Assembly: GCA_965222795.1 (NCBI GenBank)
Contig: OZ244972.1
Span: forward strand, 3,008,222-3,072,221
Source: Rhodospirillales bacterium
GTDB lineage: Bacteria; Pseudomonadota; Alphaproteobacteria; Kiloniellales; CBDCUY01
Length of the DNA stretch: 64,000 bases
Direction: 5' to 3'
Positions 1 through 64,000 of the stretch are shown piece by piece (the stretch's first letter is position 1; the number at the start of each line of letters is the position of its first letter). Below the pieces are notes generated by a model. That model searched no databases. It worked only from the letters and a program-made list of their open reading frames with translations, and was not told the DNA's origin. The translations under genes and the position numbers were made by a program.

Positions 1-171
1 GCCGTGGGCAGCGCTTCACCCTACCTGACGCCGATCGGCCACCAGTCCAATACGCTGGTAATGGCGCCCGGTGGCTATCGCTTCTTCGATTACGCGCGCA
101 TGGGTGTAGCCTTGGAGGTGATTATCGTTGCCGTGGCGGTGCCGATGATCCTCTGGGTTTGGATGCCCTAA
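1..171 (+). CDS. 3' end of a membrane permease (SLC13/ArsB-NhaD-type ion transporter superfamily); N-terminus lies outside the window
   Basis: Frame 1 is open from base 1 to TAA at 169-171. The hydrophobic C-terminal peptide ...PIGHQSNTLVMAPGGYRFFDYARMG...ILWVWMP resembles SLC13-type permease C-termini (from memory). Confidence 0.4.
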   Translation, partial: AVGSASPYLTPIGHQSNTLVMAPGGYRFFDYARMGVALEVIIVAVAVPMILWVWMP

Positions 172-265
172 ATTTCGCGCCGTAGTCCCTTTGATTTGGG
201 CCTGACCCGTGGCGGCGGTCTGAGTATGATCGCATCCGAACGTTTTGCTGAGGAGCGCCTACCCC

Positions 266-1399
266 GTGAAACTTTCCGAGTTATCGACGCCCGCCCTGAT
301 TTTGGATCGCCCTCGCCTGGAGCGAAACTGCGAGCGCATGGCCACGCGCATGGCGGGCCATGGTGTGAGCTTGCGACCCCATCTTAAGACCGCCAAGTCG
401 GCCGCGGTGGCGGCACGGGCGACCGCCGACCAATTCGGCGGCATTACCGTTTCGACGCTGGCGGAGGCAGGCTATTTTCTTGCCCATGGTTACAAGGACA
501 TTACCTACGCGGTGGGAATGACCGACCGCAAGTTGGGCGAGGTCGCGCGGCTACATCGCGAGGGCGCCCAATTGCGCCTTTTGACCGACAATGTTCCGAC
601 CGTTGTGGCCTTGGGCAAAGGGGCCGAAGACCTGAGCGTCGATTTGGAGCTCTTGATAGAGGTTGACACCGGCGGCCTGCGGGGCGGTGTAGCGCCGGAT
701 GACGACGAGCTGTTGGCCATTGCTCAGGCCATCGATGATAACCGTAGGCTGTTGCTAGCGGGCGTGCTGACTCATGCCGGCCATTCCTATAGCTGCCAGG
801 GTGCCCAGGCAGTAGCGGCGGTTGCCGAGCAAGAGCGAGCGGGCGTTACACGGGCTGCCGAAAGGCTGCGCCAGGCGGGATTTTCCTGCCCGACTGTCAG
901 CGCCGGTTCCACGCCGACAGCGGTGCATGCCCGCAGCCTAGAGGGGGTTACCGAGATGCGCCCCGGGGTTTATGTATTCTTCGACCTCGACCAAGTTGGG
1001 ATCGGTGCTTGCAGGCAAGATGATATCGCGCTTTCCGTCTTGGCCACGGTTATCGGCCACAATCCCCGAGCCGGCCGGATTTTGATCGATGCGGGGGCAC
1101 TCGCCTTGTCGAAGGATGTGAGCGCCCAGGCCTTCATGGATAAAGTTGGCTATGGGCGGGTGTGTGGCGCTGAAGATTTGCGGCCGATCGCGGGACTCTA
1201 TGTGGCCGAGGTACATCAGGAGCATGGGCTCCTCGCCGCTGCTACCGGGACGCCACCCTATGAACTCCTGCCGCCGGGGGCGCAGGTTCGCATCCTGCCC
1301 AACCACGCTTGCATCACGGCGGCGGCGCACGACCGGTATTTCGTGGTGGAGGAGGGCGACACGATTGTCGATGAATGGGACCGGATCAACGGGTGGTAG
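266..1399 (+). CDS. PLP-dependent D-threonine aldolase / D-serine dehydratase-like enzyme (alanine racemase N-terminal fold, DSD1 family)
   Basis: ORF 245..1399. N-terminus ...LSTPALILDRPRLERN... and HLKTAKS (PLP-lysine context) are typical of the family. GTG 266 lies 10 nt after GAGGAG (250-255); TTG 245 is an alternative start. Confidence 0.7.
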   Translation: MKLSELSTPALILDRPRLERNCERMATRMAGHGVSLRPHLKTAKSAAVAARATADQFGGITVSTLAEAGYFLAHGYKDITYAVGMTDRKLGEVARLHREGAQLRLLTDNVPTVVALGKGAEDLSVDLELLIEVDTGGLRGGVAPDDDELLAIAQAIDDNRRLLLAGVLTHAGHSYSCQGAQAVAAVAEQERAGVTRAAERLRQAGFSCPTVSAGSTPTAVHARSLEGVTEMRPGVYVFFDLDQVGIGACRQDDIALSVLATVIGHNPRAGRILIDAGALALSKDVSAQAFMDKVGYGRVCGAEDLRPIAGLYVAEVHQEHGLLAAATGTPPYELLPPGAQVRILPNHACITAAAHDRYFVVEEGDTIVDEWDRINGW

Positions 1400-1585
1400 C
1401 TGACGGGGATTAAGGTGGCAAATGTACGCAATCCCGTCTTAATGACCCTTCCTATCGTTCGCGTGCAATTCCGATAGCGACCAAGCGGCTACATTGATCC
1501 ACGGAAGTAATAATCTTAGTAGATTTCTTAGCTAAGCTGGCCTCAGTATTGTTGTTGGCCGTCTACCGAATTTGCGGAGCCTCGT

Positions 1586-2581
1586 TTGCCGCTACAGTCT
1601 GAAAACTTATCGATGCGCGCCGACGACTTGCCAGAGGACTCCGGCGTTTATGCCTTGCCATCGATCGAATCGACGGGGGGCATCGTCGACTACTTTGTGA
1701 CCGCCGATGGCACGACGTTGCGCTACGCCCTGTGGCAAATCGCCTCCCGTGTGCCGACAGGGACGATCCTCTACCTTAATGGTCGCACTGAGTTCATCGA
1801 AAAGAACCTCGAAACAGTCGAGGAACTGCTGGCGCGGGGATTCGATGTTTGGACATTAGACTGGCGTGGGCAGGGCTTGTCGACCCGACCCCTGGCAAAC
1901 CCGCAGAAAGGCCATATCGAGGACTTTTCTCAGTACATGGCGGATCTTGACGGCCTCCTCAAGGGCTGCCTTCTTGCCAGAAGGCGCGGCCCTTTGGTGC
2001 TGCTGGGCCACTCCATGGGCGGCCATTTGGCGCTGCGCGTGTTGCGCGACTATCCGGATATGTTCGAAAGCGCTGTCCTCTCGGCGCCGATGATCGACAT
2101 ATTCGGGGGCTCCGCAACCATAGCCACCGCCATCCACTGGCTCTCTTGGCTTGGCAAGCTGCCCTGGCTCGGCGAGCGCTATGTACCTTTTGGCGGCGAC
2201 TTCGACAACGAAACGCGGCTTTTCGACAACAACGACCTAACCAGCGATCGCCACCGCTTTGCCCGGACCGCGCGCTATGTCCTAGAACATCCGCCCTTGG
2301 CCTTTGGCGACCCCACCCTTGGCTGGCTGGCGGCCGCCAAGCGCTCCATCGCCTTGACCCTTGACCCCAGCTATGCCGCGTCGATCAATACGCCGGTGTT
2401 CGCCGTCCTGGCCACCGACGAGAAGATTGTCGACAACGAGAGGGCCCGACGCTATTGCCAGGACTTACTGCCAAGAGGTGAAACCTGCGTTGTCGAGGGC
2501 GCTCGCCACGAACTACTGATCGAACGTGACGAACTCCGCGAGGAATTTTGGCGGGCATTCGACGGGTTCCTCGGACGTTAG
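1586..2581 (+). CDS. alpha/beta hydrolase, lysophospholipase-like
   Basis: 331-aa ORF with a GHSMGG nucleophile elbow and lysophospholipase/monoacylglycerol-lipase-like layout. TTG start lies 7 nt after GGAG. Confidence 0.65.
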   Translation: MPLQSENLSMRADDLPEDSGVYALPSIESTGGIVDYFVTADGTTLRYALWQIASRVPTGTILYLNGRTEFIEKNLETVEELLARGFDVWTLDWRGQGLSTRPLANPQKGHIEDFSQYMADLDGLLKGCLLARRRGPLVLLGHSMGGHLALRVLRDYPDMFESAVLSAPMIDIFGGSATIATAIHWLSWLGKLPWLGERYVPFGGDFDNETRLFDNNDLTSDRHRFARTARYVLEHPPLAFGDPTLGWLAAAKRSIALTLDPSYAASINTPVFAVLATDEKIVDNERARRYCQDLLPRGETCVVEGARHELLIERDELREEFWRAFDGFLGR

Positions 2582-2598
2582 CCAGATTGGCCGCGCCT

Positions 2599-3576
2599 CT
2601 AGAAGTGCAAGACCGCGTCGAAGTAGGCACGATACTCCATAATATCCTCGCGGCTGGTGATGGGACTTTCGACGCCGGCACCAATGATCAAGTTATCGAA
2701 CGCCCGAAAACGAAATCCGCCGGCGAGTGTCACCACGGTCCCGGACTCGGTGCTGCCGAAGTTGACCAGGTCAATACCTTCGAAGTCGCCGACCGTGCGC
2801 TTGCTTTCGTCGATGGTGGTAAAGCCGTTGATCTCGACCAGGGGAAAGAAGTTCGGCAGTAGCTCATAGTCGGCATGCGCCGAATAGTGCAGCATCGAGG
2901 TATCTTTGTCGGGGTCGATCGCCAGATTGGCGCCGATGCTGGCTTGCAGCCCCAGCGGACCAAAGGCCTTGGCGCCGGTGGCGAAGATGTCGAGCAGGCC
3001 GTCACCATGGCCTTGCAGGCTAATACCGAGTGTTTCCAGGTTACCGCTCGGCGGCTCGTACTCGATGCCCAGGGTGACGATCAGGTCCTCGGCCGGGTCG
3101 GAGACGATCGCATACTTGAAGCCCAGCGAAATGTTTGCAAAGCCTGACTCGTCCTCGAGAATTTCATCGAACTCGATATCCGCATAACCATCCTTTGAGG
3201 CGATAAAGCCCAGCCGATCGGTCAAAGCGATACGGACCTCCGCGGCCACCAGATCGATGTTGCCTGCGCTCACAAAGGTGCCGGGAATCTCCTGGTGAAA
3301 GTAGATCGCTCTAAGTTCGGTGGTTATATAGGGCGTCTCATTCAGCAGCGGGTTGGCCAAGGGTGGCACATAGCGCGTATGGCCGCCCGCCTCGCCCAGC
3401 GAGCCATGGAAATCGAGAGCAAAGCCGTCTGCCATCGCCGGCAGGCTGAGGCTTGCGACCAGTGCCGCACCGCATAGGGCTCCAACAAATCTGTCTTGTG
3501 CCGAGGTTGTTCCACAAATCAAAGATCGGCCAGTACGCGCTGGCGAGCGTGTCTGAACCTGTGTAAATTTTCTCAT
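2599..3576 (-). CDS. putative outer-membrane beta-barrel protein (MetA-pathway/transporter-like)
   Basis: ATG at 3576 after GGGGA. Signal peptide ...ALVASLSLPAMA/DG, alternating beta-strand-like sequence, and a C-terminal ...FDAVLHF aromatic terminus typical of OM barrels. Confidence 0.5.
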   Translation of the reverse strand: MRKFTQVQTRSPARTGRSLICGTTSAQDRFVGALCGAALVASLSLPAMADGFALDFHGSLGEAGGHTRYVPPLANPLLNETPYITTELRAIYFHQEIPGTFVSAGNIDLVAAEVRIALTDRLGFIASKDGYADIEFDEILEDESGFANISLGFKYAIVSDPAEDLIVTLGIEYEPPSGNLETLGISLQGHGDGLLDIFATGAKAFGPLGLQASIGANLAIDPDKDTSMLHYSAHADYELLPNFFPLVEINGFTTIDESKRTVGDFEGIDLVNFGSTESGTVVTLAGGFRFRAFDNLIIGAGVESPITSREDIMEYRAYFDAVLHF

Positions 3577-3753
3577 AGACGGATCCCCGGCACTGGGCAC
3601 GGTGGTTCCTTCGCGTTCGAGAACGGCTTCTCGACCGGAACCTACTACAGCCCAGGCCCCCTCTTTGTTGCCGGCGAATTGCCCCATGCGATCGCCCTAG
3701 GCTGACAACAGCGTGCTTCTCAAAACGCTTCCATGATATGCATCAACAAGGGA

Positions 3754-4656
3754 TTAGGCTCGCTGCCAATGGGCCAAGAGCAGCCCAAGGACCACCAGCA
3801 GCAACCCGCCAAGAAACGGAAGGGACAAGCTTTCGCCGAGGAGCAGCCAGCCGAGGATGCCGGCGGTGATCGGGTTGAGGGCGAGAAAAATCGCGACCCG
3901 CGTCGGCGTGGTGTGCTGCAAGGCCCATAGCCAGAGAAAGTAGCCAAGGCCGCTCGACAGGCCGATAAAGACAATGGCCAGCCAACCACTGGGCGTGAAG
4001 ACGGGCCAAGTTGTGAAGAAACCTTCCCTGGCGGCAAGGAAAAACAAGAACAAGACCGCTGCCGCCATGGCAAGGCTGCTGACCGGTAAGGCCGCATAGC
4101 GCTTCACGTAGGGCCGGTAGAGGACCGAGCACAGGGCTCCGGTAAAGGCGCTGGCGAAGACAGCCAACTCCCCCAAGAGAGCGGCCGAGGTCCAAGTTCC
4201 ACCAGACAGCTTCTCGGCCAGCACCAAGCCGATGCCGAACATTGTCAGGATGACGCCGCCGCTCTTTGCCCAGGTAAGCGCCTCATAACCAAGCAGCGCT
4301 GCCAGCATCAGCGTCAAGAGGGGCAGGCTGGAGAAGATCAAGGCCCCCTCGGCCGCGGGAACCAGGGTCAAGCCGTAGTTCAAGAGCACGATCAAGATGC
4401 CAAACTGACCAATGCCGAGGAGACCGATCGGCAAGAGGTCTCGCCGGGCAACCCGTGGCCAGGGCTGTAGCAGGGTCACCGGCAAGAGGCACAGCAAGCC
4501 GATGGCGTAGCGCATGAAGGCTAAGGAGGCAGGCTCCGACTGGGCGATCACGAAGCGGGTGGCGACGATTCCGGCGCCGACCAGGATACCGGCCAGCGCC
4601 GATGCCACGACAGCGCGTTGGCTGAGCCTTTGCGGGTGGTCTCGATCAGTGGGCAC
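3754..4656 (-). CDS. EamA/DMT-family transporter
   Basis: 300 aa, about 10 hydrophobic segments arranged as two EamA-like halves. Confidence 0.75.
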   Translation of the reverse strand: MPTDRDHPQRLSQRAVVASALAGILVGAGIVATRFVIAQSEPASLAFMRYAIGLLCLLPVTLLQPWPRVARRDLLPIGLLGIGQFGILIVLLNYGLTLVPAAEGALIFSSLPLLTLMLAALLGYEALTWAKSGGVILTMFGIGLVLAEKLSGGTWTSAALLGELAVFASAFTGALCSVLYRPYVKRYAALPVSSLAMAAAVLFLFFLAAREGFFTTWPVFTPSGWLAIVFIGLSSGLGYFLWLWALQHTTPTRVAIFLALNPITAGILGWLLLGESLSLPFLGGLLLVVLGLLLAHWQRA

Positions 4657-4914
4657 GACGTGCCGGTTAAAACCGCGGGGTCGGGGTCGCCATCAGGAGT
4701 AAGCCATCATGTCTTTGGGGTCGATGATGGGCAACTTTGTCACACAAGCCGTAGAACGGCCAGCCCAGCGCCGCGTCCGGTCGAATGACCGCTTGCCTGG
4801 CTGTTCTCCTTGGCGACATAGTGACCGCCGTGCATTTGCGACGGGCGCAAAATCCGGTATTTCTGATGCGATGTCGATATTGCCTGGGGCGAAGACTGGT
4901 TATGAGGGGCGCGC

Positions 4915-6540
4915 ATGAACATCGCCACTTGGCTGCTTCGGTCTGCTCAAACCTATCCGGATAACCCGGCCGTTTCGCTGGGTAGCACCGCTTGGGCGAG
5001 CTATCAGCAGTTGGCGGTGCGCGTCAGCCGGCTGGCCGGGGCCTTGCGGTCCAGTTGCCGCCTCGGGCTGGGCGAGCGCGTCGCGATCGCCATGACCAAC
5101 GCGCCGGAGTTCATGGAGGTGCTGCTGGCCGCCTGGCACGCCGGGCTGGCCGCGGTGCCGGTCAATGCCAAGCTGCATGCCCGCGAGTTCGCCTACATCC
5201 TCGACGACGTGGGCGCCCGTCTCTGCGTGGTGAGCGAGGATCTGGCCGCCACCATCGCGCCCCTGGCCGAGGAGATCGAAACCCTAGAGCGGGTGATCGC
5301 CATCGGCGACAAGGCCTATGGCCGGCTGCTGACGTCGGATGCCATCGACTTGGCCGAAGTGCCGCCTGAAGCGCCCGCCTGGATCTTCTACACCAGCGGC
5401 ACCACCGGCCGGCCCAAGGGGGCGGTTCTCTCCCATCGCAATCTCATGGCCATGACCATGAACTACTTCGCCGATGTGGATCAGGTGGCGCCGGTTGACG
5501 GGATCGTTCACGCAGCACCCTTGTCGCACGGCTCCGGGCTCTACGGCCTGCCGCACCTCGCCAAGGCGGCCAAGCAGATCGTGCCGGAAAGCCGCGGCTT
5601 CGACCCGGCCGAGGTGGCGGATCTCTGCCGGACCTACAGGGGACTTACGTTCTTTTTCGCGCCGACCATGGTGGTGCGCCTGCTGGCCAGCCCGGCCCTG
5701 GCCGATTTGGGCCCGGCCCCATCGGATGCGGCCGAGGGCCCGCTGGCTGGCGATCCCTTGCCGGGCCTCAAGACCATCGTCTACGGCGGCGGGCCCATGT
5801 ATGTAAGCGACCTGGAGCGTGCCCTGGATCGCCTCGGCCCGCGTCTGGTGCAGATCTATGGCCAGGGCGAGGCGCCGATGACCATCACCGCGCTCTCCAA
5901 GGCGCTGCACGCGGAGCGCGGCCATCCCGACTATCGCCGGCGCCTGGCCTCGGTCGGCACCGCCCGCAGCGACGTGGAGCTCATGGTGGTGGACGCGGAA
6001 GGGCGTCCCTTGCCGCCCGGCGAAACCGGCGAGGTCTGCCTGCGTGGCACGGTGGTGATGGAAGGCTATTGGCGCAAGCCCGAGGCTACGGCGGCGGCGC
6101 TCAAGGAGGGTTGGCTCCACACCGGCGACCTGGGCGCCATGGACGCGGCCGGCTTCCTCACCCTCAAGGACCGGGCCAAGGATCTGGTCATCTCCGGCGG
6201 CGCCAACATCTATCCGCGCGAGGTGGAGGAGGTGCTGCTGCGCCATTCCGGCGTTGCCGAGGCCTCGGTCATCGGCTTGCCCGATGCGGACTGGGGCGAG
6301 CGGGTGGTTGCCTTCGTCGTTCCGGCCCAAGGGCGCCAGCCGCCAAGCGAGGCCGAGCTCGACCGCCTCTGCCTCGACCACATCGCCCGCTTCAAGCGGC
6401 CCAAGGCCTACCGCTTCGTCGAGTCGCTGCCCAAGAACAACTACGGCAAGGTGCTGAAGACGGCGCTGAGGCAGCGCTGGGCGGCAGCGCGGAAAGAAGA
6501 GGCGGGAAAAGAAGAGGCGGGGGATACGCCTGCGCCTTAA
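4915..6540 (+). CDS. AMP-dependent acyl-CoA synthetase/ligase
   Basis: 541 aa with the AMP-binding signature IFYTSGTTGRPKGAV and ...GWLHTGDLG..., plus a C-terminal ...KRPKAYRFVESLPKNNYGKVLK motif. Confidence 0.85.
   Translation: MNIATWLLRSAQTYPDNPAVSLGSTAWASYQQLAVRVSRLAGALRSSCRLGLGERVAIAMTNAPEFMEVLLAAWHAGLAAVPVNAKLHAREFAYILDDVGARLCVVSEDLAATIAPLAEEIETLERVIAIGDKAYGRLLTSDAIDLAEVPPEAPAWIFYTSGTTGRPKGAVLSHRNLMAMTMNYFADVDQVAPVDGIVHAAPLSHGSGLYGLPHLAKAAKQIVPESRGFDPAEVADLCRTYRGLTFFFAPTMVVRLLASPALADLGPAPSDAAEGPLAGDPLPGLKTIVYGGGPMYVSDLERALDRLGPRLVQIYGQGEAPMTITALSKALHAERGHPDYRRRLASVGTARSDVELMVVDAEGRPLPPGETGEVCLRGTVVMEGYWRKPEATAAALKEGWLHTGDLGAMDAAGFLTLKDRAKDLVISGGANIYPREVEEVLLRHSGVAEASVIGLPDADWGERVVAFVVPAQGRQPPSEAELDRLCLDHIARFKRPKAYRFVESLPKNNYGKVLKTALRQRWAAARKEEAGKEEAGDTPAP
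6491..6520 (+). repeat. 15-bp tandem duplication (14/15 identical), in frame in the acyl-CoA synthetase tail (..KEEAGKEEAG..)
   Basis: ggaaagaagaggcgg (6491-6505) is followed directly by gaaaagaagaggcgg (6506-6520). Confidence 0.9.
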
Positions 6541-6656
6541 GACGGTGCTAAGGCTCAGGGTCTAGTCTCCTCCCGGTCGCGCCCCAGGGTAGCAATCGCA
6601 CCGTAGCATGCCCGAGTGCGCGACCCCGGTTTTCTCCGATTGCGAAGGATGATCCG

Positions 6657-7331
6657 ATGATGCGCCAAAAAGGTTTTTCCAAGGGTTGGCTTACCGGCTT
6701 CCTGGCCGCGGCCCTGCTGGTGATGACGAGCCCCGGCGCGGCAACGGCCGCCGATACCGCCGGTGCGGCCCCAGGCGGCGCTGGCGAGCGGGGCGCCTCC
6801 GAGCCCCACCGGCAAGATGGGGAGCACCGGCAGGACGACACCTACAGTCAGGAAGAGATCCTCGCCAAGGCCGAAGGCTTCTTTGGCGCCACCACCGAGG
6901 GCCTGGCCAAGGCCATCCAGAAGGTTTTCGAGGACCAGGGCCGACCCAACGGCTACATCACCGGCGAGGAGGCGAGCGGCGCCATCGGCGTCGGCCTGCG
7001 CTATGGCAAGGGCCACCTCAACCGCAAGGCAGGCAATGGTGCTCCGGGCGGCCGCCCGGTCTTCTGGCAAGGGCCGTCGATCGGCTTCGACTTCGGCGGC
7101 AACGCCTCCAAGGTCTTCGTCCTGGTCTACCACCTCAATAACGTAGAGGCGCTCTTCCAGCGCTATCCCGGGGTCGACGGCAGCTTCTACTTCGTTGCCG
7201 GGGTCGGGGTAAACTACCAGCAGTCCGGCGAGGTCATCCTGGCGCCGATCCGCACTGGGGTGGGCCTGCGCGCCGGCGCTAACATCGGCTACCTGCACTA
7301 CACCAAGAAGCACTCCTGGGTGCCGCTTTGA
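6657..7331 (+). CDS. DUF1134 (EipA-like) periplasmic protein
   Basis: Signal peptide (..LLVMTSPGAATAAD) and a conserved core GYITGEEASGAIGVGLRYGKG...GPSIGFDFGGNASKVF remembered from DUF1134. RBS AAGGA lies upstream of the ATG. Confidence 0.65.
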   Translation: MMRQKGFSKGWLTGFLAAALLVMTSPGAATAADTAGAAPGGAGERGASEPHRQDGEHRQDDTYSQEEILAKAEGFFGATTEGLAKAIQKVFEDQGRPNGYITGEEASGAIGVGLRYGKGHLNRKAGNGAPGGRPVFWQGPSIGFDFGGNASKVFVLVYHLNNVEALFQRYPGVDGSFYFVAGVGVNYQQSGEVILAPIRTGVGLRAGANIGYLHYTKKHSWVPL

Positions 7332-7495
7332 GGGAGAAGGGTGGTCGAGCATCCATCTAGGAGAGGCGTCACGGCGGCAGTCGCCCTCACCTTTCACCCG
7401 CGCAGAGTTCTCATCATCTGCCCCTAGCGGCAGGTCACACCATAGGCTCCGCTGAAGGTTCCCGTCGGCGTGGGCTATCTATCACGTCGCGCGGT

Positions 7496-7918
7496 TCAGG
7501 CGATGTGTTCCCACAAGGAGGTTTCTTCGTCTAGCCTCGCTTTCTCGTCACCAAAGAAGTCGCGACGGGAGACGATGCCTAAAACACCTTCGTCATCAAC
7601 CACTGGCAAATGGCGGTAGTTGCCATCCTGCATGAGACGCAGGGCATCGATGGCCAAGGAATCCGACCTTATGGTATCGGGATTTGAGGTCATAACCTCT
7701 GCGACCAGCGTTTCTTTGGGGTCCTTGCCTTCGGCGATGATCCGATACGCCATGTCGTTTACCGTGATTATGCCTTTCAAAACATCATCTTCGATAACCA
7801 GCACGGCACCGACATCATGTTTTCGCATCAGCTGCGAGGTGGCCAAGACGGTTTCCTTCTCCCCGACAGATATGAAGGGTCTGTTGTCTATGACGTCAGG
7901 TATGATCTTTCGAAGCAT
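7496..7918 (-). CDS. CBS-domain pair protein
   Basis: 140 aa with two CBS-type motifs (..MRKHDVGAVLVIEDD..GIITVNDM.., ..NYRHLPVVDDEG.LGIVSRRD..). Confidence 0.8.
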   Translation of the reverse strand: MLRKIIPDVIDNRPFISVGEKETVLATSQLMRKHDVGAVLVIEDDVLKGIITVNDMAYRIIAEGKDPKETLVAEVMTSNPDTIRSDSLAIDALRLMQDGNYRHLPVVDDEGVLGIVSRRDFFGDEKARLDEETSLWEHIA

Positions 7919-8043
7919 CCGACTTACCCCGCATTCAAGAACGCTGCGCTAACGCGTTGCAGCATGGGATTTTCTCAGATTGTCAATTCCTACCATTGAT
8001 AAGGCGCAAGCCGCGTTGATTCATGACAAGTCAGATCCATAAT

Positions 8044-8094
8044 CCGCGGTACGATGCTTGCCGCGGTATGATGCTTGCCGCGGTATGATGCTTC
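8044..8094. repeat. 17-bp tandem repeat, 3 copies, intergenic
   Basis: ccgcggtacgatgcttg / ccgcggtatgatgcttg / ccgcggtatgatgcttc are directly adjacent. Confidence 0.9.
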
Positions 8095-8321
8095 TTCATA
8101 AGGCTTTCCTTCGCTCAAGTTCGAGATTTGCCGGATAGTTTCTTGTTGGCGGCAGGCTTTGAGGCAGGAGGGTGGCGCCGAGATGATCTCGAAGATTGAG
8201 GCGTAGGGTGGCCTGAATTTCCCGCATCGCTAGCCAAATCCCCGTTATCGGTTATGATCGGGGCCAAGGGTTCACGATCAGCCGTGGTCATGATCTGGCG
8301 AGGCCCACGGCGGGGGCGGGG

Positions 8322-10190
8322 ATGGCAACAGAGGCGGGGGATCTGGAGAAGCTGCAGCAGGCGGCGGACGAGGCGGCGAGGAACGCCCGCAACGTCTACC
8401 TGACCTTTCTGCTGGCCGGGCTCTATATCGCCATCCTGATCGGCTCCACCACCCACGAGCAGCTGCTGCGCGAATCCGGCGTCACCCTGCCGCTCCTGGG
8501 GGTGGAGCTGCCCATCGTCGTGGTCTACGCTATCGTCCCGGGCCTCTTCGCGCTGCTGCACTTCAATTTGCTGCTGCAGCTCTACCTGCTGTCGCGCAAG
8601 CTGCATCATCTGGATGGGGCGATCGCGCGCCTCAAGACCACGCCGGCAAGGCTTAGCGCCCGCGACCGGCTCTATCCCTTCCCCTTCTCGCAGATGCTGA
8701 TCGGTCGCCAGCACGGCCGGGTGATGCGCGGCCTGCTGAAGCTGATGGTCTGGCTGACGGTGCTGGTCCTGCCGGTGATCTTGCTGCTCTGGGCGCAGGT
8801 GCGGTTTCTGCCCTATCACAGCGCGGCCATCACCTGGGGGGCGCATCGGGCGGTGATCCTGGCGGACCTGGTGCTGCTGTGGGCCTTCTGGCCCAGGATC
8901 CTCGACCCCAAGGGGCGCTGGTCGGGCCTCCGCTTTATCGACTTTCTCACCGCGGAGAAAAGGCCGCCCAAGGAACAATTCCGCAAGTTGGGCGCCGTGG
9001 CCCTCACGTTTGTCGCGGGCTTTTTTTCACTCTTCATCCTGGCCATCCCCGGCGAATGGGATGAGGAAAAGTGGGGCTATAAGCCGCTGACCGATTGCAT
9101 CTTCGGCGAAAGGGGATATGACCCGAATGTCGCTTCTGTTCAAAAGGTGGCTGGGCTGTTCACACGCACTATCGATCTGCGTTGGGCCCAGCTCCAGGGG
9201 GCCAACCTAATTGAGGCGCGGCTTTATGGGGCGGATTTGTATGGAGCAAATCTTCAGGGAGCGGACCTGCGCGGGGCGCTGCTTCAGGGCGCGAACTTGG
9301 GCGAAGCCAGGCTTCAGGGTGCGGACCTGCAATCGGCACAGCTTCAGGGGGCCAACTTGTATATTGCGCATCTACAGGGAGCAAACCTGACTCGATCGCA
9401 ATTGCAGGGAGCGGGTCTGTTTGGAGCGCATCTACAGGGAGCAGATCTGAGTTGGGCTCTTCTTCAGGGCGCAGATTTGGCCACAGCACACCTGCAGGGC
9501 GCAAATATGTACAAGGTGGTTCTAAAAGGGGCAGATTTGAAGGTCGCTCAATTACAAGGGGCAAACATGGATGGGGCAGTTCTGCAAGGAGCAGATATGC
9601 GCAAAGTACAGCTGCATGGTGCAAAGGTGACACGAGCATGGCTATATCTAGCCGATTTACGCAGAGCCAGTTTCAAAGATTTGTCGGGGCGGGTTTGGGA
9701 GATGTTTCGAAATCAAGTCCGAAATGAGGTGCCGAAGGCTGCGGTGAACAGTCGGCGAAACCCGCGTGTTGAGGCGCTTGATCGCTTGAACGCTGGGGAA
9801 GCGCGAAACATTGCCGAATTGTCGGCCCATCGGCCCGACACCAAAATCATGTTTGACTGGCCTTTCGAGAAGGCTTCGCAATCCCTTGATTGGTCGCCGT
9901 TTGGTGCCGCCATCCGCCCGGCCGACGATAATTACGTCCGCGACCTTACACAGTACCTTGTCGAGAATGTCGCCTGCCGGGATAAGCACGCGGCGAAGGG
10001 CATCGCCCAGCGTGCTCTGGCGAACCCCCACTATTCCGATCAAAAGGGACTCCGACCGCTCCTCGCTACCGCCTTGCTCAAGGCTAGGGCCTCGGGCCAA
10101 TGCCCCAATATCGCCGCCCTGCCGACGATAGTTATCCGGGAACTTAGAAAGATGGCGAACGCGGCGAAGGACCAGCCCGCCGGCCAATAG
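8322..10190 (+). CDS. membrane-anchored pentapeptide-repeat protein
   Basis: 622 aa. The N-terminal ~270 aa contain several hydrophobic helices. About nt 9180-9690 encode roughly 30 consecutive A(D/N)LxG-type pentapeptides (..LQGANLIEARLYGADLYGANLQGADLRGALLQGANL..). The C-terminal ~150 aa are non-repetitive. Confidence 0.85.
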   Translation: MATEAGDLEKLQQAADEAARNARNVYLTFLLAGLYIAILIGSTTHEQLLRESGVTLPLLGVELPIVVVYAIVPGLFALLHFNLLLQLYLLSRKLHHLDGAIARLKTTPARLSARDRLYPFPFSQMLIGRQHGRVMRGLLKLMVWLTVLVLPVILLLWAQVRFLPYHSAAITWGAHRAVILADLVLLWAFWPRILDPKGRWSGLRFIDFLTAEKRPPKEQFRKLGAVALTFVAGFFSLFILAIPGEWDEEKWGYKPLTDCIFGERGYDPNVASVQKVAGLFTRTIDLRWAQLQGANLIEARLYGADLYGANLQGADLRGALLQGANLGEARLQGADLQSAQLQGANLYIAHLQGANLTRSQLQGAGLFGAHLQGADLSWALLQGADLATAHLQGANMYKVVLKGADLKVAQLQGANMDGAVLQGADMRKVQLHGAKVTRAWLYLADLRRASFKDLSGRVWEMFRNQVRNEVPKAAVNSRRNPRVEALDRLNAGEARNIAELSAHRPDTKIMFDWPFEKASQSLDWSPFGAAIRPADDNYVRDLTQYLVENVACRDKHAAKGIAQRALANPHYSDQKGLRPLLATALLKARASGQCPNIAALPTIVIRELRKMANAAKDQPAGQ

Positions 10191-10214
10191 CCGCGTGGTG
10201 CCATCCCCGCAAAT

Positions 10215-10330
10215 GTCATCGCGAGACCCGGCCGGCCGGGGCGCGGCGATCCATTGTGACTCGCCGGTGGCGCCGGATTCTGCGGATAGGGGCTTATGGA
10301 TTGCCACAGCCCTTCGGGCTTCGCAATGAC
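10215..10330. repeat. REP/MITE-like imperfect inverted repeat in a convergent intergenic region
   Basis: The left arm gtcatcgcgag...gcgatccat (10215-10254) mirrors the right arm atggattgc...cttcgcaatgac (10296-10330). It resembles the widespread 'gtcattgcgag...gcaatccat' intergenic element family. Confidence 0.4.
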
Positions 10331-10419
10331 GAAGCTGGGGGGACGAGGGTCGCCCTTTGGCCTTGCCGTCTGACCCTGCCGCGATGCGGCCTTTACCGGC
10401 CGGTAGCCGCCCGCTACCC

Positions 10420-11289
10420 CTAACCCCCCACCCCCGCCGTCGGGCGGAAGAGGACCTCGCCGCCGAGCCGGAACTGGCCGATGGCGGCCTGGCCCTCGGG
10501 CCCGGTCAGCCAGTCGATGAAGGCTTGGCCCTCGGCCGCCTTGACATGCGGGTGGCGCGCGGGGTTGACCAGGATGACGCCATAGGGGTTGAAGAGCCGC
10601 GGGTCGCCCTCGGCCAACACCTGCAAGCCCCGGCGGTTCTTGAAGGCGAGCCAGCTGCCCCGGTCGGCCAGCGTATAGGCGCCCATGGCGGCCGCCGCGT
10701 TGAGGGTCGCCCCCATACCCTGGCCCAGCGAGCGGTACCAGGGGCCGCCGGTTTCCCCCCGTTCTCCCGCCTCCCGTTCTCCCGCCTCCGGGTTCAGGCC
10801 GATCGCCGCCCAAAGCCCCATCTCCTTCTTGTGGGTGCCGCTATCGTCGCCGCGCGACGCGAAGGGGGCCTCAGCCGCCGCGATCTTGGCCAAGGCCGCA
10901 GCCGCATCCGCCATAGCCGTGATCCCGGCCGGGTCCGCCGCCGGGCCGACGATCACGAAGTCGTTGGCCATGACCTCCTGGCGCTCGACCCCGTGGCCGG
11001 CGGCGACGAAACGCGCCTCGGAGGCTGGGTGGTGGACCAGCAGCACGTCGGCATCGCCACGCTCGGCCAGGCGCAGGGCTTGGCCGGTGCCGACCGCCAC
11101 CACCCGCACCTGGATGCCGCTTTGGGCCTCGAAGATCGGCAACAGATGGGCGAAGAGGCCCGAGTTCTCGGTCGAGGTGGTGGAGGCCAGGGTGATGAAG
11201 CGCTCGCCGGCCCTCGTTGGACTTAAGGTCAGAGCCAGCAGGGCCAAGACCAACAAGGAAACAACCAGCAAGAAGCGTCGCGCTACCAA
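10420..11289 (-). CDS. tupA: tungstate ABC transporter substrate-binding protein (TupA-type)
   Basis: Signal-anchor RRFLLVVSLLVLALLAL, then ..LASTTSTENSGL.. and ..RGDDSGTHKKE.., which match TupA anion-binding motifs. The TTG start at 11289 overlaps the tupC stop. The 548-aa track ORF is a read-through artefact. Confidence 0.75.
   Translation of the reverse strand: MVARRFLLVVSLLVLALLALTLSPTRAGERFITLASTTSTENSGLFAHLLPIFEAQSGIQVRVVAVGTGQALRLAERGDADVLLVHHPASEARFVAAGHGVERQEVMANDFVIVGPAADPAGITAMADAAAALAKIAAAEAPFASRGDDSGTHKKEMGLWAAIGLNPEAGEREAGERGETGGPWYRSLGQGMGATLNAAAAMGAYTLADRGSWLAFKNRRGLQVLAEGDPRLFNPYGVILVNPARHPHVKAAEGQAFIDWLTGPEGQAAIGQFRLGGEVLFRPTAGVGG
10758..10787 (-). repeat. perfect 15-bp tandem duplication, in frame in tupA (..EAGEREAGER..)
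   Basis: cccgttctcccgcct occurs twice, directly adjacent. Confidence 0.95.
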
Positions 11290-12020
11290 TGCAGTTCTCC
11301 TTTCAGGAAGGCGCGGGCCGCCTCGCTCTTGGGCCCGGCGAAAAAGGCGGCGGCCGGGCGCTGCTCGACCAGGCGGCCGCGGTGCAAAAACAGGATCTCG
11401 CCGGCCAGGCGCCGGGCTTGGCCGAGGTCGTGGGTGGTCATGACGATCTTGCTGTCGGCCCGGTTGAGGGCGCCGATGATGCTTTCGACGGCGGCGGTGG
11501 CAGCCGGGTCCAGGCTGGCGGTGGGCTCGTCGAGGAAGATCACCTCGGGCCTCAGCGCCCAGGCACGAGCCAAGGCCAGGCGCTGCTGCTCGCCGGTCGA
11601 GAGCACCCGCGCCGGCCGCTCCGCCAGGCTCTCGAGGCCGGTGTCGCGCAAGACCTGCCGACGGCGCTCCTGTCGTTCCTGGCGGGCCAAGCCGGCGGCC
11701 TTGAGGGCGTAGTCGATATTGGCGGCAGCCGAGCGGCGCAGCATCACCGGCCGCTGGAAGACCATGGCCTGTCGCGAGCGGACTTGTCCTGGGCGGACTT
11801 GATTTTGCCGGGCGTCCGCCTGCCAGGTGATGCGGCCGCTCGTCGGCGCGATCAGGCCGTGGGCCAGGCGCAGGGTGAGGCTCTTGCCGGCGCCGTTGGG
11901 GCCGAGGATGATGCTGATCGGCCCGGCGGCGAGGGTGAAATCCAGATCGGCGATCAGCCGCTCGCCGGCAAGGGCGTAACTCACCTGCTCGAAACGGCCG
12001 GGCAGGATGGAGGCGCTCAT
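11283..12020 (-). CDS. tupC: ABC transporter ATP-binding protein (TupC-type)
   Basis: ATG at 12020 overlaps the tupB stop (ATGA). Walker A GPNGAGKS, signature LSTGEQQRL and Walker B IFLDEP are present. Confidence 0.8.
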   Translation of the reverse strand: MSASILPGRFEQVSYALAGERLIADLDFTLAAGPISIILGPNGAGKSLTLRLAHGLIAPTSGRITWQADARQNQVRPGQVRSRQAMVFQRPVMLRRSAAANIDYALKAAGLARQERQERRRQVLRDTGLESLAERPARVLSTGEQQRLALARAWALRPEVIFLDEPTASLDPAATAAVESIIGALNRADSKIVMTTHDLGQARRLAGEILFLHRGRLVEQRPAAAFFAGPKSEAARAFLKGELHW

Positions 12021-12721
12021 CGCCCCAAGCCCTCGGCCAGCTCGCCCAGCAGGAAGGCCGAGGCATTCACGGTCACCGCCAGCAGCAGTAGGATGAGGCC
12101 GAGCCCGAGCGCTAGGGCCAGCTCGCCGCGTGCCGTCTCCAGGGCGATCGCCGTGGTCATGACCCGGGTGACGTGGTCGATATTGCCGCCGACGATCATC
12201 ACCGCCCCCACCTCGGCGCTGGCCCGGCCGAAGCCGGCGAGCACCGCGGTCAGCAGGCTGAAGCGCCCGTCCCACAGCAGGGTCGGCAAGGCGCGGCCCG
12301 GTCCGGCACCGAGCGAGCGCAGCTGCTCCTCGTACTCGACCCAGAGGTCGGCCACCACCTGCCGGGCGAGCGCGGCGATGATCGGGGTGATCAGGATCAC
12401 CTGGGCGATGATCATGGCAGTGGGCGTGAAAAGCAGGCCCAATACCCCGAACGGCCCGGCCCGAGACAGCATCAGATAGACCATCAGGCCGACCACTACC
12501 GGCGGCAGACCCATCAGCGCGTTAAGCAGCACGATCAGCAGGCGGCGCCCAGGAAAGCGGAAGAGCGCCACCGCCGCGCCCAACGGCAGACCAATTGTGG
12601 CCGCCACGGCAACCGCGCTGAGGCTGACGCGCAGGCTCAGGCCGACGATCTCGACCAAATCCCGGTCGGCGCCCAGGATCATGGCGACGGCGGCCGAAAA
12701 GGCGGCGGCGATCTCCTCCAT
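12017..12721 (-). CDS. tupB: ABC transporter permease (TupB-type)
   Basis: 234 aa, 5-6 TM segments, binding-protein-dependent permease (EAA-loop type), translationally coupled to tupC. Confidence 0.75.
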   Translation of the reverse strand: MEEIAAAFSAAVAMILGADRDLVEIVGLSLRVSLSAVAVAATIGLPLGAAVALFRFPGRRLLIVLLNALMGLPPVVVGLMVYLMLSRAGPFGVLGLLFTPTAMIIAQVILITPIIAALARQVVADLWVEYEEQLRSLGAGPGRALPTLLWDGRFSLLTAVLAGFGRASAEVGAVMIVGGNIDHVTRVMTTAIALETARGELALALGLGLILLLLAVTVNASAFLLGELAEGLGR

Positions 12722-12752
12722 CTTTGATGTACACGTCCTTCAACAATCGACC

Positions 12753-12781
12753 TGCAAATTTATGCATATTCTTGCAAATTT
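12753..12781. promoter_or_regulatory. direct repeat of TGCAAATTT spaced 20 bp apart in the AT-rich tupB/fdhD divergent intergenic region (candidate operator)
   Basis: tgcaaattt occurs at 12753-12761 and 12773-12781. The surrounding ~80 bp are much more AT-rich than the flanking genes. Confidence 0.2.
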
Positions 12782-12928
12782 TTCGAATTGAGCCAAGATT
12801 TCTGAAAATTTCGTCAGGAATTGGCCATCGAGGGCGTCAGGGCACGCTGCCAATTTGCTGATGGCTTGCTGTCGGCTAGACGAGACGGCATAGTCACCCG
12901 GTCAGTCCCAATAGGCGAAGGAGGTGTC

Positions 12929-13906
12929 ATGACGGAACGGCCGGCTGCCGCGACCACAAGCCGCGAAATCCCGGCGCATGGTGGCTCGCCGCGCGCCGCC
13001 TCGCCGCGTGCCGATGCCGCGAGCCTCGACGAGTTCGAGCTGCGTCCGGACCCGGCCGACCCAAGCCTGACCGAGCGGGTCAGCGGGCTCGACCAGGAAG
13101 GGCGTCGGATTGAAACTGCGGTGGTGGTCGAGCGGCCGCTCACCCTGTACCTCAATCGCCAGGAAATCGTCACTATGATGACCATCGGCGACTATCCCGA
13201 TCTGCTGGCGCTGGGCTATCTGCTGAACCAGAACATGCTCAGCGCCGACGACGTGATCGAGGCCGTCGACTACGACGCGGAACTGGAGACCGTCGTTGTG
13301 CGCACGGCGCGCGAGACCGACTATGAGGAAAAGCTGCAGAAGAAGGTGCGCACCTCGGGCTGCGCCCAGGGGACGGTCTTCGGCGACTTGATGGAGCAAA
13401 TCGAGAGCGTCATGCTGCCAGCCGGGGCGATGCTCAAAACCTCCTGGCTCTATACGCTCAGCCGCAAGATCAACCAGGCGCCGAGCCTCTACCTGGAGGC
13501 TGGGGCGATTCACGGCTGCGTCCTCTGCCAGGCCGACCGGCCGCTGGTCTATATGGAGGATGTGGGTCGGCACAATGCGGTCGATAAGATTGCCGGCTAT
13601 ATGTTTCGCCACGAGATTGAGCCGGCCGACAAGATCTTCTACACCACCGGGCGGCTGACCTCCGAGATGGTGATCAAGACCGTGCAAATGGGCATCCCGA
13701 TTCTGGTCTCGCGCTCAGGCTTCACCGCCTGGGGGGTGGAACTGGCCCGGCAGGCCAATCTCACCCTCATCGGCCGCGCCAAGGGCAAGCGCTTCGTGGC
13801 GCTGGCGGGTGAGGATCGGATCCTCTTCGATAGCGATCCCCGGCAGGCCAGCGAGGAAGAGGCCCGCCACCAGCGCAAGGGCGCCCGCGCCGAGCCATTT
13901 TCCTAA
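12929..13906 (+). CDS. fdhD: formate dehydrogenase accessory sulfurtransferase FdhD
   Basis: ATG 12929 lies 5 nt after AAGGAGG. Family motifs ..EDVGRHNAVDK.. and ..LVSRSG.T.. are present, with an Ala/Pro/Arg-rich N-terminal extension. Confidence 0.85.
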   Translation: MTERPAAATTSREIPAHGGSPRAASPRADAASLDEFELRPDPADPSLTERVSGLDQEGRRIETAVVVERPLTLYLNRQEIVTMMTIGDYPDLLALGYLLNQNMLSADDVIEAVDYDAELETVVVRTARETDYEEKLQKKVRTSGCAQGTVFGDLMEQIESVMLPAGAMLKTSWLYTLSRKINQAPSLYLEAGAIHGCVLCQADRPLVYMEDVGRHNAVDKIAGYMFRHEIEPADKIFYTTGRLTSEMVIKTVQMGIPILVSRSGFTAWGVELARQANLTLIGRAKGKRFVALAGEDRILFDSDPRQASEEEARHQRKGARAEPFS

Positions 13907-13910
13907 GCCT

Positions 13911-14579
13911 ATGGGAGAAGGGGCCAGCCAAGGAAACCAACGAGTCGCAGGCTTGGTGCTCGCCGGCGGCCGGGCAAGGCGCATGGGCGGCGGTGACAAG
14001 GCGCTCGTGCCGCTTGCCGGGCGTCCAATACTGGCCCATGTGGTGGCGCGCGCCCGGCCCCAGGTCTCAACCCTGGTGCTCAATGCCAATGGCGCCGCCG
14101 AGCGCTTTGCCGCCTACGACCTGCCAGTGGTTGAAGATGTAGTGCCAGACTTTGCCGGGCCGCTGGCGGGCATTCTCACCGGGCTCACCTGGGCCGAGCG
14201 TCATGCCCCTGGCTGCTGCTGGCTGGCCAGTTTTGCCTGCGATGCGCCCTTCTTGCCCCGAGACCTAGTGGCCCGGCTACTCGCCGTTATCGAGCGGGAA
14301 GGCGCCGAGCTTGCTTGTGCCGCCTCGTTCGGCCGTCACCACCCGGTCTTTGGTCTGTGGCCGCTGGCCTTGCGGCCGGCGCTGGAGCGGGCGGTGGTCG
14401 AGGAGGGCCTGCGCAAGGTCGATGCCTTTACCGATCGCTACCCTTTGGCGGCCGTTGAATTTACCCCGATCGACACCAACACGGGTCCGCTTGATCCTTT
14501 CTTCAATGCCAATCGGCCGGAAGACCTGCAACAGGCGGAGCGCTGGCTAGCGGCCCTGCCTGCGGAGCGGGGCGCCTAG
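13911..14579 (+). CDS. mobA: molybdenum cofactor guanylyltransferase MobA
   Basis: ATG 13911 lies 4 nt after the fdhD stop. N-terminus ..GLVLAGGRARRMGGGDKALVPLAGRPIL.. is typical of MobA. Confidence 0.85.
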   Translation: MGEGASQGNQRVAGLVLAGGRARRMGGGDKALVPLAGRPILAHVVARARPQVSTLVLNANGAAERFAAYDLPVVEDVVPDFAGPLAGILTGLTWAERHAPGCCWLASFACDAPFLPRDLVARLLAVIEREGAELACAASFGRHHPVFGLWPLALRPALERAVVEEGLRKVDAFTDRYPLAAVEFTPIDTNTGPLDPFFNANRPEDLQQAERWLAALPAERGA

Positions 14580-14686
14580 GCGAGAACGCTGGTCTCGTCA
14601 GCGTGACATGACAGGAGGCTAGGGCTTCGCTACAATAGGTCAGTTTAGAATGTTTCCAGTCTGGCAAAAGGATTTCATCGGCAATC

Positions 14687-15250
14687 ATGGGGCGGGCAAT
14701 CGATGAGGCGGTCTTGCCGGTCGGCGTCGTAGTCGAGCGTCGCCAGACAAGTCATCCCTGGCAGGAACATGCCTGGCGGCCGGTCGCAGTGATTGCCGGG
14801 GCGGCCAAACTTGACCCTAAGGGGGATTGGGTGACCTTGGGCGAAGGCCCGTCCTGGACACGCTTTCACGCCGGCACCTTGTCGCTCAGCTTTTTTCGGC
14901 GGGAAACCGAAGGCTACAAGGTGAACCTGTCACAACAGCAACCGCGTGTTTTCGTCGTCATGCGGACCGGCTATGACATGGGGTGCGCGCACGAGACTCT
15001 GCCGTTTCATGTGACGGTTTGCCCCTATGAGGCACAGGACTATCTCGATAGTGGTGACGAGTTGGTCGAGGCGGTACCCATGCCTCAAGGCCTGATCGCC
15101 TTGGTGCAAGATTACGTTGATCGCCACCACAAGGACGAGCCGTTCTATAAGCGCAAGCGAAAGAAGCATAAAGTGGACGATGATCGCCGGCACCAGGGGA
15201 CGGGCTGGCACCGCGGCGGTCGAACAAACGGCCGGGACACGGGTCATTGA
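14687..15250 (+). CDS. DUF3305-family protein
   Basis: 187 aa. N-terminus ..VGVVVERRQTSHPWQEHAWRPVAVI.. matches my memory of DUF3305, a family habitually found near FDH genes. Confidence 0.55.
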   Translation: MGRAIDEAVLPVGVVVERRQTSHPWQEHAWRPVAVIAGAAKLDPKGDWVTLGEGPSWTRFHAGTLSLSFFRRETEGYKVNLSQQQPRVFVVMRTGYDMGCAHETLPFHVTVCPYEAQDYLDSGDELVEAVPMPQGLIALVQDYVDRHHKDEPFYKRKRKKHKVDDDRRHQGTGWHRGGRTNGRDTGH

Positions 15251-15251
15251 T

Positions 15252-15917
15252 ATGGCAGGTGACCGAGAAGCCTTTCTTTCCCGCTGGCTGCGCCGTAAGC
15301 AAGAGGCCGGGCAAAACTCGGTCGTCGAGCCGCGCGAAGCAGCGCTCGGGGTGCCGGCCGACGTCACTGACGAGAAGAGGCCGAGCGAAGCCGAGATCGA
15401 GGAGGTTGTCGCTTCCCTGCCCGATATCGACACGATGACCGCCGAGTCCGACTTCGCAGCTTTTTTGGACGAGCGGGTGCCGGAAGCCCTGCGGCAGAAA
15501 GCGCTGCGCCGCCTGTGGCGCCTCAATCCATTGCTGGCGAATGTGGATGGTCTAAACGACTATGATGAGGACTTTACCGATGCGGCAACCGTGGTCGAGG
15601 GCCTGAAGACGATCTACCAGGTTGGTCGAGGCATGGTCACGGAAGAGCCGGTGTCGGACAACACGCAAGAACAAGAAGCTGCCCAGGCAAAGGCTCCGGA
15701 TGCCATCTCGCCTGACGGGGAATCCGATTCGCAGCCGCGGGAGCAAGTAGCACATTCCTCGCCAGACCAGGGTGCCGACGAGCCGGGACCGGTGGAGGCG
15801 ACTGTGGATCGCGACGCCACGATGGCTGGAGAGTGGCAGTCGGCGAAGACAGAAGCGTCACAGCCCGTCAAGACCGCATTAGGGCGCAGTGCCCAGCATC
15901 GGCGATGGGGGAGCTAG
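15252..15917 (+). CDS. DUF3306-family protein
   Basis: ATG 15252 lies 1 nt after the DUF3305 stop. N-terminus MAGDREAFLSRWLRRKQEA matches the DUF3306 signature (FLSRWSRRK). The acidic middle and C-terminus are low-complexity. Confidence 0.55.
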   Translation: MAGDREAFLSRWLRRKQEAGQNSVVEPREAALGVPADVTDEKRPSEAEIEEVVASLPDIDTMTAESDFAAFLDERVPEALRQKALRRLWRLNPLLANVDGLNDYDEDFTDAATVVEGLKTIYQVGRGMVTEEPVSDNTQEQEAAQAKAPDAISPDGESDSQPREQVAHSSPDQGADEPGPVEATVDRDATMAGEWQSAKTEASQPVKTALGRSAQHRRWGS

Positions 15918-16174
15918 GCCCCGGAGTCCCGTTCAACAACGCGTGATCGATTTGGGTGTCCCGTTGCCGGCCTTCAGGCTTTTGTTACCCGTGAGATGAC
16001 GCCATCGGGTTCAAGTCAGAAGAGGAAAGTGCTTGTGATGTCATATGGCTGGGAAGTCTCCAAGGGACCCGATGCATCAAGGGTATCAGATTGGGCGAAG
16101 TCACCACCCTTTTCCCTAATTTTTCTATTGATATTCCGAGGCTTCGGTCTTCGCGGTTGCAGCATCAGCTTTTG

Positions 16175-16205
16175 TTGACAGGCCCTGGTAAAGGGACTCT
16201 AATAT
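16175..16205 (+). promoter_or_regulatory. candidate sigma70-type promoter upstream of the FDH structural operon
   Basis: TTGACA at 16175-16180, then TCTAAT after a 17-nt spacer (or TAATAT after 19 nt). It lies ~160 nt upstream of the TorD-like ORF. Confidence 0.2.
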
Positions 16206-16361
16206 TGTGGTTAAGAATAGAACGAAAGCCTTAGCGGCATTGCTATGACTGAGAGACGTCGCTGAACAAGGCGAAGGCCTGACGTATCCGCTTGACCGCG
16301 GCAAAAAGCATTTAAGCAGCTATGACCTAAATGGCTACCTTCGGTTGGGTCAGGTTCTGAT

Positions 16362-16967
16362 TTGGGAGGAAGGGCTGTTCAGTACGATATCGCCGAAGAA
16401 GATGCCTTAAGAGCGAATTGCTACTTACTTCTTGCGCGTTACCTCGCCGATGTTCCGGATGAGGAAGCGTTAAGGCTTGCTCGTTCGTTGCATGGCGATG
16501 ACAGCAGTTTTGGGCAAGCGGTGGCGGCCTTCGCGGCGGCTGCCCGGGCGACGACATTGGACAGAGTCCATCAAGAATTTCATGACCTTTTTGTTGGTAT
16601 GGGGCAAGGCGAGTTGTTGCCTTATGGGTCATACTATTTAACCGGATTCATGTTGGAAAAGCCCTTGGCACGTCTGCGTGCCGACATGGCCCGACTGGGC
16701 ATCGCCCGTGCCCAAGGTGTGGTCGAACCAGAAGATCAGATCGCCTCGCTTTGCGAAATGATGGCGGGCATGATCACCGGTCAGTTCGGTGAACCGGCCG
16801 ACTTGGCAACACAGCGGGGATTTTTCGATGCCCACATAGGGTCTTGGGCCCCGCGCTTTTTCGAGGATTTGGAGCGTGCCCGCGCCGCGGTCTTTTACAT
16901 GCCACTGGGGACCATTGGCCGGCACTTCATGGATGTCGAGGCGCAAGCTTTTCAAATGGCGGCTTAG
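16362..16967 (+). CDS. TorD/DmsD-family redox enzyme maturation chaperone
   Basis: 201 aa. Motifs ..EFHDLFVGMGQGELLPYGSYYLTGF.. are typical of TorD-like chaperones. It sits directly upstream of Tat-exported FDH genes. The start is uncertain (TTG 16362, no clear RBS). Confidence 0.6.
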   Translation: MGGRAVQYDIAEEDALRANCYLLLARYLADVPDEEALRLARSLHGDDSSFGQAVAAFAAAARATTLDRVHQEFHDLFVGMGQGELLPYGSYYLTGFMLEKPLARLRADMARLGIARAQGVVEPEDQIASLCEMMAGMITGQFGEPADLATQRGFFDAHIGSWAPRFFEDLERARAAVFYMPLGTIGRHFMDVEAQAFQMAA

Positions 16968-16968
16968 C

Positions 16969-17010
16969 GTCGCTTTCGTGCCGTAAGGTGTCGCTTTCGT
17001 GCCGTAAGGC
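16969..17010. repeat. 21-bp tandem duplication (20/21) directly after the TorD-like stop codon
   Basis: gtcgctttcgtgccgtaaggt (16969-16989) is followed by gtcgctttcgtgccgtaaggc (16990-17010). Confidence 0.95.
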
Positions 17011-17087
17011 ACAGGGGTTGAGGGGGCGGACCCCACTTGGCGAAACTCCGCGCCCAAGTTTGTTCACCGGGGAGGTAAGGTGAGCCT

Positions 17088-17294
17088 ATGAAAGATCGAA
17101 AAGAGGTAACGTCGCTTGGCCGTCGTGACTTCTTCCGCAAGGCTGGCTTGGGTGCTGGCGCGGTGGGTTCGGTCGCTGTCGGCCTTGGCGGTGCCAAGGC
17201 TCAAGCCGGCCAGCCAGGCGAGCGTTCGGTTGGTAGCGTGGGCTACCGAGAAACCAAGCACGTGAAGAAGTTCTACGAACTGGCTCGGTTCTAG
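17088..17294 (+). CDS. small Tat-signal protein of the 'formate dehydrogenase region TAT target' family
   Basis: 68 aa. It has a twin-arginine motif GRRDFFRKAG and a C-terminal GYRETKHVKKFYELARF that matches the family motif Y-[HRK]-x-[TS]-x-H-[IV]-x-x-[YF]-Y. RBS GGAGGTAAGG. Confidence 0.75.
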   Translation: MKDRKEVTSLGRRDFFRKAGLGAGAVGSVAVGLGGAKAQAGQPGERSVGSVGYRETKHVKKFYELARF

Positions 17295-17323
17295 AGGTCA
17301 TTACTGTATTTTAGGAGAAGTCA

Positions 17324-20194
17324 ATGCTTACCAAAAAGACGAATGGGGTGGCGAATGGCCCCCGTTTGTCCAAGGCGTTGGCTGGCGTCGTCGGCACAGC
17401 GATCGACCGTCGCACCTTCATCAAGCGATCCGGTTTGGCGGCCGGCGGCGTGGCAGCGTTCGCCACGGCGTCAAGCGGGATGGTCAAGAAGGCAACGGCA
17501 CAGTCGGCGGAAGCTGGCAACGTCACCAAAGTCAAAAGCGTTTGCACCCATTGTTCCGTGGGTTGCACGGTCATTGCCGAGGTGCAGGACGGGGTTTGGG
17601 TCGGACAAGAGCCGGGCTGGGATAGTCCTTTCAACCTGGGGGCTCATTGCGCCAAGGGCGCAGCCGTGCGCGAGCATGCGCATGGTCATCGCCGTTTGCG
17701 CCATCCGATGAAATTGGCTGGCGGCAAGTGGCAAAAGGTTAGCTGGGACGAGGCCATCAACGAGATCGGCGACAAGATGCTGGAGATCCGGGAAAGCTCG
17801 GGTCCCGATTCGGTCTATTGGCTAGGCTCGGCCAAACATTCGAACGAACAAGCCTATCTCTTCCGCAAGTTCTACGCCTTCTGGGGCACCAACAATGGTG
17901 ATCACCAAGCGCGGATTTGTCACTCCACCACAGTCGCAGGTGTGGCGAACACCTGGGGCTATGGCGCGATGACCAATTCTTATAACGACATCCACAATTC
18001 GCGCGCAATTTTCCAGATCGGCGGCAATCCGGCGGAGGCACATCCGGTCGCCCTGCAGCATATGTTGAAGGCGAAGGAGCAAAACAACGCGGCCTTCATC
18101 GTTTGCGATCCACGGTTTACCCGAACCGCGGCACATGCCGATGAGTATGTCCGCTTCCGGCCGGGTACCGACGTGGCCCTGATCTGGGGCATCCTTTGGC
18201 ATGTCTTTGAAAATGGCTGGGAAGACAAAGAGTTCATTCGCCAACGGGTCTGGGGGATGGATCAAATCCGCTCCGAGGTGGCGCAATGGACACCGGAGGA
18301 GACCGAGCGGGTGACGGGCGTACCGGGCTCGCAGCTTCGGCGGGTGGCCCGCACCCTAGCCAACAACCGGCCCTTCACCATCATCTGGTGCATGGGCGGC
18401 ACCCAGCATACCAATGGCAACAACAATACCCGTGCCTATTGCGCGCTGGGTCTGGCACTCGGCACCATTGGCACCTCGGGCGGCGGCGCCAACATCTTCC
18501 GCGGCCACGACAACGTGCAAGGGGCAACCGACCTCGGCGTGCTCTGCCACACCTTGCCAGGTTACTACGGCATCAAGACCGGCTCGTGGAAGCATTGGGG
18601 TCGGGTTTGGGATGTCGACTATGAGTACCTGAAGGGTCGCTTCGCATCGCAGGAGCTGATGGAATCCAAGGGCGTGCCGGTGTCGCGCTGGTTCGACCTG
18701 GTCTTGGAAGACAAGAACAACATCGACCAGCCCGATAATCTCAGGGCGATGGTTTTCCACGGCCATGCGCCGAACTCGCAGACCCGTCTGCCTGACATGA
18801 AGAAGGCCATGGAGAAGCTTGACCTCTTGGTCATCATCGATCCCTATCCGACCATGTCGGCGGTGATGCACGACCGCGAGGACGGGGTCTATCTTTTGCC
18901 GGCCGCGACGCAGTTCGAGACCTATGGCTCGGTGACCGCGTCAAACCGCTCGATTCAATGGCGCGACAAGGTCTTCGAGCCCTTCTTCGAGTGCAAACCG
19001 GACCACGAGATCCTCTATCTCTTGGCGGCCAAGCTCGGGTTTGCTGACGAGATGTTTAAGCACATCCAAGTCAACAACAACGAGCCCTTGGTCGAGGATA
19101 TTACGCGGGAAATTAACCGTGGTATGTGGACCATCGGCTATACCGGGCAATCGCCGGAACGCCTCAGGCTTCACATGGCCAATCAGGCAACCTTTGACAG
19201 GACCACCTTGCAGGCCCGCGGCGGTCCGGCCGATGGTGATTTCTACGGTATGCCCTGGCCTTGTTGGGGTACGCCGGAGATGGGTCACCCGGGCACGCCG
19301 GTGCTCTATGACACTTCGAGACCGGTGGCCGAAGGCGGCCTTTGCTTCCGGGCCCGCTTCGGGGTCGAGCGCGACGGCGACAACCTCTTGGCGGAGGGTA
19401 GTTTCCCGGTCGATTCGGAGATCAAGGACGGCTATCCAGAATTTACTATGGCCATGCTGCAAAAGCTTGGCTGGGATGCCGACTTGACCGACGAGGAACG
19501 CCAGACCATCGAAGCGATAGCCGGGGAGAAGACCAACTGGAAGACCGACCTCTCCGGCGGCATCCAGCGGGTTGCGATCAAGCATGGTTGCGCACCCTTT
19601 GGCAATGCCAAGGCACGGGTCGTGGTTTGGAATTTCCCGGATCCGGTACCGCTTCACCGCGAACCGCTTTATACCTCCAGGAGGGATTTGGTTGGCGATT
19701 ACCCGACCTATTCGGATCGCAAGATGTACCGTCTGCCGATCCTCTATAAATCGATCCAGGATAAGGACTTCACCGCCGACTTCCCGACCATCCTGACTTC
19801 CGGTCGGCTGGTAGAGTACGAGGGCGGCGGCGACGAAACCCGTTCCAATGCCTGGCTTGCTGAGCTGCAGCAGGACATGTTCGTGGAAGTGAATCCGGTC
19901 GATGCCAACAACGCGGGCTTCAAGGACGGCGATGACGTTTGGTTGCATTCTCCCGAAGGTGCCAAGCTGAAAGTCAAAGCCTTGGTGACCGAACGGGTTG
20001 GCGTTGGCGTTGCCTTCATGCCCTTCCATTTCGGTGGCCATTGGATGGGTGACAGCCTTCGCGATAAGTATCCGGAGGGGGCGGATCCCTATGTCCTTGG
20101 TGAAGCGGCCAACACAGGATTCACCTACGGCTATGACTCGGTAACGAACATGCAGGAAACCAAATGTTCGCTTTGCCGAATCGAACCAGCGTGA
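17324..20194 (+). CDS. formate dehydrogenase catalytic (alpha) subunit, Tat-exported, cysteine type
   Basis: 956 aa. Tat motif DRRTFIKRSG; N-terminal Fe-S motif CTHCSVGC; active-site ..ARICHSTTV.. with Cys codon TGT at 17918-17920 where FdnG has Sec. No in-frame TGA. Confidence 0.9.
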   Translation: MLTKKTNGVANGPRLSKALAGVVGTAIDRRTFIKRSGLAAGGVAAFATASSGMVKKATAQSAEAGNVTKVKSVCTHCSVGCTVIAEVQDGVWVGQEPGWDSPFNLGAHCAKGAAVREHAHGHRRLRHPMKLAGGKWQKVSWDEAINEIGDKMLEIRESSGPDSVYWLGSAKHSNEQAYLFRKFYAFWGTNNGDHQARICHSTTVAGVANTWGYGAMTNSYNDIHNSRAIFQIGGNPAEAHPVALQHMLKAKEQNNAAFIVCDPRFTRTAAHADEYVRFRPGTDVALIWGILWHVFENGWEDKEFIRQRVWGMDQIRSEVAQWTPEETERVTGVPGSQLRRVARTLANNRPFTIIWCMGGTQHTNGNNNTRAYCALGLALGTIGTSGGGANIFRGHDNVQGATDLGVLCHTLPGYYGIKTGSWKHWGRVWDVDYEYLKGRFASQELMESKGVPVSRWFDLVLEDKNNIDQPDNLRAMVFHGHAPNSQTRLPDMKKAMEKLDLLVIIDPYPTMSAVMHDREDGVYLLPAATQFETYGSVTASNRSIQWRDKVFEPFFECKPDHEILYLLAAKLGFADEMFKHIQVNNNEPLVEDITREINRGMWTIGYTGQSPERLRLHMANQATFDRTTLQARGGPADGDFYGMPWPCWGTPEMGHPGTPVLYDTSRPVAEGGLCFRARFGVERDGDNLLAEGSFPVDSEIKDGYPEFTMAMLQKLGWDADLTDEERQTIEAIAGEKTNWKTDLSGGIQRVAIKHGCAPFGNAKARVVVWNFPDPVPLHREPLYTSRRDLVGDYPTYSDRKMYRLPILYKSIQDKDFTADFPTILTSGRLVEYEGGGDETRSNAWLAELQQDMFVEVNPVDANNAGFKDGDDVWLHSPEGAKLKVKALVTERVGVGVAFMPFHFGGHWMGDSLRDKYPEGADPYVLGEAANTGFTYGYDSVTNMQETKCSLCRIEPA

Positions 20195-20208
20195 GGAGGC
20201 TCTAAGTC

Positions 20209-20805
20209 ATGGCACGTATGAAATTCCTGTGTGACGCTGAGCGTTGTATCGAATGCAACGCCTGTGTAACCGCATGCAAGAACGAGCATGAGATCCCTTG
20301 GGGCGTCAATCGTCGGCGCGTGGTCACCATCAATGACGGCGAGCCGGGTGAACGTTCGATCTCGGTTGCCTGTATGCATTGTTCGGATGCGCCCTGCATG
20401 GCGGTTTGCCCGGTCGATTGCTTCTATCAATCCGAAGAGGGTGTCGTCCTGCACTCCAAGGATCTCTGCATCGGCTGTGGGTATTGCTTCTATGCCTGTC
20501 CCTTCGGGGCTCCGCAATTTCCGCAGGCCGGCAATTACGGCAGCCGCGGGAAGATGGACAAATGCACCTTCTGCGCCGGCGGGCCGGAAGAGGATATGTC
20601 TGCGACCGAGTTCTCGAAGTACGGGCGCAATCGCCTGGCCGAAGGCAAGCTACCGATCTGTGCCGAGATGTGTGCGACCAAGGCCCTGCTGGCCGGTGAC
20701 GGTGACACGGTCTCGGACATCTATCGGGAACGAGTCGTCGCCCGCGGCTTTGGCTCTGGCGCTTGGGGTTGGGGGACCGCATATCAGCGTAAAGCTGGGT
20801 CGTGA
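20209..20805 (+). CDS. formate dehydrogenase iron-sulfur (beta) subunit
   Basis: 198 aa with four CxxCxxCxxxC(P)-type ferredoxin motifs (CIECNAC..C, CMHCSDAPC, CIGCGYCFYAC, CTFC..). No C-terminal TM anchor. Confidence 0.85.
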   Translation: MARMKFLCDAERCIECNACVTACKNEHEIPWGVNRRRVVTINDGEPGERSISVACMHCSDAPCMAVCPVDCFYQSEEGVVLHSKDLCIGCGYCFYACPFGAPQFPQAGNYGSRGKMDKCTFCAGGPEEDMSATEFSKYGRNRLAEGKLPICAEMCATKALLAGDGDTVSDIYRERVVARGFGSGAWGWGTAYQRKAGS

Positions 20806-21075
20806 TTGATCTTCCCAGCGCTGGCCGCTGATAGAATTTTGGGGGCGGCATGAGGCGTGCCGCCCCCGGTTCTATTCGGGCTCTCGACGACGTCGCAGAA
20901 TCGCTGTTGCTGGCGAGTATAGACTGGGCCTGGCGGCGTTTCTGGCGAACAGGGCCGGGTCGGTCCGACGCGCGGGATTGGCAGACAAGATCACTGAGGG
21001 TCAGGTCCCGTTCGGAAGATTTGTCAAAGATTAACCTGCCGGTGAGTAGCCTTTCCCTGAAGGACGTGTAAGAGA

Positions 21076-22242
21076 ATGAGTTTCGTTATGATGTGGGGCG
21101 ACCAAAACCTGCGACGCGCATGGGCTGGACTGGCGTTGCTGGTTTTTCTCGCTGGCGGGCTCGCCCTTGATGTCACCTCGGCGCAGGCGGCAACGGAGGA
21201 CGAAATCCTACGTCGACAGACCCCCGTCGAGGGCAACGTCCCGGGCGGCTCCTTGGGCAATGACAGCAATTCTGAGATTTGGCGGGCTATTCGGCATGGG
21301 GAAGTCGGCAAGGTGTCGGGTCCCAACGCGGACTCGGGTTTGATGATCCAATCCGAAGGTGAAGATTGGCGCAGTTTCCGAAACGGGCCGCTGCCAGAAT
21401 TTGGTGCCTGGATTCTGGGCGGCATTGTGGTCTTGCTGGCGCTCTTCTTCTTTCTGCGCGGCCGCATTCGCATCGATGGCGGGCCGAGCGACCGGACGAT
21501 CGAGCGCTTCAATACCATTGAACGCATCGTCCATTGGACCACGGCTGTCTCCTTCATCATTCTAGCGATCACCGGTCTTAACTTGATTTACGGCCGGACT
21601 CTGCTGTTGCCGATCCTGGGACCCGATATTTTTGCGACGCTGACGATCCTGGGAAAGTACGCGCATAATTATGTCGCCTTCGCCTTCATGCTCGGCGTGA
21701 TCATGATGTTCCTGTTCTGGGTTCGCCATAATCTGCCCAGCCGCTATGACCTGGTCTGGATCGCGGAAGGCGGTGGCCTCTTCAAGAAAGGCGGTGGCCT
21801 CTTCAAGAAGGGCGTTCATCCGCCTTCGAAGAAGTTCAATGCCGGTCAAAAGGTCATTTTTTGGGCCGTCATTCTCGGTGGATTCTCGATCAGTCTATCC
21901 GGCATTTCCCTCATGTTTCCCTTCGAGATAGCGATGTTCGAACCGACCTTTCGGGTTTTGAACGTCATGGGTTTCAATCTTCCGGCCGAACTCACCCCCA
22001 TGCAGGAAATGCACTATTCGCAAATGTGGCACAGCCTGGTCGCCTTGGTTCTCATCGCGATCGTGTTGGCACACGTCTACATTGGATCGCTTGGCATGGA
22101 AGGCGCCTTTTCCGCTATGGGATCGGGCCAGGTCGACGAGAACTGGGCGCGTGAACATCATAGCCTGTGGGTGGCGGACGTTAAGGGGGAGCCCGTTCCG
22201 GGTCCCGATGATTCTTCAGGCCAGCAGCAGGCGGCCGAATGA
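21076..22242 (+). CDS. formate dehydrogenase gamma subunit (cytochrome b) with an N-terminal periplasmic extension
   Basis: 388 aa. Signal/TM segment, then ..RFNTIERIVHWT.. and four TM helices with conserved His residues, and ..KFNAGQK... Confidence 0.8.
   Translation: MSFVMMWGDQNLRRAWAGLALLVFLAGGLALDVTSAQAATEDEILRRQTPVEGNVPGGSLGNDSNSEIWRAIRHGEVGKVSGPNADSGLMIQSEGEDWRSFRNGPLPEFGAWILGGIVVLLALFFFLRGRIRIDGGPSDRTIERFNTIERIVHWTTAVSFIILAITGLNLIYGRTLLLPILGPDIFATLTILGKYAHNYVAFAFMLGVIMMFLFWVRHNLPSRYDLVWIAEGGGLFKKGGGLFKKGVHPPSKKFNAGQKVIFWAVILGGFSISLSGISLMFPFEIAMFEPTFRVLNVMGFNLPAELTPMQEMHYSQMWHSLVALVLIAIVLAHVYIGSLGMEGAFSAMGSGQVDENWAREHHSLWVADVKGEPVPGPDDSSGQQQAAE
21769..21810 (+). repeat. 21-bp tandem duplication (20/21), in frame in the FDH gamma subunit (..GGGLFKKGGGLFKKG..)
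   Basis: ggcggtggcctcttcaagaaa (21769-21789) is followed by ggcggtggcctcttcaagaag (21790-21810). Confidence 0.95.
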
Positions 22243-22341
22243 CCCATTGGCCCTCTCAGATCCGGCTTTGGTCCTGGGCTGCTAAGGGACCGACGCCCTC
22301 GGCCTGGGTGGCGATCCGACACTTGGGGCAAGTTGCCCGAC

Positions 22342-23718
22342 ATGAGCCCTGCAAGATCACATAGCTGCCTTCTCGCCCTTGCGCGGTTCCGCGGTTCCTT
22401 AGTGGGAGTCATCGCCACACTGCTTATGATCGGCATCGTGGCTTTGCCGCCCGAAAGCCGCGGCGAGCTCTTGGGCCACGGCGGCTTTGTAAAAGGGGTG
22501 GCGGTTTCCCCGGACGGCACCACCGCCTTAACGGCAAGCTTCGACTACACCGTGATCTACTGGGATCTGAGCGAGCAAAGGGCGATCCGGGTGTTGAATG
22601 AGCACGAAGGCGGCGTCAACGCGGTCGCCTTTCTGCCAAACGCCGGGAAAGCCATTTCGGCAAGCGATGACGGCAGCTTGATCCTCTGGGACTTGCAGAA
22701 CAGCGGTCTTCTGCATCGCTTTGACGGCCACAAGGGTAAGGCCGTCGCGGTTTCGGTCTCCCCTGACGGCCTTCTTGCGGTGTCGGCGGGTTGGGACAAG
22801 CGGCTTCGGCTCTGGGACCTGCAGGACCGAGTACCCCTCGGCGATATCCAAGCACTGCGGAGCCACGCCAATGCTGTTGCCTTTTCCCCTGACGGCACGC
22901 AAATACTGAGTGGCGGGCATGATGGCGCGCTTGATCTTTGGCAGGTTTCGGATCGCAGGCGCCTCGATCGTTTCGTCGGACATGATTTTGCGGTCACATC
23001 GCTTGACTTCACGCCGGACGGTCGACGGGCTATCTCGGCGAGCATCGATGAATCGCTGCGGTTCTGGGATCTTGCGCGCGGTGAAACGATTCTTACTTTA
23101 AGGGGTCATGAAGGACCGGTGCTGGCGGCCAGAGTGTCGCCGGATGGCCGCATTGCGGCATCGGCTGGCATCGATCGCGTGATACGTCTGTGGGACTTGG
23201 AGGACGGTGATCTGGTGGCTGAACTTCATGGTCATGGCGACACCGTTTGGTCATTGGCTTTTACCCCGGATGGCAAGAGGCTTTTGTCCGCAGGTTCCGA
23301 CGAAGTCGTGCGTCTGTGGGACCTGGAGAGCTTTCGCGAAGTGTCGGCCAGCTTGGCTTCGGCTGACGGCACTGATGTGACAGCCTTGCCGCCGGGTGAA
23401 GCGCGCGGACGGGACTTGTTCCGTAAATGCGCCGTTTGCCATACCACGCAGCCTGGCGGCGGCAATCGAGCCGGTCCGCCGCTCTTCGGCGTGTTTGGTC
23501 GCCGCGCAGGTTCCGTGAAGGGCTACAAGTATTCTAAAGCCTTGGCGGAGAGCGACCTGATATGGGATGACGCGACCATCGACGCACTCTTTTCGAAGGG
23601 GCCTGACGTCTTGACCCCCGGTTCGAAAATGCCATTGCAGCGCATGCCGAACGCCGATGATCGGGCAAAACTGATCGCCTATCTCAAACAGATAACCGCG
23701 CCGTCGAATGACGATTGA
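22342..23718 (+). CDS. WD40 beta-propeller fused to a C-terminal class I c-type cytochrome domain
   Basis: N-terminal hydrophobic segment LVGVIATLLMIGIVAL, about 7 WD repeats (..LWDL.. recurring), a C-terminal heme motif CAVCHT and a distal ..GSKMPLQRM... ATG 22342 (TTG 22333 alternative). Confidence 0.8.
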   Translation: MSPARSHSCLLALARFRGSLVGVIATLLMIGIVALPPESRGELLGHGGFVKGVAVSPDGTTALTASFDYTVIYWDLSEQRAIRVLNEHEGGVNAVAFLPNAGKAISASDDGSLILWDLQNSGLLHRFDGHKGKAVAVSVSPDGLLAVSAGWDKRLRLWDLQDRVPLGDIQALRSHANAVAFSPDGTQILSGGHDGALDLWQVSDRRRLDRFVGHDFAVTSLDFTPDGRRAISASIDESLRFWDLARGETILTLRGHEGPVLAARVSPDGRIAASAGIDRVIRLWDLEDGDLVAELHGHGDTVWSLAFTPDGKRLLSAGSDEVVRLWDLESFREVSASLASADGTDVTALPPGEARGRDLFRKCAVCHTTQPGGGNRAGPPLFGVFGRRAGSVKGYKYSKALAESDLIWDDATIDALFSKGPDVLTPGSKMPLQRMPNADDRAKLIAYLKQITAPSNDD

Positions 23719-23785
23719 TGGGTACCCGCCGCGCCAGTCCGCTCACGCGTGCCCAGCCAGATGGCGAGGAAGTTGGAGTGAGTAG

Positions 23786-23908
23786 ATGAAAGCCTTCATA
23801 CTATCTCTGGTCGTCATACTAGTGGTCTCTGCCGCTGCGGCACTTGGCCTGCAGAGCCTGGGGTTCTCCTCCGCCGAGACTTACTCAACGGAGAACGTCC
23901 GCCTCTAG
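23786..23908 (+). CDS. possible 40-aa small membrane protein
   Basis: ATG 23786 lies 7 nt after GGAG. MKAFILSLVVILVVSAAAALGLQSLGFSSAETYSTENVRL has one clear TM helix. It is below the ORF-track size cutoff. Confidence 0.3.
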   Translation: MKAFILSLVVILVVSAAAALGLQSLGFSSAETYSTENVRL

Positions 23909-23991
23909 TGTTATTGCCGTTCGAGGGCTTCGCGCATCAAGGCCTCGACTTCCTTCCTGACCGCCGATCATCTCGGCCGCTTGGAGGTCGG

Positions 23992-24138
23992 TCAGACTGT
24001 CGTTTGCGGCCACCGCTGGGTCTGCGCCCCAAGCCAAGAGCTCGGCACCGGCGCATGCAGGGTCGGGAAGCTGGCAACAAGAACCGCCCAGAAAAAGCCG
24101 AGGGCACAGCCGACCAAGCGGGCGGCTCTACCCGTCAT
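23992..24138 (-). CDS. possible 48-aa small membrane protein immediately downstream of fdsA
   Basis: ATG 24138 lies 7 nt after GAGG and 19 nt after the fdsA stop. MTGRAARLVGCALGFFWAVLVASF.. has one TM helix, and third codon positions are mostly G/C. Confidence 0.25.
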   Translation of the reverse strand: MTGRAARLVGCALGFFWAVLVASFPTLHAPVPSSWLGAQTQRWPQTTV

Positions 24139-24157
24139 GGCACAACCTCGATCGGCT

Positions 24158-26917
24158 TTACTCGGCTGCCGCCGGCACCTCCACCCGTGCCGCGCAGAAC
24201 TTGAACTCCGGAATCTTGCCATAGGGGTCTAGCTGCGGGTTGGTCAGCAAGTTGGCGGCCGCCTCGGCAAAACAGAAGGGGATGAACACCATGCCTTCCG
24301 GGACATCCCGGTCTTCGCGCGCCTTCAGCAGGACCCTGCCGCGGCGGGTGGCGACGCTCACCCTGGCACCGGCGGCAACCCCGAGTTTCCTGAGATCCTG
24401 TCGGTTCAGCATGGCGACGGCCTCAGGCTCCAGGTCGTCGAGCAGAGAGGAGCGGCGGCTCATCGCGCCGGTATGCCAATGTTCCAACATGCGGCCGGTG
24501 GTCAGCACCATGGGGTAGTCCTCGTCGGGGAGTTCGTCAGGCGGCACCAGCCCAGCCGGCACGATGCGTCCGCGCCCACTTGCCGTGGGAAAACCATCGC
24601 CGAACATGATCTCGTTGCCGGGTTTGTCCGGGGCATCCGCCGGGTAGGTGACGGCGTCTTCGCGCTGCAGCCGTTCCCAGGAGATATTGGCAAGCGAGGG
24701 CATGATCTGGGCCATCTCGCGGTAAATGTCGCTGGTGTGACTGTAGTCCCAATCGAGCCCGATGCGGCGGGCGATCTCTTGAGTAATCCACCAGTCCTGG
24801 CGCGCGTCGCCTGGCGGATCGAGCACCTGGCGGGCGATCTGTACCTGCCGATTGGTGTTGGTGAAGGTGCCGGTCTTTTCCGCGTGGGCGCTTGCTGGCA
24901 GTACGACATCGGCATGCCAGGCGGTCTCGGTCAAGAAGATATCTTGCACGACCAGATGCTCCAGCTTGGCGAGCGCGGCGCGGGCGTGGGCCTGGTCCGG
25001 GTCTGACATGGCCGGGTTCTCGCCCATGATGTACATGGCCTTGATTTCATCGGCGAGGATGGCGTTGACGATCTCGACGACGGTCAGCCCTTTTTGGGGA
25101 TTCAGCGACCTGCCCCAGAACTCTTCAAAGAGGGCGCGAATCTCCGGTGCTTCGACGGCGCGGTAGTCCGGGTAGACCATAGGGATTAGGCCGGCATCGG
25201 AGGCACCTTGCACATTGTTCTGCCCGCGCAGAGGGTGCAGTCCGGTGCCCGGGCGCCCGACCTGGCCGGTGATCAGCGCCAGGCTGATCAGGCAGCGGGC
25301 GTTATCCGTGCCATGCACATGCTGGGAAATGCCCATACCCCAGAAGATGATCGAAGTGCGGGCCGTGGCGTAAACCCGGGCGACATCGCGGATGGTTTCC
25401 GCCTCGATCCCGCAGAGAGAGGCCATGCGCTCCGGTGAAAAGTCCTTAATGTGCGCCCTTAACGCTTCGAAGCCTTCCGTGTGGGCGGCGACGTACTGGC
25501 GGTCGTACAACTGCTCTTCGACGATGGTGTGCAGCATGGCATTCAACAGTGCCACGTCCTGGCCTGGCTTGAACTGCAGCATCCAGTCGGCATAGCGCGA
25601 CAGGCCTTGGCGGCGCGGATCCATGACAATCAGCTTGGCACCACGCTTGCCGGCGTTCTTGAGGAAGGTCGCTGCGACCGGGTGATTTTGCGCCGGTCGG
25701 GCACCGATTACGATGATGCATTCGGCCTCAGCGGCGGCGGTGAAGGGGGCGGTGACGGCGCCCGAGCCGATGCCTTCCATAAGCGCTGCGACCGAAGAGG
25801 CATGACAAAGGCGCGTGCAATGGTCAACGTTGTTGGTGCCAAATCCGCTGCGCACCAACTTCTGGAAAAGATAGGCTTCTTCGTTCGAGCCTTTGGCGGA
25901 ACCGAAGCCGGCCAAGGCCTGGCCGCCTTCGCGATCACGAACCTTGTTGAGCCCCTCGGCTGCTGCTGTCAAGGCTTCCTCCCAGCTCGCCTCGCGGAAG
26001 TGGGTGAGGGGATTGGCCGGGTCGATCTGGAGCGCCGCGTCCTTGGGCGCATCTTCGCGCCGGATTAGCGGTCGCGTGAGGCGGTGCGGATGGCTGATGT
26101 AGTCGTAGCCGAAGCGTCCCTTGACGCAGAGCCGGTTGCGGTTGGCCGGGCCATCGCGGCCATCGACCTGCAGGATCTTGTCGTCCTTGACATAAACCGT
26201 GGTCTGACAACCGACACCGCAATAGGGACAAAGCGTGTCGACACTGCGCTCGGCAAAGCCCTGCCGCACGCCTGCATCATCGAGCAGGCTTGCTTCCATC
26301 AGGGCGCCCGTCGGGCAGGCCTGCACACACTCGCCGCAGGCCACGCAGGTGCTGTCGCCCATGGGATCGTCGAAGTCGAAGATGACGCGCGCGCCATGGC
26401 CGCGGTAGGCCATGCCGATCACGTCGTTGACCTGGACCTCCCGGCAGGCGCGGACGCAGAGCGTGCAGTTGATGCAGGCGTCGAGATTGACGCGCATGGC
26501 TAGATGGCTGGAATCCGGTTCGATAGCCGCTCGTGCTGGGTAGCGGCTGCCCGTTACGCCGATCCTATCTGCCCAGTTCCAGAGCTTGGACTCCGGGTCA
26601 TGCGCCTTTTCCCGTGAAGGCTGGTCGGCTATCAGCAGCTCGAAGACCATCTCCCGCGCCTTCTTGGCCCGCTCCGAGGCAGTCTTGACCACCATGCCGG
26701 GCGAAGGCTTGCGAATGCAGGATGCGGCCAGGACCCTTTCGCCCTCGATCTCAACCATGCAAGCCCGGCAATTGCCGTCCGGCCGGTAGCCTGGCTCCGG
26801 TGCATAGCAAAGGTGTGGAATTTCAACACCTTGTCGCTGAGCTGCCTGCCAGATGGTCTCATCGGCCCCGGCTTCGACCTCCTCGCCATTCAGGCTGAAG
26901 ACAATCTTCTTGGTCAT
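24158..26917 (-). CDS. fdsA: NAD-linked formate dehydrogenase alpha subunit (FdsA/Fdh1A type, NuoG-like N-terminus)
   Basis: ATG 26917 overlaps the upstream stop (ATGA) and has RBS GGAGGA. It has an N-terminal 2Fe-2S and multiple 4Fe-4S Cys motifs. Active site ..HCTRLCHASSV.. is Cys-type. Confidence 0.9.
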   Translation of the reverse strand: MTKKIVFSLNGEEVEAGADETIWQAAQRQGVEIPHLCYAPEPGYRPDGNCRACMVEIEGERVLAASCIRKPSPGMVVKTASERAKKAREMVFELLIADQPSREKAHDPESKLWNWADRIGVTGSRYPARAAIEPDSSHLAMRVNLDACINCTLCVRACREVQVNDVIGMAYRGHGARVIFDFDDPMGDSTCVACGECVQACPTGALMEASLLDDAGVRQGFAERSVDTLCPYCGVGCQTTVYVKDDKILQVDGRDGPANRNRLCVKGRFGYDYISHPHRLTRPLIRREDAPKDAALQIDPANPLTHFREASWEEALTAAAEGLNKVRDREGGQALAGFGSAKGSNEEAYLFQKLVRSGFGTNNVDHCTRLCHASSVAALMEGIGSGAVTAPFTAAAEAECIIVIGARPAQNHPVAATFLKNAGKRGAKLIVMDPRRQGLSRYADWMLQFKPGQDVALLNAMLHTIVEEQLYDRQYVAAHTEGFEALRAHIKDFSPERMASLCGIEAETIRDVARVYATARTSIIFWGMGISQHVHGTDNARCLISLALITGQVGRPGTGLHPLRGQNNVQGASDAGLIPMVYPDYRAVEAPEIRALFEEFWGRSLNPQKGLTVVEIVNAILADEIKAMYIMGENPAMSDPDQAHARAALAKLEHLVVQDIFLTETAWHADVVLPASAHAEKTGTFTNTNRQVQIARQVLDPPGDARQDWWITQEIARRIGLDWDYSHTSDIYREMAQIMPSLANISWERLQREDAVTYPADAPDKPGNEIMFGDGFPTASGRGRIVPAGLVPPDELPDEDYPMVLTTGRMLEHWHTGAMSRRSSLLDDLEPEAVAMLNRQDLRKLGVAAGARVSVATRRGRVLLKAREDRDVPEGMVFIPFCFAEAAANLLTNPQLDPYGKIPEFKFCAARVEVPAAAE

Positions 26918-28632
26918 CGGAGATCCTCCGGAAAGAACTTGAGGAGACACAAGAGCGGGTTTGGTGCCGCCTGGCCAAGGCCGCAGATCGAGGCATCGGC
27001 CATGACTTTGGCGAGATCGCCCAGGAGATCTTGGTCCCAATTGCCCTGTGACATCAGCTTGACCGCTTTTTCCGTCCCGTTGCGGCAAGGGGTGCATTGG
27101 CCGCAACTTTCATCCTCGAAGAACCGCATCAGGTTAAGGGCCACATCCTTCATGTTGTCCTTGTCGGACAGCACCACCACGGCGTGGCTGCCGACGAAGC
27201 AGCCCTGTTCCGCCAAGGGACCGCCGAAATCCAGCGGCAGGTCGGCCAGACTTGCCGGTAGAATGCCGCCCGAGGCACCGCCTGGGAGATAGCCTTTGAA
27301 AGCATGGCCGTCGGCCATTCCGCCGCAATGTTGCTCGATGAGCTCGCGGGCGGTGATGCCGGCAGGTGCCAGTTTGACCCCCGGCTGCTTCACCCGCCCG
27401 GAGACGGAATAGGATCGAAATCCCTTGTGGTCATCATCCTTGCCTTGGCCGGCAAACCACTCCGCACCCTTCTCGATGATATCCCGTACCCAGTAGACAG
27501 TCTCGACATTGTGCGCCAAGGTCGGCTGCTGGAAGAGGCCGCGTTCGGTGGGGAAGGGTGGCTTGTGTCGCGGCAGGCCCCGCTTGCCTTCGATCGATTC
27601 AAACATGGCCGACTCTTCGCCGCAAATGTAGGCGCCGGCACCTCGGCGCAGGTCGATTTTCATGCCGCCGGTTAGGCCCTCCGCGTCAATGCGGGCGATT
27701 TCGTCCTTCAGTATCTTAAGGACCGCCGGGTACTCATCGCGAATATAGACGTAAATCGTATCCACCTCGCAGGTCCAGCCGGCGATCAGCATCCCTTCCA
27801 AGAAGCGGTGCGGGTCGCTTTCCAAGTAGAAACGGTCCTTGAAGGTGCCGGGCTCACCCTCGTCGCCATTAATGGCGCAAAGCCGCGGGCCCGGTTGCTC
27901 GCGCACCAGTTTCCATTTCAAGCCGGCGGGAAATCCGGCGCCACCGAGGCCGCGCAGGCCAGAACTTTGCATCGCGGCCACGATATCGTTGCGGTCCCGC
28001 TTACCATCGAGGCAATCGCGCAGTGTGACGTAGCCGCCGCCCGCGACGTAGCTGTCGTAGCTGGTGTACGCGGGGATCTGCGGATGAGTTTCGCCGGCTA
28101 GGGCAGCGGCGGCGAGGCTTTCCACTGTAGCGCCATCCACGTGCCGATGACCGACCTCAGCCACCGGCGCCGTATCGCAGCGGCCCATGCAAGGCGCCCG
28201 CACGACCCGCACATTGCTGCCCACGGCGCTTTGCAGATTGGCCAGGATCTCTCCCGCCCCCATCAACCCGCAAGTCAGGCTGTCGCAGACCCGGATGGTC
28301 AAAGGTGGCGGTGGCTGTTCGTCTTCCAGAACGATGTCAAAATGGGCGTAGAAAGACGCCGTTTCGTAGACCTCGGCCATCGGCAAGCCCAGTTCTTCGG
28401 CAAGGGCTTGTAGGTGTCTCGCGCTCAAATGCCCGTGGCCATCCTGAATCAGGTGCAGATACTCGATGAGAAGATCGCGGCGGCGCGGTGTGTCTCCCAA
28501 GAGTGATTGGACTTCGCTCAAGGCATGAGGATCAAGCTTTCGGCCCTTCGGGAAGGGCAGGGCCTGCCTGCGGCCGGCACCAGGATGGATCTGGCGCTTT
28601 CCGGTGCCATTACTGTCGCTTGCCCTCTCCAT
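26914..28632 (-). CDS. fdsB: formate dehydrogenase beta subunit, fused NuoE-like (2Fe-2S) plus NuoF-like (FMN/NAD/4Fe-4S) domains
   Basis: 572 aa. The N-terminal part has ..CDSLTC..//..APCMGRCDTAP.. (NuoE type). The C-terminal part has ..GLRGLGGAGFP.. and ..ESCGQCTPCR.. (NuoF type). Confidence 0.85.
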   Translation of the reverse strand: MERASDSNGTGKRQIHPGAGRRQALPFPKGRKLDPHALSEVQSLLGDTPRRRDLLIEYLHLIQDGHGHLSARHLQALAEELGLPMAEVYETASFYAHFDIVLEDEQPPPPLTIRVCDSLTCGLMGAGEILANLQSAVGSNVRVVRAPCMGRCDTAPVAEVGHRHVDGATVESLAAAALAGETHPQIPAYTSYDSYVAGGGYVTLRDCLDGKRDRNDIVAAMQSSGLRGLGGAGFPAGLKWKLVREQPGPRLCAINGDEGEPGTFKDRFYLESDPHRFLEGMLIAGWTCEVDTIYVYIRDEYPAVLKILKDEIARIDAEGLTGGMKIDLRRGAGAYICGEESAMFESIEGKRGLPRHKPPFPTERGLFQQPTLAHNVETVYWVRDIIEKGAEWFAGQGKDDDHKGFRSYSVSGRVKQPGVKLAPAGITARELIEQHCGGMADGHAFKGYLPGGASGGILPASLADLPLDFGGPLAEQGCFVGSHAVVVLSDKDNMKDVALNLMRFFEDESCGQCTPCRNGTEKAVKLMSQGNWDQDLLGDLAKVMADASICGLGQAAPNPLLCLLKFFPEDLR

Positions 28633-28747
28633 CTCTTTAAGATCCTTTCAGGTGACAGCCTTGGCCGCTGCTATCGCACAACCAAAGCTGATTTGCCAGC
28701 TATTGACGCCCGAGATTGTCTATCTAGTAAGGTGTCAATTTGACCAG

Positions 28748-28939
28748 TTAGGCTTGTTCCTTGGCGACGATCTCCAACGCAATAACGGCGCAATTGATGA
28801 GCTGCTTGCCCCTATGCTCAAAGTTCACCGTAACGCGCTCGCCAACGACAGACTGTATTTGTCCAAGTCCCCAATCTGGTTGGCTCGGGTGCCGGACGAG
28901 CATTCCTGGCAGCAATTCGCGTGTCATTAGTGTGTCCAT
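28748..28939 (-). CDS. DUF3553-family small protein
   Basis: Core ..VRHPSQPDWGLGQIQSVVGERVTVNFEHRGKQLIN.. matches DUF3553. ATG 28939 follows AAGGGGA. The longer 101-aa track ORF is probably over-extended. Confidence 0.55.
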   Translation of the reverse strand: MDTLMTRELLPGMLVRHPSQPDWGLGQIQSVVGERVTVNFEHRGKQLINCAVIALEIVAKEQA

Positions 28940-29123
28940 AAGTCCCCTTGGCGAAGCTACCTTAGTCATTTGGGCTCCCACGGCAAAGGCTTGCGCCAAG
29001 AAATTTGGCTGGGCAGGATGCGCGAGGGGCGAAAGCCGATTCTCTTGGGCCACCCATAAGGGGCGTATTGGGTGGTTGATGCCTCCGATAGCCAGAGAAG
29101 TGGGAAGTTAGAAAGGAATTACC

Positions 29124-29762
29124 GTGCAAATCGACCTTAAGGTTGCAGAATTGCTGTCGTCGCGGCTGTGTCACGATCTCGTTGGTCCGATCGGTGCTGT
29201 TAACAATGGCATGGAATTGATGGAAGATGACGAGTTCGGTATGGCCGAGGAGGCACTGAAGCTAGCTACCGGCAGCGCGCGGCAAGCGGCACAGCGTTTG
29301 CGATTCTACCGGGCGGCCTATGGGGTCGGCGGCAGTGTCACGGCCATTACCGCCCAAGAGCTTGGCACTCTCATCCGCGGGCTGCTCGAGCACGCGAGTA
29401 CGTCCTTCGAATGGCCCAACGAACGTTTGCCTGAAAGAAGTCCTGTTGGGCTCGGCAAGCTGATCCTCAATATGGTGGCCTTGGCGATCGAGGCGCTCCC
29501 ACGCGGGGGCTCGCTGGGCCTGGCGATCGAACAGTCGAAAAATGGGATTTCCCTGGACGTGGTTGTGGCGGGTCAGGAAGCGCGAATGAGGTCCGAGTCT
29601 CAAGAAGCCATGGCCGATCAGGTTGATTTAGACGACCTAACGCCGCGCAATGTGCAAGGCTACTTCACCCGGCTTCTGGCCCGCCGTTTGGGTGGTGACC
29701 TGCGGGCCCAGGCCGCGGCCGAAAACTGCCTGCGTTTTACGGCTCAGGTGCCGTTGCAATAG
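29124..29762 (+). CDS. chpT: histidine phosphotransferase ChpT
   Basis: 212 aa. N-terminus ..LLSSRLCHDLVGPIGAVNNGMELMEDD.. is the ChpT phospho-His region. GTG start. Confidence 0.75.
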   Translation: MQIDLKVAELLSSRLCHDLVGPIGAVNNGMELMEDDEFGMAEEALKLATGSARQAAQRLRFYRAAYGVGGSVTAITAQELGTLIRGLLEHASTSFEWPNERLPERSPVGLGKLILNMVALAIEALPRGGSLGLAIEQSKNGISLDVVVAGQEARMRSESQEAMADQVDLDDLTPRNVQGYFTRLLARRLGGDLRAQAAAENCLRFTAQVPLQ

Positions 29763-29898
29763 CTTTCCGGTTCGCAGGATGGTCGGCTGAAATCCTGAAA
29801 CTTAGCCCTGCCCGTCCGGGATCCGGGGTGATCTGCTCAATTTTTCTAGTTTTCGTGGCGGAAATCTCCTTGCGCATGGTCCGGCTCAGGCTTAATGT

Positions 29899-29913
29899 TG
29901 CGAATAATTCGCA
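29899..29913. promoter_or_regulatory. perfect 7-1-7 palindrome TGCGAAT-A-ATTCGCA upstream of fbpA (candidate Fur/Mur-type iron operator)
   Basis: The palindrome was read directly from the sequence. It sits 33 nt upstream of the fbpA ATG in an AT-rich stretch and is followed by ATTTGCAATATT. Confidence 0.3.
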
Positions 29914-29945
29914 TTTGCAATATTGACCGAGGACAGCTTTCGATC

Positions 29946-30965
29946 ATGCGACCTGCCCTGATCACATCGCTCGCGATGGCCCTTTGCACCCTTTCCGTAT
30001 TTCAAGCTGCCGCGAGTGAACTCAACCTCTATTCATCGCGTCACTACTACACCGATGAAGCGCTTTACGAAAACTTCACAGCAAAGACAGGCATCACCAT
30101 CAATCGGATCGAGGGCAAAGGCGATGCCCTGATCGAGCGGATCAAGAGTGAGGGCGCGAATAGCCCGGCCGACGTGTTGATAACGGTGGATGCCGGTCGG
30201 CTTTGGCGGGCCGAGCAGGCGGACATTTTCCAGCCGATCGAGTCGGAACTGCTGGCAGAGAGGATCCCAGCGCATCTGCGCCATCCCAAGGGATTGTGGT
30301 ACGGCCTTTCCAGCCGCGCGCGGCTTATCTTTTACGATAAGAGCAAGATTAGAAAGGGCGAGATCTCACGCTATGAAGACCTGGCGGAGCCTCGCTGGAA
30401 AGGCAAGGTTTGTATCCGCAAGAGCGCCAACATCTACAATCAATCGCTGTTGGCTTCCATGATCGCCGCCATGGATGAGGCTGGAGCCGAGGAATGGGCC
30501 CGGGGCGTGGTGGCGAACTTTGCTCGCGATCCGGTCAAAGGCGATACCAACCAACTGCGCGGCATCGGTTCTGGCGAGTGTCAGATAGCGGTGGCGAACT
30601 CCTACTACTTCGTCCGCCTCATGACCCGGCCGAAAGACCAAGACAAGGGCTTGGCCGAAAAGATCGGCGTGATCTTTCCGAACCAAGATGATCGCGGCAC
30701 CCACGTAAACGTCTCTGGCGCCGGCGTCTTGAAGCACGCGCCGAACCGCGAGGCGGCGATCGCCTTCTTGGAGTATCTCGCGAGCGATGAGGCGCAGCGC
30801 TACTTTGCCGAGGGTAACAACGAGTATCCTGTCGTCACGGGCATTGCCCCTGATTCCGCGCTTGCCTCCTTGGGTGAGTTTAGGAGTGATACCTTGAACG
30901 TAGCCTTTTTCGGCGAGAATCAGCCGCTCGCACAAAAGATTTTTGACCGCGTCGGTTGGAAGTAG
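29946..30965 (+). CDS. fbpA: Fe(3+) ABC transporter substrate-binding protein
   Basis: Signal peptide MRPALITSLAMALCTLSVFQAAA, then ..LNLYSSRHYYTDE.. and ..SYYF.. motifs typical of FbpA/AfuA. Confidence 0.85.
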   Translation: MRPALITSLAMALCTLSVFQAAASELNLYSSRHYYTDEALYENFTAKTGITINRIEGKGDALIERIKSEGANSPADVLITVDAGRLWRAEQADIFQPIESELLAERIPAHLRHPKGLWYGLSSRARLIFYDKSKIRKGEISRYEDLAEPRWKGKVCIRKSANIYNQSLLASMIAAMDEAGAEEWARGVVANFARDPVKGDTNQLRGIGSGECQIAVANSYYFVRLMTRPKDQDKGLAEKIGVIFPNQDDRGTHVNVSGAGVLKHAPNREAAIAFLEYLASDEAQRYFAEGNNEYPVVTGIAPDSALASLGEFRSDTLNVAFFGENQPLAQKIFDRVGWK

Positions 30966-30975
30966 CGACCTCGAA

Positions 30976-32673
30976 TCAAACATCACTTGCTGGCAGACCA
31001 GGCCGCGAGCGAGCGATCGTGCGACTCAAGACAATCAGCGGCAAAATGCCGACCAGCACTATGGTCAGGGAAGGCACTGCCGCTTCGTTGAGGCGCTCAT
31101 CGGCGGCCAAGTTATGGGCTTGAACGGCGAGTGTGTCGAAATTAAAGGGCCGCATGACCAAGGTGGCCGGCAATTCCTTCATCACGTCGACAAAGACGAT
31201 CAGCGCGGCGGTGAGCAAACTGCCCCACATGATGGGCGCGTGCACGTGCAGCAAGCTCCCTAGGGGGCGTTGACCGAGGTTACGGGCAGCATCGTCCATG
31301 TTTGGTCGAATCTTCATCAGGCTCGCTTCGACGGTGTTGATGGCGACCGCGAGAAAGCGAACTAGATAGGCAAAGACAAGGGCTGCGACAGAGCCTGTGA
31401 GCAGAAGGCCCGTAGAGATGCCAAAACTGGCTTGGGCCCAGTTATCCAGCAGGTTGTCGAGTTTTGCAAAAGGAATAAGGACCCCGACCGCAATCACCAA
31501 ACCTGGTACCGCGTAGCCGATGGCCGCGACGCGATTGGCGGCGCGAGGGACCAGGCCTGGGTCGAGACGAGCCGCGTAGGCCATCAAGACGGCGATTACG
31601 ACGGCCAAGACGGCCGTGAGGCCAGCTAGTGAGAAACTATTCGTGACCAATGCCAGGTAGCGTTGACCGAAGATCCCGCCATCGGCCTCGACCGAGAGGT
31701 CGATCAACAATATGGCGGGCAACAAAAAACCGAAGAATAGTGGCAAGAAACAAGCCAAGCATGCCCCCACCGCCCGCCAGCCGCGAAGGCGATAGGCGGG
31801 CAAATGACGATAGCGGCTCGAGGCATGGTGATATCGGGCATGGCCGCGCGCGAGGCGCTCAAGAACGATTACAAATCCTACAAACACAAGCAAGTAGGTG
31901 GCGATCTGTGCTGCGGTCACCCGGTCGCCGAGGGACATCCAGGCGCGATGGATCCCAGTCGTAAGTGTGGGGACACCAAAATAGGAGACAGTGCCAAAAT
32001 CGGCCAAGGTCTCCATGATGGCCAAGCCGACGCCGGCGGCGATCGCGGGACGCGCGCCTGGCAGCGCTACGCGAATGAAACTGCCGAACGGCCCGCAACC
32101 CAAGGTGCGGCTCACCTCAAGCGCGCAAACTGACTGTTCGAGAAAAGCTGCCCGTGCCAGAAGGTAGACATAGGGGTAAAGCACCAGGACGAGCATCGCC
32201 ATGGCGCCACCCAGGGAATAGATCGGTGGAAACCAATACTCACTTGCCTGCCATCCTGTCGCCATTCGTAAGATCGTTTGTACGGGCCCAGAATATTCGA
32301 AGAACTCTGTATAGCTGTAGGCCATCACGTAGGCCGGCACGGCCAGCGGCAATATGAGGGCCCATTCGAAGTACCTCTGGCCGGGAAAGCGACAAAGGGT
32401 AACAAGCCAAGCGGTCGGCACCCCAAGCAGCGTCACGCCCAGGCCGACACCAATCGCCAAGTAGATGGAATTCAAGAGATAGCTCGAAAGAACCGTCTCT
32501 TTGAGATGTTCCCAAGTGTCGCTAAAGGGTGCCAGTAAGCTAACAGCGATACTCACGATGGGAACGGCGATCAGAGCGGCGACGGAAAGGGCAAAAACCT
32601 GTAACAGGCTCGACCGACGCGGCTTTCGGCCACCGAGCAGAAACCCCCTCGGTTCTCGAATTCCACTGGCCAA
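30976..32673 (-). CDS. fbpB: Fe(3+) ABC transporter permease (two fused permease domains)
   Basis: About 12 TM segments in two homologous halves. The start is uncertain (TTG 32673 chosen; ATG 32775 would add a non-typical 34-aa leader). Confidence 0.75.
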   Translation of the reverse strand: MASGIREPRGFLLGGRKPRRSSLLQVFALSVAALIAVPIVSIAVSLLAPFSDTWEHLKETVLSSYLLNSIYLAIGVGLGVTLLGVPTAWLVTLCRFPGQRYFEWALILPLAVPAYVMAYSYTEFFEYSGPVQTILRMATGWQASEYWFPPIYSLGGAMAMLVLVLYPYVYLLARAAFLEQSVCALEVSRTLGCGPFGSFIRVALPGARPAIAAGVGLAIMETLADFGTVSYFGVPTLTTGIHRAWMSLGDRVTAAQIATYLLVFVGFVIVLERLARGHARYHHASSRYRHLPAYRLRGWRAVGACLACFLPLFFGFLLPAILLIDLSVEADGGIFGQRYLALVTNSFSLAGLTAVLAVVIAVLMAYAARLDPGLVPRAANRVAAIGYAVPGLVIAVGVLIPFAKLDNLLDNWAQASFGISTGLLLTGSVAALVFAYLVRFLAVAINTVEASLMKIRPNMDDAARNLGQRPLGSLLHVHAPIMWGSLLTAALIVFVDVMKELPATLVMRPFNFDTLAVQAHNLAADERLNEAAVPSLTIVLVGILPLIVLSRTIARSRPGLPASDV

Positions 32674-32984
32674 GCGTGATCGCGGGCTTGAGCTCAAACG
32701 TCCCTCCAGGCTCGAAGTCGTTCCCTTCGGCAACAGATGCCATCTGTGGACGAAAATGAGAAGCATTCTCAACAATGATTGTCAATCGTGACCGAACCGC
32801 AAGGGTCCTGTCCGGCCGAAAGTTTCCCCTTGTAAACGCCGTCCTGGCTCAGATGTGGGACCCGCAATTGCGCTTTTTCACCGCGGGCTAAACCACCTTT
32901 AACCGAATTTTGTAAGTTTGGGCATAGACAAGCGGATTAGACGGGCGCAGCCCCAAGATATGATAGTGCAGTCAGGCGACAACG

Positions 32985-35744
32985 ATGGACGAACTCCTAG
33001 GCGAATTTCTTACGGAAACCAATGAGAGCTTGTCGGTCTTAGATACCGAGTTGGTAGAGCTTGAGCGAAATCCGAATGATCCAGAACTGCTGAGCAATAT
33101 TTTTCGCTTGATGCATACCATCAAGGGCACCTGCGGCTTCCTCGGGTTGCCGCGTTTGGAAGCTGTGGCCCATGCCGGGGAAAATGTCCTAGGCAAGGTT
33201 CGCGATGGTGAGTTGACCATCACGCCTGAGGCCGTTTCCTTGATTTTGGAGTGCCTTGATCGAATTAGGGTCATATTGGACGAGCTTGCCGCATCGCAAG
33301 TAGAGCCGGAAGGGGACGATCAAGAGCTCGTCGGCCGCTTGAATCAGCTTGCGGAGGGTGGACAATCGCCCGGTGATGCCTCCGGCGATAATACAGTCGA
33401 GCCTTGCGAACCAGAGGTCACTACCCCCGAGCCAGCCAATGAAGGTGGCAGCAGCGATCCGGTTGCTTCAGAAGCAGCTGCGAATGTCGTCGAAATGGCC
33501 TCTCCGCCAACGCCAGGTGCAGGTGAAGAAACCATATTGGAGCAGAATGGTCCGGAGGATGTGAAAGTGCCGCCAGCTGCGGTCGCCGCGGCTCCTGCAG
33601 ATAGCCCAAAACCCAGTCCGGCCAAGTCTGCGCAAAGTACCCCCGCCAATGCCAGCAAGGATGCTGCTACTAAGGAAGCCCCTGTCGTTAACCAATCAAT
33701 CCGGGTGAACGTTGACGTCCTCGAAAACCTGATGACCATGGTCTCAGAGCTCGTCCTTACCCGAAATCAGCTTTTGCAGATCTTGCGTGGGCAAAAAGAG
33801 AGCGAGTTTAGTGCGCCCTTGCAACGACTGAACCATGTGGTCTCTGAGTTGCAAGAAGGCGTGATGCAGACGCGCATGCAGCCGATCGGAAATGCTTGGG
33901 CCAAACTGCCGCGGGTCTTGCGCGACCTGTCCCATGAGCTCGGCAAGAAGATCGAGCTGGTGATGAAGGGCGCTGAAACCGAGTTGGATAGACAGGTCCT
34001 GGAGCTCATCAAAGACCCCTTGACCCACATGGTTCGCAATTCCGCCGACCATGGTCTCGAATCGCCTGCCGAAAGGTTGGCGGCTGGGAAACCGGAGGTC
34101 GGCACCGTTACTCTTAACGCCTTTCACGAGGGCGGCCATATCATTATCGAGATCAGCGACAACGGCCGTGGCCTCAATGTCGACCGGATCAAAGACAAGG
34201 TTGTCGCAAATGGGCTCGCTTCCGAAAGCGAGCTGGATGCCTTATCCGATCAACAAGTTATGCAGCACATCTTCAAACCCGGCTTTTCCACGGCGCAGCA
34301 AGTCACCGCGGTGTCCGGTCGTGGCGTTGGTATGGATGTGGTTCGCACCAACATCGAAAAAATCGGCGGAACAATAGAACTTGCCTCGGCTGAAGGTAAG
34401 GGCACTTGTTTTACCATTAAGATTCCTCTCACGTTGGCGATTGTGTCGGCATTGATTGTCGAATGTCGCGGTGAACGCTTCGCGATCCCGCAAATCAGCG
34501 TGATTGAACTGGTTCGCGCTAGTAGCCAATCCGATCAAAACATCGAACAAATCAAAGATACGCCCGTGCTTCGGCTACGTAATCGCCTGCTACCGCTCGT
34601 GAACTTGGGCGATTTGTTGCGCCTGCCACCGGCTACCGAGGGTGACGGAACGAGCGACCGTTCTGACGACTTTATCGTTGTGACACAGGTTGGCAACTAC
34701 ACCTTTGGCATCATTGTCGACCGAGTGTTCGACACGGAAGAGATCGTGGTCAAGCCAGTTGCACCCATCCTTCGCGACATTCAGCTGTTTTCCGGCAACA
34801 CTATTCTTGGCGATGGCAGTGTGGTGATGATCCTCGATCCAAACGGCATCGCTGCAGCCACCGGCGAAATCACGGTTGCCGATGCAAACGAAACAGAAGG
34901 CGGTCAACGACCGCACGAACTCGAGCAAGAAAATGTTGCCATGCTGGTGTTCAAAGGCGCCGGGGACGGGCCGAAGGCGGTGCCGCTAGGCTTGGTGGCG
35001 CGCCTGGAGGAATTTGATTGCAAGACCATAGAGTTCTCGGGTGATCGCAATGTTGTTCAGTATCGTGGCCAGCTAATGCCGCTTATCCACATTGATGCCG
35101 GAGCAACGGCCAAATCGGAGGGCATGCAGCCGGTGCTGGTCTTTACCGACCGAGAGCGTTCGATGGGACTGGTGGTCGATGAAATCGTCGATATCATCGA
35201 GGATCGGCTAAACGTCGAGCTCACTTCCGAACGGCCAGGTTTTATCGGCAGCGCTATCATCTCGGGACAGGCTACAGACATCATTGATACGGGTTACTAC
35301 CTCACCCAAGCTTTCAGCGATTGGTTTGGCACTCAGGGCGATGTGAATGAGCCTGCCTTTGACGGTGGTCGCGTCCTGCTTGTGGATGACAGTGATTTCT
35401 TCCGTAACCTTATGACCCCTCTGCTGTCAGCGGCGGGCTATGAGGTTATTGCTGCGACAACGGCCGAACATGCGCTTCAGATTTGCCAGGATGCCGGTAG
35501 CTTTGATGTCATCGTTTCAGACATCGAGATGCCCGGCATGGACGGATTTGCCCTGGCTAAAATGCTCAAGGACGACGCTCGTTGGTCCGAGACGCCGATC
35601 GTTGCTCTGTCATCCCATACGGGACCACAGGTCCTAAATCGTGGGCGAGAGGCAGGCTTTAGTGACTATGTTGCGAAATTCGATCGCGACGGTCTGTTGA
35701 TGACACTGAAGGAAACCATCGCGACTGCGAGGAGTGCCGCATGA
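32985..35744 (+). CDS. cheA: chemotaxis histidine kinase CheA with a C-terminal receiver domain
   Basis: 919 aa. HPt ..FRLMHTIKGTCGFLG.., a Pro/Ala/Glu-rich linker, HATPase (..DNGRGL.., ..GRGVGMDVV..), a CheW-like domain and a C-terminal REC (..VLLVDDS..DVIVSDIEMPGMDG..). Confidence 0.9.
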   Translation: MDELLGEFLTETNESLSVLDTELVELERNPNDPELLSNIFRLMHTIKGTCGFLGLPRLEAVAHAGENVLGKVRDGELTITPEAVSLILECLDRIRVILDELAASQVEPEGDDQELVGRLNQLAEGGQSPGDASGDNTVEPCEPEVTTPEPANEGGSSDPVASEAAANVVEMASPPTPGAGEETILEQNGPEDVKVPPAAVAAAPADSPKPSPAKSAQSTPANASKDAATKEAPVVNQSIRVNVDVLENLMTMVSELVLTRNQLLQILRGQKESEFSAPLQRLNHVVSELQEGVMQTRMQPIGNAWAKLPRVLRDLSHELGKKIELVMKGAETELDRQVLELIKDPLTHMVRNSADHGLESPAERLAAGKPEVGTVTLNAFHEGGHIIIEISDNGRGLNVDRIKDKVVANGLASESELDALSDQQVMQHIFKPGFSTAQQVTAVSGRGVGMDVVRTNIEKIGGTIELASAEGKGTCFTIKIPLTLAIVSALIVECRGERFAIPQISVIELVRASSQSDQNIEQIKDTPVLRLRNRLLPLVNLGDLLRLPPATEGDGTSDRSDDFIVVTQVGNYTFGIIVDRVFDTEEIVVKPVAPILRDIQLFSGNTILGDGSVVMILDPNGIAAATGEITVADANETEGGQRPHELEQENVAMLVFKGAGDGPKAVPLGLVARLEEFDCKTIEFSGDRNVVQYRGQLMPLIHIDAGATAKSEGMQPVLVFTDRERSMGLVVDEIVDIIEDRLNVELTSERPGFIGSAIISGQATDIIDTGYYLTQAFSDWFGTQGDVNEPAFDGGRVLLVDDSDFFRNLMTPLLSAAGYEVIAATTAEHALQICQDAGSFDVIVSDIEMPGMDGFALAKMLKDDARWSETPIVALSSHTGPQVLNRGREAGFSDYVAKFDRDGLLMTLKETIATARSAA

Positions 35745-36232
35745 GCAAGGAACCATCAATGCCGGATCCGGCAGCCGAGGAACCGGCCGGTGGCCAATCG
35801 AGAGACTATGTCTCTTTCCGAATTGCCGACCAACTCTTTGGAATTCCGGTACTTTCCGTGCAAGATGTTCTCAGTGAACATCGAATTACCCGCATTCCGC
35901 TCGCGCCCGCAGAAATCGCCGGATCTTTGAACTTGCGAGGCCGGATCGTTACGGCAATCGACGTACGAATGAAACTAGAGCTGCCGACGCTCGACGACGG
36001 AAAGAAATCAATGAGCATCGTCGTAGAGCGTGGCGGTGAGCTTTATAGCCTGTTGGTGGATTCCGTCGGGGAAGTGTTGAGCCTGAGTGAACGTGAACAT
36101 GAACGTAACCCCCCGACCCTCGATCGGCATTTACGAGAATTTTCGCAAGGAATTTACCGGCTTAACGAGAAGCTCCTGGTCGAGCTCAACGTTGATAGAT
36201 TGCTCGACTACGATGTTAATCAGGCGGCGTAG
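35741..36232 (+). CDS. cheW: chemotaxis coupling protein CheW
   Basis: 163 aa; its ATG overlaps the cheA stop (ATGA). CheW-like domain sequence (..YVSFRIADQLFGIPVLSVQDVL..). Confidence 0.85.
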   Translation: MSKEPSMPDPAAEEPAGGQSRDYVSFRIADQLFGIPVLSVQDVLSEHRITRIPLAPAEIAGSLNLRGRIVTAIDVRMKLELPTLDDGKKSMSIVVERGGELYSLLVDSVGEVLSLSEREHERNPPTLDRHLREFSQGIYRLNEKLLVELNVDRLLDYDVNQAA

Positions 36233-36295
36233 ACGGGTGGCATCGAGGTTTGTGCAAGTCTCAGCGCGAATGGTCGTGCTGCTTGGAGTAAGACG

Positions 36296-36661
36296 ATGAA
36301 ATCATGCTTGGTCGTGGACGATTCCAAAGTCGTTAGGATGGTCGCGAGGAAAATTTTGGAAGGTCTGAATTTCGAAGTAGTCGAAGCGGCCGACGGCAAA
36401 GAAGCCTTGGACGTTTGCCGCGCACAAATGCCTCATAGCATTCTGCTCGATTGGAACATGCCAGTGAAATCAGGCATTGATTTCTTGCGCGATTTGCGTG
36501 CCTTCCCGAATGTTGCCCAGCCGATTGTCGTGTTCTGCACCACGGAAAACGGACTGGACCATATACAAGAAGCCATGTCAGCAGGCGCCGACGAATACAT
36601 CATGAAGCCCTTTGATGCCGAGATCATCGAATCCAAGTTTGTGCAAGTTGGTCTTCTCTAG
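36296..36661 (+). CDS. cheY: single-domain response regulator CheY
   Basis: 121 aa with the REC signature ..LVVDDS..ILLDWNMP..K... Confidence 0.85.
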   Translation: MKSCLVVDDSKVVRMVARKILEGLNFEVVEAADGKEALDVCRAQMPHSILLDWNMPVKSGIDFLRDLRAFPNVAQPIVVFCTTENGLDHIQEAMSAGADEYIMKPFDAEIIESKFVQVGLL

Positions 36662-36699
36662 AATTGATCCAAGGCAGATTGGCCGGGCGAAAACAAGAA

Positions 36700-37824
36700 A
36701 TGACACAGCAATTACAAGTAATGGTGGTTGATGATTCAGCGGTCATTCGCTCCTTTCTCACTAAGGCGCTGGAGGCTGACCCGAGCATCAAAGTTGTCGC
36801 CACTGCTTCAAATGGAAAGCACGCGTTGAGTGCGCTTTCGCACACGAGCGTCGAGGTGATTGTGCTGGACATACAAATGCCGGTAATGGATGGCATTACA
36901 GCACTGCCAAAGCTTCTCGAGATTAATCCATCAGTAAAGATTATTATTGCCTCGACTTTGAGTCGCGCCAACGCCGAGATCACCCTCAAAGCACTCCAAG
37001 CCGGCGCGTCCGACTACGTGACTAAGCCGAGCGCCAAAGAGGAGATCCGCTCCTCGACCGATTTTCAACGGGAGTTGATCGCCAAAGTTAAAGCCTTGGG
37101 GGACTCGACAAGGTCGAAGTTCAAGCCGGGCCATCTGCAGGGGCGGCAAACAAGCTCATTCGCAAAAGCCAAAGCGAGCGCAAGTACCCGGACCACCCCG
37201 ACTGTTCAGCCACGGATCATGCGCGCGCCCTTGGTGACGCTTCCGCCTGAAGTCATTGCCATTGGCAGCTCGACAGGAGGTCCTAACGCGCTTACCTCCG
37301 TGATCGGTTCTTTGGGCGGAAAGATCCCACAGCCAATTGTTATCACCCAGCACATGCCAGCCACTTTTACCACGCTTCTTGCCGAAAATATCACGCGTGT
37401 TACCGGATATCCCTGCCAGGAAGCGACGGACGGAGCTGAGCTAGTCGGTGGAAAAATTTACCTTGCGCCAGGCAACTACCACATGCTGGTGGCAAAGGAA
37501 GACGATCGCAATTTGCTGCGCCTCACCCAGTCACCACCCGAAAACTACTGTAGGCCTTCAGTCGACCCGATGCTCCGCTCGCTGATTGCGACCTTCGGCG
37601 CCCGGGTTTTCGTGGTTATCCTGACCGGGATGGGTTCGGATGGTTTGGAAGGTAGCCGAGCGGTTACAGAGGCTGGTGGCAGTGTGATAGCCCAAGACGA
37701 GGCGACCAGTGTGGTCTGGGGTATGCCAGGGGCCGTGGCAAATGCTGGGCTCTGCTCTTCAATACTCCCACTGAAAGAAATTGGACCATTCATACGCAAG
37801 AGTGCGATGAGGACTGCGGCATGA
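36700..37824 (+). CDS. cheB: chemotaxis methylesterase CheB (REC plus esterase)
   Basis: ATG 36700 gives ..VMVVDDSAVIR... The esterase part has ..IAIGSSTGGP.. and ..LTGMGSDG... Confidence 0.9.
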   Translation: MTQQLQVMVVDDSAVIRSFLTKALEADPSIKVVATASNGKHALSALSHTSVEVIVLDIQMPVMDGITALPKLLEINPSVKIIIASTLSRANAEITLKALQAGASDYVTKPSAKEEIRSSTDFQRELIAKVKALGDSTRSKFKPGHLQGRQTSSFAKAKASASTRTTPTVQPRIMRAPLVTLPPEVIAIGSSTGGPNALTSVIGSLGGKIPQPIVITQHMPATFTTLLAENITRVTGYPCQEATDGAELVGGKIYLAPGNYHMLVAKEDDRNLLRLTQSPPENYCRPSVDPMLRSLIATFGARVFVVILTGMGSDGLEGSRAVTEAGGSVIAQDEATSVVWGMPGAVANAGLCSSILPLKEIGPFIRKSAMRTAA

Positions 37825-38660
37825 ACCTGCAAGATTTCGAATGGATTGCCCGACTGCTAAAAGATCGCTCCGGGCTCGTCCTCTCGCAGGACAAAGCTTA
37901 TTTGATCGAGAGCCGGTTGAATCCCGTCGCTCGAAAGCATGAGATGAAGTCCTGCGAGGAATTGATTTCGAAGCTGCGTATGAACGGCAACGAAAGTGTT
38001 CTGCGGGAAGTGGTCGAAGCCATGACCACCAACGAATCGTTCTTTTTCCGGGATCAGAAGCCGTTTGATCAGTTCAGGGATCTGGTGCTGCCGGAGCTCA
38101 TGCGAAATCGGACCGACCAAAAGCGCCTGAGAGTCTGGAGCGCCGCCGCCTCAAGCGGTCAAGAAGCCTACTCCTTGGCTATCATTCTCAAAGAACAAGC
38201 TAGCAAGCTCAGAGGGTGGAATACGTCAATCTTGGGAACGGACATATCCACCGATATCTTGAAGCGTGCCAAAGAGGGTATCTACACCCAATTCGAAGTG
38301 CAGCGTGGACTGCCTATCAATCACCTGGTGAAGTACTTCAAGAAGTCCGGAGAACGTTGGCAAATCAATGATGATCTCCGCGCCATGGTAGAATTCAAGC
38401 ATCTAAATTTGCTGGATAACTTCGCCAGTCTGGGCAAGTTTGATGTGATCTTTTGTCGCAACGTCCTGATCTACTTTGATCGTGAAACCAAGACCAAGGT
38501 TTTGGATGCGATCGCCAATCACCTTGAGCCTGACGGCTACCTCTATCTCGGTGGCGCGGAAACCATTCTCGGAATTTCCGATAGGTTCGAGCTGATTCCC
38601 GGTTGCCGAGGATTGTTCGGTCTCGTTGGAGATGGAAGCGGTTCAAGGGCCAGCTTGTAG
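37821..38660 (+). CDS. cheR: chemotaxis methyltransferase CheR
   Basis: 279 aa; its ATG overlaps the cheB stop. Motifs ..TTNESFFFRD.. and ..RVWSAAASSGQEAYS.. are present. Confidence 0.9.
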   Translation: MNLQDFEWIARLLKDRSGLVLSQDKAYLIESRLNPVARKHEMKSCEELISKLRMNGNESVLREVVEAMTTNESFFFRDQKPFDQFRDLVLPELMRNRTDQKRLRVWSAAASSGQEAYSLAIILKEQASKLRGWNTSILGTDISTDILKRAKEGIYTQFEVQRGLPINHLVKYFKKSGERWQINDDLRAMVEFKHLNLLDNFASLGKFDVIFCRNVLIYFDRETKTKVLDAIANHLEPDGYLYLGGAETILGISDRFELIPGCRGLFGLVGDGSGSRASL

Positions 38661-38897
38661 GGGCCGGCGCCCGCCGGCAAAAAGGCCTTACGAGATCGCG
38701 ACGCACCCGTTTCAGTCGTGGTTCGCCACTTCGTCAGAAGTCAAGCGCAATTGATCCCAAATTGCCGTCCGTCGCTCTAGCCGGGTAACCCTTTTACTCC
38801 ACGCCACCACATCCCGTCTCCTCTTCCCTACAGGCCAATTTCGAAGGCGGATGCCCAAGGTCGCACCGTGTCGCGCGGCTTTTCATTGAAGCAAGGC

Positions 38898-38929
38898 AAA
38901 AAAAACCGACCGCGGAGACCCACGGCCGG
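38898..38929 (-). terminator. rho-independent terminator of ctrA
   Basis: Minus-strand RNA CCGGCCGUGG-GUCU-CCGCGGUCGG (10-bp stem with two G-U pairs) is followed by U8. It begins 32 nt after the ctrA stop. Confidence 0.6.
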
Positions 38930-38960
38930 CATGAAATCTTTGGAACGATCGAGAAAGGTT

Positions 38961-39683
38961 CTAGGCGTTTACCGCCCTGCGGTCAGCGGTCTGTTCGACG
39001 GGCTTGTCTACCGGATCGCGCAGGACATACCCGCGACCCCAAACGGTCTCGATGTAGTTGTCGCCACCGGTCGCCGAAGCCAACTTCTTGCGCAGCTTGC
39101 AAACGAAGACATCGATGATCTTCAGTTCGGGTTCGTCCATGCCGCCGTAAAGGTGATTGAGGAACATTTCCTTCGTCAAGGTGGTGCCCTTGCGCAGGGA
39201 AAGAAGCTCCAGGATCCCGTATTCCTTGCCGGTCAAGTGTAGTGGTTGCCCAGACACCTCAACGGTTCGGGTGTCGAGATTGACCGTCAGTTTGCCGGTG
39301 CGAATAATCGAGTCTGAGTGGCCTTTTGAGCGCCTGACAATCGCATGAATCCGGGCAATTAACTCACGCTTGTCGAAGGGCTTGGTGAGATAGTCGTCGG
39401 CGCCAACGCCGAGCCCTTTGATTTTCTCATCCAAACCAGTCAGGCCGGAGAGAATCAAGATTGGCGTGCGAACCCTTGCAGCCCGCAGCCTTCTGAGCAC
39501 TTCGTAGCCATCAATGTCAGGCAGCATCAAGTCCAGGATGATGATGTCGTAGTCATAGAGCTTGCCGATTTCCAGCCCATCTTCACCCATGTCGGTGGTG
39601 TCGCACACATACCCTTCGGATTTTAGCATCCTCTCGATGGTTTGGGCGGTGGCGCTGTCGTCCTCGACCAAAAGGATTCTCAT
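38961..39683 (-). CDS. ctrA: cell-cycle/motility response regulator CtrA (OmpR-type)
   Basis: 240 aa. MRILLVEDD...[23 protein letters not shown]...PILILSGL.., with a winged-helix C-terminus ..[13 protein letters not shown]... Very CtrA-like. Confidence 0.85.
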
Positions 39684-39750
39684 CTTGTGTTCCTCAACAG
39701 CCTGCGCAGTAAGTGAAAGTGTCTTCGTTAACCATTCTCCGGAAGAAACA

Positions 39751-39765
39751 TTAAAAAATACTTAG
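39751..39765. promoter_or_regulatory. near-consensus CtrA box (TTAA-N7-TTAG) in the ctrA/fliI divergent intergenic region
   Basis: TTAAAAAATACTTAG has one mismatch to TTAA-N7-TTAA. Confidence 0.2.
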
Positions 39766-39919
39766 CGGTCTTTTTTCAATTAGTCACGTCTTTTACTGAA
39801 GATTAAGCTCGAAAATACACATTGTCATTTTGATCCCTTGCAGCTCACTTCACATTTGGGGCCAGCCCAATGCGGTGTCATTGCATTACATCACCCAGCC
39901 TTCGTCATAACTTGGTTTT

Positions 39920-41272
39920 ATGAGCGAACTAGTCCAGAAAATCTACAACCTACCAGAGTATCGTGTTTATGGCCGAGTCTCGGGCGTGCTCGGTCTCATG
40001 GTAGAAATCGCCGGCTTGGAACGCGTGGTGTCAATCGGCGGGCGCTGTGAAATCGAGGCGAGGGGCGGGGTTCGGGTGCCGGCAGAATGTATTGGTTTTC
40101 GAAACGAGAAGGCGCTGGCACTCCCCTTTGCCAACCTCGACGGAGTCGGGGTTGGGTGTAAGGCGGAACTCACGGACTCCGATCCATCAATTTGGCCGAC
40201 GAAGGGATGGCTTGGGCGGGTGGTGAACGCCTTTGGCGAGCCAATCGATGGTAAAGATCCCCTGGACATTGGGCCGAGAGCCTATGCCTTACGAGCCGCA
40301 CCGCCGCCGGCCCACGCGCGCCAGCGTCTCGGTGGCAAGTTGGACCTAGGGGTCCGTGCCATTAACAGCTTTCTCACCTGCTGCCGAGGTCAGCGCATGG
40401 GCATTTTCGCCGGTTCCGGCGTCGGCAAATCGGTGCTTCTGGCGATGATGGCGCGTTACACCACGTCCGACGTGAACATCATCGGCTTGATCGGCGAGCG
40501 CGGACGCGAGGTTCAGGAATGGCTGATCGACGACCTGGGTGAGGAGGGGCTAGCCCGATCGGTGGTTGTCGTCGCGACGTCGGATGAGACGGCCTTGGTT
40601 CGCCGGCAAGCCGCCTACTTGACCATGGCGCTGGCCGAGTTTTTCCGTGACACGGGCGCCGACGTCTTATGTTTGATTGATTCGATTACGCGATTTGCCA
40701 TGGCCCTTCGGGAAATTGGCCTCTCCGCCGGCGAGCCACCGGCGAGCAAAGGTTATACCCCCTCGGTTTTTGCCGAGCTTCCAAGGCTCCTAGAACGGGC
40801 CGGTCCCTCGATCGATCAGGGGTCGATTACCGGCCTCTTTACAGTTTTGGTGGAAGGCGATGATCACAACGAACCGATTTCCGATGCGGTACGAGGCATT
40901 TTGGATGGTCATATACTGCTTGACCGTTCGATTGCTGAACGCAACCGCTTTCCGGCGATCAATCTCCTGCGCAGTGTATCGCGCAGCTTGCCGAACTGTA
41001 ATGACGAAGCCGAGAACGCGCTGATTACCAAGGCACGCGGCCTGCTCGCGACCTATGAGGACATGGCGGAACTTATTCGCATCGGCGCCTACAAACAGGG
41101 GGCCGACCCAGGCGTCGACGAGGCCATCCAGTATTACCGGGATTTGGATCTTTTTCTCAGTCAAGACAAGAACGAGCGCTGCGACTTACAGACCGGTTAC
41201 GCGCAGCTTGCCAGCATTTTAGGCGTGGAAGGCTTTGCGCCGCCGGCCGCTGAGCAAGGAAGCGAAGAATGA
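39920..41272 (+). CDS. fliI: flagellum-specific ATPase FliI
   Basis: 450 aa. Walker A GSGVGKS, Walker B ..VLCLIDS.., F1-beta-like fold sequence. Confidence 0.9.
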   Translation: MSELVQKIYNLPEYRVYGRVSGVLGLMVEIAGLERVVSIGGRCEIEARGGVRVPAECIGFRNEKALALPFANLDGVGVGCKAELTDSDPSIWPTKGWLGRVVNAFGEPIDGKDPLDIGPRAYALRAAPPPAHARQRLGGKLDLGVRAINSFLTCCRGQRMGIFAGSGVGKSVLLAMMARYTTSDVNIIGLIGERGREVQEWLIDDLGEEGLARSVVVVATSDETALVRRQAAYLTMALAEFFRDTGADVLCLIDSITRFAMALREIGLSAGEPPASKGYTPSVFAELPRLLERAGPSIDQGSITGLFTVLVEGDDHNEPISDAVRGILDGHILLDRSIAERNRFPAINLLRSVSRSLPNCNDEAENALITKARGLLATYEDMAELIRIGAYKQGADPGVDEAIQYYRDLDLFLSQDKNERCDLQTGYAQLASILGVEGFAPPAAEQGSEE

Positions 41273-41703
41273 GCTCCCTGGCTGGCCTGGTGCGCCTGCA
41301 TCACTGGATTCTGGAAGAAGAAAAGCGCAAGCTTGTGGAATTGGAGAAACTGTTTGATCGTGTGAGCGGCGAGCTCGACGAACTCGAACAGGGCTTAGAG
41401 CAGGAAGGCTCCTTAGCGGCCAAGTCGCTCGAAGGGACCTTCGCCTATGCCGGCTTTATGTCCGCTGAGCTGGAACGCCGCCGCCGATTGCGCCGGTCGC
41501 TGGCGAACTTGGAGCAGGCCATGGCCCAGGCACGTGAGGATCTTGCCGAAGCCTACCGGGAAAGCAAAAAGTTCGAATTCGCGGAAGCCAATCAGCAGCA
41601 CCGCGAGGAATTGACCCGCAGACGGCGGGATCAGTCGGCGATGGACGAACTAGGGCTCGTCCTCTACCGGCGCCGAGAATCCCACGACGGCAACGAAAAC
41701 TAG
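41269..41703 (+). CDS. fliJ: flagellar export chaperone FliJ-like coiled-coil protein
   Basis: 144 aa, charged heptad-rich sequence. Its ATG overlaps the fliI stop (ATGA), the canonical position after fliI. Confidence 0.55.
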   Translation: MSSLAGLVRLHHWILEEEKRKLVELEKLFDRVSGELDELEQGLEQEGSLAAKSLEGTFAYAGFMSAELERRRRLRRSLANLEQAMAQAREDLAEAYRESKKFEFAEANQQHREELTRRRRDQSAMDELGLVLYRRRESHDGNEN

Positions 41704-41897
41704 CTTTTTTGAATCAGAACTCTCGGAAATTCCGGCAGAACATCGTTCATTAGCCGAGCAACGACTTCAATCGTTGCACAATTGCCTCTAATCTATAGGA
41801 TTTGACCGGCACCGCCGGTGCCGTTAGAAGGGCGAAGGCTAACCTTTTCCGCATCTATCCAGAGGCCAAGAGGTTGACAAGCCAGAGGAGATGAGGC

Positions 41898-42275
41898 TTG
41901 GCCGAGACAATGACGCTCATTGCCGGGCGCACCAGCAAGCAGGGAACAAGCCTCAATGCTGGCAAGCTTAAGGCAGAATACCGTGAGGTCACCTCGACAG
42001 GAGAAATGAATCTGGGGGATATGGAGCGCCTTGGCCTGAAAGATGGTGATTGTGTCAGGTTGCGGTCTGCAGCTGGTGAGGCGATCATTCGCTGCAAGGG
42101 GCGCAAGCCCGAGGATCTGCCGCCAGGGATGATCTTTATCGCCTATGGACCGCCCTCCAGCCAGCTGATGGGCGCCGACACGGCGCTGAGCGGCATGCCG
42201 TTGTCAAAAAATCTCGATGTCGAGGTTGAGCCCGTTGCCGGCAACGGCGTCGAAGTCGCGGATGATGGGGGATAG
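41898..42275 (+). CDS. formylmethanofuran dehydrogenase subunit D-like protein (molybdopterin-dinucleotide-binding beta-barrel domain)
   Basis: 125 aa. ..TLIAGRTSKQG...MNLGDMERLGLKDGDCVRLRSAAGEAIIRCK...PPGMIFIAYGP.. is typical of FwdD/FmdD and of domain IV of Mo/W-bisPGD enzymes. TTG start lies 8 nt after GAGGAG. Confidence 0.65.
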   Translation: MAETMTLIAGRTSKQGTSLNAGKLKAEYREVTSTGEMNLGDMERLGLKDGDCVRLRSAAGEAIIRCKGRKPEDLPPGMIFIAYGPPSSQLMGADTALSGMPLSKNLDVEVEPVAGNGVEVADDGG

Positions 42276-42277
42276 TT

Positions 42278-43594
42278 GTGAGCGAAAACATTCAAGTCAT
42301 TGAAAATGCCACTTGTACGTTTTGCGGCTGCGTTTGCGACGATCAAAAGCTCACCGTTGATGTTGATGAAAAGCGCATAATCAAGGTTCAAAACACCTGC
42401 GTCCTGGGCCGCGCGTGGTTTACAGAGCATGCCCATGAGGAGCGTCCGGCGGCACTAATCGATGGCCGTGAAGCCACTGTCGAAGAAGCGGTGGAGGAAG
42501 CGGCATCAATCCTGGCAGCGGCACGTTTTCCCATAACCTACGGACTTTCCGACACGACCTGTGAGGCGCAAAAGCAAGCCGTTGCCATAGCCGATCTGAT
42601 TGGTGGCTGTATCGACACGACCACGTCGGTTTGCCATGGCCCTTCGGGAATAGCCTTCGAAGGGGTCGGTGAGAGCACGGCAACCCTGGGGGAGATTAGG
42701 AACCGGGCGGACCTGGTGATCTTTTGGGGCGGTAACCCGGCCGAATCTCACCCCAGGCTTTTCGGTCGCTACGCCTTGACCCCCAAAGGCATGTTTACCC
42801 CTAATGGTCGGCGTGATCGTACCGCCGTTCTGGTTGACGTGCGCCGCACCAAGAGTGCCCCGGTTGCCGACATCTTCATTCAGGTAAAGCCGGGCAGCGA
42901 TTTTGAAGTCCTTTGGACCTTGCGGGCCCTTGTGAAGGGCGCCCGCGTGGACCCTTCGATCGAATCCCGCACCGGCGTTGCCCTGGCAACCCTGGAAGAC
43001 CTCGCCGAACGCATGAAATCCTGCCGCTACGGGGCCCTGTTGTTCGGCATGGGGCTCACCATGACCCGCGGGCGACACTTCAACTCAGGGGCCTTGCTCG
43101 CTCTTGCCAGTGACCTCAACGAGTACACCCACTTTGTCGCCAAGCCGGTCCGGGGCCACGGCAACGTGACCGGTGCCGACAATGTTGTCTCATGGCAGAC
43201 CGGCTATCCCTTCGGCGTCAACTTCTCGCGCGGCTACCCGCGGTTTAACCCCGGTGAATTTACCACCGTCGATTTGCTCGCCAAGCAGGATGCCGATGCG
43301 GCGCTGGTCATTGCCAGTGATCCGGCGTCGAACTTCCCCAAGAAGGCGGTAGAGCGACTGCAGCAGATTCCGGTGATCGTGTTGGATCCGAAGGAGACCG
43401 TCACCAGTCGTCTGGCCAGGGTCGCGTTCACCACAGCGCCTTATGGGATTTCGGTGCCGGGGACAGTTTACCGGATGGACGATGTGCCGATACCGCTGCG
43501 CCCAGCCTTCGATTCTCCCTATCCAAGTGACGAAGCGATCTTGACCGCCATAAAGGAACGCCTGAGCGCCCTTCGAGGTGCTGCTACCGCCTAA
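42278..43594 (+). CDS. fhcB: formylmethanofuran dehydrogenase subunit B-like protein (FwdB/FhcB)
   Basis: 438 aa; GTG start 2 nt after the D-like stop. N-terminal CTFCGCVC...C41 cysteine cluster. ..TTSVCHGPSG.. has a Cys119-His120 dyad (TGC 42632-42634). Confidence 0.8.
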   Translation: MSENIQVIENATCTFCGCVCDDQKLTVDVDEKRIIKVQNTCVLGRAWFTEHAHEERPAALIDGREATVEEAVEEAASILAAARFPITYGLSDTTCEAQKQAVAIADLIGGCIDTTTSVCHGPSGIAFEGVGESTATLGEIRNRADLVIFWGGNPAESHPRLFGRYALTPKGMFTPNGRRDRTAVLVDVRRTKSAPVADIFIQVKPGSDFEVLWTLRALVKGARVDPSIESRTGVALATLEDLAERMKSCRYGALLFGMGLTMTRGRHFNSGALLALASDLNEYTHFVAKPVRGHGNVTGADNVVSWQTGYPFGVNFSRGYPRFNPGEFTTVDLLAKQDADAALVIASDPASNFPKKAVERLQQIPVIVLDPKETVTSRLARVAFTTAPYGISVPGTVYRMDDVPIPLRPAFDSPYPSDEAILTAIKERLSALRGAATA

Positions 43595-43623
43595 TCACCC
43601 ACACTATTCTACAGTGCCTATCG

Positions 43624-45285
43624 ATGCCGGAATCCATCAAAATCGTTAATGCCCGCGTCTATGACCCCATCAACAATATTGATGGAGAGGTGCGTGATAT
43701 CTGCGTCAGCGATGGGAAAGTTGTTACAGCGGTCGGACCTGAGGCAAAAAGGATTGATGCACAAGGCATGGTGGTTATGCCGGGCGGGGTGGACATTCAT
43801 TGCCACATCGCCGGACCGAAGGTGAACCTGGCGCGCAAGCTGCAACCGGAAGACCATCGCCACGACGTGCATCCGCGCACGGCTCACACCCGCTCCGGTA
43901 CCGGGGGCACGGTACCATCCACATTCGCCACCGGGTACCGCTATGCGACCCTGGGCTACACGACGGCGATGGAGGCGGCGGTGCCGCCAATTGCCGCCCG
44001 GCACACCTTGGAGGAGCTCAACGACACGCCGGTGATCGACAAGGGCTTCTATGTCCTCCTAGGAAACAATGTCCTGCTCAATCAGCTCTTGGAGCAAGGG
44101 CGGATGGAGGAATTTCGCCAGGCGGTGGCTTGGTGGGTCAATGTGACCAAGTCCTACACCATAAAGCTCGTAAATCCGGCAGGCGATGAAGCCTGGAAAG
44201 GCAAGCGCAATCACACCATCGTCGGGCTTGACGAACAAGCCGGGCCCTTTGCCGTTACGCCGCGCAAAGTAGTCCAGGCCTTGGTCGAGGTGGCCCACGA
44301 TCTCGGCTTGCCCCATCCGGCCCATATCCATTGCAACAACCTTGGCCACAGCGGCAATTTTGAGACGACTTTGGGCACCATGGCGGCGGCAGAGGGGCGT
44401 CGCGCCCATATCACCCACATACAGTTTCACAGCTATGCCGGCAAGCCGGGCGGCAATCCGACCTCGGCTGCCGCGAAGATCGCCGAATATATCGATGCCA
44501 ACCCCAACATCAGCGCCGATGTGGGCCAGGTGATGTTCGGCAAGTCGATGATCATGACGGCTGATGCGCCGCTCGCCTATCTACTGCGCAACTACAGCCA
44601 CGATCGCCGCTGGGTCAACGCCGATACGGAGTGCGAGAGTGGCTGCGGCATCCTACCGTTCGCCTATCAGGAGCACATCTATACCCATGCCCTACAGTGG
44701 GGTATCGGGCTCGAGCTATTTCTCCTGGCCAAAGACCCCTGGCGCATGGTGCTTTCGACCGACCATCCGAACGGCGGTTCCTTCATGAGCTATCCTCGGC
44801 TGATACGATTGCTCATGGATAGTGCCTTTCGCCGCGAGGAAATCGCTCGGGTGAACCAAAGGGCGATAAAGAAGACCAGCCTGCTGGACGGACTCGACCG
44901 TGAATACTCGCTCTATGAAATCGCCATTGTCACGCGGGCGGGTCCGGCCCGCTTGCTCGGTCTGGCCAACAAAGGACATCTCGGCCCGGGCGCCGACGCC
45001 GACATCACCATTTACGACGAACAAGACGACAAAGAGGCCATGTTCTCTGTCCCGCGCTACGTGATCAAGGAAGGGCGCTTGATCATCGAAGATCATGAGT
45101 TTCGCAGTGACCATAACGGCAAGACCCTGCATGTCGCGCCAGACTATGATCCCGCCGTGGAAGATACCATCCGACCGTTCTTCGAAAGTTTTTATTCGAT
45201 GCAGTTCGCCAATTATCCGGTCACGGATCATTACCTGCCGCGCAAGGAAGTGATTAAGACGCGAAAGCAGGCGGAAGAGGAGTAA
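43624..45285 (+). CDS. fhcA: formylmethanofuran dehydrogenase subunit A-like amidohydrolase (FwdA/FhcA)
   Basis: 553 aa with the amidohydrolase metal motif ..GGVDIHCHIAGPK.. and the later ..HIHCNNLG... Confidence 0.85.
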   Translation: MPESIKIVNARVYDPINNIDGEVRDICVSDGKVVTAVGPEAKRIDAQGMVVMPGGVDIHCHIAGPKVNLARKLQPEDHRHDVHPRTAHTRSGTGGTVPSTFATGYRYATLGYTTAMEAAVPPIAARHTLEELNDTPVIDKGFYVLLGNNVLLNQLLEQGRMEEFRQAVAWWVNVTKSYTIKLVNPAGDEAWKGKRNHTIVGLDEQAGPFAVTPRKVVQALVEVAHDLGLPHPAHIHCNNLGHSGNFETTLGTMAAAEGRRAHITHIQFHSYAGKPGGNPTSAAAKIAEYIDANPNISADVGQVMFGKSMIMTADAPLAYLLRNYSHDRRWVNADTECESGCGILPFAYQEHIYTHALQWGIGLELFLLAKDPWRMVLSTDHPNGGSFMSYPRLIRLLMDSAFRREEIARVNQRAIKKTSLLDGLDREYSLYEIAIVTRAGPARLLGLANKGHLGPGADADITIYDEQDDKEAMFSVPRYVIKEGRLIIEDHEFRSDHNGKTLHVAPDYDPAVEDTIRPFFESFYSMQFANYPVTDHYLPRKEVIKTRKQAEEE

Positions 45286-45294
45286 GCAGGCAGC

Positions 45295-46197
45295 ATGCGA
45301 ATTGGCGCTACGGAAGTGGTTGATACCTTCGCTGAGGCCTTTGAGATGTGGGCCACGCGGGTGGTGATCACTGCTGCCACGCCGAAATGGGCCTTAGCGG
45401 CGGCTCGCTCCATGACCGGATTCGCGACCTCGGTTATCGGCTGCAAATGTGAAGCCGGTATCGAGCGTGAACTCGACACCAGCGACACGCCGGACGGCCG
45501 TCCGGGCATAAGCGTGCTCTTGTTTGCGATGGACAGCGAAGGTGTCGCCAAGCGTCTGGTTGAACGCATCGGTCAGTCGGTTATGACCTGTCCCACGACC
45601 GCCTGCTTCAATGGTTTAGAAGCGGACAAGACGGTCGTCGTTGGCGGCAAGCTTCGCTACTTCGGTGATGGCTATCAAATCAGTAAACGACTAGGAGGGC
45701 GACGGCTATGGCGCATCCCGGTCATGGACGGCGAGTTCTTGGTCGATGAACGCTTTGGCGTTCAAAAGGCGGTTGGTGGCGGCAACTTGCTGTTACTGGC
45801 CGGCGATCAGTCGGCCGCTCTTGAGGCGGCGGAAGCGGCCGTCCAGGCCATGCGCAGCGTGGTCGGCGTGATCCTGCCCTTTCCCGATGGCGTGGTTCGC
45901 TCTGGCTCCAAAGTTGGCTCAAGGTACAAGGCCCTTATCGCATCGACCAATGAGGCTTACTGTCCCAGTTTACGGGGGGTTGCACCGAAATCGGAAATTC
46001 CAGAGGATGTTGGGGCGGCTTTAGAGGTGGTCATCGACGGATTGGAACTTTCGGCTGTCAAGGAGGCCACGCGACGCGGCATAGAGGCGGCAGCCGGCGC
46101 CGGCGCGCGCAAGATTTCGGCCGGCAACTATGGTGGCAACCTTGGCAAATTCCGTATTGACCTGCACGCCCTTCTAGCCAGCGGCGCGGAAGCCTAG
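45295..46197 (+). CDS. fhcD: formylmethanofuran--tetrahydromethanopterin N-formyltransferase (Ftr/FhcD)
   Basis: 300 aa. N-terminus ..VVDTFAEAFEMWATRVVITA.. is characteristic of Ftr. Confidence 0.85.
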   Translation: MRIGATEVVDTFAEAFEMWATRVVITAATPKWALAAARSMTGFATSVIGCKCEAGIERELDTSDTPDGRPGISVLLFAMDSEGVAKRLVERIGQSVMTCPTTACFNGLEADKTVVVGGKLRYFGDGYQISKRLGGRRLWRIPVMDGEFLVDERFGVQKAVGGGNLLLLAGDQSAALEAAEAAVQAMRSVVGVILPFPDGVVRSGSKVGSRYKALIASTNEAYCPSLRGVAPKSEIPEDVGAALEVVIDGLELSAVKEATRRGIEAAAGAGARKISAGNYGGNLGKFRIDLHALLASGAEA

Positions 46198-46214
46198 CTG
46201 GGGGGTGAAGGAAG

Positions 46215-47039
46215 ATGCCCTTAACACTCACGATTAAGGCCGAGCTTGAAGTACCTCTCGAGGCCGAGGCCCTCGTTCCCGATACCTTCATCGGCCTGTC
46301 GCAACAGGAAATCTCGTCTGTCGGGGTGCTCTACGGCAATCGGCAAATGGTCCTGGGCGATTTTTTTGGTGTGAGCGGCAATGCGGACGACGAGCTTCGC
46401 CTCGAGGGTGACTTGAGCCGTGTCAAGATGGTTGGTGCCGACATGAAACGTGGTCGCCTAATCCTCGACGGTCCGGTGGGTGCCCATCTGGGTGTCGGCA
46501 TGTCCGGAGGAGAGATCCGGGTTAAAGGCTCTGCCGGCGACTGGGTGGGACCAGAAATGCTCGGCGGCCGCATTGTGATCGAAGGTGATGCGGGTCATGC
46601 CGTCGGCAGTGCCTATCGGGGCAGCCGCATCGGTATGCGTGGCGGCGAAATATTCGTCTTCGGACATGCAGGCAATGAGGTCGGCAGCGCGATGAAACGC
46701 GGCCTCATAGCCATTGGCGGAGATTGCGGTGATTTTACCGGCGTGAACATGCTGGGCGGGACGATTGTCGTCTTCGGCGAGATGGGATGGCGTCCAGGGG
46801 CTAGCCTGCGGCGCGGCACAATCGTGGCAATGCAAGCGAGCGAAGTGTTACCTACCTACAGCTATGCCTGTCGGTACAAACCAGGCTTTCTTCGCCTCTA
46901 CCTCCTCCACCTGCGGGCTCTTGGCCTGCCGGTTTCCGACCAGCAACTAGAGGGTAAGTACTTGCGATACAGTGGGGATTCGATTGAGCTGAACAGAGGC
47001 GAAATCCTGTTTTTGGATCGTTCTGTTGCGGCATCTTAG
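46215..47039 (+). CDS. fhcC: formylmethanofuran dehydrogenase subunit C-like protein (FwdC/FhcC, GXGXG beta-helix)
   Basis: 274 aa with repeated ..G.AG..VG..M.GG.I.V.G.. turns typical of the GXGXG domain. Confidence 0.85.
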   Translation: MPLTLTIKAELEVPLEAEALVPDTFIGLSQQEISSVGVLYGNRQMVLGDFFGVSGNADDELRLEGDLSRVKMVGADMKRGRLILDGPVGAHLGVGMSGGEIRVKGSAGDWVGPEMLGGRIVIEGDAGHAVGSAYRGSRIGMRGGEIFVFGHAGNEVGSAMKRGLIAIGGDCGDFTGVNMLGGTIVVFGEMGWRPGASLRRGTIVAMQASEVLPTYSYACRYKPGFLRLYLLHLRALGLPVSDQQLEGKYLRYSGDSIELNRGEILFLDRSVAAS

Positions 47040-47064
47040 AAAAGCGAATTGAAGGGAGCAGCCC

Positions 47065-48435
47065 TTGTCGGCCCTTGGCTCGGAAGGAATTCCCCTGAGA
47101 GTCGCCGTTGTCGGCGCCGGCCCGGCCGGCTTTTACGCGACTGAAGCCTTGCAGCGGGCTGAGGTCGAAGCCAAGGTTGATATCTTTGAAAGACTGGCCG
47201 CACCCTATGGCTTGGTGCGCAGCGGCGTTGCCCCCGATCACCCAAAACTCAAAAACGCCATTCGTGTCTATCACCAGATCGCACAGTCTGCTGACGTTGC
47301 CTTTCTCGGCAATGTCACTGTAGGACAAGATCTTTCTCTCGAGGAGATGAGCCAACATTACCACGCGGTGATCTTTTGCTACGGCGCCGAAAGCGATCGC
47401 CGCCTGGGTATCCCCGGCGAAGATTTGCCCGGTTCACACACGGCTACCGAATTTGTCGGTTGGTACAACGGGCATCCCGACTACCGCGATCATCAATTCG
47501 ACCTGTCTTGTGAGACTGCGGCGATCATTGGCCAAGGCAACGTTGCCTTAGACGTGGCACGGATCCTTTCCAAGACCGTCGATGAACTGAAGTTTACAGA
47601 TATCGCCCAACACGCGCTTGATAGCCTAGCGGAAAGCCGAGTTCGAGATATCCATATCATTGGCCGGCGGGGGCCGGCACAGGCCAAGTTCAGTCGGGCC
47701 GAGCTTGCGGAGTTTGCTCATCTTGAAGATTGCAGTGCTGTGGTCGATCCAGAGGATTTGCATCTAAACCCGGCCAGTGCGGCGGAACGCGATGACCGGG
47801 AAGGGCGTGGCATTGGAAAAAATCTTGAGCTCTTGCAGAGTTTCACCGAGCCGAAGCAGGGCAAGAAACGCCAGGTCTACTTTCGGTTTCTCTTGAGCCC
47901 CAAGGCCATCGAAGGGAAGGAGAGGGTAACCCGCCTACTCTTGGAAAAGAACCGGCTTGAGGGCAAAGCGTTTCAACAGCGGGCCATAGGGACGGGCGAG
48001 ACACTGCCTATCGATTGCGGACTGGTATTTCGCAGTATTGGCTATCTTGGTCAACCGGTTCCGGGCCTTCCGTTTGACCCCGGCAAGGGCATTGTTCCCA
48101 ACCGGCAAGGGCGGGTGGTCATGGACGATGAATTGCCGGCGGATGTCTACGTGGCTGGCTGGATCAAGCGCGGTCCAACGGGGAAAATTGGCACCAACCG
48201 TGCGGATGCGGTAGAGACCGTCGAGACCCTCCTGAGCCATTTGGCTGATCTGTCGCAGGAACCGAAAGAGGGTGCTGCCGGGTTAAGTTCGCTTCTGGAA
48301 GAGCGCGGCGTTCGCGTTGTCAGTTATCCAGATTGGTTGACCCTTGACGCGGTGGAGGTCGATCGTGGTAAGCCGCTAGGAAAGCCGCGGGAGAAACTTA
48401 CGCGGACTTCAGAGAAGCTGTCTTTGCTGGAGTGA
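47065..48435 (+). CDS. FprA/adrenodoxin-reductase-type NAD(P)H:ferredoxin oxidoreductase
   Basis: 456 aa. ..VAVVGAGPAGFYA.., ..FERLAAPYGLVRSGVAPDHPKLK.., and a second dinucleotide motif ..AAIIGQGNVALDVARIL... TTG start. Confidence 0.75.
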   Translation: MSALGSEGIPLRVAVVGAGPAGFYATEALQRAEVEAKVDIFERLAAPYGLVRSGVAPDHPKLKNAIRVYHQIAQSADVAFLGNVTVGQDLSLEEMSQHYHAVIFCYGAESDRRLGIPGEDLPGSHTATEFVGWYNGHPDYRDHQFDLSCETAAIIGQGNVALDVARILSKTVDELKFTDIAQHALDSLAESRVRDIHIIGRRGPAQAKFSRAELAEFAHLEDCSAVVDPEDLHLNPASAAERDDREGRGIGKNLELLQSFTEPKQGKKRQVYFRFLLSPKAIEGKERVTRLLLEKNRLEGKAFQQRAIGTGETLPIDCGLVFRSIGYLGQPVPGLPFDPGKGIVPNRQGRVVMDDELPADVYVAGWIKRGPTGKIGTNRADAVETVETLLSHLADLSQEPKEGAAGLSSLLEERGVRVVSYPDWLTLDAVEVDRGKPLGKPREKLTRTSEKLSLLE

Positions 48436-49132
48436 TCGGTCGTTCGGCTGCCTCCATGCGAGGGATGAGCCGGCGCACCTGGGCGAGCTTCTGCACATCC
48501 AAATCCTGAGTCCGTGCCGCGCCTCGACACAGGGCGCCGCGAAACCCCAGAAAATCAGGATCGAGCTTGAGCAGCGGAGCGATATCTTGACTGGCCAGCG
48601 AGCCGGCCAAGCCAGTCAATAGCCCAAACGCCCGACTCTGCCGAACAAAGCGGTCGAGGGTCTGGTGATCCATAAACTTTCTTAGACTTCCGCTGCCTTT
48701 GGCTGCTGTATCGAGCATGACTCCTAGGCAGCCGACCGCCGCGATGATGGGCAAAAGCGAGACATCCGCCTGTCGGTCAGCGAAAAGCACGACCACTATT
48801 CGCGTATCATTTTTGGCAAGTGGTTCTAAGCTCCCCAATACGGCATGGGCGCCGGCCGGATCGAAGATGCCGACTTTCACAATGTCGACCCCAGTGGCGG
48901 CGACATTGGTTACGGCCTCTGTCACCCGATCGACCTGGTTCGGCAGATCGCCGATCGTGGCGCTACAAGGACGGCGTCCCGCAATTCGCTCGACAGCGGC
49001 AGCGACGGTTGCTAGCGGCAGTGCGCCCAGGGCCCCGCTAGAGGGGTCTTTCAAATCGATAATGTCCACCCCGGCAGCAAGGGCAAGGCTCGCCTCCTCC
49101 GGAGAGGACACACTTGCCAAGAATCGTGTCAA
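48398..49132 (-). CDS. mfnB: (5-formylfuran-3-yl)methyl phosphate synthase (methanofuran biosynthesis, MfnB/DUF556)
   Basis: 244 aa. ..FLASVSSPEEASLALAAGVDIIDLKDPSSGALGALP.. matches the MfnB N-terminus. The 3' end overlaps the convergent FprA-like gene by 38 nt. Confidence 0.7.
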   Translation of the reverse strand: MTRFLASVSSPEEASLALAAGVDIIDLKDPSSGALGALPLATVAAAVERIAGRRPCSATIGDLPNQVDRVTEAVTNVAATGVDIVKVGIFDPAGAHAVLGSLEPLAKNDTRIVVVLFADRQADVSLLPIIAAVGCLGVMLDTAAKGSGSLRKFMDHQTLDRFVRQSRAFGLLTGLAGSLASQDIAPLLKLDPDFLGFRGALCRGAARTQDLDVQKLAQVRRLIPRMEAAERPITPAKTASLKSA

Positions 49133-49156
49133 GACTTCCTCCTGTTCAGTGACGCC

Positions 49157-49870
49157 TTAGATCGTCTTGAATTGTTCAACCATCTCAGTCAGGCGCTGCA
49201 CGTCCAAAACTACGAGGGCCGTCCCTTGCCGCCTCACCACGCCGATCTTGGCAAGATCGCTGAGCACTCTGGCGACGGTTTCACGCGTCGTACTCACGCG
49301 GCTGGCGATGTCCGAGTGGGGCGCGATCGGGCGGATCGTAGCCGTGTTGTCATCCTCTTCCACTTCATGGGCAAGCCGCAAGACTTCCGCGTAGACTCGG
49401 TTTTGGGCGCCCAGTGTACTCAAGTCCATGATGCGCTCGCTGGCCCGGCGCACCATAAGCGTCAAGCGTTGCAGCAAGCGCATGGCAACACCGGAGTGCT
49501 CGTGCACCAAACGCCGGAAGGCATCCGACGAAAGGCTTGCTACGAGAGTATCTTCTAAGGCGACTACGCTTGCTGAGCGTGGTTGACCGTCGATGGCCGC
49601 AAGCTCGCCGAAACAGCCGCCGGCTTCGATATCTTCGAAACTGACTTCGCGACCAGACAAGGAGTAGTCGACAACCCGTACCACCCCCTCCACGACAAAA
49701 TAGGCATCCATGGTTTCAGTTTCGCGGCCAATGACCTGCTGGGCGGGGCCATAGCGACGCCACCGGCATTGAGTGGCCAGCCGTTCCTTTTCAGCAGCAC
49801 TTAAGGACGCCAGCAAAATGATGCCGGTCAAACTTTGCGAGTCGTTCTTTTTTGTATCGCCCTGAAGCAC
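49157..49870 (-). CDS. Crp/Fnr-family transcriptional regulator
   Basis: cNMP-binding domain (..GGCFGELAAIDGQPRSASVVA..) and a C-terminal HTH (..SDIASRVSTTRETVARVLSDL..). GTG 49870 lies 7 nt after AAGGAGAA. The track ORF up to 50017 is probably over-extended. Confidence 0.75.
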   Translation of the reverse strand: MLQGDTKKNDSQSLTGIILLASLSAAEKERLATQCRWRRYGPAQQVIGRETETMDAYFVVEGVVRVVDYSLSGREVSFEDIEAGGCFGELAAIDGQPRSASVVALEDTLVASLSSDAFRRLVHEHSGVAMRLLQRLTLMVRRASERIMDLSTLGAQNRVYAEVLRLAHEVEEDDNTATIRPIAPHSDIASRVSTTRETVARVLSDLAKIGVVRRQGTALVVLDVQRLTEMVEQFKTI

Positions 49871-50172
49871 CGAATGTTCTCCTTCCTTGCGTTCCGCCAA
49901 GGCTTGATGAGACCGGAGTGCCGCCAATGGCAGATGGACAACAGATGATTTTTGCAGTCTCATCGCCGCGCGAAACAACCAACCTGCTGCGCCAGCATAG
50001 ACAGCGCAGCAGTCCAACTTGCAGCACGAAGGCTAACGATCGAGCTAGTGTAAATCCGCTTTTTGAGGATTGGTAGCCGGAAACACCAATAATGCTGCCA
50101 CCATGCTGTTCCGGATTGAGAATGGCGCAGCTGAATTATTATTATTGGCGCAAATTCTTTTCTGATCCGAGC

Positions 50173-50211
50173 CCGGTAAGCCGAGACGGCGTGACGTTCT
50201 CGGCTTACCGG
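50173..50211 (-). terminator. perfect 14-bp stem hairpin downstream of the OmpA-family gene (terminator or REP-like; no U-tract)
   Basis: CCGGTAAGCCGAGA-N11-TCTCGGCTTACCGG, 24 nt after the stop codon. Confidence 0.3.
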
Positions 50212-50234
50212 TGGGTGTTCGGCTGGCCGCGCGC

Positions 50235-50774
50235 CTACTTGCCGGTGTTGATGATCTCGACGCGTCGATTTTCGCCGGCTTCTGGGTTGGAGGCGTTAAT
50301 TGGCTCGGCCTCGCCCTTGCCGACCGAACGCATGCGGAACGGATCGATACTATGGGTGCTAGCGAGATAGGTTTCGACGGACTTGGCACGCCTTTCGGAC
50401 AGCTTTTGATTGTAGCTCGCACTGCCCTTGCTGTCGGTGTGACCTTCGATCAGGAAGGTGAAGTCGCCCAGCTGCTGAGAGTTCAACGCGGTGCCCAATT
50501 GATCGAGCGTGGCAATAGCTTCGGACGTCAAATTGGCAGAATTGAACTCGAAGGTAATGTTGACCGCAACGCTTGGCAATTCCGGCTCGGTGGTTGGGTT
50601 GGCAGGCGCAATGCCGCGGCTCTTGGGAGGCGGCAGAAGGGCGCGAATAAAATCTTCCGACGTCGCGTTCTTGCTCAGCACGGTTGCCTCTTGGGCCGTG
50701 GCGGGCGCGTCGAACAAGATTAAGGCAACAGCGCCGGTCAGCGCTAAACGCATCAAAGTCTTAGCTTTGGTCAT
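50235..50774 (-). CDS. OmpA/MotB-domain (peptidoglycan-associated) protein
   Basis: 179 aa. Signal peptide, then ..FEFNSANLT...FLIEGHTDSKGSASYNQKLSERRAKSV...NRRVEI... Confidence 0.8.
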   Translation of the reverse strand: MTKAKTLMRLALTGAVALILFDAPATAQEATVLSKNATSEDFIRALLPPPKSRGIAPANPTTEPELPSVAVNITFEFNSANLTSEAIATLDQLGTALNSQQLGDFTFLIEGHTDSKGSASYNQKLSERRAKSVETYLASTHSIDPFRMRSVGKGEAEPINASNPEAGENRRVEIINTGK

Positions 50775-51680
50775 CTCCGGTAACTCCTCGATATCCTCGT
50801 CTCTGTGAGGGATGATCTGCTCCTTGGGTGTGATCTAGTACCTCTATCTTGCCGACTTTTACTCTGCGGCGATGTGACAAGCATCACAACCCAGTGATTT
50901 TTCCGCCCGTCGCCAAACCGTCGTGTAACAGAACCGCTACCGTGGCTGTCAGTGCACGTGAATTGAGCCGGACATTCATCGCTCGAGATCGTGAGAGAAA
51001 AAGAATTGCCCGACAACAAATATAGTGTAGCAAAATGTGACGATGTTCACAACAATTTCTGAAAGAATTTTAACTATAGATTGTAATATTCCCAAATTTT
51101 TCAGGGATATTTTGGAAAGTTGATATAGAATTATTTGTACTTGTGAATAAAAACCACCTTTTACTTACAGATATTAACCGGCCTGGTCGAGGTAAAAATA
51201 GAACCTCGAGTGACGATCTGACTTAGTCAGCTTTGTTCTAAGGAAATTGCCGCCCGACGCTCTAGGCGCAACGCTGGGAGGCGTCGGTCCTTGTTCCAAT
51301 GTTGCTCTATTGTGCCAATAGCGGTTCTTGGGGCAGGCAAGACGGCAAGAATTATTTCGCGCCGCGCCCTACTGATCGACGCGGTGTTCTAGAGCGTGAT
51401 CGAGATTACGTCGTGAACCAGTCTCTTTTCAAATGCTGAGCGGAGGATTCACGGCGCAATCGGGAGCGCCAAAGCGATGCCGATGAAGCCGATCCTGCGC
51501 TAGTGTGGCGGATTTGAAGTTCCTATCATTATTTGGAGCAGCACCGAGAGGCGCTTTAAATCTGGAAACCACACGAGACTCAACACCATACTGGTGTCCT
51601 GATCGATTCCGAAATTCAGTCGGTGCAGGCCACATTATGAAGCGAATTTCGGAAGCGGGTCTAGGGGTGACGACGAGGAA

Positions 51681-52202
51681 TTAGCCGGCTTGTTGGCCTT
51701 GTTCGGATTCAACCAGGGCCTTAAGCTTATTTGTGATGGCAAGGCCGCTTTCGCCGCCTTGGCCTTTGATCTTGTTTTTGAGCACGATTTCCATCGCTGA
51801 AAGATGAAGCCGGGCGAGCTCTAGCTGCCGGTCGGAGACCGTGGCACGATCACGGATCAAAGCGCACAGGCTCGCGGCTATTTCCGTGATTAGGTCATAG
51901 CCAAAACTGCTGCCCTGACCTTTCATGTCATGGCAAATCCGATGCAGTTCGGCACAGTGTTCACTGCGTTGGGCCGCATCTTCTTGGGCGAGGCGTAGCG
52001 CGTTCACCGCTTTCTGCTGATCCTCGAGGACCAAAGCTTCAAAATGCTCGGCGATCGCCGCCAATTCGGCTTCTGCGTCGTTTAAAGAGGAAGCCGGATT
52101 CGACAACCCTTGATCGGCGTGGTCGGCTGGCTGGGAATTGGCGTTTGGCTTCATGGCCCCATAGGCAGCTGTCTTTAAGGATGAGAGTGTATCTTTCATC
52201 AA
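51681..52202 (-). CDS. stand-alone Hpt (histidine phosphotransfer) domain protein
   Basis: 173 aa. ..LHRICHDMKGQGSSFGYDLI.. is the Hpt phospho-His helix. Confidence 0.65.
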   Translation of the reverse strand: MMKDTLSSLKTAAYGAMKPNANSQPADHADQGLSNPASSLNDAEAELAAIAEHFEALVLEDQQKAVNALRLAQEDAAQRSEHCAELHRICHDMKGQGSSFGYDLITEIAASLCALIRDRATVSDRQLELARLHLSAMEIVLKNKIKGQGGESGLAITNKLKALVESEQGQQAG

Positions 52203-52398
52203 ATTGTTTAAAAGGAAGTTGTTTTTTTGGAATTAGCACCGGCCCGCGATCCGGTTTCTGCCTCAATAGTCTGCTGCCAAGGCATTTGTGAATAACGAGA
52301 GTGGTAAATGGTTGCTTTACCATGAAGCAATTCCAACAAGGGTTTCTTAGTCGATGCTAGTGATACTGGCGGAAGATTTTAGAAGGCCCGGCACGACC

Positions 52399-54081
52399 AT
52401 GGCACCGCGTAGTCCAGTAAGCGACTTGCCCACCCACCGTGTATTCAACCAACCGCCGATACTCGAGAACTACGATCTTCTGAGCACCGATCCCTGCCTG
52501 CACGCATCCCTATTGCGTGAAGGGGCCCCCTGGTCTCTGCCAATGGTCGAAGCGTTGGGACAGGTATTGGGATGCGAGGATGTGCTTGAGCTAGGCCATC
52601 GGGCCAACCGCCACCTTCCAGAGCTTCGCTCCTTCGATCGCCTTGGTCATCGCATCGACGAGGTGGTGTTTGACCCCTCCTACCATGAATTGATGGCTCT
52701 GGGGTTTTCTCGCCGACTTCCCACCATTGCTTGGACGGCGCCGCAGGCAGGCGGCCATGTGGCCCATGCGGCTATGACCTTGATGTTCATCCAAGTGGAA
52801 GCGGGGGTGGCTTGCCCCTTCGCCATGGCCTATGCCGCCGTGCCGGTGTTGCGGCAACAGCCGGGCATCTTTGACGATTGGGTGTCAGGCCTGCTGTCGA
52901 CCGACTATGACCAGCGGTTCTTGCCGATCACGGAAAAGCGCGGGCTTACAATCGGCATGGCGATGACGGAAAAGCAAGGCGGCTCTGATGTTCGCGCCAA
53001 CTCAACCCGTGCCGAAGCGGTGTCAGAAAGTGGATCCGGCCAAGAGTATAGGCTCGTCGGGCACAAGTGGTTTTGTTCGGCTCCTATGTCCGATGGCTTC
53101 CTCACCTTGGCGCAGACCCAACCAGAGGGCCAAGGGGGACCGACATGTTTCTTGGTTCCGCGGTGGCTGCCGGATGGGCAAAGAAACGCGATCGTCATCC
53201 AGCGCTTGAAGGATAAACTTGGTAATCGGGCCAATGCCTCGGCGGAAATCGAGTATCACGGCGCTTGGGCGCAGCGGGTCGGTGAAGAAGGAGCCGGCGT
53301 GCGCACGATCATCGAGATGGTCCATCACACGCGTCTCGATTGCGCGATAGCCGCGGCCGCCCTCATGCGGCAGGCGGTGGTGCAAGCGATCCACCATGCC
53401 GCTCATCGAAGGGCCTTTGGCTCGTTGTTGATTGAGCAGCCTTTGATGCGCAACGTGCTCGCCGACCTGGCGCTCGAGTCTGAAGCGGCGACCACCCTGG
53501 TGATGCGCGTGGCGCGGGCCTTCGATCAAGGGCAACACGACCCAGCCGCCAAGCTCTTCGCGCGGGTTGCGGTCGCGGTCGCCAAATATTGGTTGAACAA
53601 GCGAGTCTGCCAGCATGTCTATGAGGCCATGGAGAGCCTGGGTGGGGCCGGCTATGTCGAGGAATCCATCCTGCCGCGGCTTTATCGGGAAGCGCCCCTA
53701 AACAGCATTTGGGAGGGAGCGGGCAACGTCATCTGCCTCGATGTGCTGCGGGCTTTCAGGCGCCAACCGGAATGCTTGGAACTTCTTTTGGCAGAGCTCG
53801 AGCAAGCTCGCGGTGGCGCAAGACGACTGGATCAGGCCATTGACCGTCTCAAGGATGACCTGCTCCGAGCGGAGGAGCAGGAACTGCGCGCCCGGCGGTT
53901 GGTTGAATCCTTGGCAATCAGCCTGCAGGGCGCGCTGCTTTTGCGCCATGCCCCGACGGCTGTTGCCGACGCCTTTATTGCATCAAGGCTCTCTGAGCGC
54001 CCCATGCATTGCTATGGTACCTTGCCGGAAAGGCTTGATGTTTCGGCGATCATCGAGCGTGCCTGGCCGCAGATCGATTAA
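52399..54081 (+). CDS. AidB-like acyl-CoA dehydrogenase family protein
   Basis: ATG 52399. ..MTEKQGGSDVRANST.. and ..IWEGAGNVICLDVLR.. are typical of the AidB/ACAD family. Confidence 0.8.
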   Translation: MAPRSPVSDLPTHRVFNQPPILENYDLLSTDPCLHASLLREGAPWSLPMVEALGQVLGCEDVLELGHRANRHLPELRSFDRLGHRIDEVVFDPSYHELMALGFSRRLPTIAWTAPQAGGHVAHAAMTLMFIQVEAGVACPFAMAYAAVPVLRQQPGIFDDWVSGLLSTDYDQRFLPITEKRGLTIGMAMTEKQGGSDVRANSTRAEAVSESGSGQEYRLVGHKWFCSAPMSDGFLTLAQTQPEGQGGPTCFLVPRWLPDGQRNAIVIQRLKDKLGNRANASAEIEYHGAWAQRVGEEGAGVRTIIEMVHHTRLDCAIAAAALMRQAVVQAIHHAAHRRAFGSLLIEQPLMRNVLADLALESEAATTLVMRVARAFDQGQHDPAAKLFARVAVAVAKYWLNKRVCQHVYEAMESLGGAGYVEESILPRLYREAPLNSIWEGAGNVICLDVLRAFRRQPECLELLLAELEQARGGARRLDQAIDRLKDDLLRAEEQELRARRLVESLAISLQGALLLRHAPTAVADAFIASRLSERPMHCYGTLPERLDVSAIIERAWPQID

Positions 54082-54890
54082 CGGGCTCGAATGATCGATT
54101 CGGCGAGTTCAAGATCCGCAGGCTTATCCACGTCCAAGGCGGCTGTAGGGTAGGGCAGAACGATTTCCCGGATTTTTACCCCGAGGCGAGCGGACGCATG
54201 CTCAAACGCCGCCCGGAGGGTCAAGCGGCCGAAAAGGAATGCCAGCAAGGGCCGCAGCCCGAAGGCCGCGACCAAACGCCAGGGCTTTTTCCGATAACGC
54301 TCCGCCTGTTGCCAATAGGCAATGGCCTTAAGTGCCTTAGGCGACTGCAAGAAGAACAAGTTGCAGCCAGAAAAACGTCCGTCTTGAAATCGAAGAAAGG
54401 TGCGCTTCGCCTCTGGATGATATTGCAAGATCAGCTTGCCTTCCGCCAAACCGGCCGTTAGATCGGCCCCGGTCTCGCGCGAGGCCGCGCAAAAGTGTTC
54501 CACCATCTCCACCGTCATCAAGGGGCTATCCGCCGTCGTGATGAGGAGCGGGAAGGGTGCTTCCTGGGAAGCGATCGCACTTCGAACGCTTTCAGCCGGG
54601 CTGGCGGCGCTGGGCAGCACGCGGCAGCGATCCGCTGCGACGCCAACCGCGCTGATGATGCCGCGCACGGGCTCTCGTCCCCCCTCATCGACCACGATGG
54701 CCAGTTGCCCGAGGGAAGGACAGTGGCTCAGCGTGTCAAGCACCCGCGCCAGCATGCTCTGGCCAGCGATAGGCACGAGGCATTTATGGCTGACCCCGGA
54801 GAACCGGGCCACTGGATCCGCCGGGCCTCGGGACGCCGCCAGGATAAGCACTGTCACCGGCGGCACGGCAGCTGCGCTTGGCCCGCTCAC
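54078..54890 (-). CDS. MobA-like NTP-transferase-domain protein (nucleotidyltransferase family)
   Basis: 270 aa. N-terminus ..VLILAASRGPADPVAR....KCLVPIAGQSML.. The stop overlaps the convergent aidB-like stop (TTAA), and the start overlaps the upstream gene. Confidence 0.55.
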   Translation of the reverse strand: MSGPSAAAVPPVTVLILAASRGPADPVARFSGVSHKCLVPIAGQSMLARVLDTLSHCPSLGQLAIVVDEGGREPVRGIISAVGVAADRCRVLPSAASPAESVRSAIASQEAPFPLLITTADSPLMTVEMVEHFCAASRETGADLTAGLAEGKLILQYHPEAKRTFLRFQDGRFSGCNLFFLQSPKALKAIAYWQQAERYRKKPWRLVAAFGLRPLLAFLFGRLTLRAAFEHASARLGVKIREIVLPYPTAALDVDKPADLELAESIIRAR

Positions 54891-56083
54891 CGCAGGTCCT
54901 TTTCATAAATCCGATAAATCTTGTAGGGCCTGGCACCGCCGGCTTCGATCAGGCTGCGGGTGGCGTGATTGTCTTCAAGCACCCAGGAAAGCTCGCCCTC
55001 TGTGATGCCGTGCCGGAGATTGCCTCGATGCACTAAATCGATAACTGCGAAGGCCATCGCTGCGCCCAAGGGCGTGCCGTGAAACTTTCTCCGGACCCCC
55101 ATCAGGGGCATGCGCGCGGAACGGATTTTCCCGGCCTTCACGCGGTAAATCAACTTGGCCCAGCCGAAGGGAAGCAGCGAGCCATTGAGATCGGCAATGG
55201 CCTCATTCAGGTTGGGAAGACTGACGGCAAAGGCCGCGGGCTTGCCGTCGACGGCGGCGATGGCGACGAAATCTTCTCGGATCAGCAGTTTTAGGTCCTT
55301 GGCCAGTTTCGCCAGTTGGCTATCCGACAAAGGCACGAAACCCCAGTTTTCCGACCAGGCATCGTTAAAGATTTGCAGGACTGCTGTCATATCCTGATTG
55401 AAGCGTTTTTTCGACAGGGTCCGCAAACTCACCCGTGGATCTTGCTTTAGTCGCTTGATCATGGCACGCGCGGAGGCCGGCACAGGGTTACTGTTCGCCG
55501 GAAAGTGATAGGCAACCAGATCCTTCGCCTTGGTGTAGCCTGCACCTTCCATGCGCGCGCCATAGTAGGGAAGGGCATGGCCCATCAGAAAGTAGGGCGG
55601 CTTCTCAAAGCCTTCTACCAAAAGGCCTGATTCTTCGTTGATCGAGAAACTGAAGGGACCGCGCAAGCGTCGCATGCCCTTATCCCGAAGCCAGGCCTCG
55701 GCATTGCCGAGAAGGGCATCGAAGATGGCAGGCTCATCAAGGGCTTCCAGAAAGCCGAAATGTCCAGTCCCATCCCCGTGTTGCTGGAGATAGGCGCGGT
55801 CGATCTGCGCAGTGATACGCCCGACCACCTGGCCACCGCGCAGAGCCAGAAAAAGCTGGGCTTCGGCCCGGTCGAAGTAGGGATTATGCCTTGGATCAAG
55901 GTGCTGCCGCCGTTCCATCCGCAAGGGCGGCACCCAGTTGGGATCCTTCCGATAGAGTTTCCACGGCAGACCGATGAATTGGTCCAACCCGGCTCGATTG
56001 ACGACGGGGTGAACGCGGATGTCCTTTGCGGGATCCTTGGAGACGCAGTCACGGGCCTCTGGTTGCGCGGCACTCTTGCTCAA
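54887..56083 (-). CDS. large GNAT-fold N-acyltransferase-like protein, function unknown
   Basis: 398 aa. ..HFGFLEALDEP...LRGPFSFSINEESGLLVEGF.. is remembered from a conserved ~390-aa 'GNAT family' group. It is translationally coupled on both sides. Confidence 0.4.
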   Translation of the reverse strand: MSKSAAQPEARDCVSKDPAKDIRVHPVVNRAGLDQFIGLPWKLYRKDPNWVPPLRMERRQHLDPRHNPYFDRAEAQLFLALRGGQVVGRITAQIDRAYLQQHGDGTGHFGFLEALDEPAIFDALLGNAEAWLRDKGMRRLRGPFSFSINEESGLLVEGFEKPPYFLMGHALPYYGARMEGAGYTKAKDLVAYHFPANSNPVPASARAMIKRLKQDPRVSLRTLSKKRFNQDMTAVLQIFNDAWSENWGFVPLSDSQLAKLAKDLKLLIREDFVAIAAVDGKPAAFAVSLPNLNEAIADLNGSLLPFGWAKLIYRVKAGKIRSARMPLMGVRRKFHGTPLGAAMAFAVIDLVHRGNLRHGITEGELSWVLEDNHATRSLIEAGGARPYKIYRIYEKDLR

Positions 56084-56853
56084 ATCAGGCCATCGTTCTC
56101 GCGCGCCAAGATCGGTTCGTTGCGGGCCCGGGTAATCTCAGCCACCCAGGGATAGCGCTCAGCCTCCTCATCTGTGTAGCCGAGGTTGCGAACCGTAGCA
56201 CTCCGCGGCACCGACTTGGGCTTGGCATAGAAGGTTGCGAACAAACGATCCCAAAGGAAATTGGTGATGCCAAAATTTCCCTGCTCATTGTGGTAGTGGT
56301 GCGCCAGATGCAGCTTTTTCATGCGCATGAGAAACGCAAACTTGGGCGTGTAGGCCAAATGCTGGATGCAATGGCAAAACTCGTAAAAGCAGGTCACCAG
56401 TAGCCCGGTGGCAAGCGCCGCCGCAGCCCCGACTGGACCACCGATCAGCCAGCCAAGCGATGTGGTCACAATGAAAATAGTGGGCAAGGTGGTGTAAAGC
56501 GCGCCAAACAAGACGGAAAGATCGTTGGGGTGCTGGTGATGATCGAAATGCACCCGCTTCCAAACCGCTGCGGTACGGGGCGAGCGATAGAGCCATTGCC
56601 CGTGCAGAACAAAGCGGTGAAGCAGGTACCAAACCAAAGGATAGATGAGGACCGTGGCGAAAATCGCCGCCAGCACCGGCCAAATGCTTTCCAGGTAAGA
56701 TAGGCAGACGACGGCGCTCAGGATGGCAAGCGCCATATAGGCCTGAATAGCCGGATAGGTCACATAGGCGCGCACCAGCTTACGCAGGTCCATCTTGTCC
56801 AGAAGATAGCCTTGCGCCCGCCAAGCCCTGTAGCCGACAAATAGTTTGCCCAT
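56080..56853 (-). CDS. fatty acid hydroxylase / sterol desaturase-family membrane di-iron enzyme
   Basis: 257 aa with His boxes HRFVLHG, HFDHHQHP and HLAHHYH, and several TM segments. Confidence 0.75.
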   Translation of the reverse strand: MGKLFVGYRAWRAQGYLLDKMDLRKLVRAYVTYPAIQAYMALAILSAVVCLSYLESIWPVLAAIFATVLIYPLVWYLLHRFVLHGQWLYRSPRTAAVWKRVHFDHHQHPNDLSVLFGALYTTLPTIFIVTTSLGWLIGGPVGAAAALATGLLVTCFYEFCHCIQHLAYTPKFAFLMRMKKLHLAHHYHNEQGNFGITNFLWDRLFATFYAKPKSVPRSATVRNLGYTDEEAERYPWVAEITRARNEPILARENDGLI

Positions 56854-56937
56854 CCTTTGGCCCCTTTCCCGACGACAGCCCTTAATATCGTGCTTGGGCC
56901 GGATGAATCAACGCCTCTGGCACTCATCGCGGGTCGA

Positions 56938-57468
56938 TCAGTGCCGCAACTTAATTCTTATCTCTGTGCCATCGTCATCGACTGTGAAGGCGGCCGCCTC
57001 GAATTTTGGCGGGCCAAAGGCAAAGCCCGGGTTGTTTGAAACCCCGTAGGGCTCACTTGGCAATCCAAGAAAATTCTTGTCGAAACGCCGGTTGCCATTT
57101 TCATCGTGATAGACACCGGCAGCAAAGACACCAGCGTGTGGCGCCAGGAAACAAAGCCGCGTCTCGCCGGTTTGCGCCGGCACCCTGACCCGCGCGAGTT
57201 TCTTGCCCTTTTTTAGGAAATTCTCCGGCCGGTCGCCGTGCAGGTCGGCGGTGATGACGCCCTTCGTTGATCGCACACCCGTCACCACGACAGTAATAGC
57301 GTAGGGCTGGCCGGCACAATCGACCAGGTTGTCATCAGCCGTCTGAGCGGCACCCTTCGCCGCCACAGTCCCCAAGACGAACAGAACTGCTGCCACAGCC
57401 AGAAAGAGGGAGTAATGTACTATCCCTTGCTGTGCATGTTGAGATTCCTGGGTTCTTGGGCCGATCAT
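56938..57468 (-). CDS. DUF2141 periplasmic protein
   Basis: Signal peptide, then ..GVYHDENGNRRFDKNFLGLPSEPYGVSNNP.., the DUF2141 signature. ATG 57468 lies 6 nt after GGGAGA. Confidence 0.65.
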   Translation of the reverse strand: MIGPRTQESQHAQQGIVHYSLFLAVAAVLFVLGTVAAKGAAQTADDNLVDCAGQPYAITVVVTGVRSTKGVITADLHGDRPENFLKKGKKLARVRVPAQTGETRLCFLAPHAGVFAAGVYHDENGNRRFDKNFLGLPSEPYGVSNNPGFAFGPPKFEAAAFTVDDDGTEIRIKLRH

Positions 57469-57532
57469 GCTATATCTCCCGTGATCGCGGTGAAACTCGA
57501 AGTAGCGTACTGGCAGGCCAAGACGGATATCT

Positions 57533-59404
57533 ATGCGCGAACCCGAAGACATCAAGTCCAAATCGACAAGCCTTCATGAGGCGGCAGCCGAGGCGCTCAC
57601 GGAAGTGCTCGATAAAGCTGTTGACTTGCATCGCCGAGGCCAGGTTGAAGAAGCCCTTAACTTATACGTATCATTGCTGGAACGGCATCCCCAACAGCCA
57701 AACCTGCTCCATCTTGCCGGGCAAGCGACCTCTGCGCTGGGCCAATGGGGTTCTTCGCTGACCTACTACGAAAAGCTTTTGACCCTTTACCCCAACTTCG
57801 CGCCAGCATATCGGGGAATAGGGCGGGTGCGTAGGGCTCTCAACGACCCTGAGGGCGCCGCTTCCGCCTACCGCCGCCTGACAGAGCTGATACCCGCCGA
57901 TGCAGAAGCTTGGTGCGAACTCGGCAATCTCGAACGCGATTTGGGCCGCTTGGGCGAGGCCGAACGGGCTTTCCGCAGCGCCATTGCGGCCGATTCCCGG
58001 CACGCAGGAGCCCATTGTAATCTTGGGATTATCTTGAAGAAAAAGGGGCTGCTGAACCAGGCAATTGAAGCCTATCGCCAGTCTCTGTCCCTCGACCCTC
58101 AGTTTGCTGAGGCACATTACAATCTAGCGATCACCTTGGACGGGGTTGGCCGGCGAATGGAGGCTACCTCAAGCTATGCGGCGGCAATCGAGCTAAAGCC
58201 GGATTTTGCCCTTGCTCATGCGAACCTCGGAAACAGCCTCCACGCCCTGGGACGGGACGATGAGGCGATCGTCTCTTACCGTCGGGCCCTAGCCCTAAAA
58301 CCGCAGCATCACGGCTGGCTTACAAATCTCGGGATTGTTCTTCTCAGCCAAGGCCAGCCCGATGAGGCTGCCACCCAATTTCGAGAAGCCTTGTCAGTCA
58401 AGCCAGACTACATTCAGGCGATGGTCAATCTGGCGTCGGCGCAGCTGCAAAGGGGGCAAGCAGAGGAAGCGGCCAAGAATTGTCGACGGGCTTTGGCGAT
58501 TAAGGGGAACTATGCTGATGCGCTTGTCGTGCTCGACAAGGCATTGTGTCGGCTAGGCAAGCCAGCAGCTGTTGTTCAAGAATATCGCCGAGCTCTCGCC
58601 GCCTATCCCGGGTTCCTGTCGGGTCATTGTGGCCTGGCTGAAAAGTACCTGAGCCTCGGGAGTCCGGCTGAAGCTCTTGAATCGGCCGAGAACTGTTTGG
58701 CGCAGCAACCCGGTCATATTCGGGCTTTATCCAACAAGGTGGTAGCGCTCGCTCACCTGGGTGATCGCAACCAGCTGAACGAGTTGGTCGATTTCGACCG
58801 CTTGATGCTGGAAAAACGCTTCGATCGCGCCCCCGGTTATGAAAGCCTGGCGGCGTTTCATCAAGACCTTGTGGAATTTGCTGACCGACATCCCAGTTTG
58901 GCCTTTGAATCCGCGGGGCGGGCGACCAGGCATGGACGAAGCACCCGCGAGCTCATGATCGAGCCATCTATGCCGGCCCTGGCCATGCGGGAATTAATCT
59001 GCCAGGCTGTCGCTGCCTATGGGCGTTATGCTCCCGTCGATGGGAGGCATCCCTTTCTCGCCCATCCGCCGGGTCGGTGGAGCCTCAGCATCTGGGCGGT
59101 AATCTTAGAAGATCAGGGCCACCAAGTGCCCCATGTGCACCCATCGGGCTGGCTTTCCGGGGTGTATTATCCTCGCTTGCCAGCAAGCATGGCAGCAGCG
59201 GAAAATGATCGGGCCGGCTGGATCGAGTTTGGTGGCCTGCCGCAGGAATACGCGGTCGGCGCGCCCCCTCCCGTTCGCCTGTTTCGGCCGGAAGAAGGGT
59301 TAATGTTGTTGTTTCCGTCTTATTTTTATCATCGCACCATTCCCCTCAGCGGCAGGGGCAAGCGATTTAGCGTGGCATTTGACGTGAAGCCCGAAGATAG
59401 TTGA
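57533..59404 (+). CDS. TPR-repeat protein with a C-terminal putative 2OG-Fe(II) oxygenase domain
   Basis: 623 aa with about 9 TPR units (..AHYNLAITL.., ..AHANLGNSL..). The C-terminus ..VPHVHPSGWLSGVYY...LLFPSYFYHRT.. resembles the 2OG-FeII_Oxy_5-type domain. Confidence 0.65.
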   Translation: MREPEDIKSKSTSLHEAAAEALTEVLDKAVDLHRRGQVEEALNLYVSLLERHPQQPNLLHLAGQATSALGQWGSSLTYYEKLLTLYPNFAPAYRGIGRVRRALNDPEGAASAYRRLTELIPADAEAWCELGNLERDLGRLGEAERAFRSAIAADSRHAGAHCNLGIILKKKGLLNQAIEAYRQSLSLDPQFAEAHYNLAITLDGVGRRMEATSSYAAAIELKPDFALAHANLGNSLHALGRDDEAIVSYRRALALKPQHHGWLTNLGIVLLSQGQPDEAATQFREALSVKPDYIQAMVNLASAQLQRGQAEEAAKNCRRALAIKGNYADALVVLDKALCRLGKPAAVVQEYRRALAAYPGFLSGHCGLAEKYLSLGSPAEALESAENCLAQQPGHIRALSNKVVALAHLGDRNQLNELVDFDRLMLEKRFDRAPGYESLAAFHQDLVEFADRHPSLAFESAGRATRHGRSTRELMIEPSMPALAMRELICQAVAAYGRYAPVDGRHPFLAHPPGRWSLSIWAVILEDQGHQVPHVHPSGWLSGVYYPRLPASMAAAENDRAGWIEFGGLPQEYAVGAPPPVRLFRPEEGLMLLFPSYFYHRTIPLSGRGKRFSVAFDVKPEDS

Positions 59405-59465
59405 CCTTGATCGTCAATCGAAAATCCTATCACGAGTGTCCTGGCGTAATGGTTGGCTTTCCTGC

Positions 59466-60650
59466 ATGTTCACCCGGCTGAATCGCTACATCGTCGGTCA
59501 AATACTGGTCTATTCCCTGGCCATGACCGGTGTTGCCATGCTGGCGCTGTTGCTGGAACGCCTTCTGCGCTTGCTATCGCTGACCGGCAATGCCGATGAA
59601 GTCTTGGGCTACCTCTCGCAAATGATGATCACCCTGATACCGCATTACCTCGGTATCGCGATGCCGGCAGCCTTCTTCTTAGGCGTGGTGTTAACCTTCG
59701 GGCAAATGCTACGGGAAAGTGAACTAGCGGCCTTGTGGTCCTCCGGCATCGGCTTGCACCGGCTTTTGTTGCCGGTTGTTGGCTTGGCCTTTGTTTTGGC
59801 TGTCTTGGCCACGGTCATCGTCAGCCATTTGCAACCTCTGGGTCGTTACAGTTATCGCTCGATCGTGCACACCATCGCCCATTTATCCCTGGGCTCGGCC
59901 ATTCGTGACGGCACGCTGCTTCAGATTGGTGACTTGACCTTTATCGTCGACGATACCTCTCTCGACGGCAGGGAACTCAATCGGGTTTTTGTTCATCAAG
60001 AAAAAGGTAAAGGCCGCTCGTTGGTGACAACCGCCGAACGCGGCCGGCTGCAGTCGACAGAAGATGGTGGCTCTGTATTGATACTCGAAAATGGCTTGCG
60101 AACCGAAATCGCGGCTGACGGGACCAGAAGCAGAGCGATCACCTTCAGTCGTTTCCAGTGGCCGATCGACCGCGCCGACGAACAACGGTTTCGAGCTCGA
60201 GGCAAGGATGAGCGGGAGTTAACACTGCCGGAACTCTGGGTTTCGAGCACCGGCCTGGGTTCATCCATTGAACCGTCGGAAATCAAAGCCGAGTTTCATG
60301 CCCGATTAGTTGCCGTGGTAAGCATCGTGTTTCTGCCTCTCTTGGCAGCCGCCCTTTCTCTCGCAGGCGGCAAGCAAGGCCAGATGTACAGCATCGCGAT
60401 CGGTTTGTTGATTCTCGTTGTCTATCAGAAGGTCTTGAAGTTCGGTGAAGCCATGGTGGATGCAGGATCAATCTCGCCCTGGATCGGCCTTTGGCTGCCC
60501 TTTGGTTGCTTTGCTATTGGCAGTGCGTGGCTCGCCTATGCCAATGGTTTTGGGGTGCCGCATTACCGCTTCGGCTGGCTACCGGCGCAGGCTGATCGGG
60601 TTGTCGCGACGGCAAGGGCGCTATGGCCCTGGAGTCGTCAGACCCCATGA
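59466..60650 (+). CDS. lptF: LPS export ABC permease LptF
   Basis: ATG 59466 gives MFTRLNRYIVGQ.. (LptF/G family N-terminus). It has 6 TM segments plus a periplasmic beta-jellyroll region. Confidence 0.8.
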   Translation: MFTRLNRYIVGQILVYSLAMTGVAMLALLLERLLRLLSLTGNADEVLGYLSQMMITLIPHYLGIAMPAAFFLGVVLTFGQMLRESELAALWSSGIGLHRLLLPVVGLAFVLAVLATVIVSHLQPLGRYSYRSIVHTIAHLSLGSAIRDGTLLQIGDLTFIVDDTSLDGRELNRVFVHQEKGKGRSLVTTAERGRLQSTEDGGSVLILENGLRTEIAADGTRSRAITFSRFQWPIDRADEQRFRARGKDERELTLPELWVSSTGLGSSIEPSEIKAEFHARLVAVVSIVFLPLLAAALSLAGGKQGQMYSIAIGLLILVVYQKVLKFGEAMVDAGSISPWIGLWLPFGCFAIGSAWLAYANGFGVPHYRFGWLPAQADRVVATARALWPWSRQTP

Positions 60651-61717
60651 CTGTCATCAATCTCTATCTGGCGCGCCTGTTTCTGGCCCGTTTTCTGGTC
60701 CTTCTCCTTGGGTTGGGCGCGCTCATTCTATTGTTTGACTTCCTAGCCAACGGCGATGAGGTCATCGAGAGCCGCGACGGTGTCCTCGAACCCATGCTGC
60801 GCTACAGCTTGCTGAGACTCCCCTCAATCCTCTCTCAGTTGATCCCAATCGCCGTGCTGGTTGCGGCATTGGTAACCTTGCTCGGGCTGGTACGCCACTC
60901 CGAGCTGATCGCCATGCGGGCGGCAGGCCAATCCCAGCTCCAATTGGTGAGAGCAATGTTGCCGGTCGGACTGCTGATTGCGATACCCCAGTTCTTTTTG
61001 GAAGACCGCATGCTTCCCCAGTCGGTGCAAGAACTGAGGGAGTGGGGTGTCGGTGACTACGCGGCGGGCCGCAAGAAAGCTGCGGAAGGACGGACCTGGT
61101 TGCGCCATGGTCGCCAGATTGTGCGAATAGAAAGTGTGGGCCAAAGCAAGGCAGAGCTGGCTGGCGTGACGATTTTTCAGCGCAACGACAAAGGCTTGTT
61201 GGCCGACTGGCTAAAGGCCGACCAAGCCAGCTATAATGATGACGGTTGGGTCCTCGAAAATGTGACTATCTCAACCGCTGAGTCGCGTGACTTGGCGCAC
61301 CGAGATCGCTTGGCTTGGCAGGGCGGCATTGACCCTGCTCTTTTCTTGCTACTCAGCGCCCATCCGCGCGAGATTTCTCTTGGAGACCTCCTGACGGTAA
61401 AGCGTGACTCCCACATGGGTAATCGGCCGCAATACCTCTATGACGTCTGGATCCATAAGCGCATCGCCCGGGCCCTGGCGACGGTAGTACTGATTTTGCT
61501 CGCCATACCGTTGGTGCAGCGTTTTCACCGACGTCTAAATATCGGTTGGATTTTGGCCGGCGGTCTTGGCATTGGCTTCCTCTTTTGGACCTTTGACGGA
61601 CTCATTTTAGCTGTCGGTGAGGCGGGCCTGTTGCCTGCCCCAATAGCGGCCTGGGCACCCTTGGCGGTGCTCGCGATTCTGGTGACGAGCTTGGCGCTCC
61701 ATCATGAATCCCAATAG
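60647..61717 (+). CDS. lptG: LPS export ABC permease LptG
   Basis: ATG 60647 overlaps the lptF stop (ATGA). MTVINLYLARLF.. shows the same family architecture. Confidence 0.8.
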   Translation: MTVINLYLARLFLARFLVLLLGLGALILLFDFLANGDEVIESRDGVLEPMLRYSLLRLPSILSQLIPIAVLVAALVTLLGLVRHSELIAMRAAGQSQLQLVRAMLPVGLLIAIPQFFLEDRMLPQSVQELREWGVGDYAAGRKKAAEGRTWLRHGRQIVRIESVGQSKAELAGVTIFQRNDKGLLADWLKADQASYNDDGWVLENVTISTAESRDLAHRDRLAWQGGIDPALFLLLSAHPREISLGDLLTVKRDSHMGNRPQYLYDVWIHKRIARALATVVLILLAIPLVQRFHRRLNIGWILAGGLGIGFLFWTFDGLILAVGEAGLLPAPIAAWAPLAVLAILVTSLALHHESQ

Positions 61718-61738
61718 GGTCATTTGAGCTGCCTTGTC

Positions 61739-62692
61739 ATGAAGATCGGTCTGATCAGCAACACGTTCAGCCAACGCAACAAGCGTGGTTTGCCCAATTG
61801 CTACAAATCGCTAATCGTCGATCGCCGGTGTTATCATGCGGAGATTGCCGGCATTGAGAATTTGCCCAACGTGCTTTCCGACTTTGCGCAAAAAGAAGTT
61901 GACGTGGTTGCGGTCAATGGCGGCGACGGGAGCGTCGCGGCGGTGATGACCGAACTGCGCCGCGGCAAGGCCTTTGGCCGTCTGCCAAAACTTGGAATTC
62001 TGCCTGGCGGCATGACCAACATGACGGCGGCCGATGTGGGGATGAAAGGCAGTCTGCCCAAGGCGCTCGCGCGCTTGCTCGACATGGCGGAAAGCAATCA
62101 GGACCCGCAGGTCATCAGCCGCTCGGCCTTGCGGCTGACGATAGGTAACCAAGACTACCCAATCTATGGCATGTTCTTCGGTGCTGCGGCCATTTGTCGG
62201 GCGATCGAGCTATGCCGGCGCTTGATTCATCCGCTGAAACTCGAATCTGAAGTGGCTGCGGGAGCCACTTTGATACTGCTACTTTTGCGTCGGGCCTTGT
62301 TTGGCGGCGATGGGGATACGGTGTTTCGGGGTGATCCCATGCAGATAGACTGCGGTGATGAAAGCCGCGAGGAAGGCGAGCGCCTGCTGGTGTTGGTCAC
62401 CACCCTCGAGCGGCTGGTCATGGGATCGCGGCCATTTTGGGGCAAAGGGAAAGGTGCTTTGCACTATACCAGCGTTGCGTTTCCGCCATCGCAGTTAGCC
62501 CGCTCGGTGTTTCCCCTACTCTATGGAGGGGTCGACCGGCGGCTGCCAAACGATGACTATGCTAGCCGGAAGATTGATCGCATTTCTTTTCGCATGGCTT
62601 GTGCCTTCACTTTAGATGGCGAACTCTTTGAGGCTTCTCCGGACCAGCCCGTTGTCTTAGAAGACGGCGGCCAATTTGAGTTTTTGCGCTAA
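61739..62692 (+). CDS. diacylglycerol-kinase-catalytic-domain lipid kinase (YegS/ceramide-kinase-like)
   Basis: MKIGLISN.., ..VVAVNGGDGSVAAV.. and ..LGILPGGMTNM.. are DAGK_cat motifs. It starts 21 nt after lptG. Confidence 0.7.
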   Translation: MKIGLISNTFSQRNKRGLPNCYKSLIVDRRCYHAEIAGIENLPNVLSDFAQKEVDVVAVNGGDGSVAAVMTELRRGKAFGRLPKLGILPGGMTNMTAADVGMKGSLPKALARLLDMAESNQDPQVISRSALRLTIGNQDYPIYGMFFGAAAICRAIELCRRLIHPLKLESEVAAGATLILLLLRRALFGGDGDTVFRGDPMQIDCGDESREEGERLLVLVTTLERLVMGSRPFWGKGKGALHYTSVAFPPSQLARSVFPLLYGGVDRRLPNDDYASRKIDRISFRMACAFTLDGELFEASPDQPVVLEDGGQFEFLR

Positions 62693-62694
62693 CC

Positions 62695-63642
62695 ATGGCC
62701 TCGGATAGCGCCTTGTCGGCAATTCGAGCCTATGTCGGCGAGGAGCTGCGACGACCCCCGATTCCGCAGGTCCAAGCGGCTGCCGTTGCCCTTCGCCAGG
62801 ATGCCGGTCCCTCGGTGGCGGCAATCCTGTTTTACGGGTCCAGCCTGCGTGAGGGCTCGGTTGAGGGAAAGGTTATCGACTTCTACCTCCTGGTGGACGG
62901 TTATCGTGACTATTACGGGGGTGCCTGGCCCGCTTTATGGAATGAGGTCTTACCGCCAAATGTGTTTTTCTTTGAAACCGAAGATGAAGGTCGTCGCTTG
63001 CGGGCCAAGTACGCAGTCCTGTCGCTAGCAGATTTGGCCAAAGGCGCGGGTCCCAGCGCTTTCCAGTCGACCCTTTGGGGCCGATTCGCCCAGCCCTGCG
63101 CCCTCGTCTACTGCCGTGATGAATCGAGCGCTGAGGCGGTGACAAAAGCCATAAGCCAAGCGGTCCAGCGCCTAGTTCACGAGACCCTGCCATTGATGCC
63201 GGCTCGCTTTAGCGCCGAAGAGTTGTGGAAGCGCGGGCTTCGTGAGAGTTATCGTTGCGAGTTTAGGGCCGAGCGCCGCGATCGCTCTTCGGCGCTCTAT
63301 GAGGGCTTTCACGAGCGTTATGACCGTCTGGCTTCGATTGCCTTAGAATCTTTCGGCTGCGAGGAAGGTCCCCCCTTCCACTTTCATCATCGGCCTAATC
63401 CATGGGCGCGCTCACGGGCTGCTTGGCGATGGTTCATACGGAGGCCGCTGGGGCGGCTTTGGCAGGCCGCGCGCTTGATCAAGGCGGCCTTCACCGTCGT
63501 CGATGGCCTCGACTACATCCTTTGGAAGGTCCATGCCCATTCGGGTGTCAAGATCGAACCTACGGCGTGGCAGCGACGACATCCGCTGTTATCGTCGCCC
63601 TATTTGGCCTATTGCCTTTACCGACGCGGTGGCTTTCGCTGA
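62695..63642 (+). CDS. Tam41/Mmp37-like nucleotidyltransferase (putative lipid-phosphate cytidylyltransferase); tentative
   Basis: 315 aa, starting 2 nt after the kinase stop. The pattern ..ILFYGSSL...VIDFYLLVD...NVFFFE....LRAKYAVLSLADL...LWGRFAQP.. parallels the Tam41 pattern YGSGV..DFIF.V..VYFNP..IKYGV.S...L..AGR.QKP (from memory). Confidence 0.4.
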   Translation: MASDSALSAIRAYVGEELRRPPIPQVQAAAVALRQDAGPSVAAILFYGSSLREGSVEGKVIDFYLLVDGYRDYYGGAWPALWNEVLPPNVFFFETEDEGRRLRAKYAVLSLADLAKGAGPSAFQSTLWGRFAQPCALVYCRDESSAEAVTKAISQAVQRLVHETLPLMPARFSAEELWKRGLRESYRCEFRAERRDRSSALYEGFHERYDRLASIALESFGCEEGPPFHFHHRPNPWARSRAAWRWFIRRPLGRLWQAARLIKAAFTVVDGLDYILWKVHAHSGVKIEPTAWQRRHPLLSSPYLAYCLYRRGGFR

Positions 63643-63656
63643 GGGCGGATCGTTGC

Positions 63657-64000
63657 CTATTCGCCGGCCTGGGCGACGGCATAGGCCGGCGCATCCGGCA
63701 GCCGCTGCACCGCAAGCTCCTCGGCAACCTTGCGGAAGGCCCCATAGATGTGCGCAATCTGCTCCTGATCATGGGCCGCCGACACCGAGCAGCGCAGCAA
63801 GGAGGTCGAGTTCGGCGTCCCCGGCGGGATTGCCAGGTTGACATAAACCCCCTCCTCAAACAGCCGGTTCCAGCAGGCAACCGCCTGCTCCTGGCTGTCG
63901 ATCTTTACCGCTATGATCGGGCTCGGCGGTGCTGCCAAGTCAAGCCCCAGAGAACTCAAGCGGCCATAAAAATCATAAACATTGCGCCACAAACTGCGCC
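63657..64000 (-). CDS. alpha-oxoamine synthase family PLP enzyme (serine palmitoyltransferase/KBL/BioF-like), C-terminal part only
   Basis: The frame is open to the window edge. ..GVYVNLAIPPGTPNSTSLLRCSVSAAHDQEQI.. is the typical C-terminal region of SPT/AONS-type enzymes. Confidence 0.65.
   Translation of the reverse strand, partial: RSLWRNVYDFYGRLSSLGLDLAAPPSPIIAVKIDSQEQAVACWNRLFEEGVYVNLAIPPGTPNSTSLLRCSVSAAHDQEQIAHIYGAFRKVAEELAVQRLPDAPAYAVAQAGE

Follow-up and report, generated by a model that had tools for sequence, protein, structure and literature searches.

A bacterial FwdDBA-Ftr-FwdC locus with an intact predicted metal-pterin site and a neighbouring FprA-type flavoprotein gene

The window analysed here, a 64-kb stretch of DNA, contains six co-oriented open reading frames on the forward strand, separated by gaps of 2, 29, 9, 17 and 25 nt. 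These are a fwdD-like gene (41898..42275; 125 aa, TTG start), a fwdB-like gene (42278..43594; 438 aa, GTG start), a fwdA/fhcA-like amidohydrolase gene (43624..45285; 553 aa), ftr/fhcD for formyl-MFR:H4MPT formyltransferase (45295..46197; 300 aa), a gene for a FwdC/FhcC-like β-helix scaffold (46215..47039; 274 aa) and a gene for an adrenodoxin-reductase/FprA-type flavoprotein (47065..48435; 456 aa, TTG start), here called fpr. Judged by sequence, the locus is that of a FwdDBA-Ftr-FwdC complex. The reverse-strand mfnB gene (48398..49132; PF04476, 2e-66), encoding the 4-HFC-P synthase of methanofuran furan-ring biosynthesis, is convergent with fpr and overlaps it by 38 nt; mfnB is also close to the module in two related loci (L085 and L105). 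Gene lengths, gaps and coordinates all agree with a preliminary description of this DNA, and the families it assigned were upheld by profile matches.

The FwdB-like protein, the predicted [4Fe-4S] and W/Mo-bis-pterin catalytic subunit, matches TIGR03129 over its full length (499 bits), as it does the archaeal chains 8rja_B (9e-117; 46% identity) and 5t5i_B (3e-106; M. wolfeii FwdB, 41% identity). The match to M. extorquens FhcB (6s6y_B, 9.5e-16) begins only at residue 58, and identity to Fhc-type B proteins of other bacteria is 24–31%. The Cys119-His120 dyad noted previously (codons 42632..42637; TTSVCHGPSG) aligns with Cys118/His119 of FwdB (ASVCHGPS, 5t5i), so that the W-ligating cysteine placed at about position 118 in the preliminary description is indeed Cys118; the two residues are the predicted metal ligand and catalytic histidine. 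Similarly, Arg292 (codon 43151..43153), in the context PVRGHGN, aligns with the catalytic Arg288 of FwdB (PMRGHYN), a position occupied by Gly or Ala in Fhc-type proteins. The window protein keeps 62% of the alignment columns that do not vary among three archaeal FwdB/FmdB structures and differs in 38%, compared with 29–39% kept in Fhc-type B proteins, and the alignment contains no loop insertions relative to FwdB. With all three catalytic residues retained as well, the predicted pterin site shows no obvious degeneration. None of the 80 genome loci departs from the VCHGP motif, whose cysteine codon is always TGC or TGT and never TGA.

The N-terminal cysteines C13, C16, C20 and C41 (codons 42314..42400), previously taken as a sign of retained redox function, are present and align with C9, C12, C16 and C35 of FwdB (5t5i), but the motif is no evidence by itself: it is not diagnostic of Fwd-type proteins because 70 of 77 assessable Fhc-type B proteins retain CxxCxxxC...C. 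Beside the fourth cluster cysteine, FwdB Arg36 is replaced by Val42 in the window protein, the bacterial clade having CVLGR.

The remaining subunits are likewise recognizable. The FwdD-like protein, which would cap the metal-pterin site as a separate ‘domain IV’, matches PF01568 (5e-10) and the PDB FwdD chains 9sfi_S (2.7e-14) and 5t5i_D (5.6e-12), with a score against FwdD NF042908 (75 bits) that is under the cut-off of 175; its TTG start is preceded at 7 nt by a Shine-Dalgarno sequence (GAGGAG), and its N-terminus is common to homologues. The FwdA-like protein (TIGR03121, 705 bits), expected to provide the site of formyl-MFR hydrolysis or condensation, has an HxH metal motif at H59/H61 and scores 490–498 bits against archaeal FwdA versus 369 bits against FhcA (6s6y_A). 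Ftr matches PF01913, PF02741, TIGR03119 (427 bits) and NF002554; its gene lies inside the operon, as in fhcBADC. The FwdC-like protein (TIGR03122, 266 bits) aligns over residues 4–265 with FhcC (6s6y_C) and 3–259 with 9sfi_R, versus only about residues 3–223 with other archaeal FwdC chains.

Taking these features together with a survey of 165 loci, 83 with an intact Cys-His-Arg triad and 82 Fhc-type, we are moderately confident that the locus encodes a bacterial, Ftr-integrated W/Mo-pterin formyl-MFR dehydrogenase working oxidatively and passing its electrons to NAD(P)+. The redox-competent enzyme of the preliminary description, proposed there in place of a purely hydrolytic Fhc, passed every sequence test run. 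Ftr would take the formyl group of formyl-H4MPT and attach it to methanofuran or methylofuran, after which the FwdA amidohydrolase would set formate free into an internal channel leading to a FwdB/FwdD W- or Mo-bis-pterin site (Cys119 as ligand, His120, Arg292), where it would be oxidized to CO2. The two electrons could then leave by way of the [4Fe-4S] cluster of FwdB for a small ferredoxin, a role that would fall to 7Fe FdxA in most relatives; in the present organism this ferredoxin would be encoded outside the window, and the final step to NAD(P)+ would be made by the FprA-type flavoprotein. The predicted net reaction is formyl-H4MPT + NAD(P)+ + H2O → CO2 + H4MPT + NAD(P)H; the complex thus probably oxidizes the formyl group directly to CO2 rather than releasing formate, and, if so, the free formate made by the hydrolytic Fhc complex would be bypassed. 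Cofactor binding, the ferredoxin/FprA route and the identity of the metal as W or Mo are what we infer from these alignments and gene neighbourhoods. The oxidative direction is suggested by the potentials of the couples, roughly -500 mV for formyl-MFR/CO2 and roughly -320 mV for NADP; with these textbook values, NADPH should be unable to drive CO2 to formyl-MFR without bifurcation or another energy input.

The flavoprotein, by family an NADPH:ferredoxin oxidoreductase, resembles bovine adrenodoxin reductase (1cjc, 8e-110) and M. tuberculosis FprA (1lqt, 1.5e-107) over its full length, with two dinucleotide-binding motifs, GAGPAG and GQGNVA, although here it lies in a C1-oxidation operon and would work from ferredoxin to NADP+. 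Since enzymes of the AdR/FprA family classically run from NADPH to ferredoxin, FwdBD could be redox-competent and yet hand its electrons elsewhere (to a general ferredoxin pool, a cytochrome or a quinone-linked system, for instance), while the flavoprotein would have another task, such as reducing ferredoxin for Fe-S or cofactor biosynthesis. Fpr is lacking within the flank of 30 of the 83 intact-triad loci, among them the window's nearest relatives (L001, L002, L015 and L085), so the link is frequent rather than universal. FprA works with 7Fe ferredoxins, and of 53 Fpr genes, 42 have a 7Fe FdxA gene immediately before them; in the window, no ferredoxin gene lies between fwdC and fpr, nor is FdxA encoded anywhere in the 64 kb. 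Even so, we consider a flavoprotein unconnected with the dehydrogenase unlikely. Its orthologues adjoin the module, at one end or the other, in 53 of the 83 loci whose triad is intact, across several phyla: in Proteobacteria the Fdx-Fpr pair follows C, and in Gemmatimonadota and Betaproteobacteria it comes before D. The orthologues are essentially missing from Fhc-type loci (adjacent in 39/52 assessable intact-triad versus 1/24 triad-lost loci; Fisher p~4e-9), and the 25-nt gap suggests co-transcription with fwdC. Furthermore, in Methylococcales-type genomes the D domain forms a single polypeptide with a complete CysJ NADPH diflavin reductase; the gene for it is a divergent neighbour of a triad-intact B-A-Ftr-C in L168 and L169, and in L166 it lies about 7 kb from such a module. 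In methanotroph lineages this D-CysJ fusion replaces Fpr, an independent indication of the same NADPH-flavoprotein partnership. The NAD(P)H link proposed for the FprA-like enzyme is supported independently by adjacency, by the 7Fe ferredoxin that usually accompanies it in relatives and by the D-CysJ parallel; the ferredoxin missing from the window counts against it.

The complex could instead be an ordinary hydrolytic Fhc whose B and D subunits are scaffolds with ancestral leftover residues, the released formate being oxidized by the two bona fide formate dehydrogenases (FDHs) that the window encodes. The module shares its B-A-Ftr-C order with fhcBADC (PMC6926001), Ftr has its top PDB match in FhcD (6s6y_D, 318 bits, versus 284–300 bits for archaeal Ftr), the C subunit matches FhcC end to end, and papers on such bacteria name the genes ‘fhc’ and give formate as the product. 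However, the triad is invariant in 83/83 relatives from Alpha-, Beta- and Gammaproteobacteria and Gemmatimonadota, which would not be expected of leftovers at 72–85% overall identity, and is lost in 82/82 Fhc-type B proteins (four fhcBADC loci of cultured organisms and 78 loci from metagenomes). D is kept only alongside an intact triad: its gene lies upstream of B in 77/80 assessable intact-triad loci versus 1/69 Fhc-type loci (Fisher p~1e-37). Characterized hydrolytic FhcB, that of M. extorquens, has neither the dyad nor an accompanying FwdD. The exceptions to the association of D and Fpr with the triad are tandem loci. Complete Fwd-type and Fhc-type modules stand in tandem within single genomes (L124 and L151), implying non-redundant functions. 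Within the module, conservation is strongest for B (median identity 76%), followed by A (69%), Ftr (67%), D (66%) and then C and Fpr (58% each), whereas a subunit serving only as a scaffold would be expected to show the reverse. We therefore regard a hydrolytic complex as very unlikely. Uncultured bacteria widely encode the predicted redox enzyme; all close relatives found were uncultured MAGs.

A reductive role as in methanogens, in which NADPH would reduce ferredoxin through FprA and CO2 would be fixed to formyl-MFR and formyl-H4MPT for assimilation, is the least probable reading: it follows the normal FprA/AdR direction, Fwd chemistry is reversible (PMC6926001, PMC11493965) and Merino et al. 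weighed a CO2- or CO-related role for an actinobacterial operon (PMC7325909), but no bifurcation or energy-input module is encoded nearby, the gammaproteobacterial loci adjoin an oxidative H4MPT island (fae, mtdB, mch) and the hosts belong to lineages of aerobic methylotrophs and methanotrophs.

The predicted oxidative formyl-MFR dehydrogenase can be placed among several known systems. Homologues of M. wolfeii FwdA, B, C and D (FwdABCDFG, 5T5I) are all in the window, with the [4Fe-4S] cysteines and the equivalents of Cys118/His119 and Arg288 kept and D a separate, small capping subunit. Unlike archaeal Fwd/Fmd, the window has neither FwdE nor the FwdF/FwdG polyferredoxin that wires the archaeal enzyme, Ftr is embedded in the operon, electrons are predicted to go to an FprA-type NADPH flavoprotein, joined in relatives by a 7Fe ferredoxin, and in this aerobic-type alphaproteobacterium the reaction presumably runs oxidatively. 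The top structural match of the window B protein, the Fwd of Ca. Ethanoperedens thermophilum (8RJA; Lemaire et al. 2024, PMC11493965), reduces F420 and runs in the CO2-forming direction, with a reductase module for a two-electron cofactor in place of the polyferredoxin. It is a precedent for a reductase-linked oxidative Fwd, but is archaeal, uses the F420 reductase FwdI via FwdG rather than AdR/FprA or CysJ, and has a separate Ftr. Methylorubrum extorquens FhcABCD (6S6Y; Hemmann et al. 2019, PMC6926001) shares with the window the B-A-Ftr(FhcD)-C order, the context of H4MPT-linked C1 oxidation and a nearby methanofuran biosynthesis gene. That complex has no FwdD and releases formate; its FhcB has Ser62 in the place of Cys118, retains neither His119 nor Arg288, lacks the Fe-S domain and has its pterin site filled by loops (PMC6926001), whereas the window has the Cys, His and Arg residues, the Fe-S cysteines and a D gene.

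Bacterial FwdB and the actinobacterial fwdDBA-ftr-fwdC operon are already known. The operon of uncultured Hakuba Actinobacteria has a gene order identical to that of the window; Merino et al. (2020, PMC7325909) pointed out that its N-terminal Fe-S domain and Cys118 are retained and suggested that the complex ‘could be active’; the hosts differ in being anaerobes with the Wood-Ljungdahl pathway and without methanopterin biosynthesis genes. Wells et al. (2023, PMC10100899) tallied 149 bacterial FwdB and 94 FhcB representatives. Neither paper describes an electron partner, the Fwd/Fhc dichotomy, tandem loci or the D-CysJ fusion, and our literature search found no description of NADPH-linked partners, the dichotomy or tandem loci.

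Genes for cofactor supply elsewhere in the window, which count in favour of the predicted redox function, are fdhD (sulfurtransferase; TIGR00129/NF001943) and mobA (TIGR02665, 205 bits) for bis-MGD cofactor maturation (12821..14579, +), and an open reading frame with the tungstate-binding protein TupA (10420..12066, -; NF041772, 201 bits, residues 284–544), the latter confirming TupA from the tupBCA set reported earlier. The two FDHs, also reported earlier, are an FDH3-type enzyme (17324-22242) and an FdsA/NuoEF-type enzyme (24158-28632, -), with which the FdhD/MobA cofactor supply is shared. The TupA match covers the C-terminal ~260 aa of its open reading frame, whose start is probably over-called.

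The six genes listed in the preliminary description were recovered exactly, with gaps of 2, 29, 9, 17 and 25 nt, and all lie on the forward strand. They encode a 125-aa FwdD-like protein (D; 41898–42275; PF01568, with an NCBIfam FwdD score of 75 bits, under the cut-off of 175), a 438-aa FwdB-like protein (B; 42278–43594; TIGR03129, 499 bits, full length), a 553-aa FwdA-like amidohydrolase (A; 43624–45285; TIGR03121, 705 bits, above cut-off), a 300-aa formyltransferase (Ftr; 45295–46197; TIGR03119, 427 bits), a 274-aa FwdC-like protein (C; 46215–47039; TIGR03122, 266 bits, above cut-off) and a 456-aa flavoprotein (Fpr; 47065–48435). From D to C the genes are arranged as fhcBADC preceded by fwdD. 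D starts with TTG, preceded by a GAGGAG Shine-Dalgarno sequence 7 nt 5', and its N-terminus is conserved among homologues. Fpr is homologous over its full length to bovine adrenodoxin reductase (1cjc, 8e-110, residues 12–455) and M. tuberculosis FprA (1lqt, 1.5e-107); it carries the dinucleotide-binding motifs VVGAGPAGFY and IIGQGNVALD and just four scattered cysteines, and it has no Fe-S domain. A promoter and terminator scan gave no signal over shuffled expectation, and the operon limits were thus taken from intergenic distances alone. The reading frames of fpr and the convergent mfnB (48398–49132, reverse strand; 244 aa, PF04476) overlap by 38 nt (48398–48435), and no terminator-like structure was found between them.

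The B subunit aligned end to end with archaeal FwdB/FmdB (8rja_B, 9e-117; 9sfi_Q, 5e-108; 5t5i_B, 3e-106); against M. extorquens FhcB (6s6y_B) it reached 9.5e-16 and aligned only from residue 58 on. The D protein, whose gene lies 2 nt 5' of B, matched the FwdD chains in the PDB at 2.7e-14 to 8.8e-11; in Fwd this separate subunit forms the domain IV cap over the pterin. M. extorquens FhcB has Ser62 in place of the archaeal Cys118, has no His119, Arg288 or N-terminal Fe-S domain and contains three loops that would clash with the pterin, and FwdD is absent from its complex (PMC6926001). Window B was aligned with the three archaeal structure sequences and with homologues from cultured Thiodictyon, Azospirillum, Azoarcus KH32C and Paraburkholderia, whose loci are fhcBADC and contain no D gene. 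Residue C119 corresponds to the metal-ligating Cys/Sec118 of FwdB, H120 to His119 and R292 to Arg288, and C13/C16/C20/C41 to C9/C12/C16/C35, the predicted N-terminal [4Fe-4S] ligands. At the positions of the Cys-His-Arg triad, the four cultured sequences have Ala or Ser, Leu, and Gly or Ala, respectively. All four keep the Fe-S cysteines, however, so the Fe-S motif, which had been taken as a sign of redox competence, is present in the window but not diagnostic, whereas the Cys119-His120 dyad was borne out and, together with Arg292, does separate triad-intact, dehydrogenase-like (Fwd-type) from triad-lost, hydrolytic-like (Fhc-type) modules.

Window B keeps 104/168 (62%) of the columns invariant in the three archaeal structures, as against 29–39% for the Fhc-type sequences; this figure is a proxy for the pterin site, whose individual contacts were not scored residue by residue. 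Its identity is 41–46% to archaeal FwdB and 24–31% to Fhc-type B, with zero loop insertions relative to FwdB. The archaeal-invariant Arg36 (CRIG/CRLG), beside the fourth cluster cysteine, is Val42 in the window (42398–42412, B residues 41–45), and the bacterial relatives inspected in this region have CVLGR or CILGR, the Arg being shifted four positions, which may compensate on the path from cluster to pterin. Selenocysteine at position 119 was rejected, as the codon is always TGC or TGT and never TGA in 80 genome loci.

These 80 loci, at 72–82% identity, are the best of at least 589 stretches encoding a relative in a scan of species-representative genomes. Almost all come from metagenome-assembled genomes (MAGs), of Gemmatimonadales, many Gammaproteobacteria (including USCg_Taylor, Methylococcales and Thiotrichaceae), Kiloniellales and other Alphaproteobacteria, Betaproteobacteria and Ca. 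Methylophosphatis, and all 80 keep CTFCGC[VLA]C, VCHGP and P[VT]RGHGN. As a control, metagenome contigs were scanned with the alignment of the four Fhc-type B sequences, and 165 loci were classified, 83 with an intact triad and 82 without it; the triad is invariant in 83/83 relatives and lost in 82/82 Fhc-type B. The D gene accompanies an intact triad in 77 of 80 assessable loci and a lost one in 1 of 69 (Fisher p ~1e-37); the corresponding counts are 39/52 and 1/24 for Fpr (p ~4e-9) and 32/52 and 1/24 for an FdxA-type ferredoxin (Fdx). All four Fe-S cysteines are present in 83/83 triad-intact and 70/77 assessable triad-lost sequences. Both D and Fpr, for which the preliminary description had proposed a survey of bacterial fhc clusters, thus go with the intact triad and are nearly absent where it is lost, and the possibility raised there, that hydrolytic FhcB proteins share the dyad and routinely have a FwdD-like partner, is contradicted by the same counts.

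Median identity to the window is 76% for B, 69% for A, 67% for Ftr, 66% for D and 58% for both C and Fpr; conservation within the module is thus highest in B, which is not how a scaffold behaves. Close relatives of the window module are all uncultured, and the intact-triad type was found in MAGs only, with no cultured host among the loci classified, which do not include M. capsulatus MCA2860; in the cultured replicons, those of Azospirillum, Paraburkholderia, Azoarcus and Thiodictyon, B is always of the Fhc type. Among the Fhc-type loci (L081–L165), most B proteins keep the four N-terminal cysteines, unlike the truncated M. extorquens FhcB, so that a cluster may still be present in many FhcB proteins regarded as scaffolds. 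At one relative locus (L061:8400–10000), short ORFs that look by eye like transposase fragments occupy the usual fwdD site 5' of B; there an insertion sequence may have taken the place of D, with Fdx and Fpr kept downstream.

The module as a whole resembles both known systems. It shares with archaeal Fwd the triad of B, a separate D, A and C, and its A is nearer to FwdA (490–498 bits) than to FhcA (369 bits), although FwdF/FwdG are missing. With Fhc it shares the B-A-Ftr-C order and the formyltransferase integrated in the operon; Ftr is nearest to FhcD (318 bits, versus 284–300 bits for archaeal Ftr), and C (184 bits for FwdC in the PDB) aligned with FhcC over residues 4–265 but with most FwdC chains over ~3–223, the beta-helix only. 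In Fhc, the C-terminal part of C carries the docking site for the dimer of the formyltransferase, methylofuran serves as a bound prosthetic swinging arm, and formate is set free. The module differs from Fhc in that B keeps all three triad residues and in having D, absent from 68 of the 69 assessable Fhc-type loci. These matches and the gene order point to an Fhc-like organisation combined with Fwd redox hardware. Hemmann et al. 2019 proposed three steps from Fwd to Fhc (PMC6926001); judged from its sequences, the window module has a place in that scheme where integration of the ftr gene is already present and loss of the dehydrogenase is not. As the comparison was made by bit scores and gene order, not rooted trees, we claim no direction of descent. 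A recent wholesale import of an archaeal fwd operon was rejected on three grounds: the fhc-like position of Ftr within the operon and its closest match to FhcD, the alignment of C with FhcC into the C-terminal part, and the lack of FwdF/FwdG.

The polyferredoxins FwdF/FwdG, the electron-wire subunits of archaeal Fwd, are absent from the operon. When the ORFs beside the module were clustered all against all in the 80 genome loci, no conserved polyferredoxin-like neighbour emerged, though shadow ORFs in high-GC DNA polluted this clustering, and targeted inspection of gaps and tblastn took its place. Where Fpr lies 3' of C, a gap of usually ~400 nt holds a 101-aa ORF with 9–10 cysteines, an FdxA-type ferredoxin (NF045490, 116 bits), a class that is 7Fe in Azotobacter-type proteins. 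Fdx is immediately 5' of Fpr in 42 of 53 Fpr genes, and the pair follows C in Proteobacteria and precedes D in Gemmatimonadota and Betaproteobacteria. In the window itself no FdxA was found; the C-Fpr gap is just 25 nt, and tblastn of the 64 kb gave weak hits in formate dehydrogenase Fe-S subunits only. Nine Gemmatimonadales loci likewise have Fpr without an adjoining Fdx, and the nearest relatives of the window module (L001, L002, L015 and L085) have no Fpr within the flank.

Methylococcales-type loci have no free D. A 734-aa protein from one of them is 51% identical to window D over its first ~120 residues (3e-36), and residues 137–734 correspond to an entire NADPH diflavin reductase of the CysJ type (TIGR01931, 693 bits, above cut-off). 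The family of such D-CysJ fusions (~720–745 aa) comprises ~80 protein clusters, all annotated as sulfite-reductase flavoprotein; the named clusters all come from Methylococcales, Crenotrichaceae, Methylococcus sp. or Methylohalobius MAGs, and the label 'assimilatory sulfite reductase flavoprotein' is probably a mis-annotation of their role. Fusion genes adjoin, in divergent orientation, a B-A-Ftr-C set with an intact-triad B in two loci (L168:5209–7422 and L169:10001–12202, both forward), and in a third (L166:533–2737, reverse) the fusion gene is ~7 kb from such a set. The orders C-FdxA-FprA and FdxA-FprA-D and the D-CysJ fusion thus represent three architectures that couple the FwdB/D site to an NADPH flavoprotein, and this gene context is the strongest support for the NAD(P)H link through Fpr that had been suggested for the window.

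In two Methylococcales-type loci a 521-aa protein directly follows fwdC (L166:14827–16392 and L167:6929–8491); it had no NCBIfam or Pfam hit and was not seen in the other loci searched. Six further CysJ-like reductases, from Methylococcus geothermalis (P0305, 978 aa), a Methylomagnum sp. record and metagenomes (P0306–P0310), have a different N-terminal extension in place of the D domain, which in P0305 and P0307 has a precomputed hit to PF14522, presumably a multihaem-cytochrome-type domain. Reductase fusions thus appear modular in this lineage.

On contigs of 172 kb (L124:847–12612) and 254 kb (L151:786–12619), a complete D-B-A-Ftr-C-Fdx-Fpr module stands directly before an Fhc-type module, B'-A'-Ftr'-C', that is likewise complete and co-oriented, and the same junction is partly present in L119 and L122; such tandem loci account for the Fdx and Fpr 'exceptions' among triad-lost loci. 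That both paralogous modules are complete and adjoin each other speaks for different functions. The sole D exception, L105 (2481–3876 and 8001–12596), is the D domain of a D-CysJ fusion (627–2843, reverse) that stands beside mfnB, ~5 kb 5' of an Fhc-type module whose B has neither the triad nor a full Fe-S motif; the 17 kb of this locus show no B with an intact triad.

Taken together, these features suggest a route in which Ftr would hand the formyl group of formyl-H4MPT on to methanofuran or methylofuran, its hydrolysis to formate by FwdA would take place inside the complex, and the metal-pterin site of FwdB/D (W or Mo) would oxidise this formate to CO2; electrons would then pass through the [4Fe-4S] cluster of B to a ferredoxin (FdxA in the relatives), from which FprA would reduce NAD(P)+. 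The oxidative direction is suggested by the textbook potentials (about -500 mV for formyl-MFR/CO2 and about -320 mV for NADP), and it agrees with gammaproteobacterial loci, where the module has an oxidative H4MPT island (fae, mtdB, mch) as its neighbour. There is precedent for a swapped reductase module in the F420-reducing Fwd of Ca. Ethanoperedens (8RJA), the best structural match of window B, in which a reductase module replaces the polyferredoxin, and whose authors conclude that direction is set by the acceptor and not by the active site (PMC11493965). On this evidence from sequence and gene context, we regard the chances as evenly balanced that the window represents a widespread bacterial class of W/Mo-pterin formyl-methanofuran dehydrogenase that reduces NAD(P)+ and has its formyltransferase integrated, which would convert formyl-H4MPT to CO2 without free formate, would have acquired its NADPH-flavoprotein outlet in three gene architectures, and would exist beside hydrolytic Fhc as a functionally distinct enzyme.

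In the usual account of bacterial C1 metabolism, the H4MPT pathway ends with pterin-free Fhc, and formate passes to separate formate dehydrogenases. Papers on soil Gemmatimonadetes and on Methylophaga label these genes fhc, and the latter has the complex releasing formate. In the count of Wells et al. 2023, bacterial FwdB has 149 representatives and FhcB 94; the former were attributed to transfer from Archaea, with no function proposed (PMC10100899). Merino et al. 2020 described the same fwdDBA-ftr-fwdC order in anaerobic Actinobacteria, remarked on Cys118 and the Fe-S domain and suggested that activity is possible (PMC7325909). That bacteria possess FwdBD was therefore already known. Our literature search found no link of Fwd to adrenodoxin reductase and no description of a clean Fwd/Fhc dichotomy, of FdxA-FprA or D-CysJ partners, or of tandem loci. 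Adam et al. 2019 (Nat Microbiol) may discuss bacterial FwdD, and prior recognition there is possible.

Should the proposed dehydrogenase prove real, a large set of environmentally important bacteria, most of them uncultured, would generate NAD(P)H directly at the formyl level and skip the branch point at formate, which would change models of carbon and redox flux and of tungsten and molybdenum demand. The best 80 of the at least 589 relatives include atmospheric-methane-oxidiser lineages (USC-gamma, Methylococcales and soil Gemmatimonadota). The 'Fhc' step would then be mis-assigned in many uncultured methylotrophs and methanotrophs (USC-gamma, Methylococcales, Crenotrichaceae MAGs, Gemmatimonadota), 'fhc' reads in metagenomes and metatranscriptomes would need another interpretation, and ~80 D-CysJ clusters tagged 'sulfite reductase flavoprotein' would need re-annotation. 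Fhc would be a degenerate offshoot of the Fwd-type bacterial form, and the trajectory of Hemmann et al. 2019 (PMC6926001) would have a living form with ftr inside the operon and the dehydrogenase hardware intact. An oxygen-exposed, NAD(P)-linked CO2/formyl-MFR catalyst could also be of biotechnological interest.

Best hits at 81–86% to Kiloniellales, Rhodospirillales and Alphaproteobacteria MAGs, together with a CtrA-type regulator and ChpT, mark the DNA as alphaproteobacterial. The window also encodes TupA, FdhD, MobA and two formate dehydrogenases, one periplasmic and FDH3-type, the other NAD-linked and FdsA/NuoEF-type. The stretch 10001–12727 is ~70% GC, compared with ~59% for the whole window, and its long ORFs overlap on both strands. 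The TupA match of a 548-aa ORF (10420–12066, reverse strand) is confined to the last ~260 residues, so its start is probably over-called. A DUF3305-type ORF and a TorD-like chaperone (14687–15250 and 16362–16967) lie between mobA and the FDH3-type formate dehydrogenase; DUF3305 occurs in some bacteria as part of a MobA fusion. After the FDH gamma subunit comes a cytochrome c fusion ORF (22333–23718).
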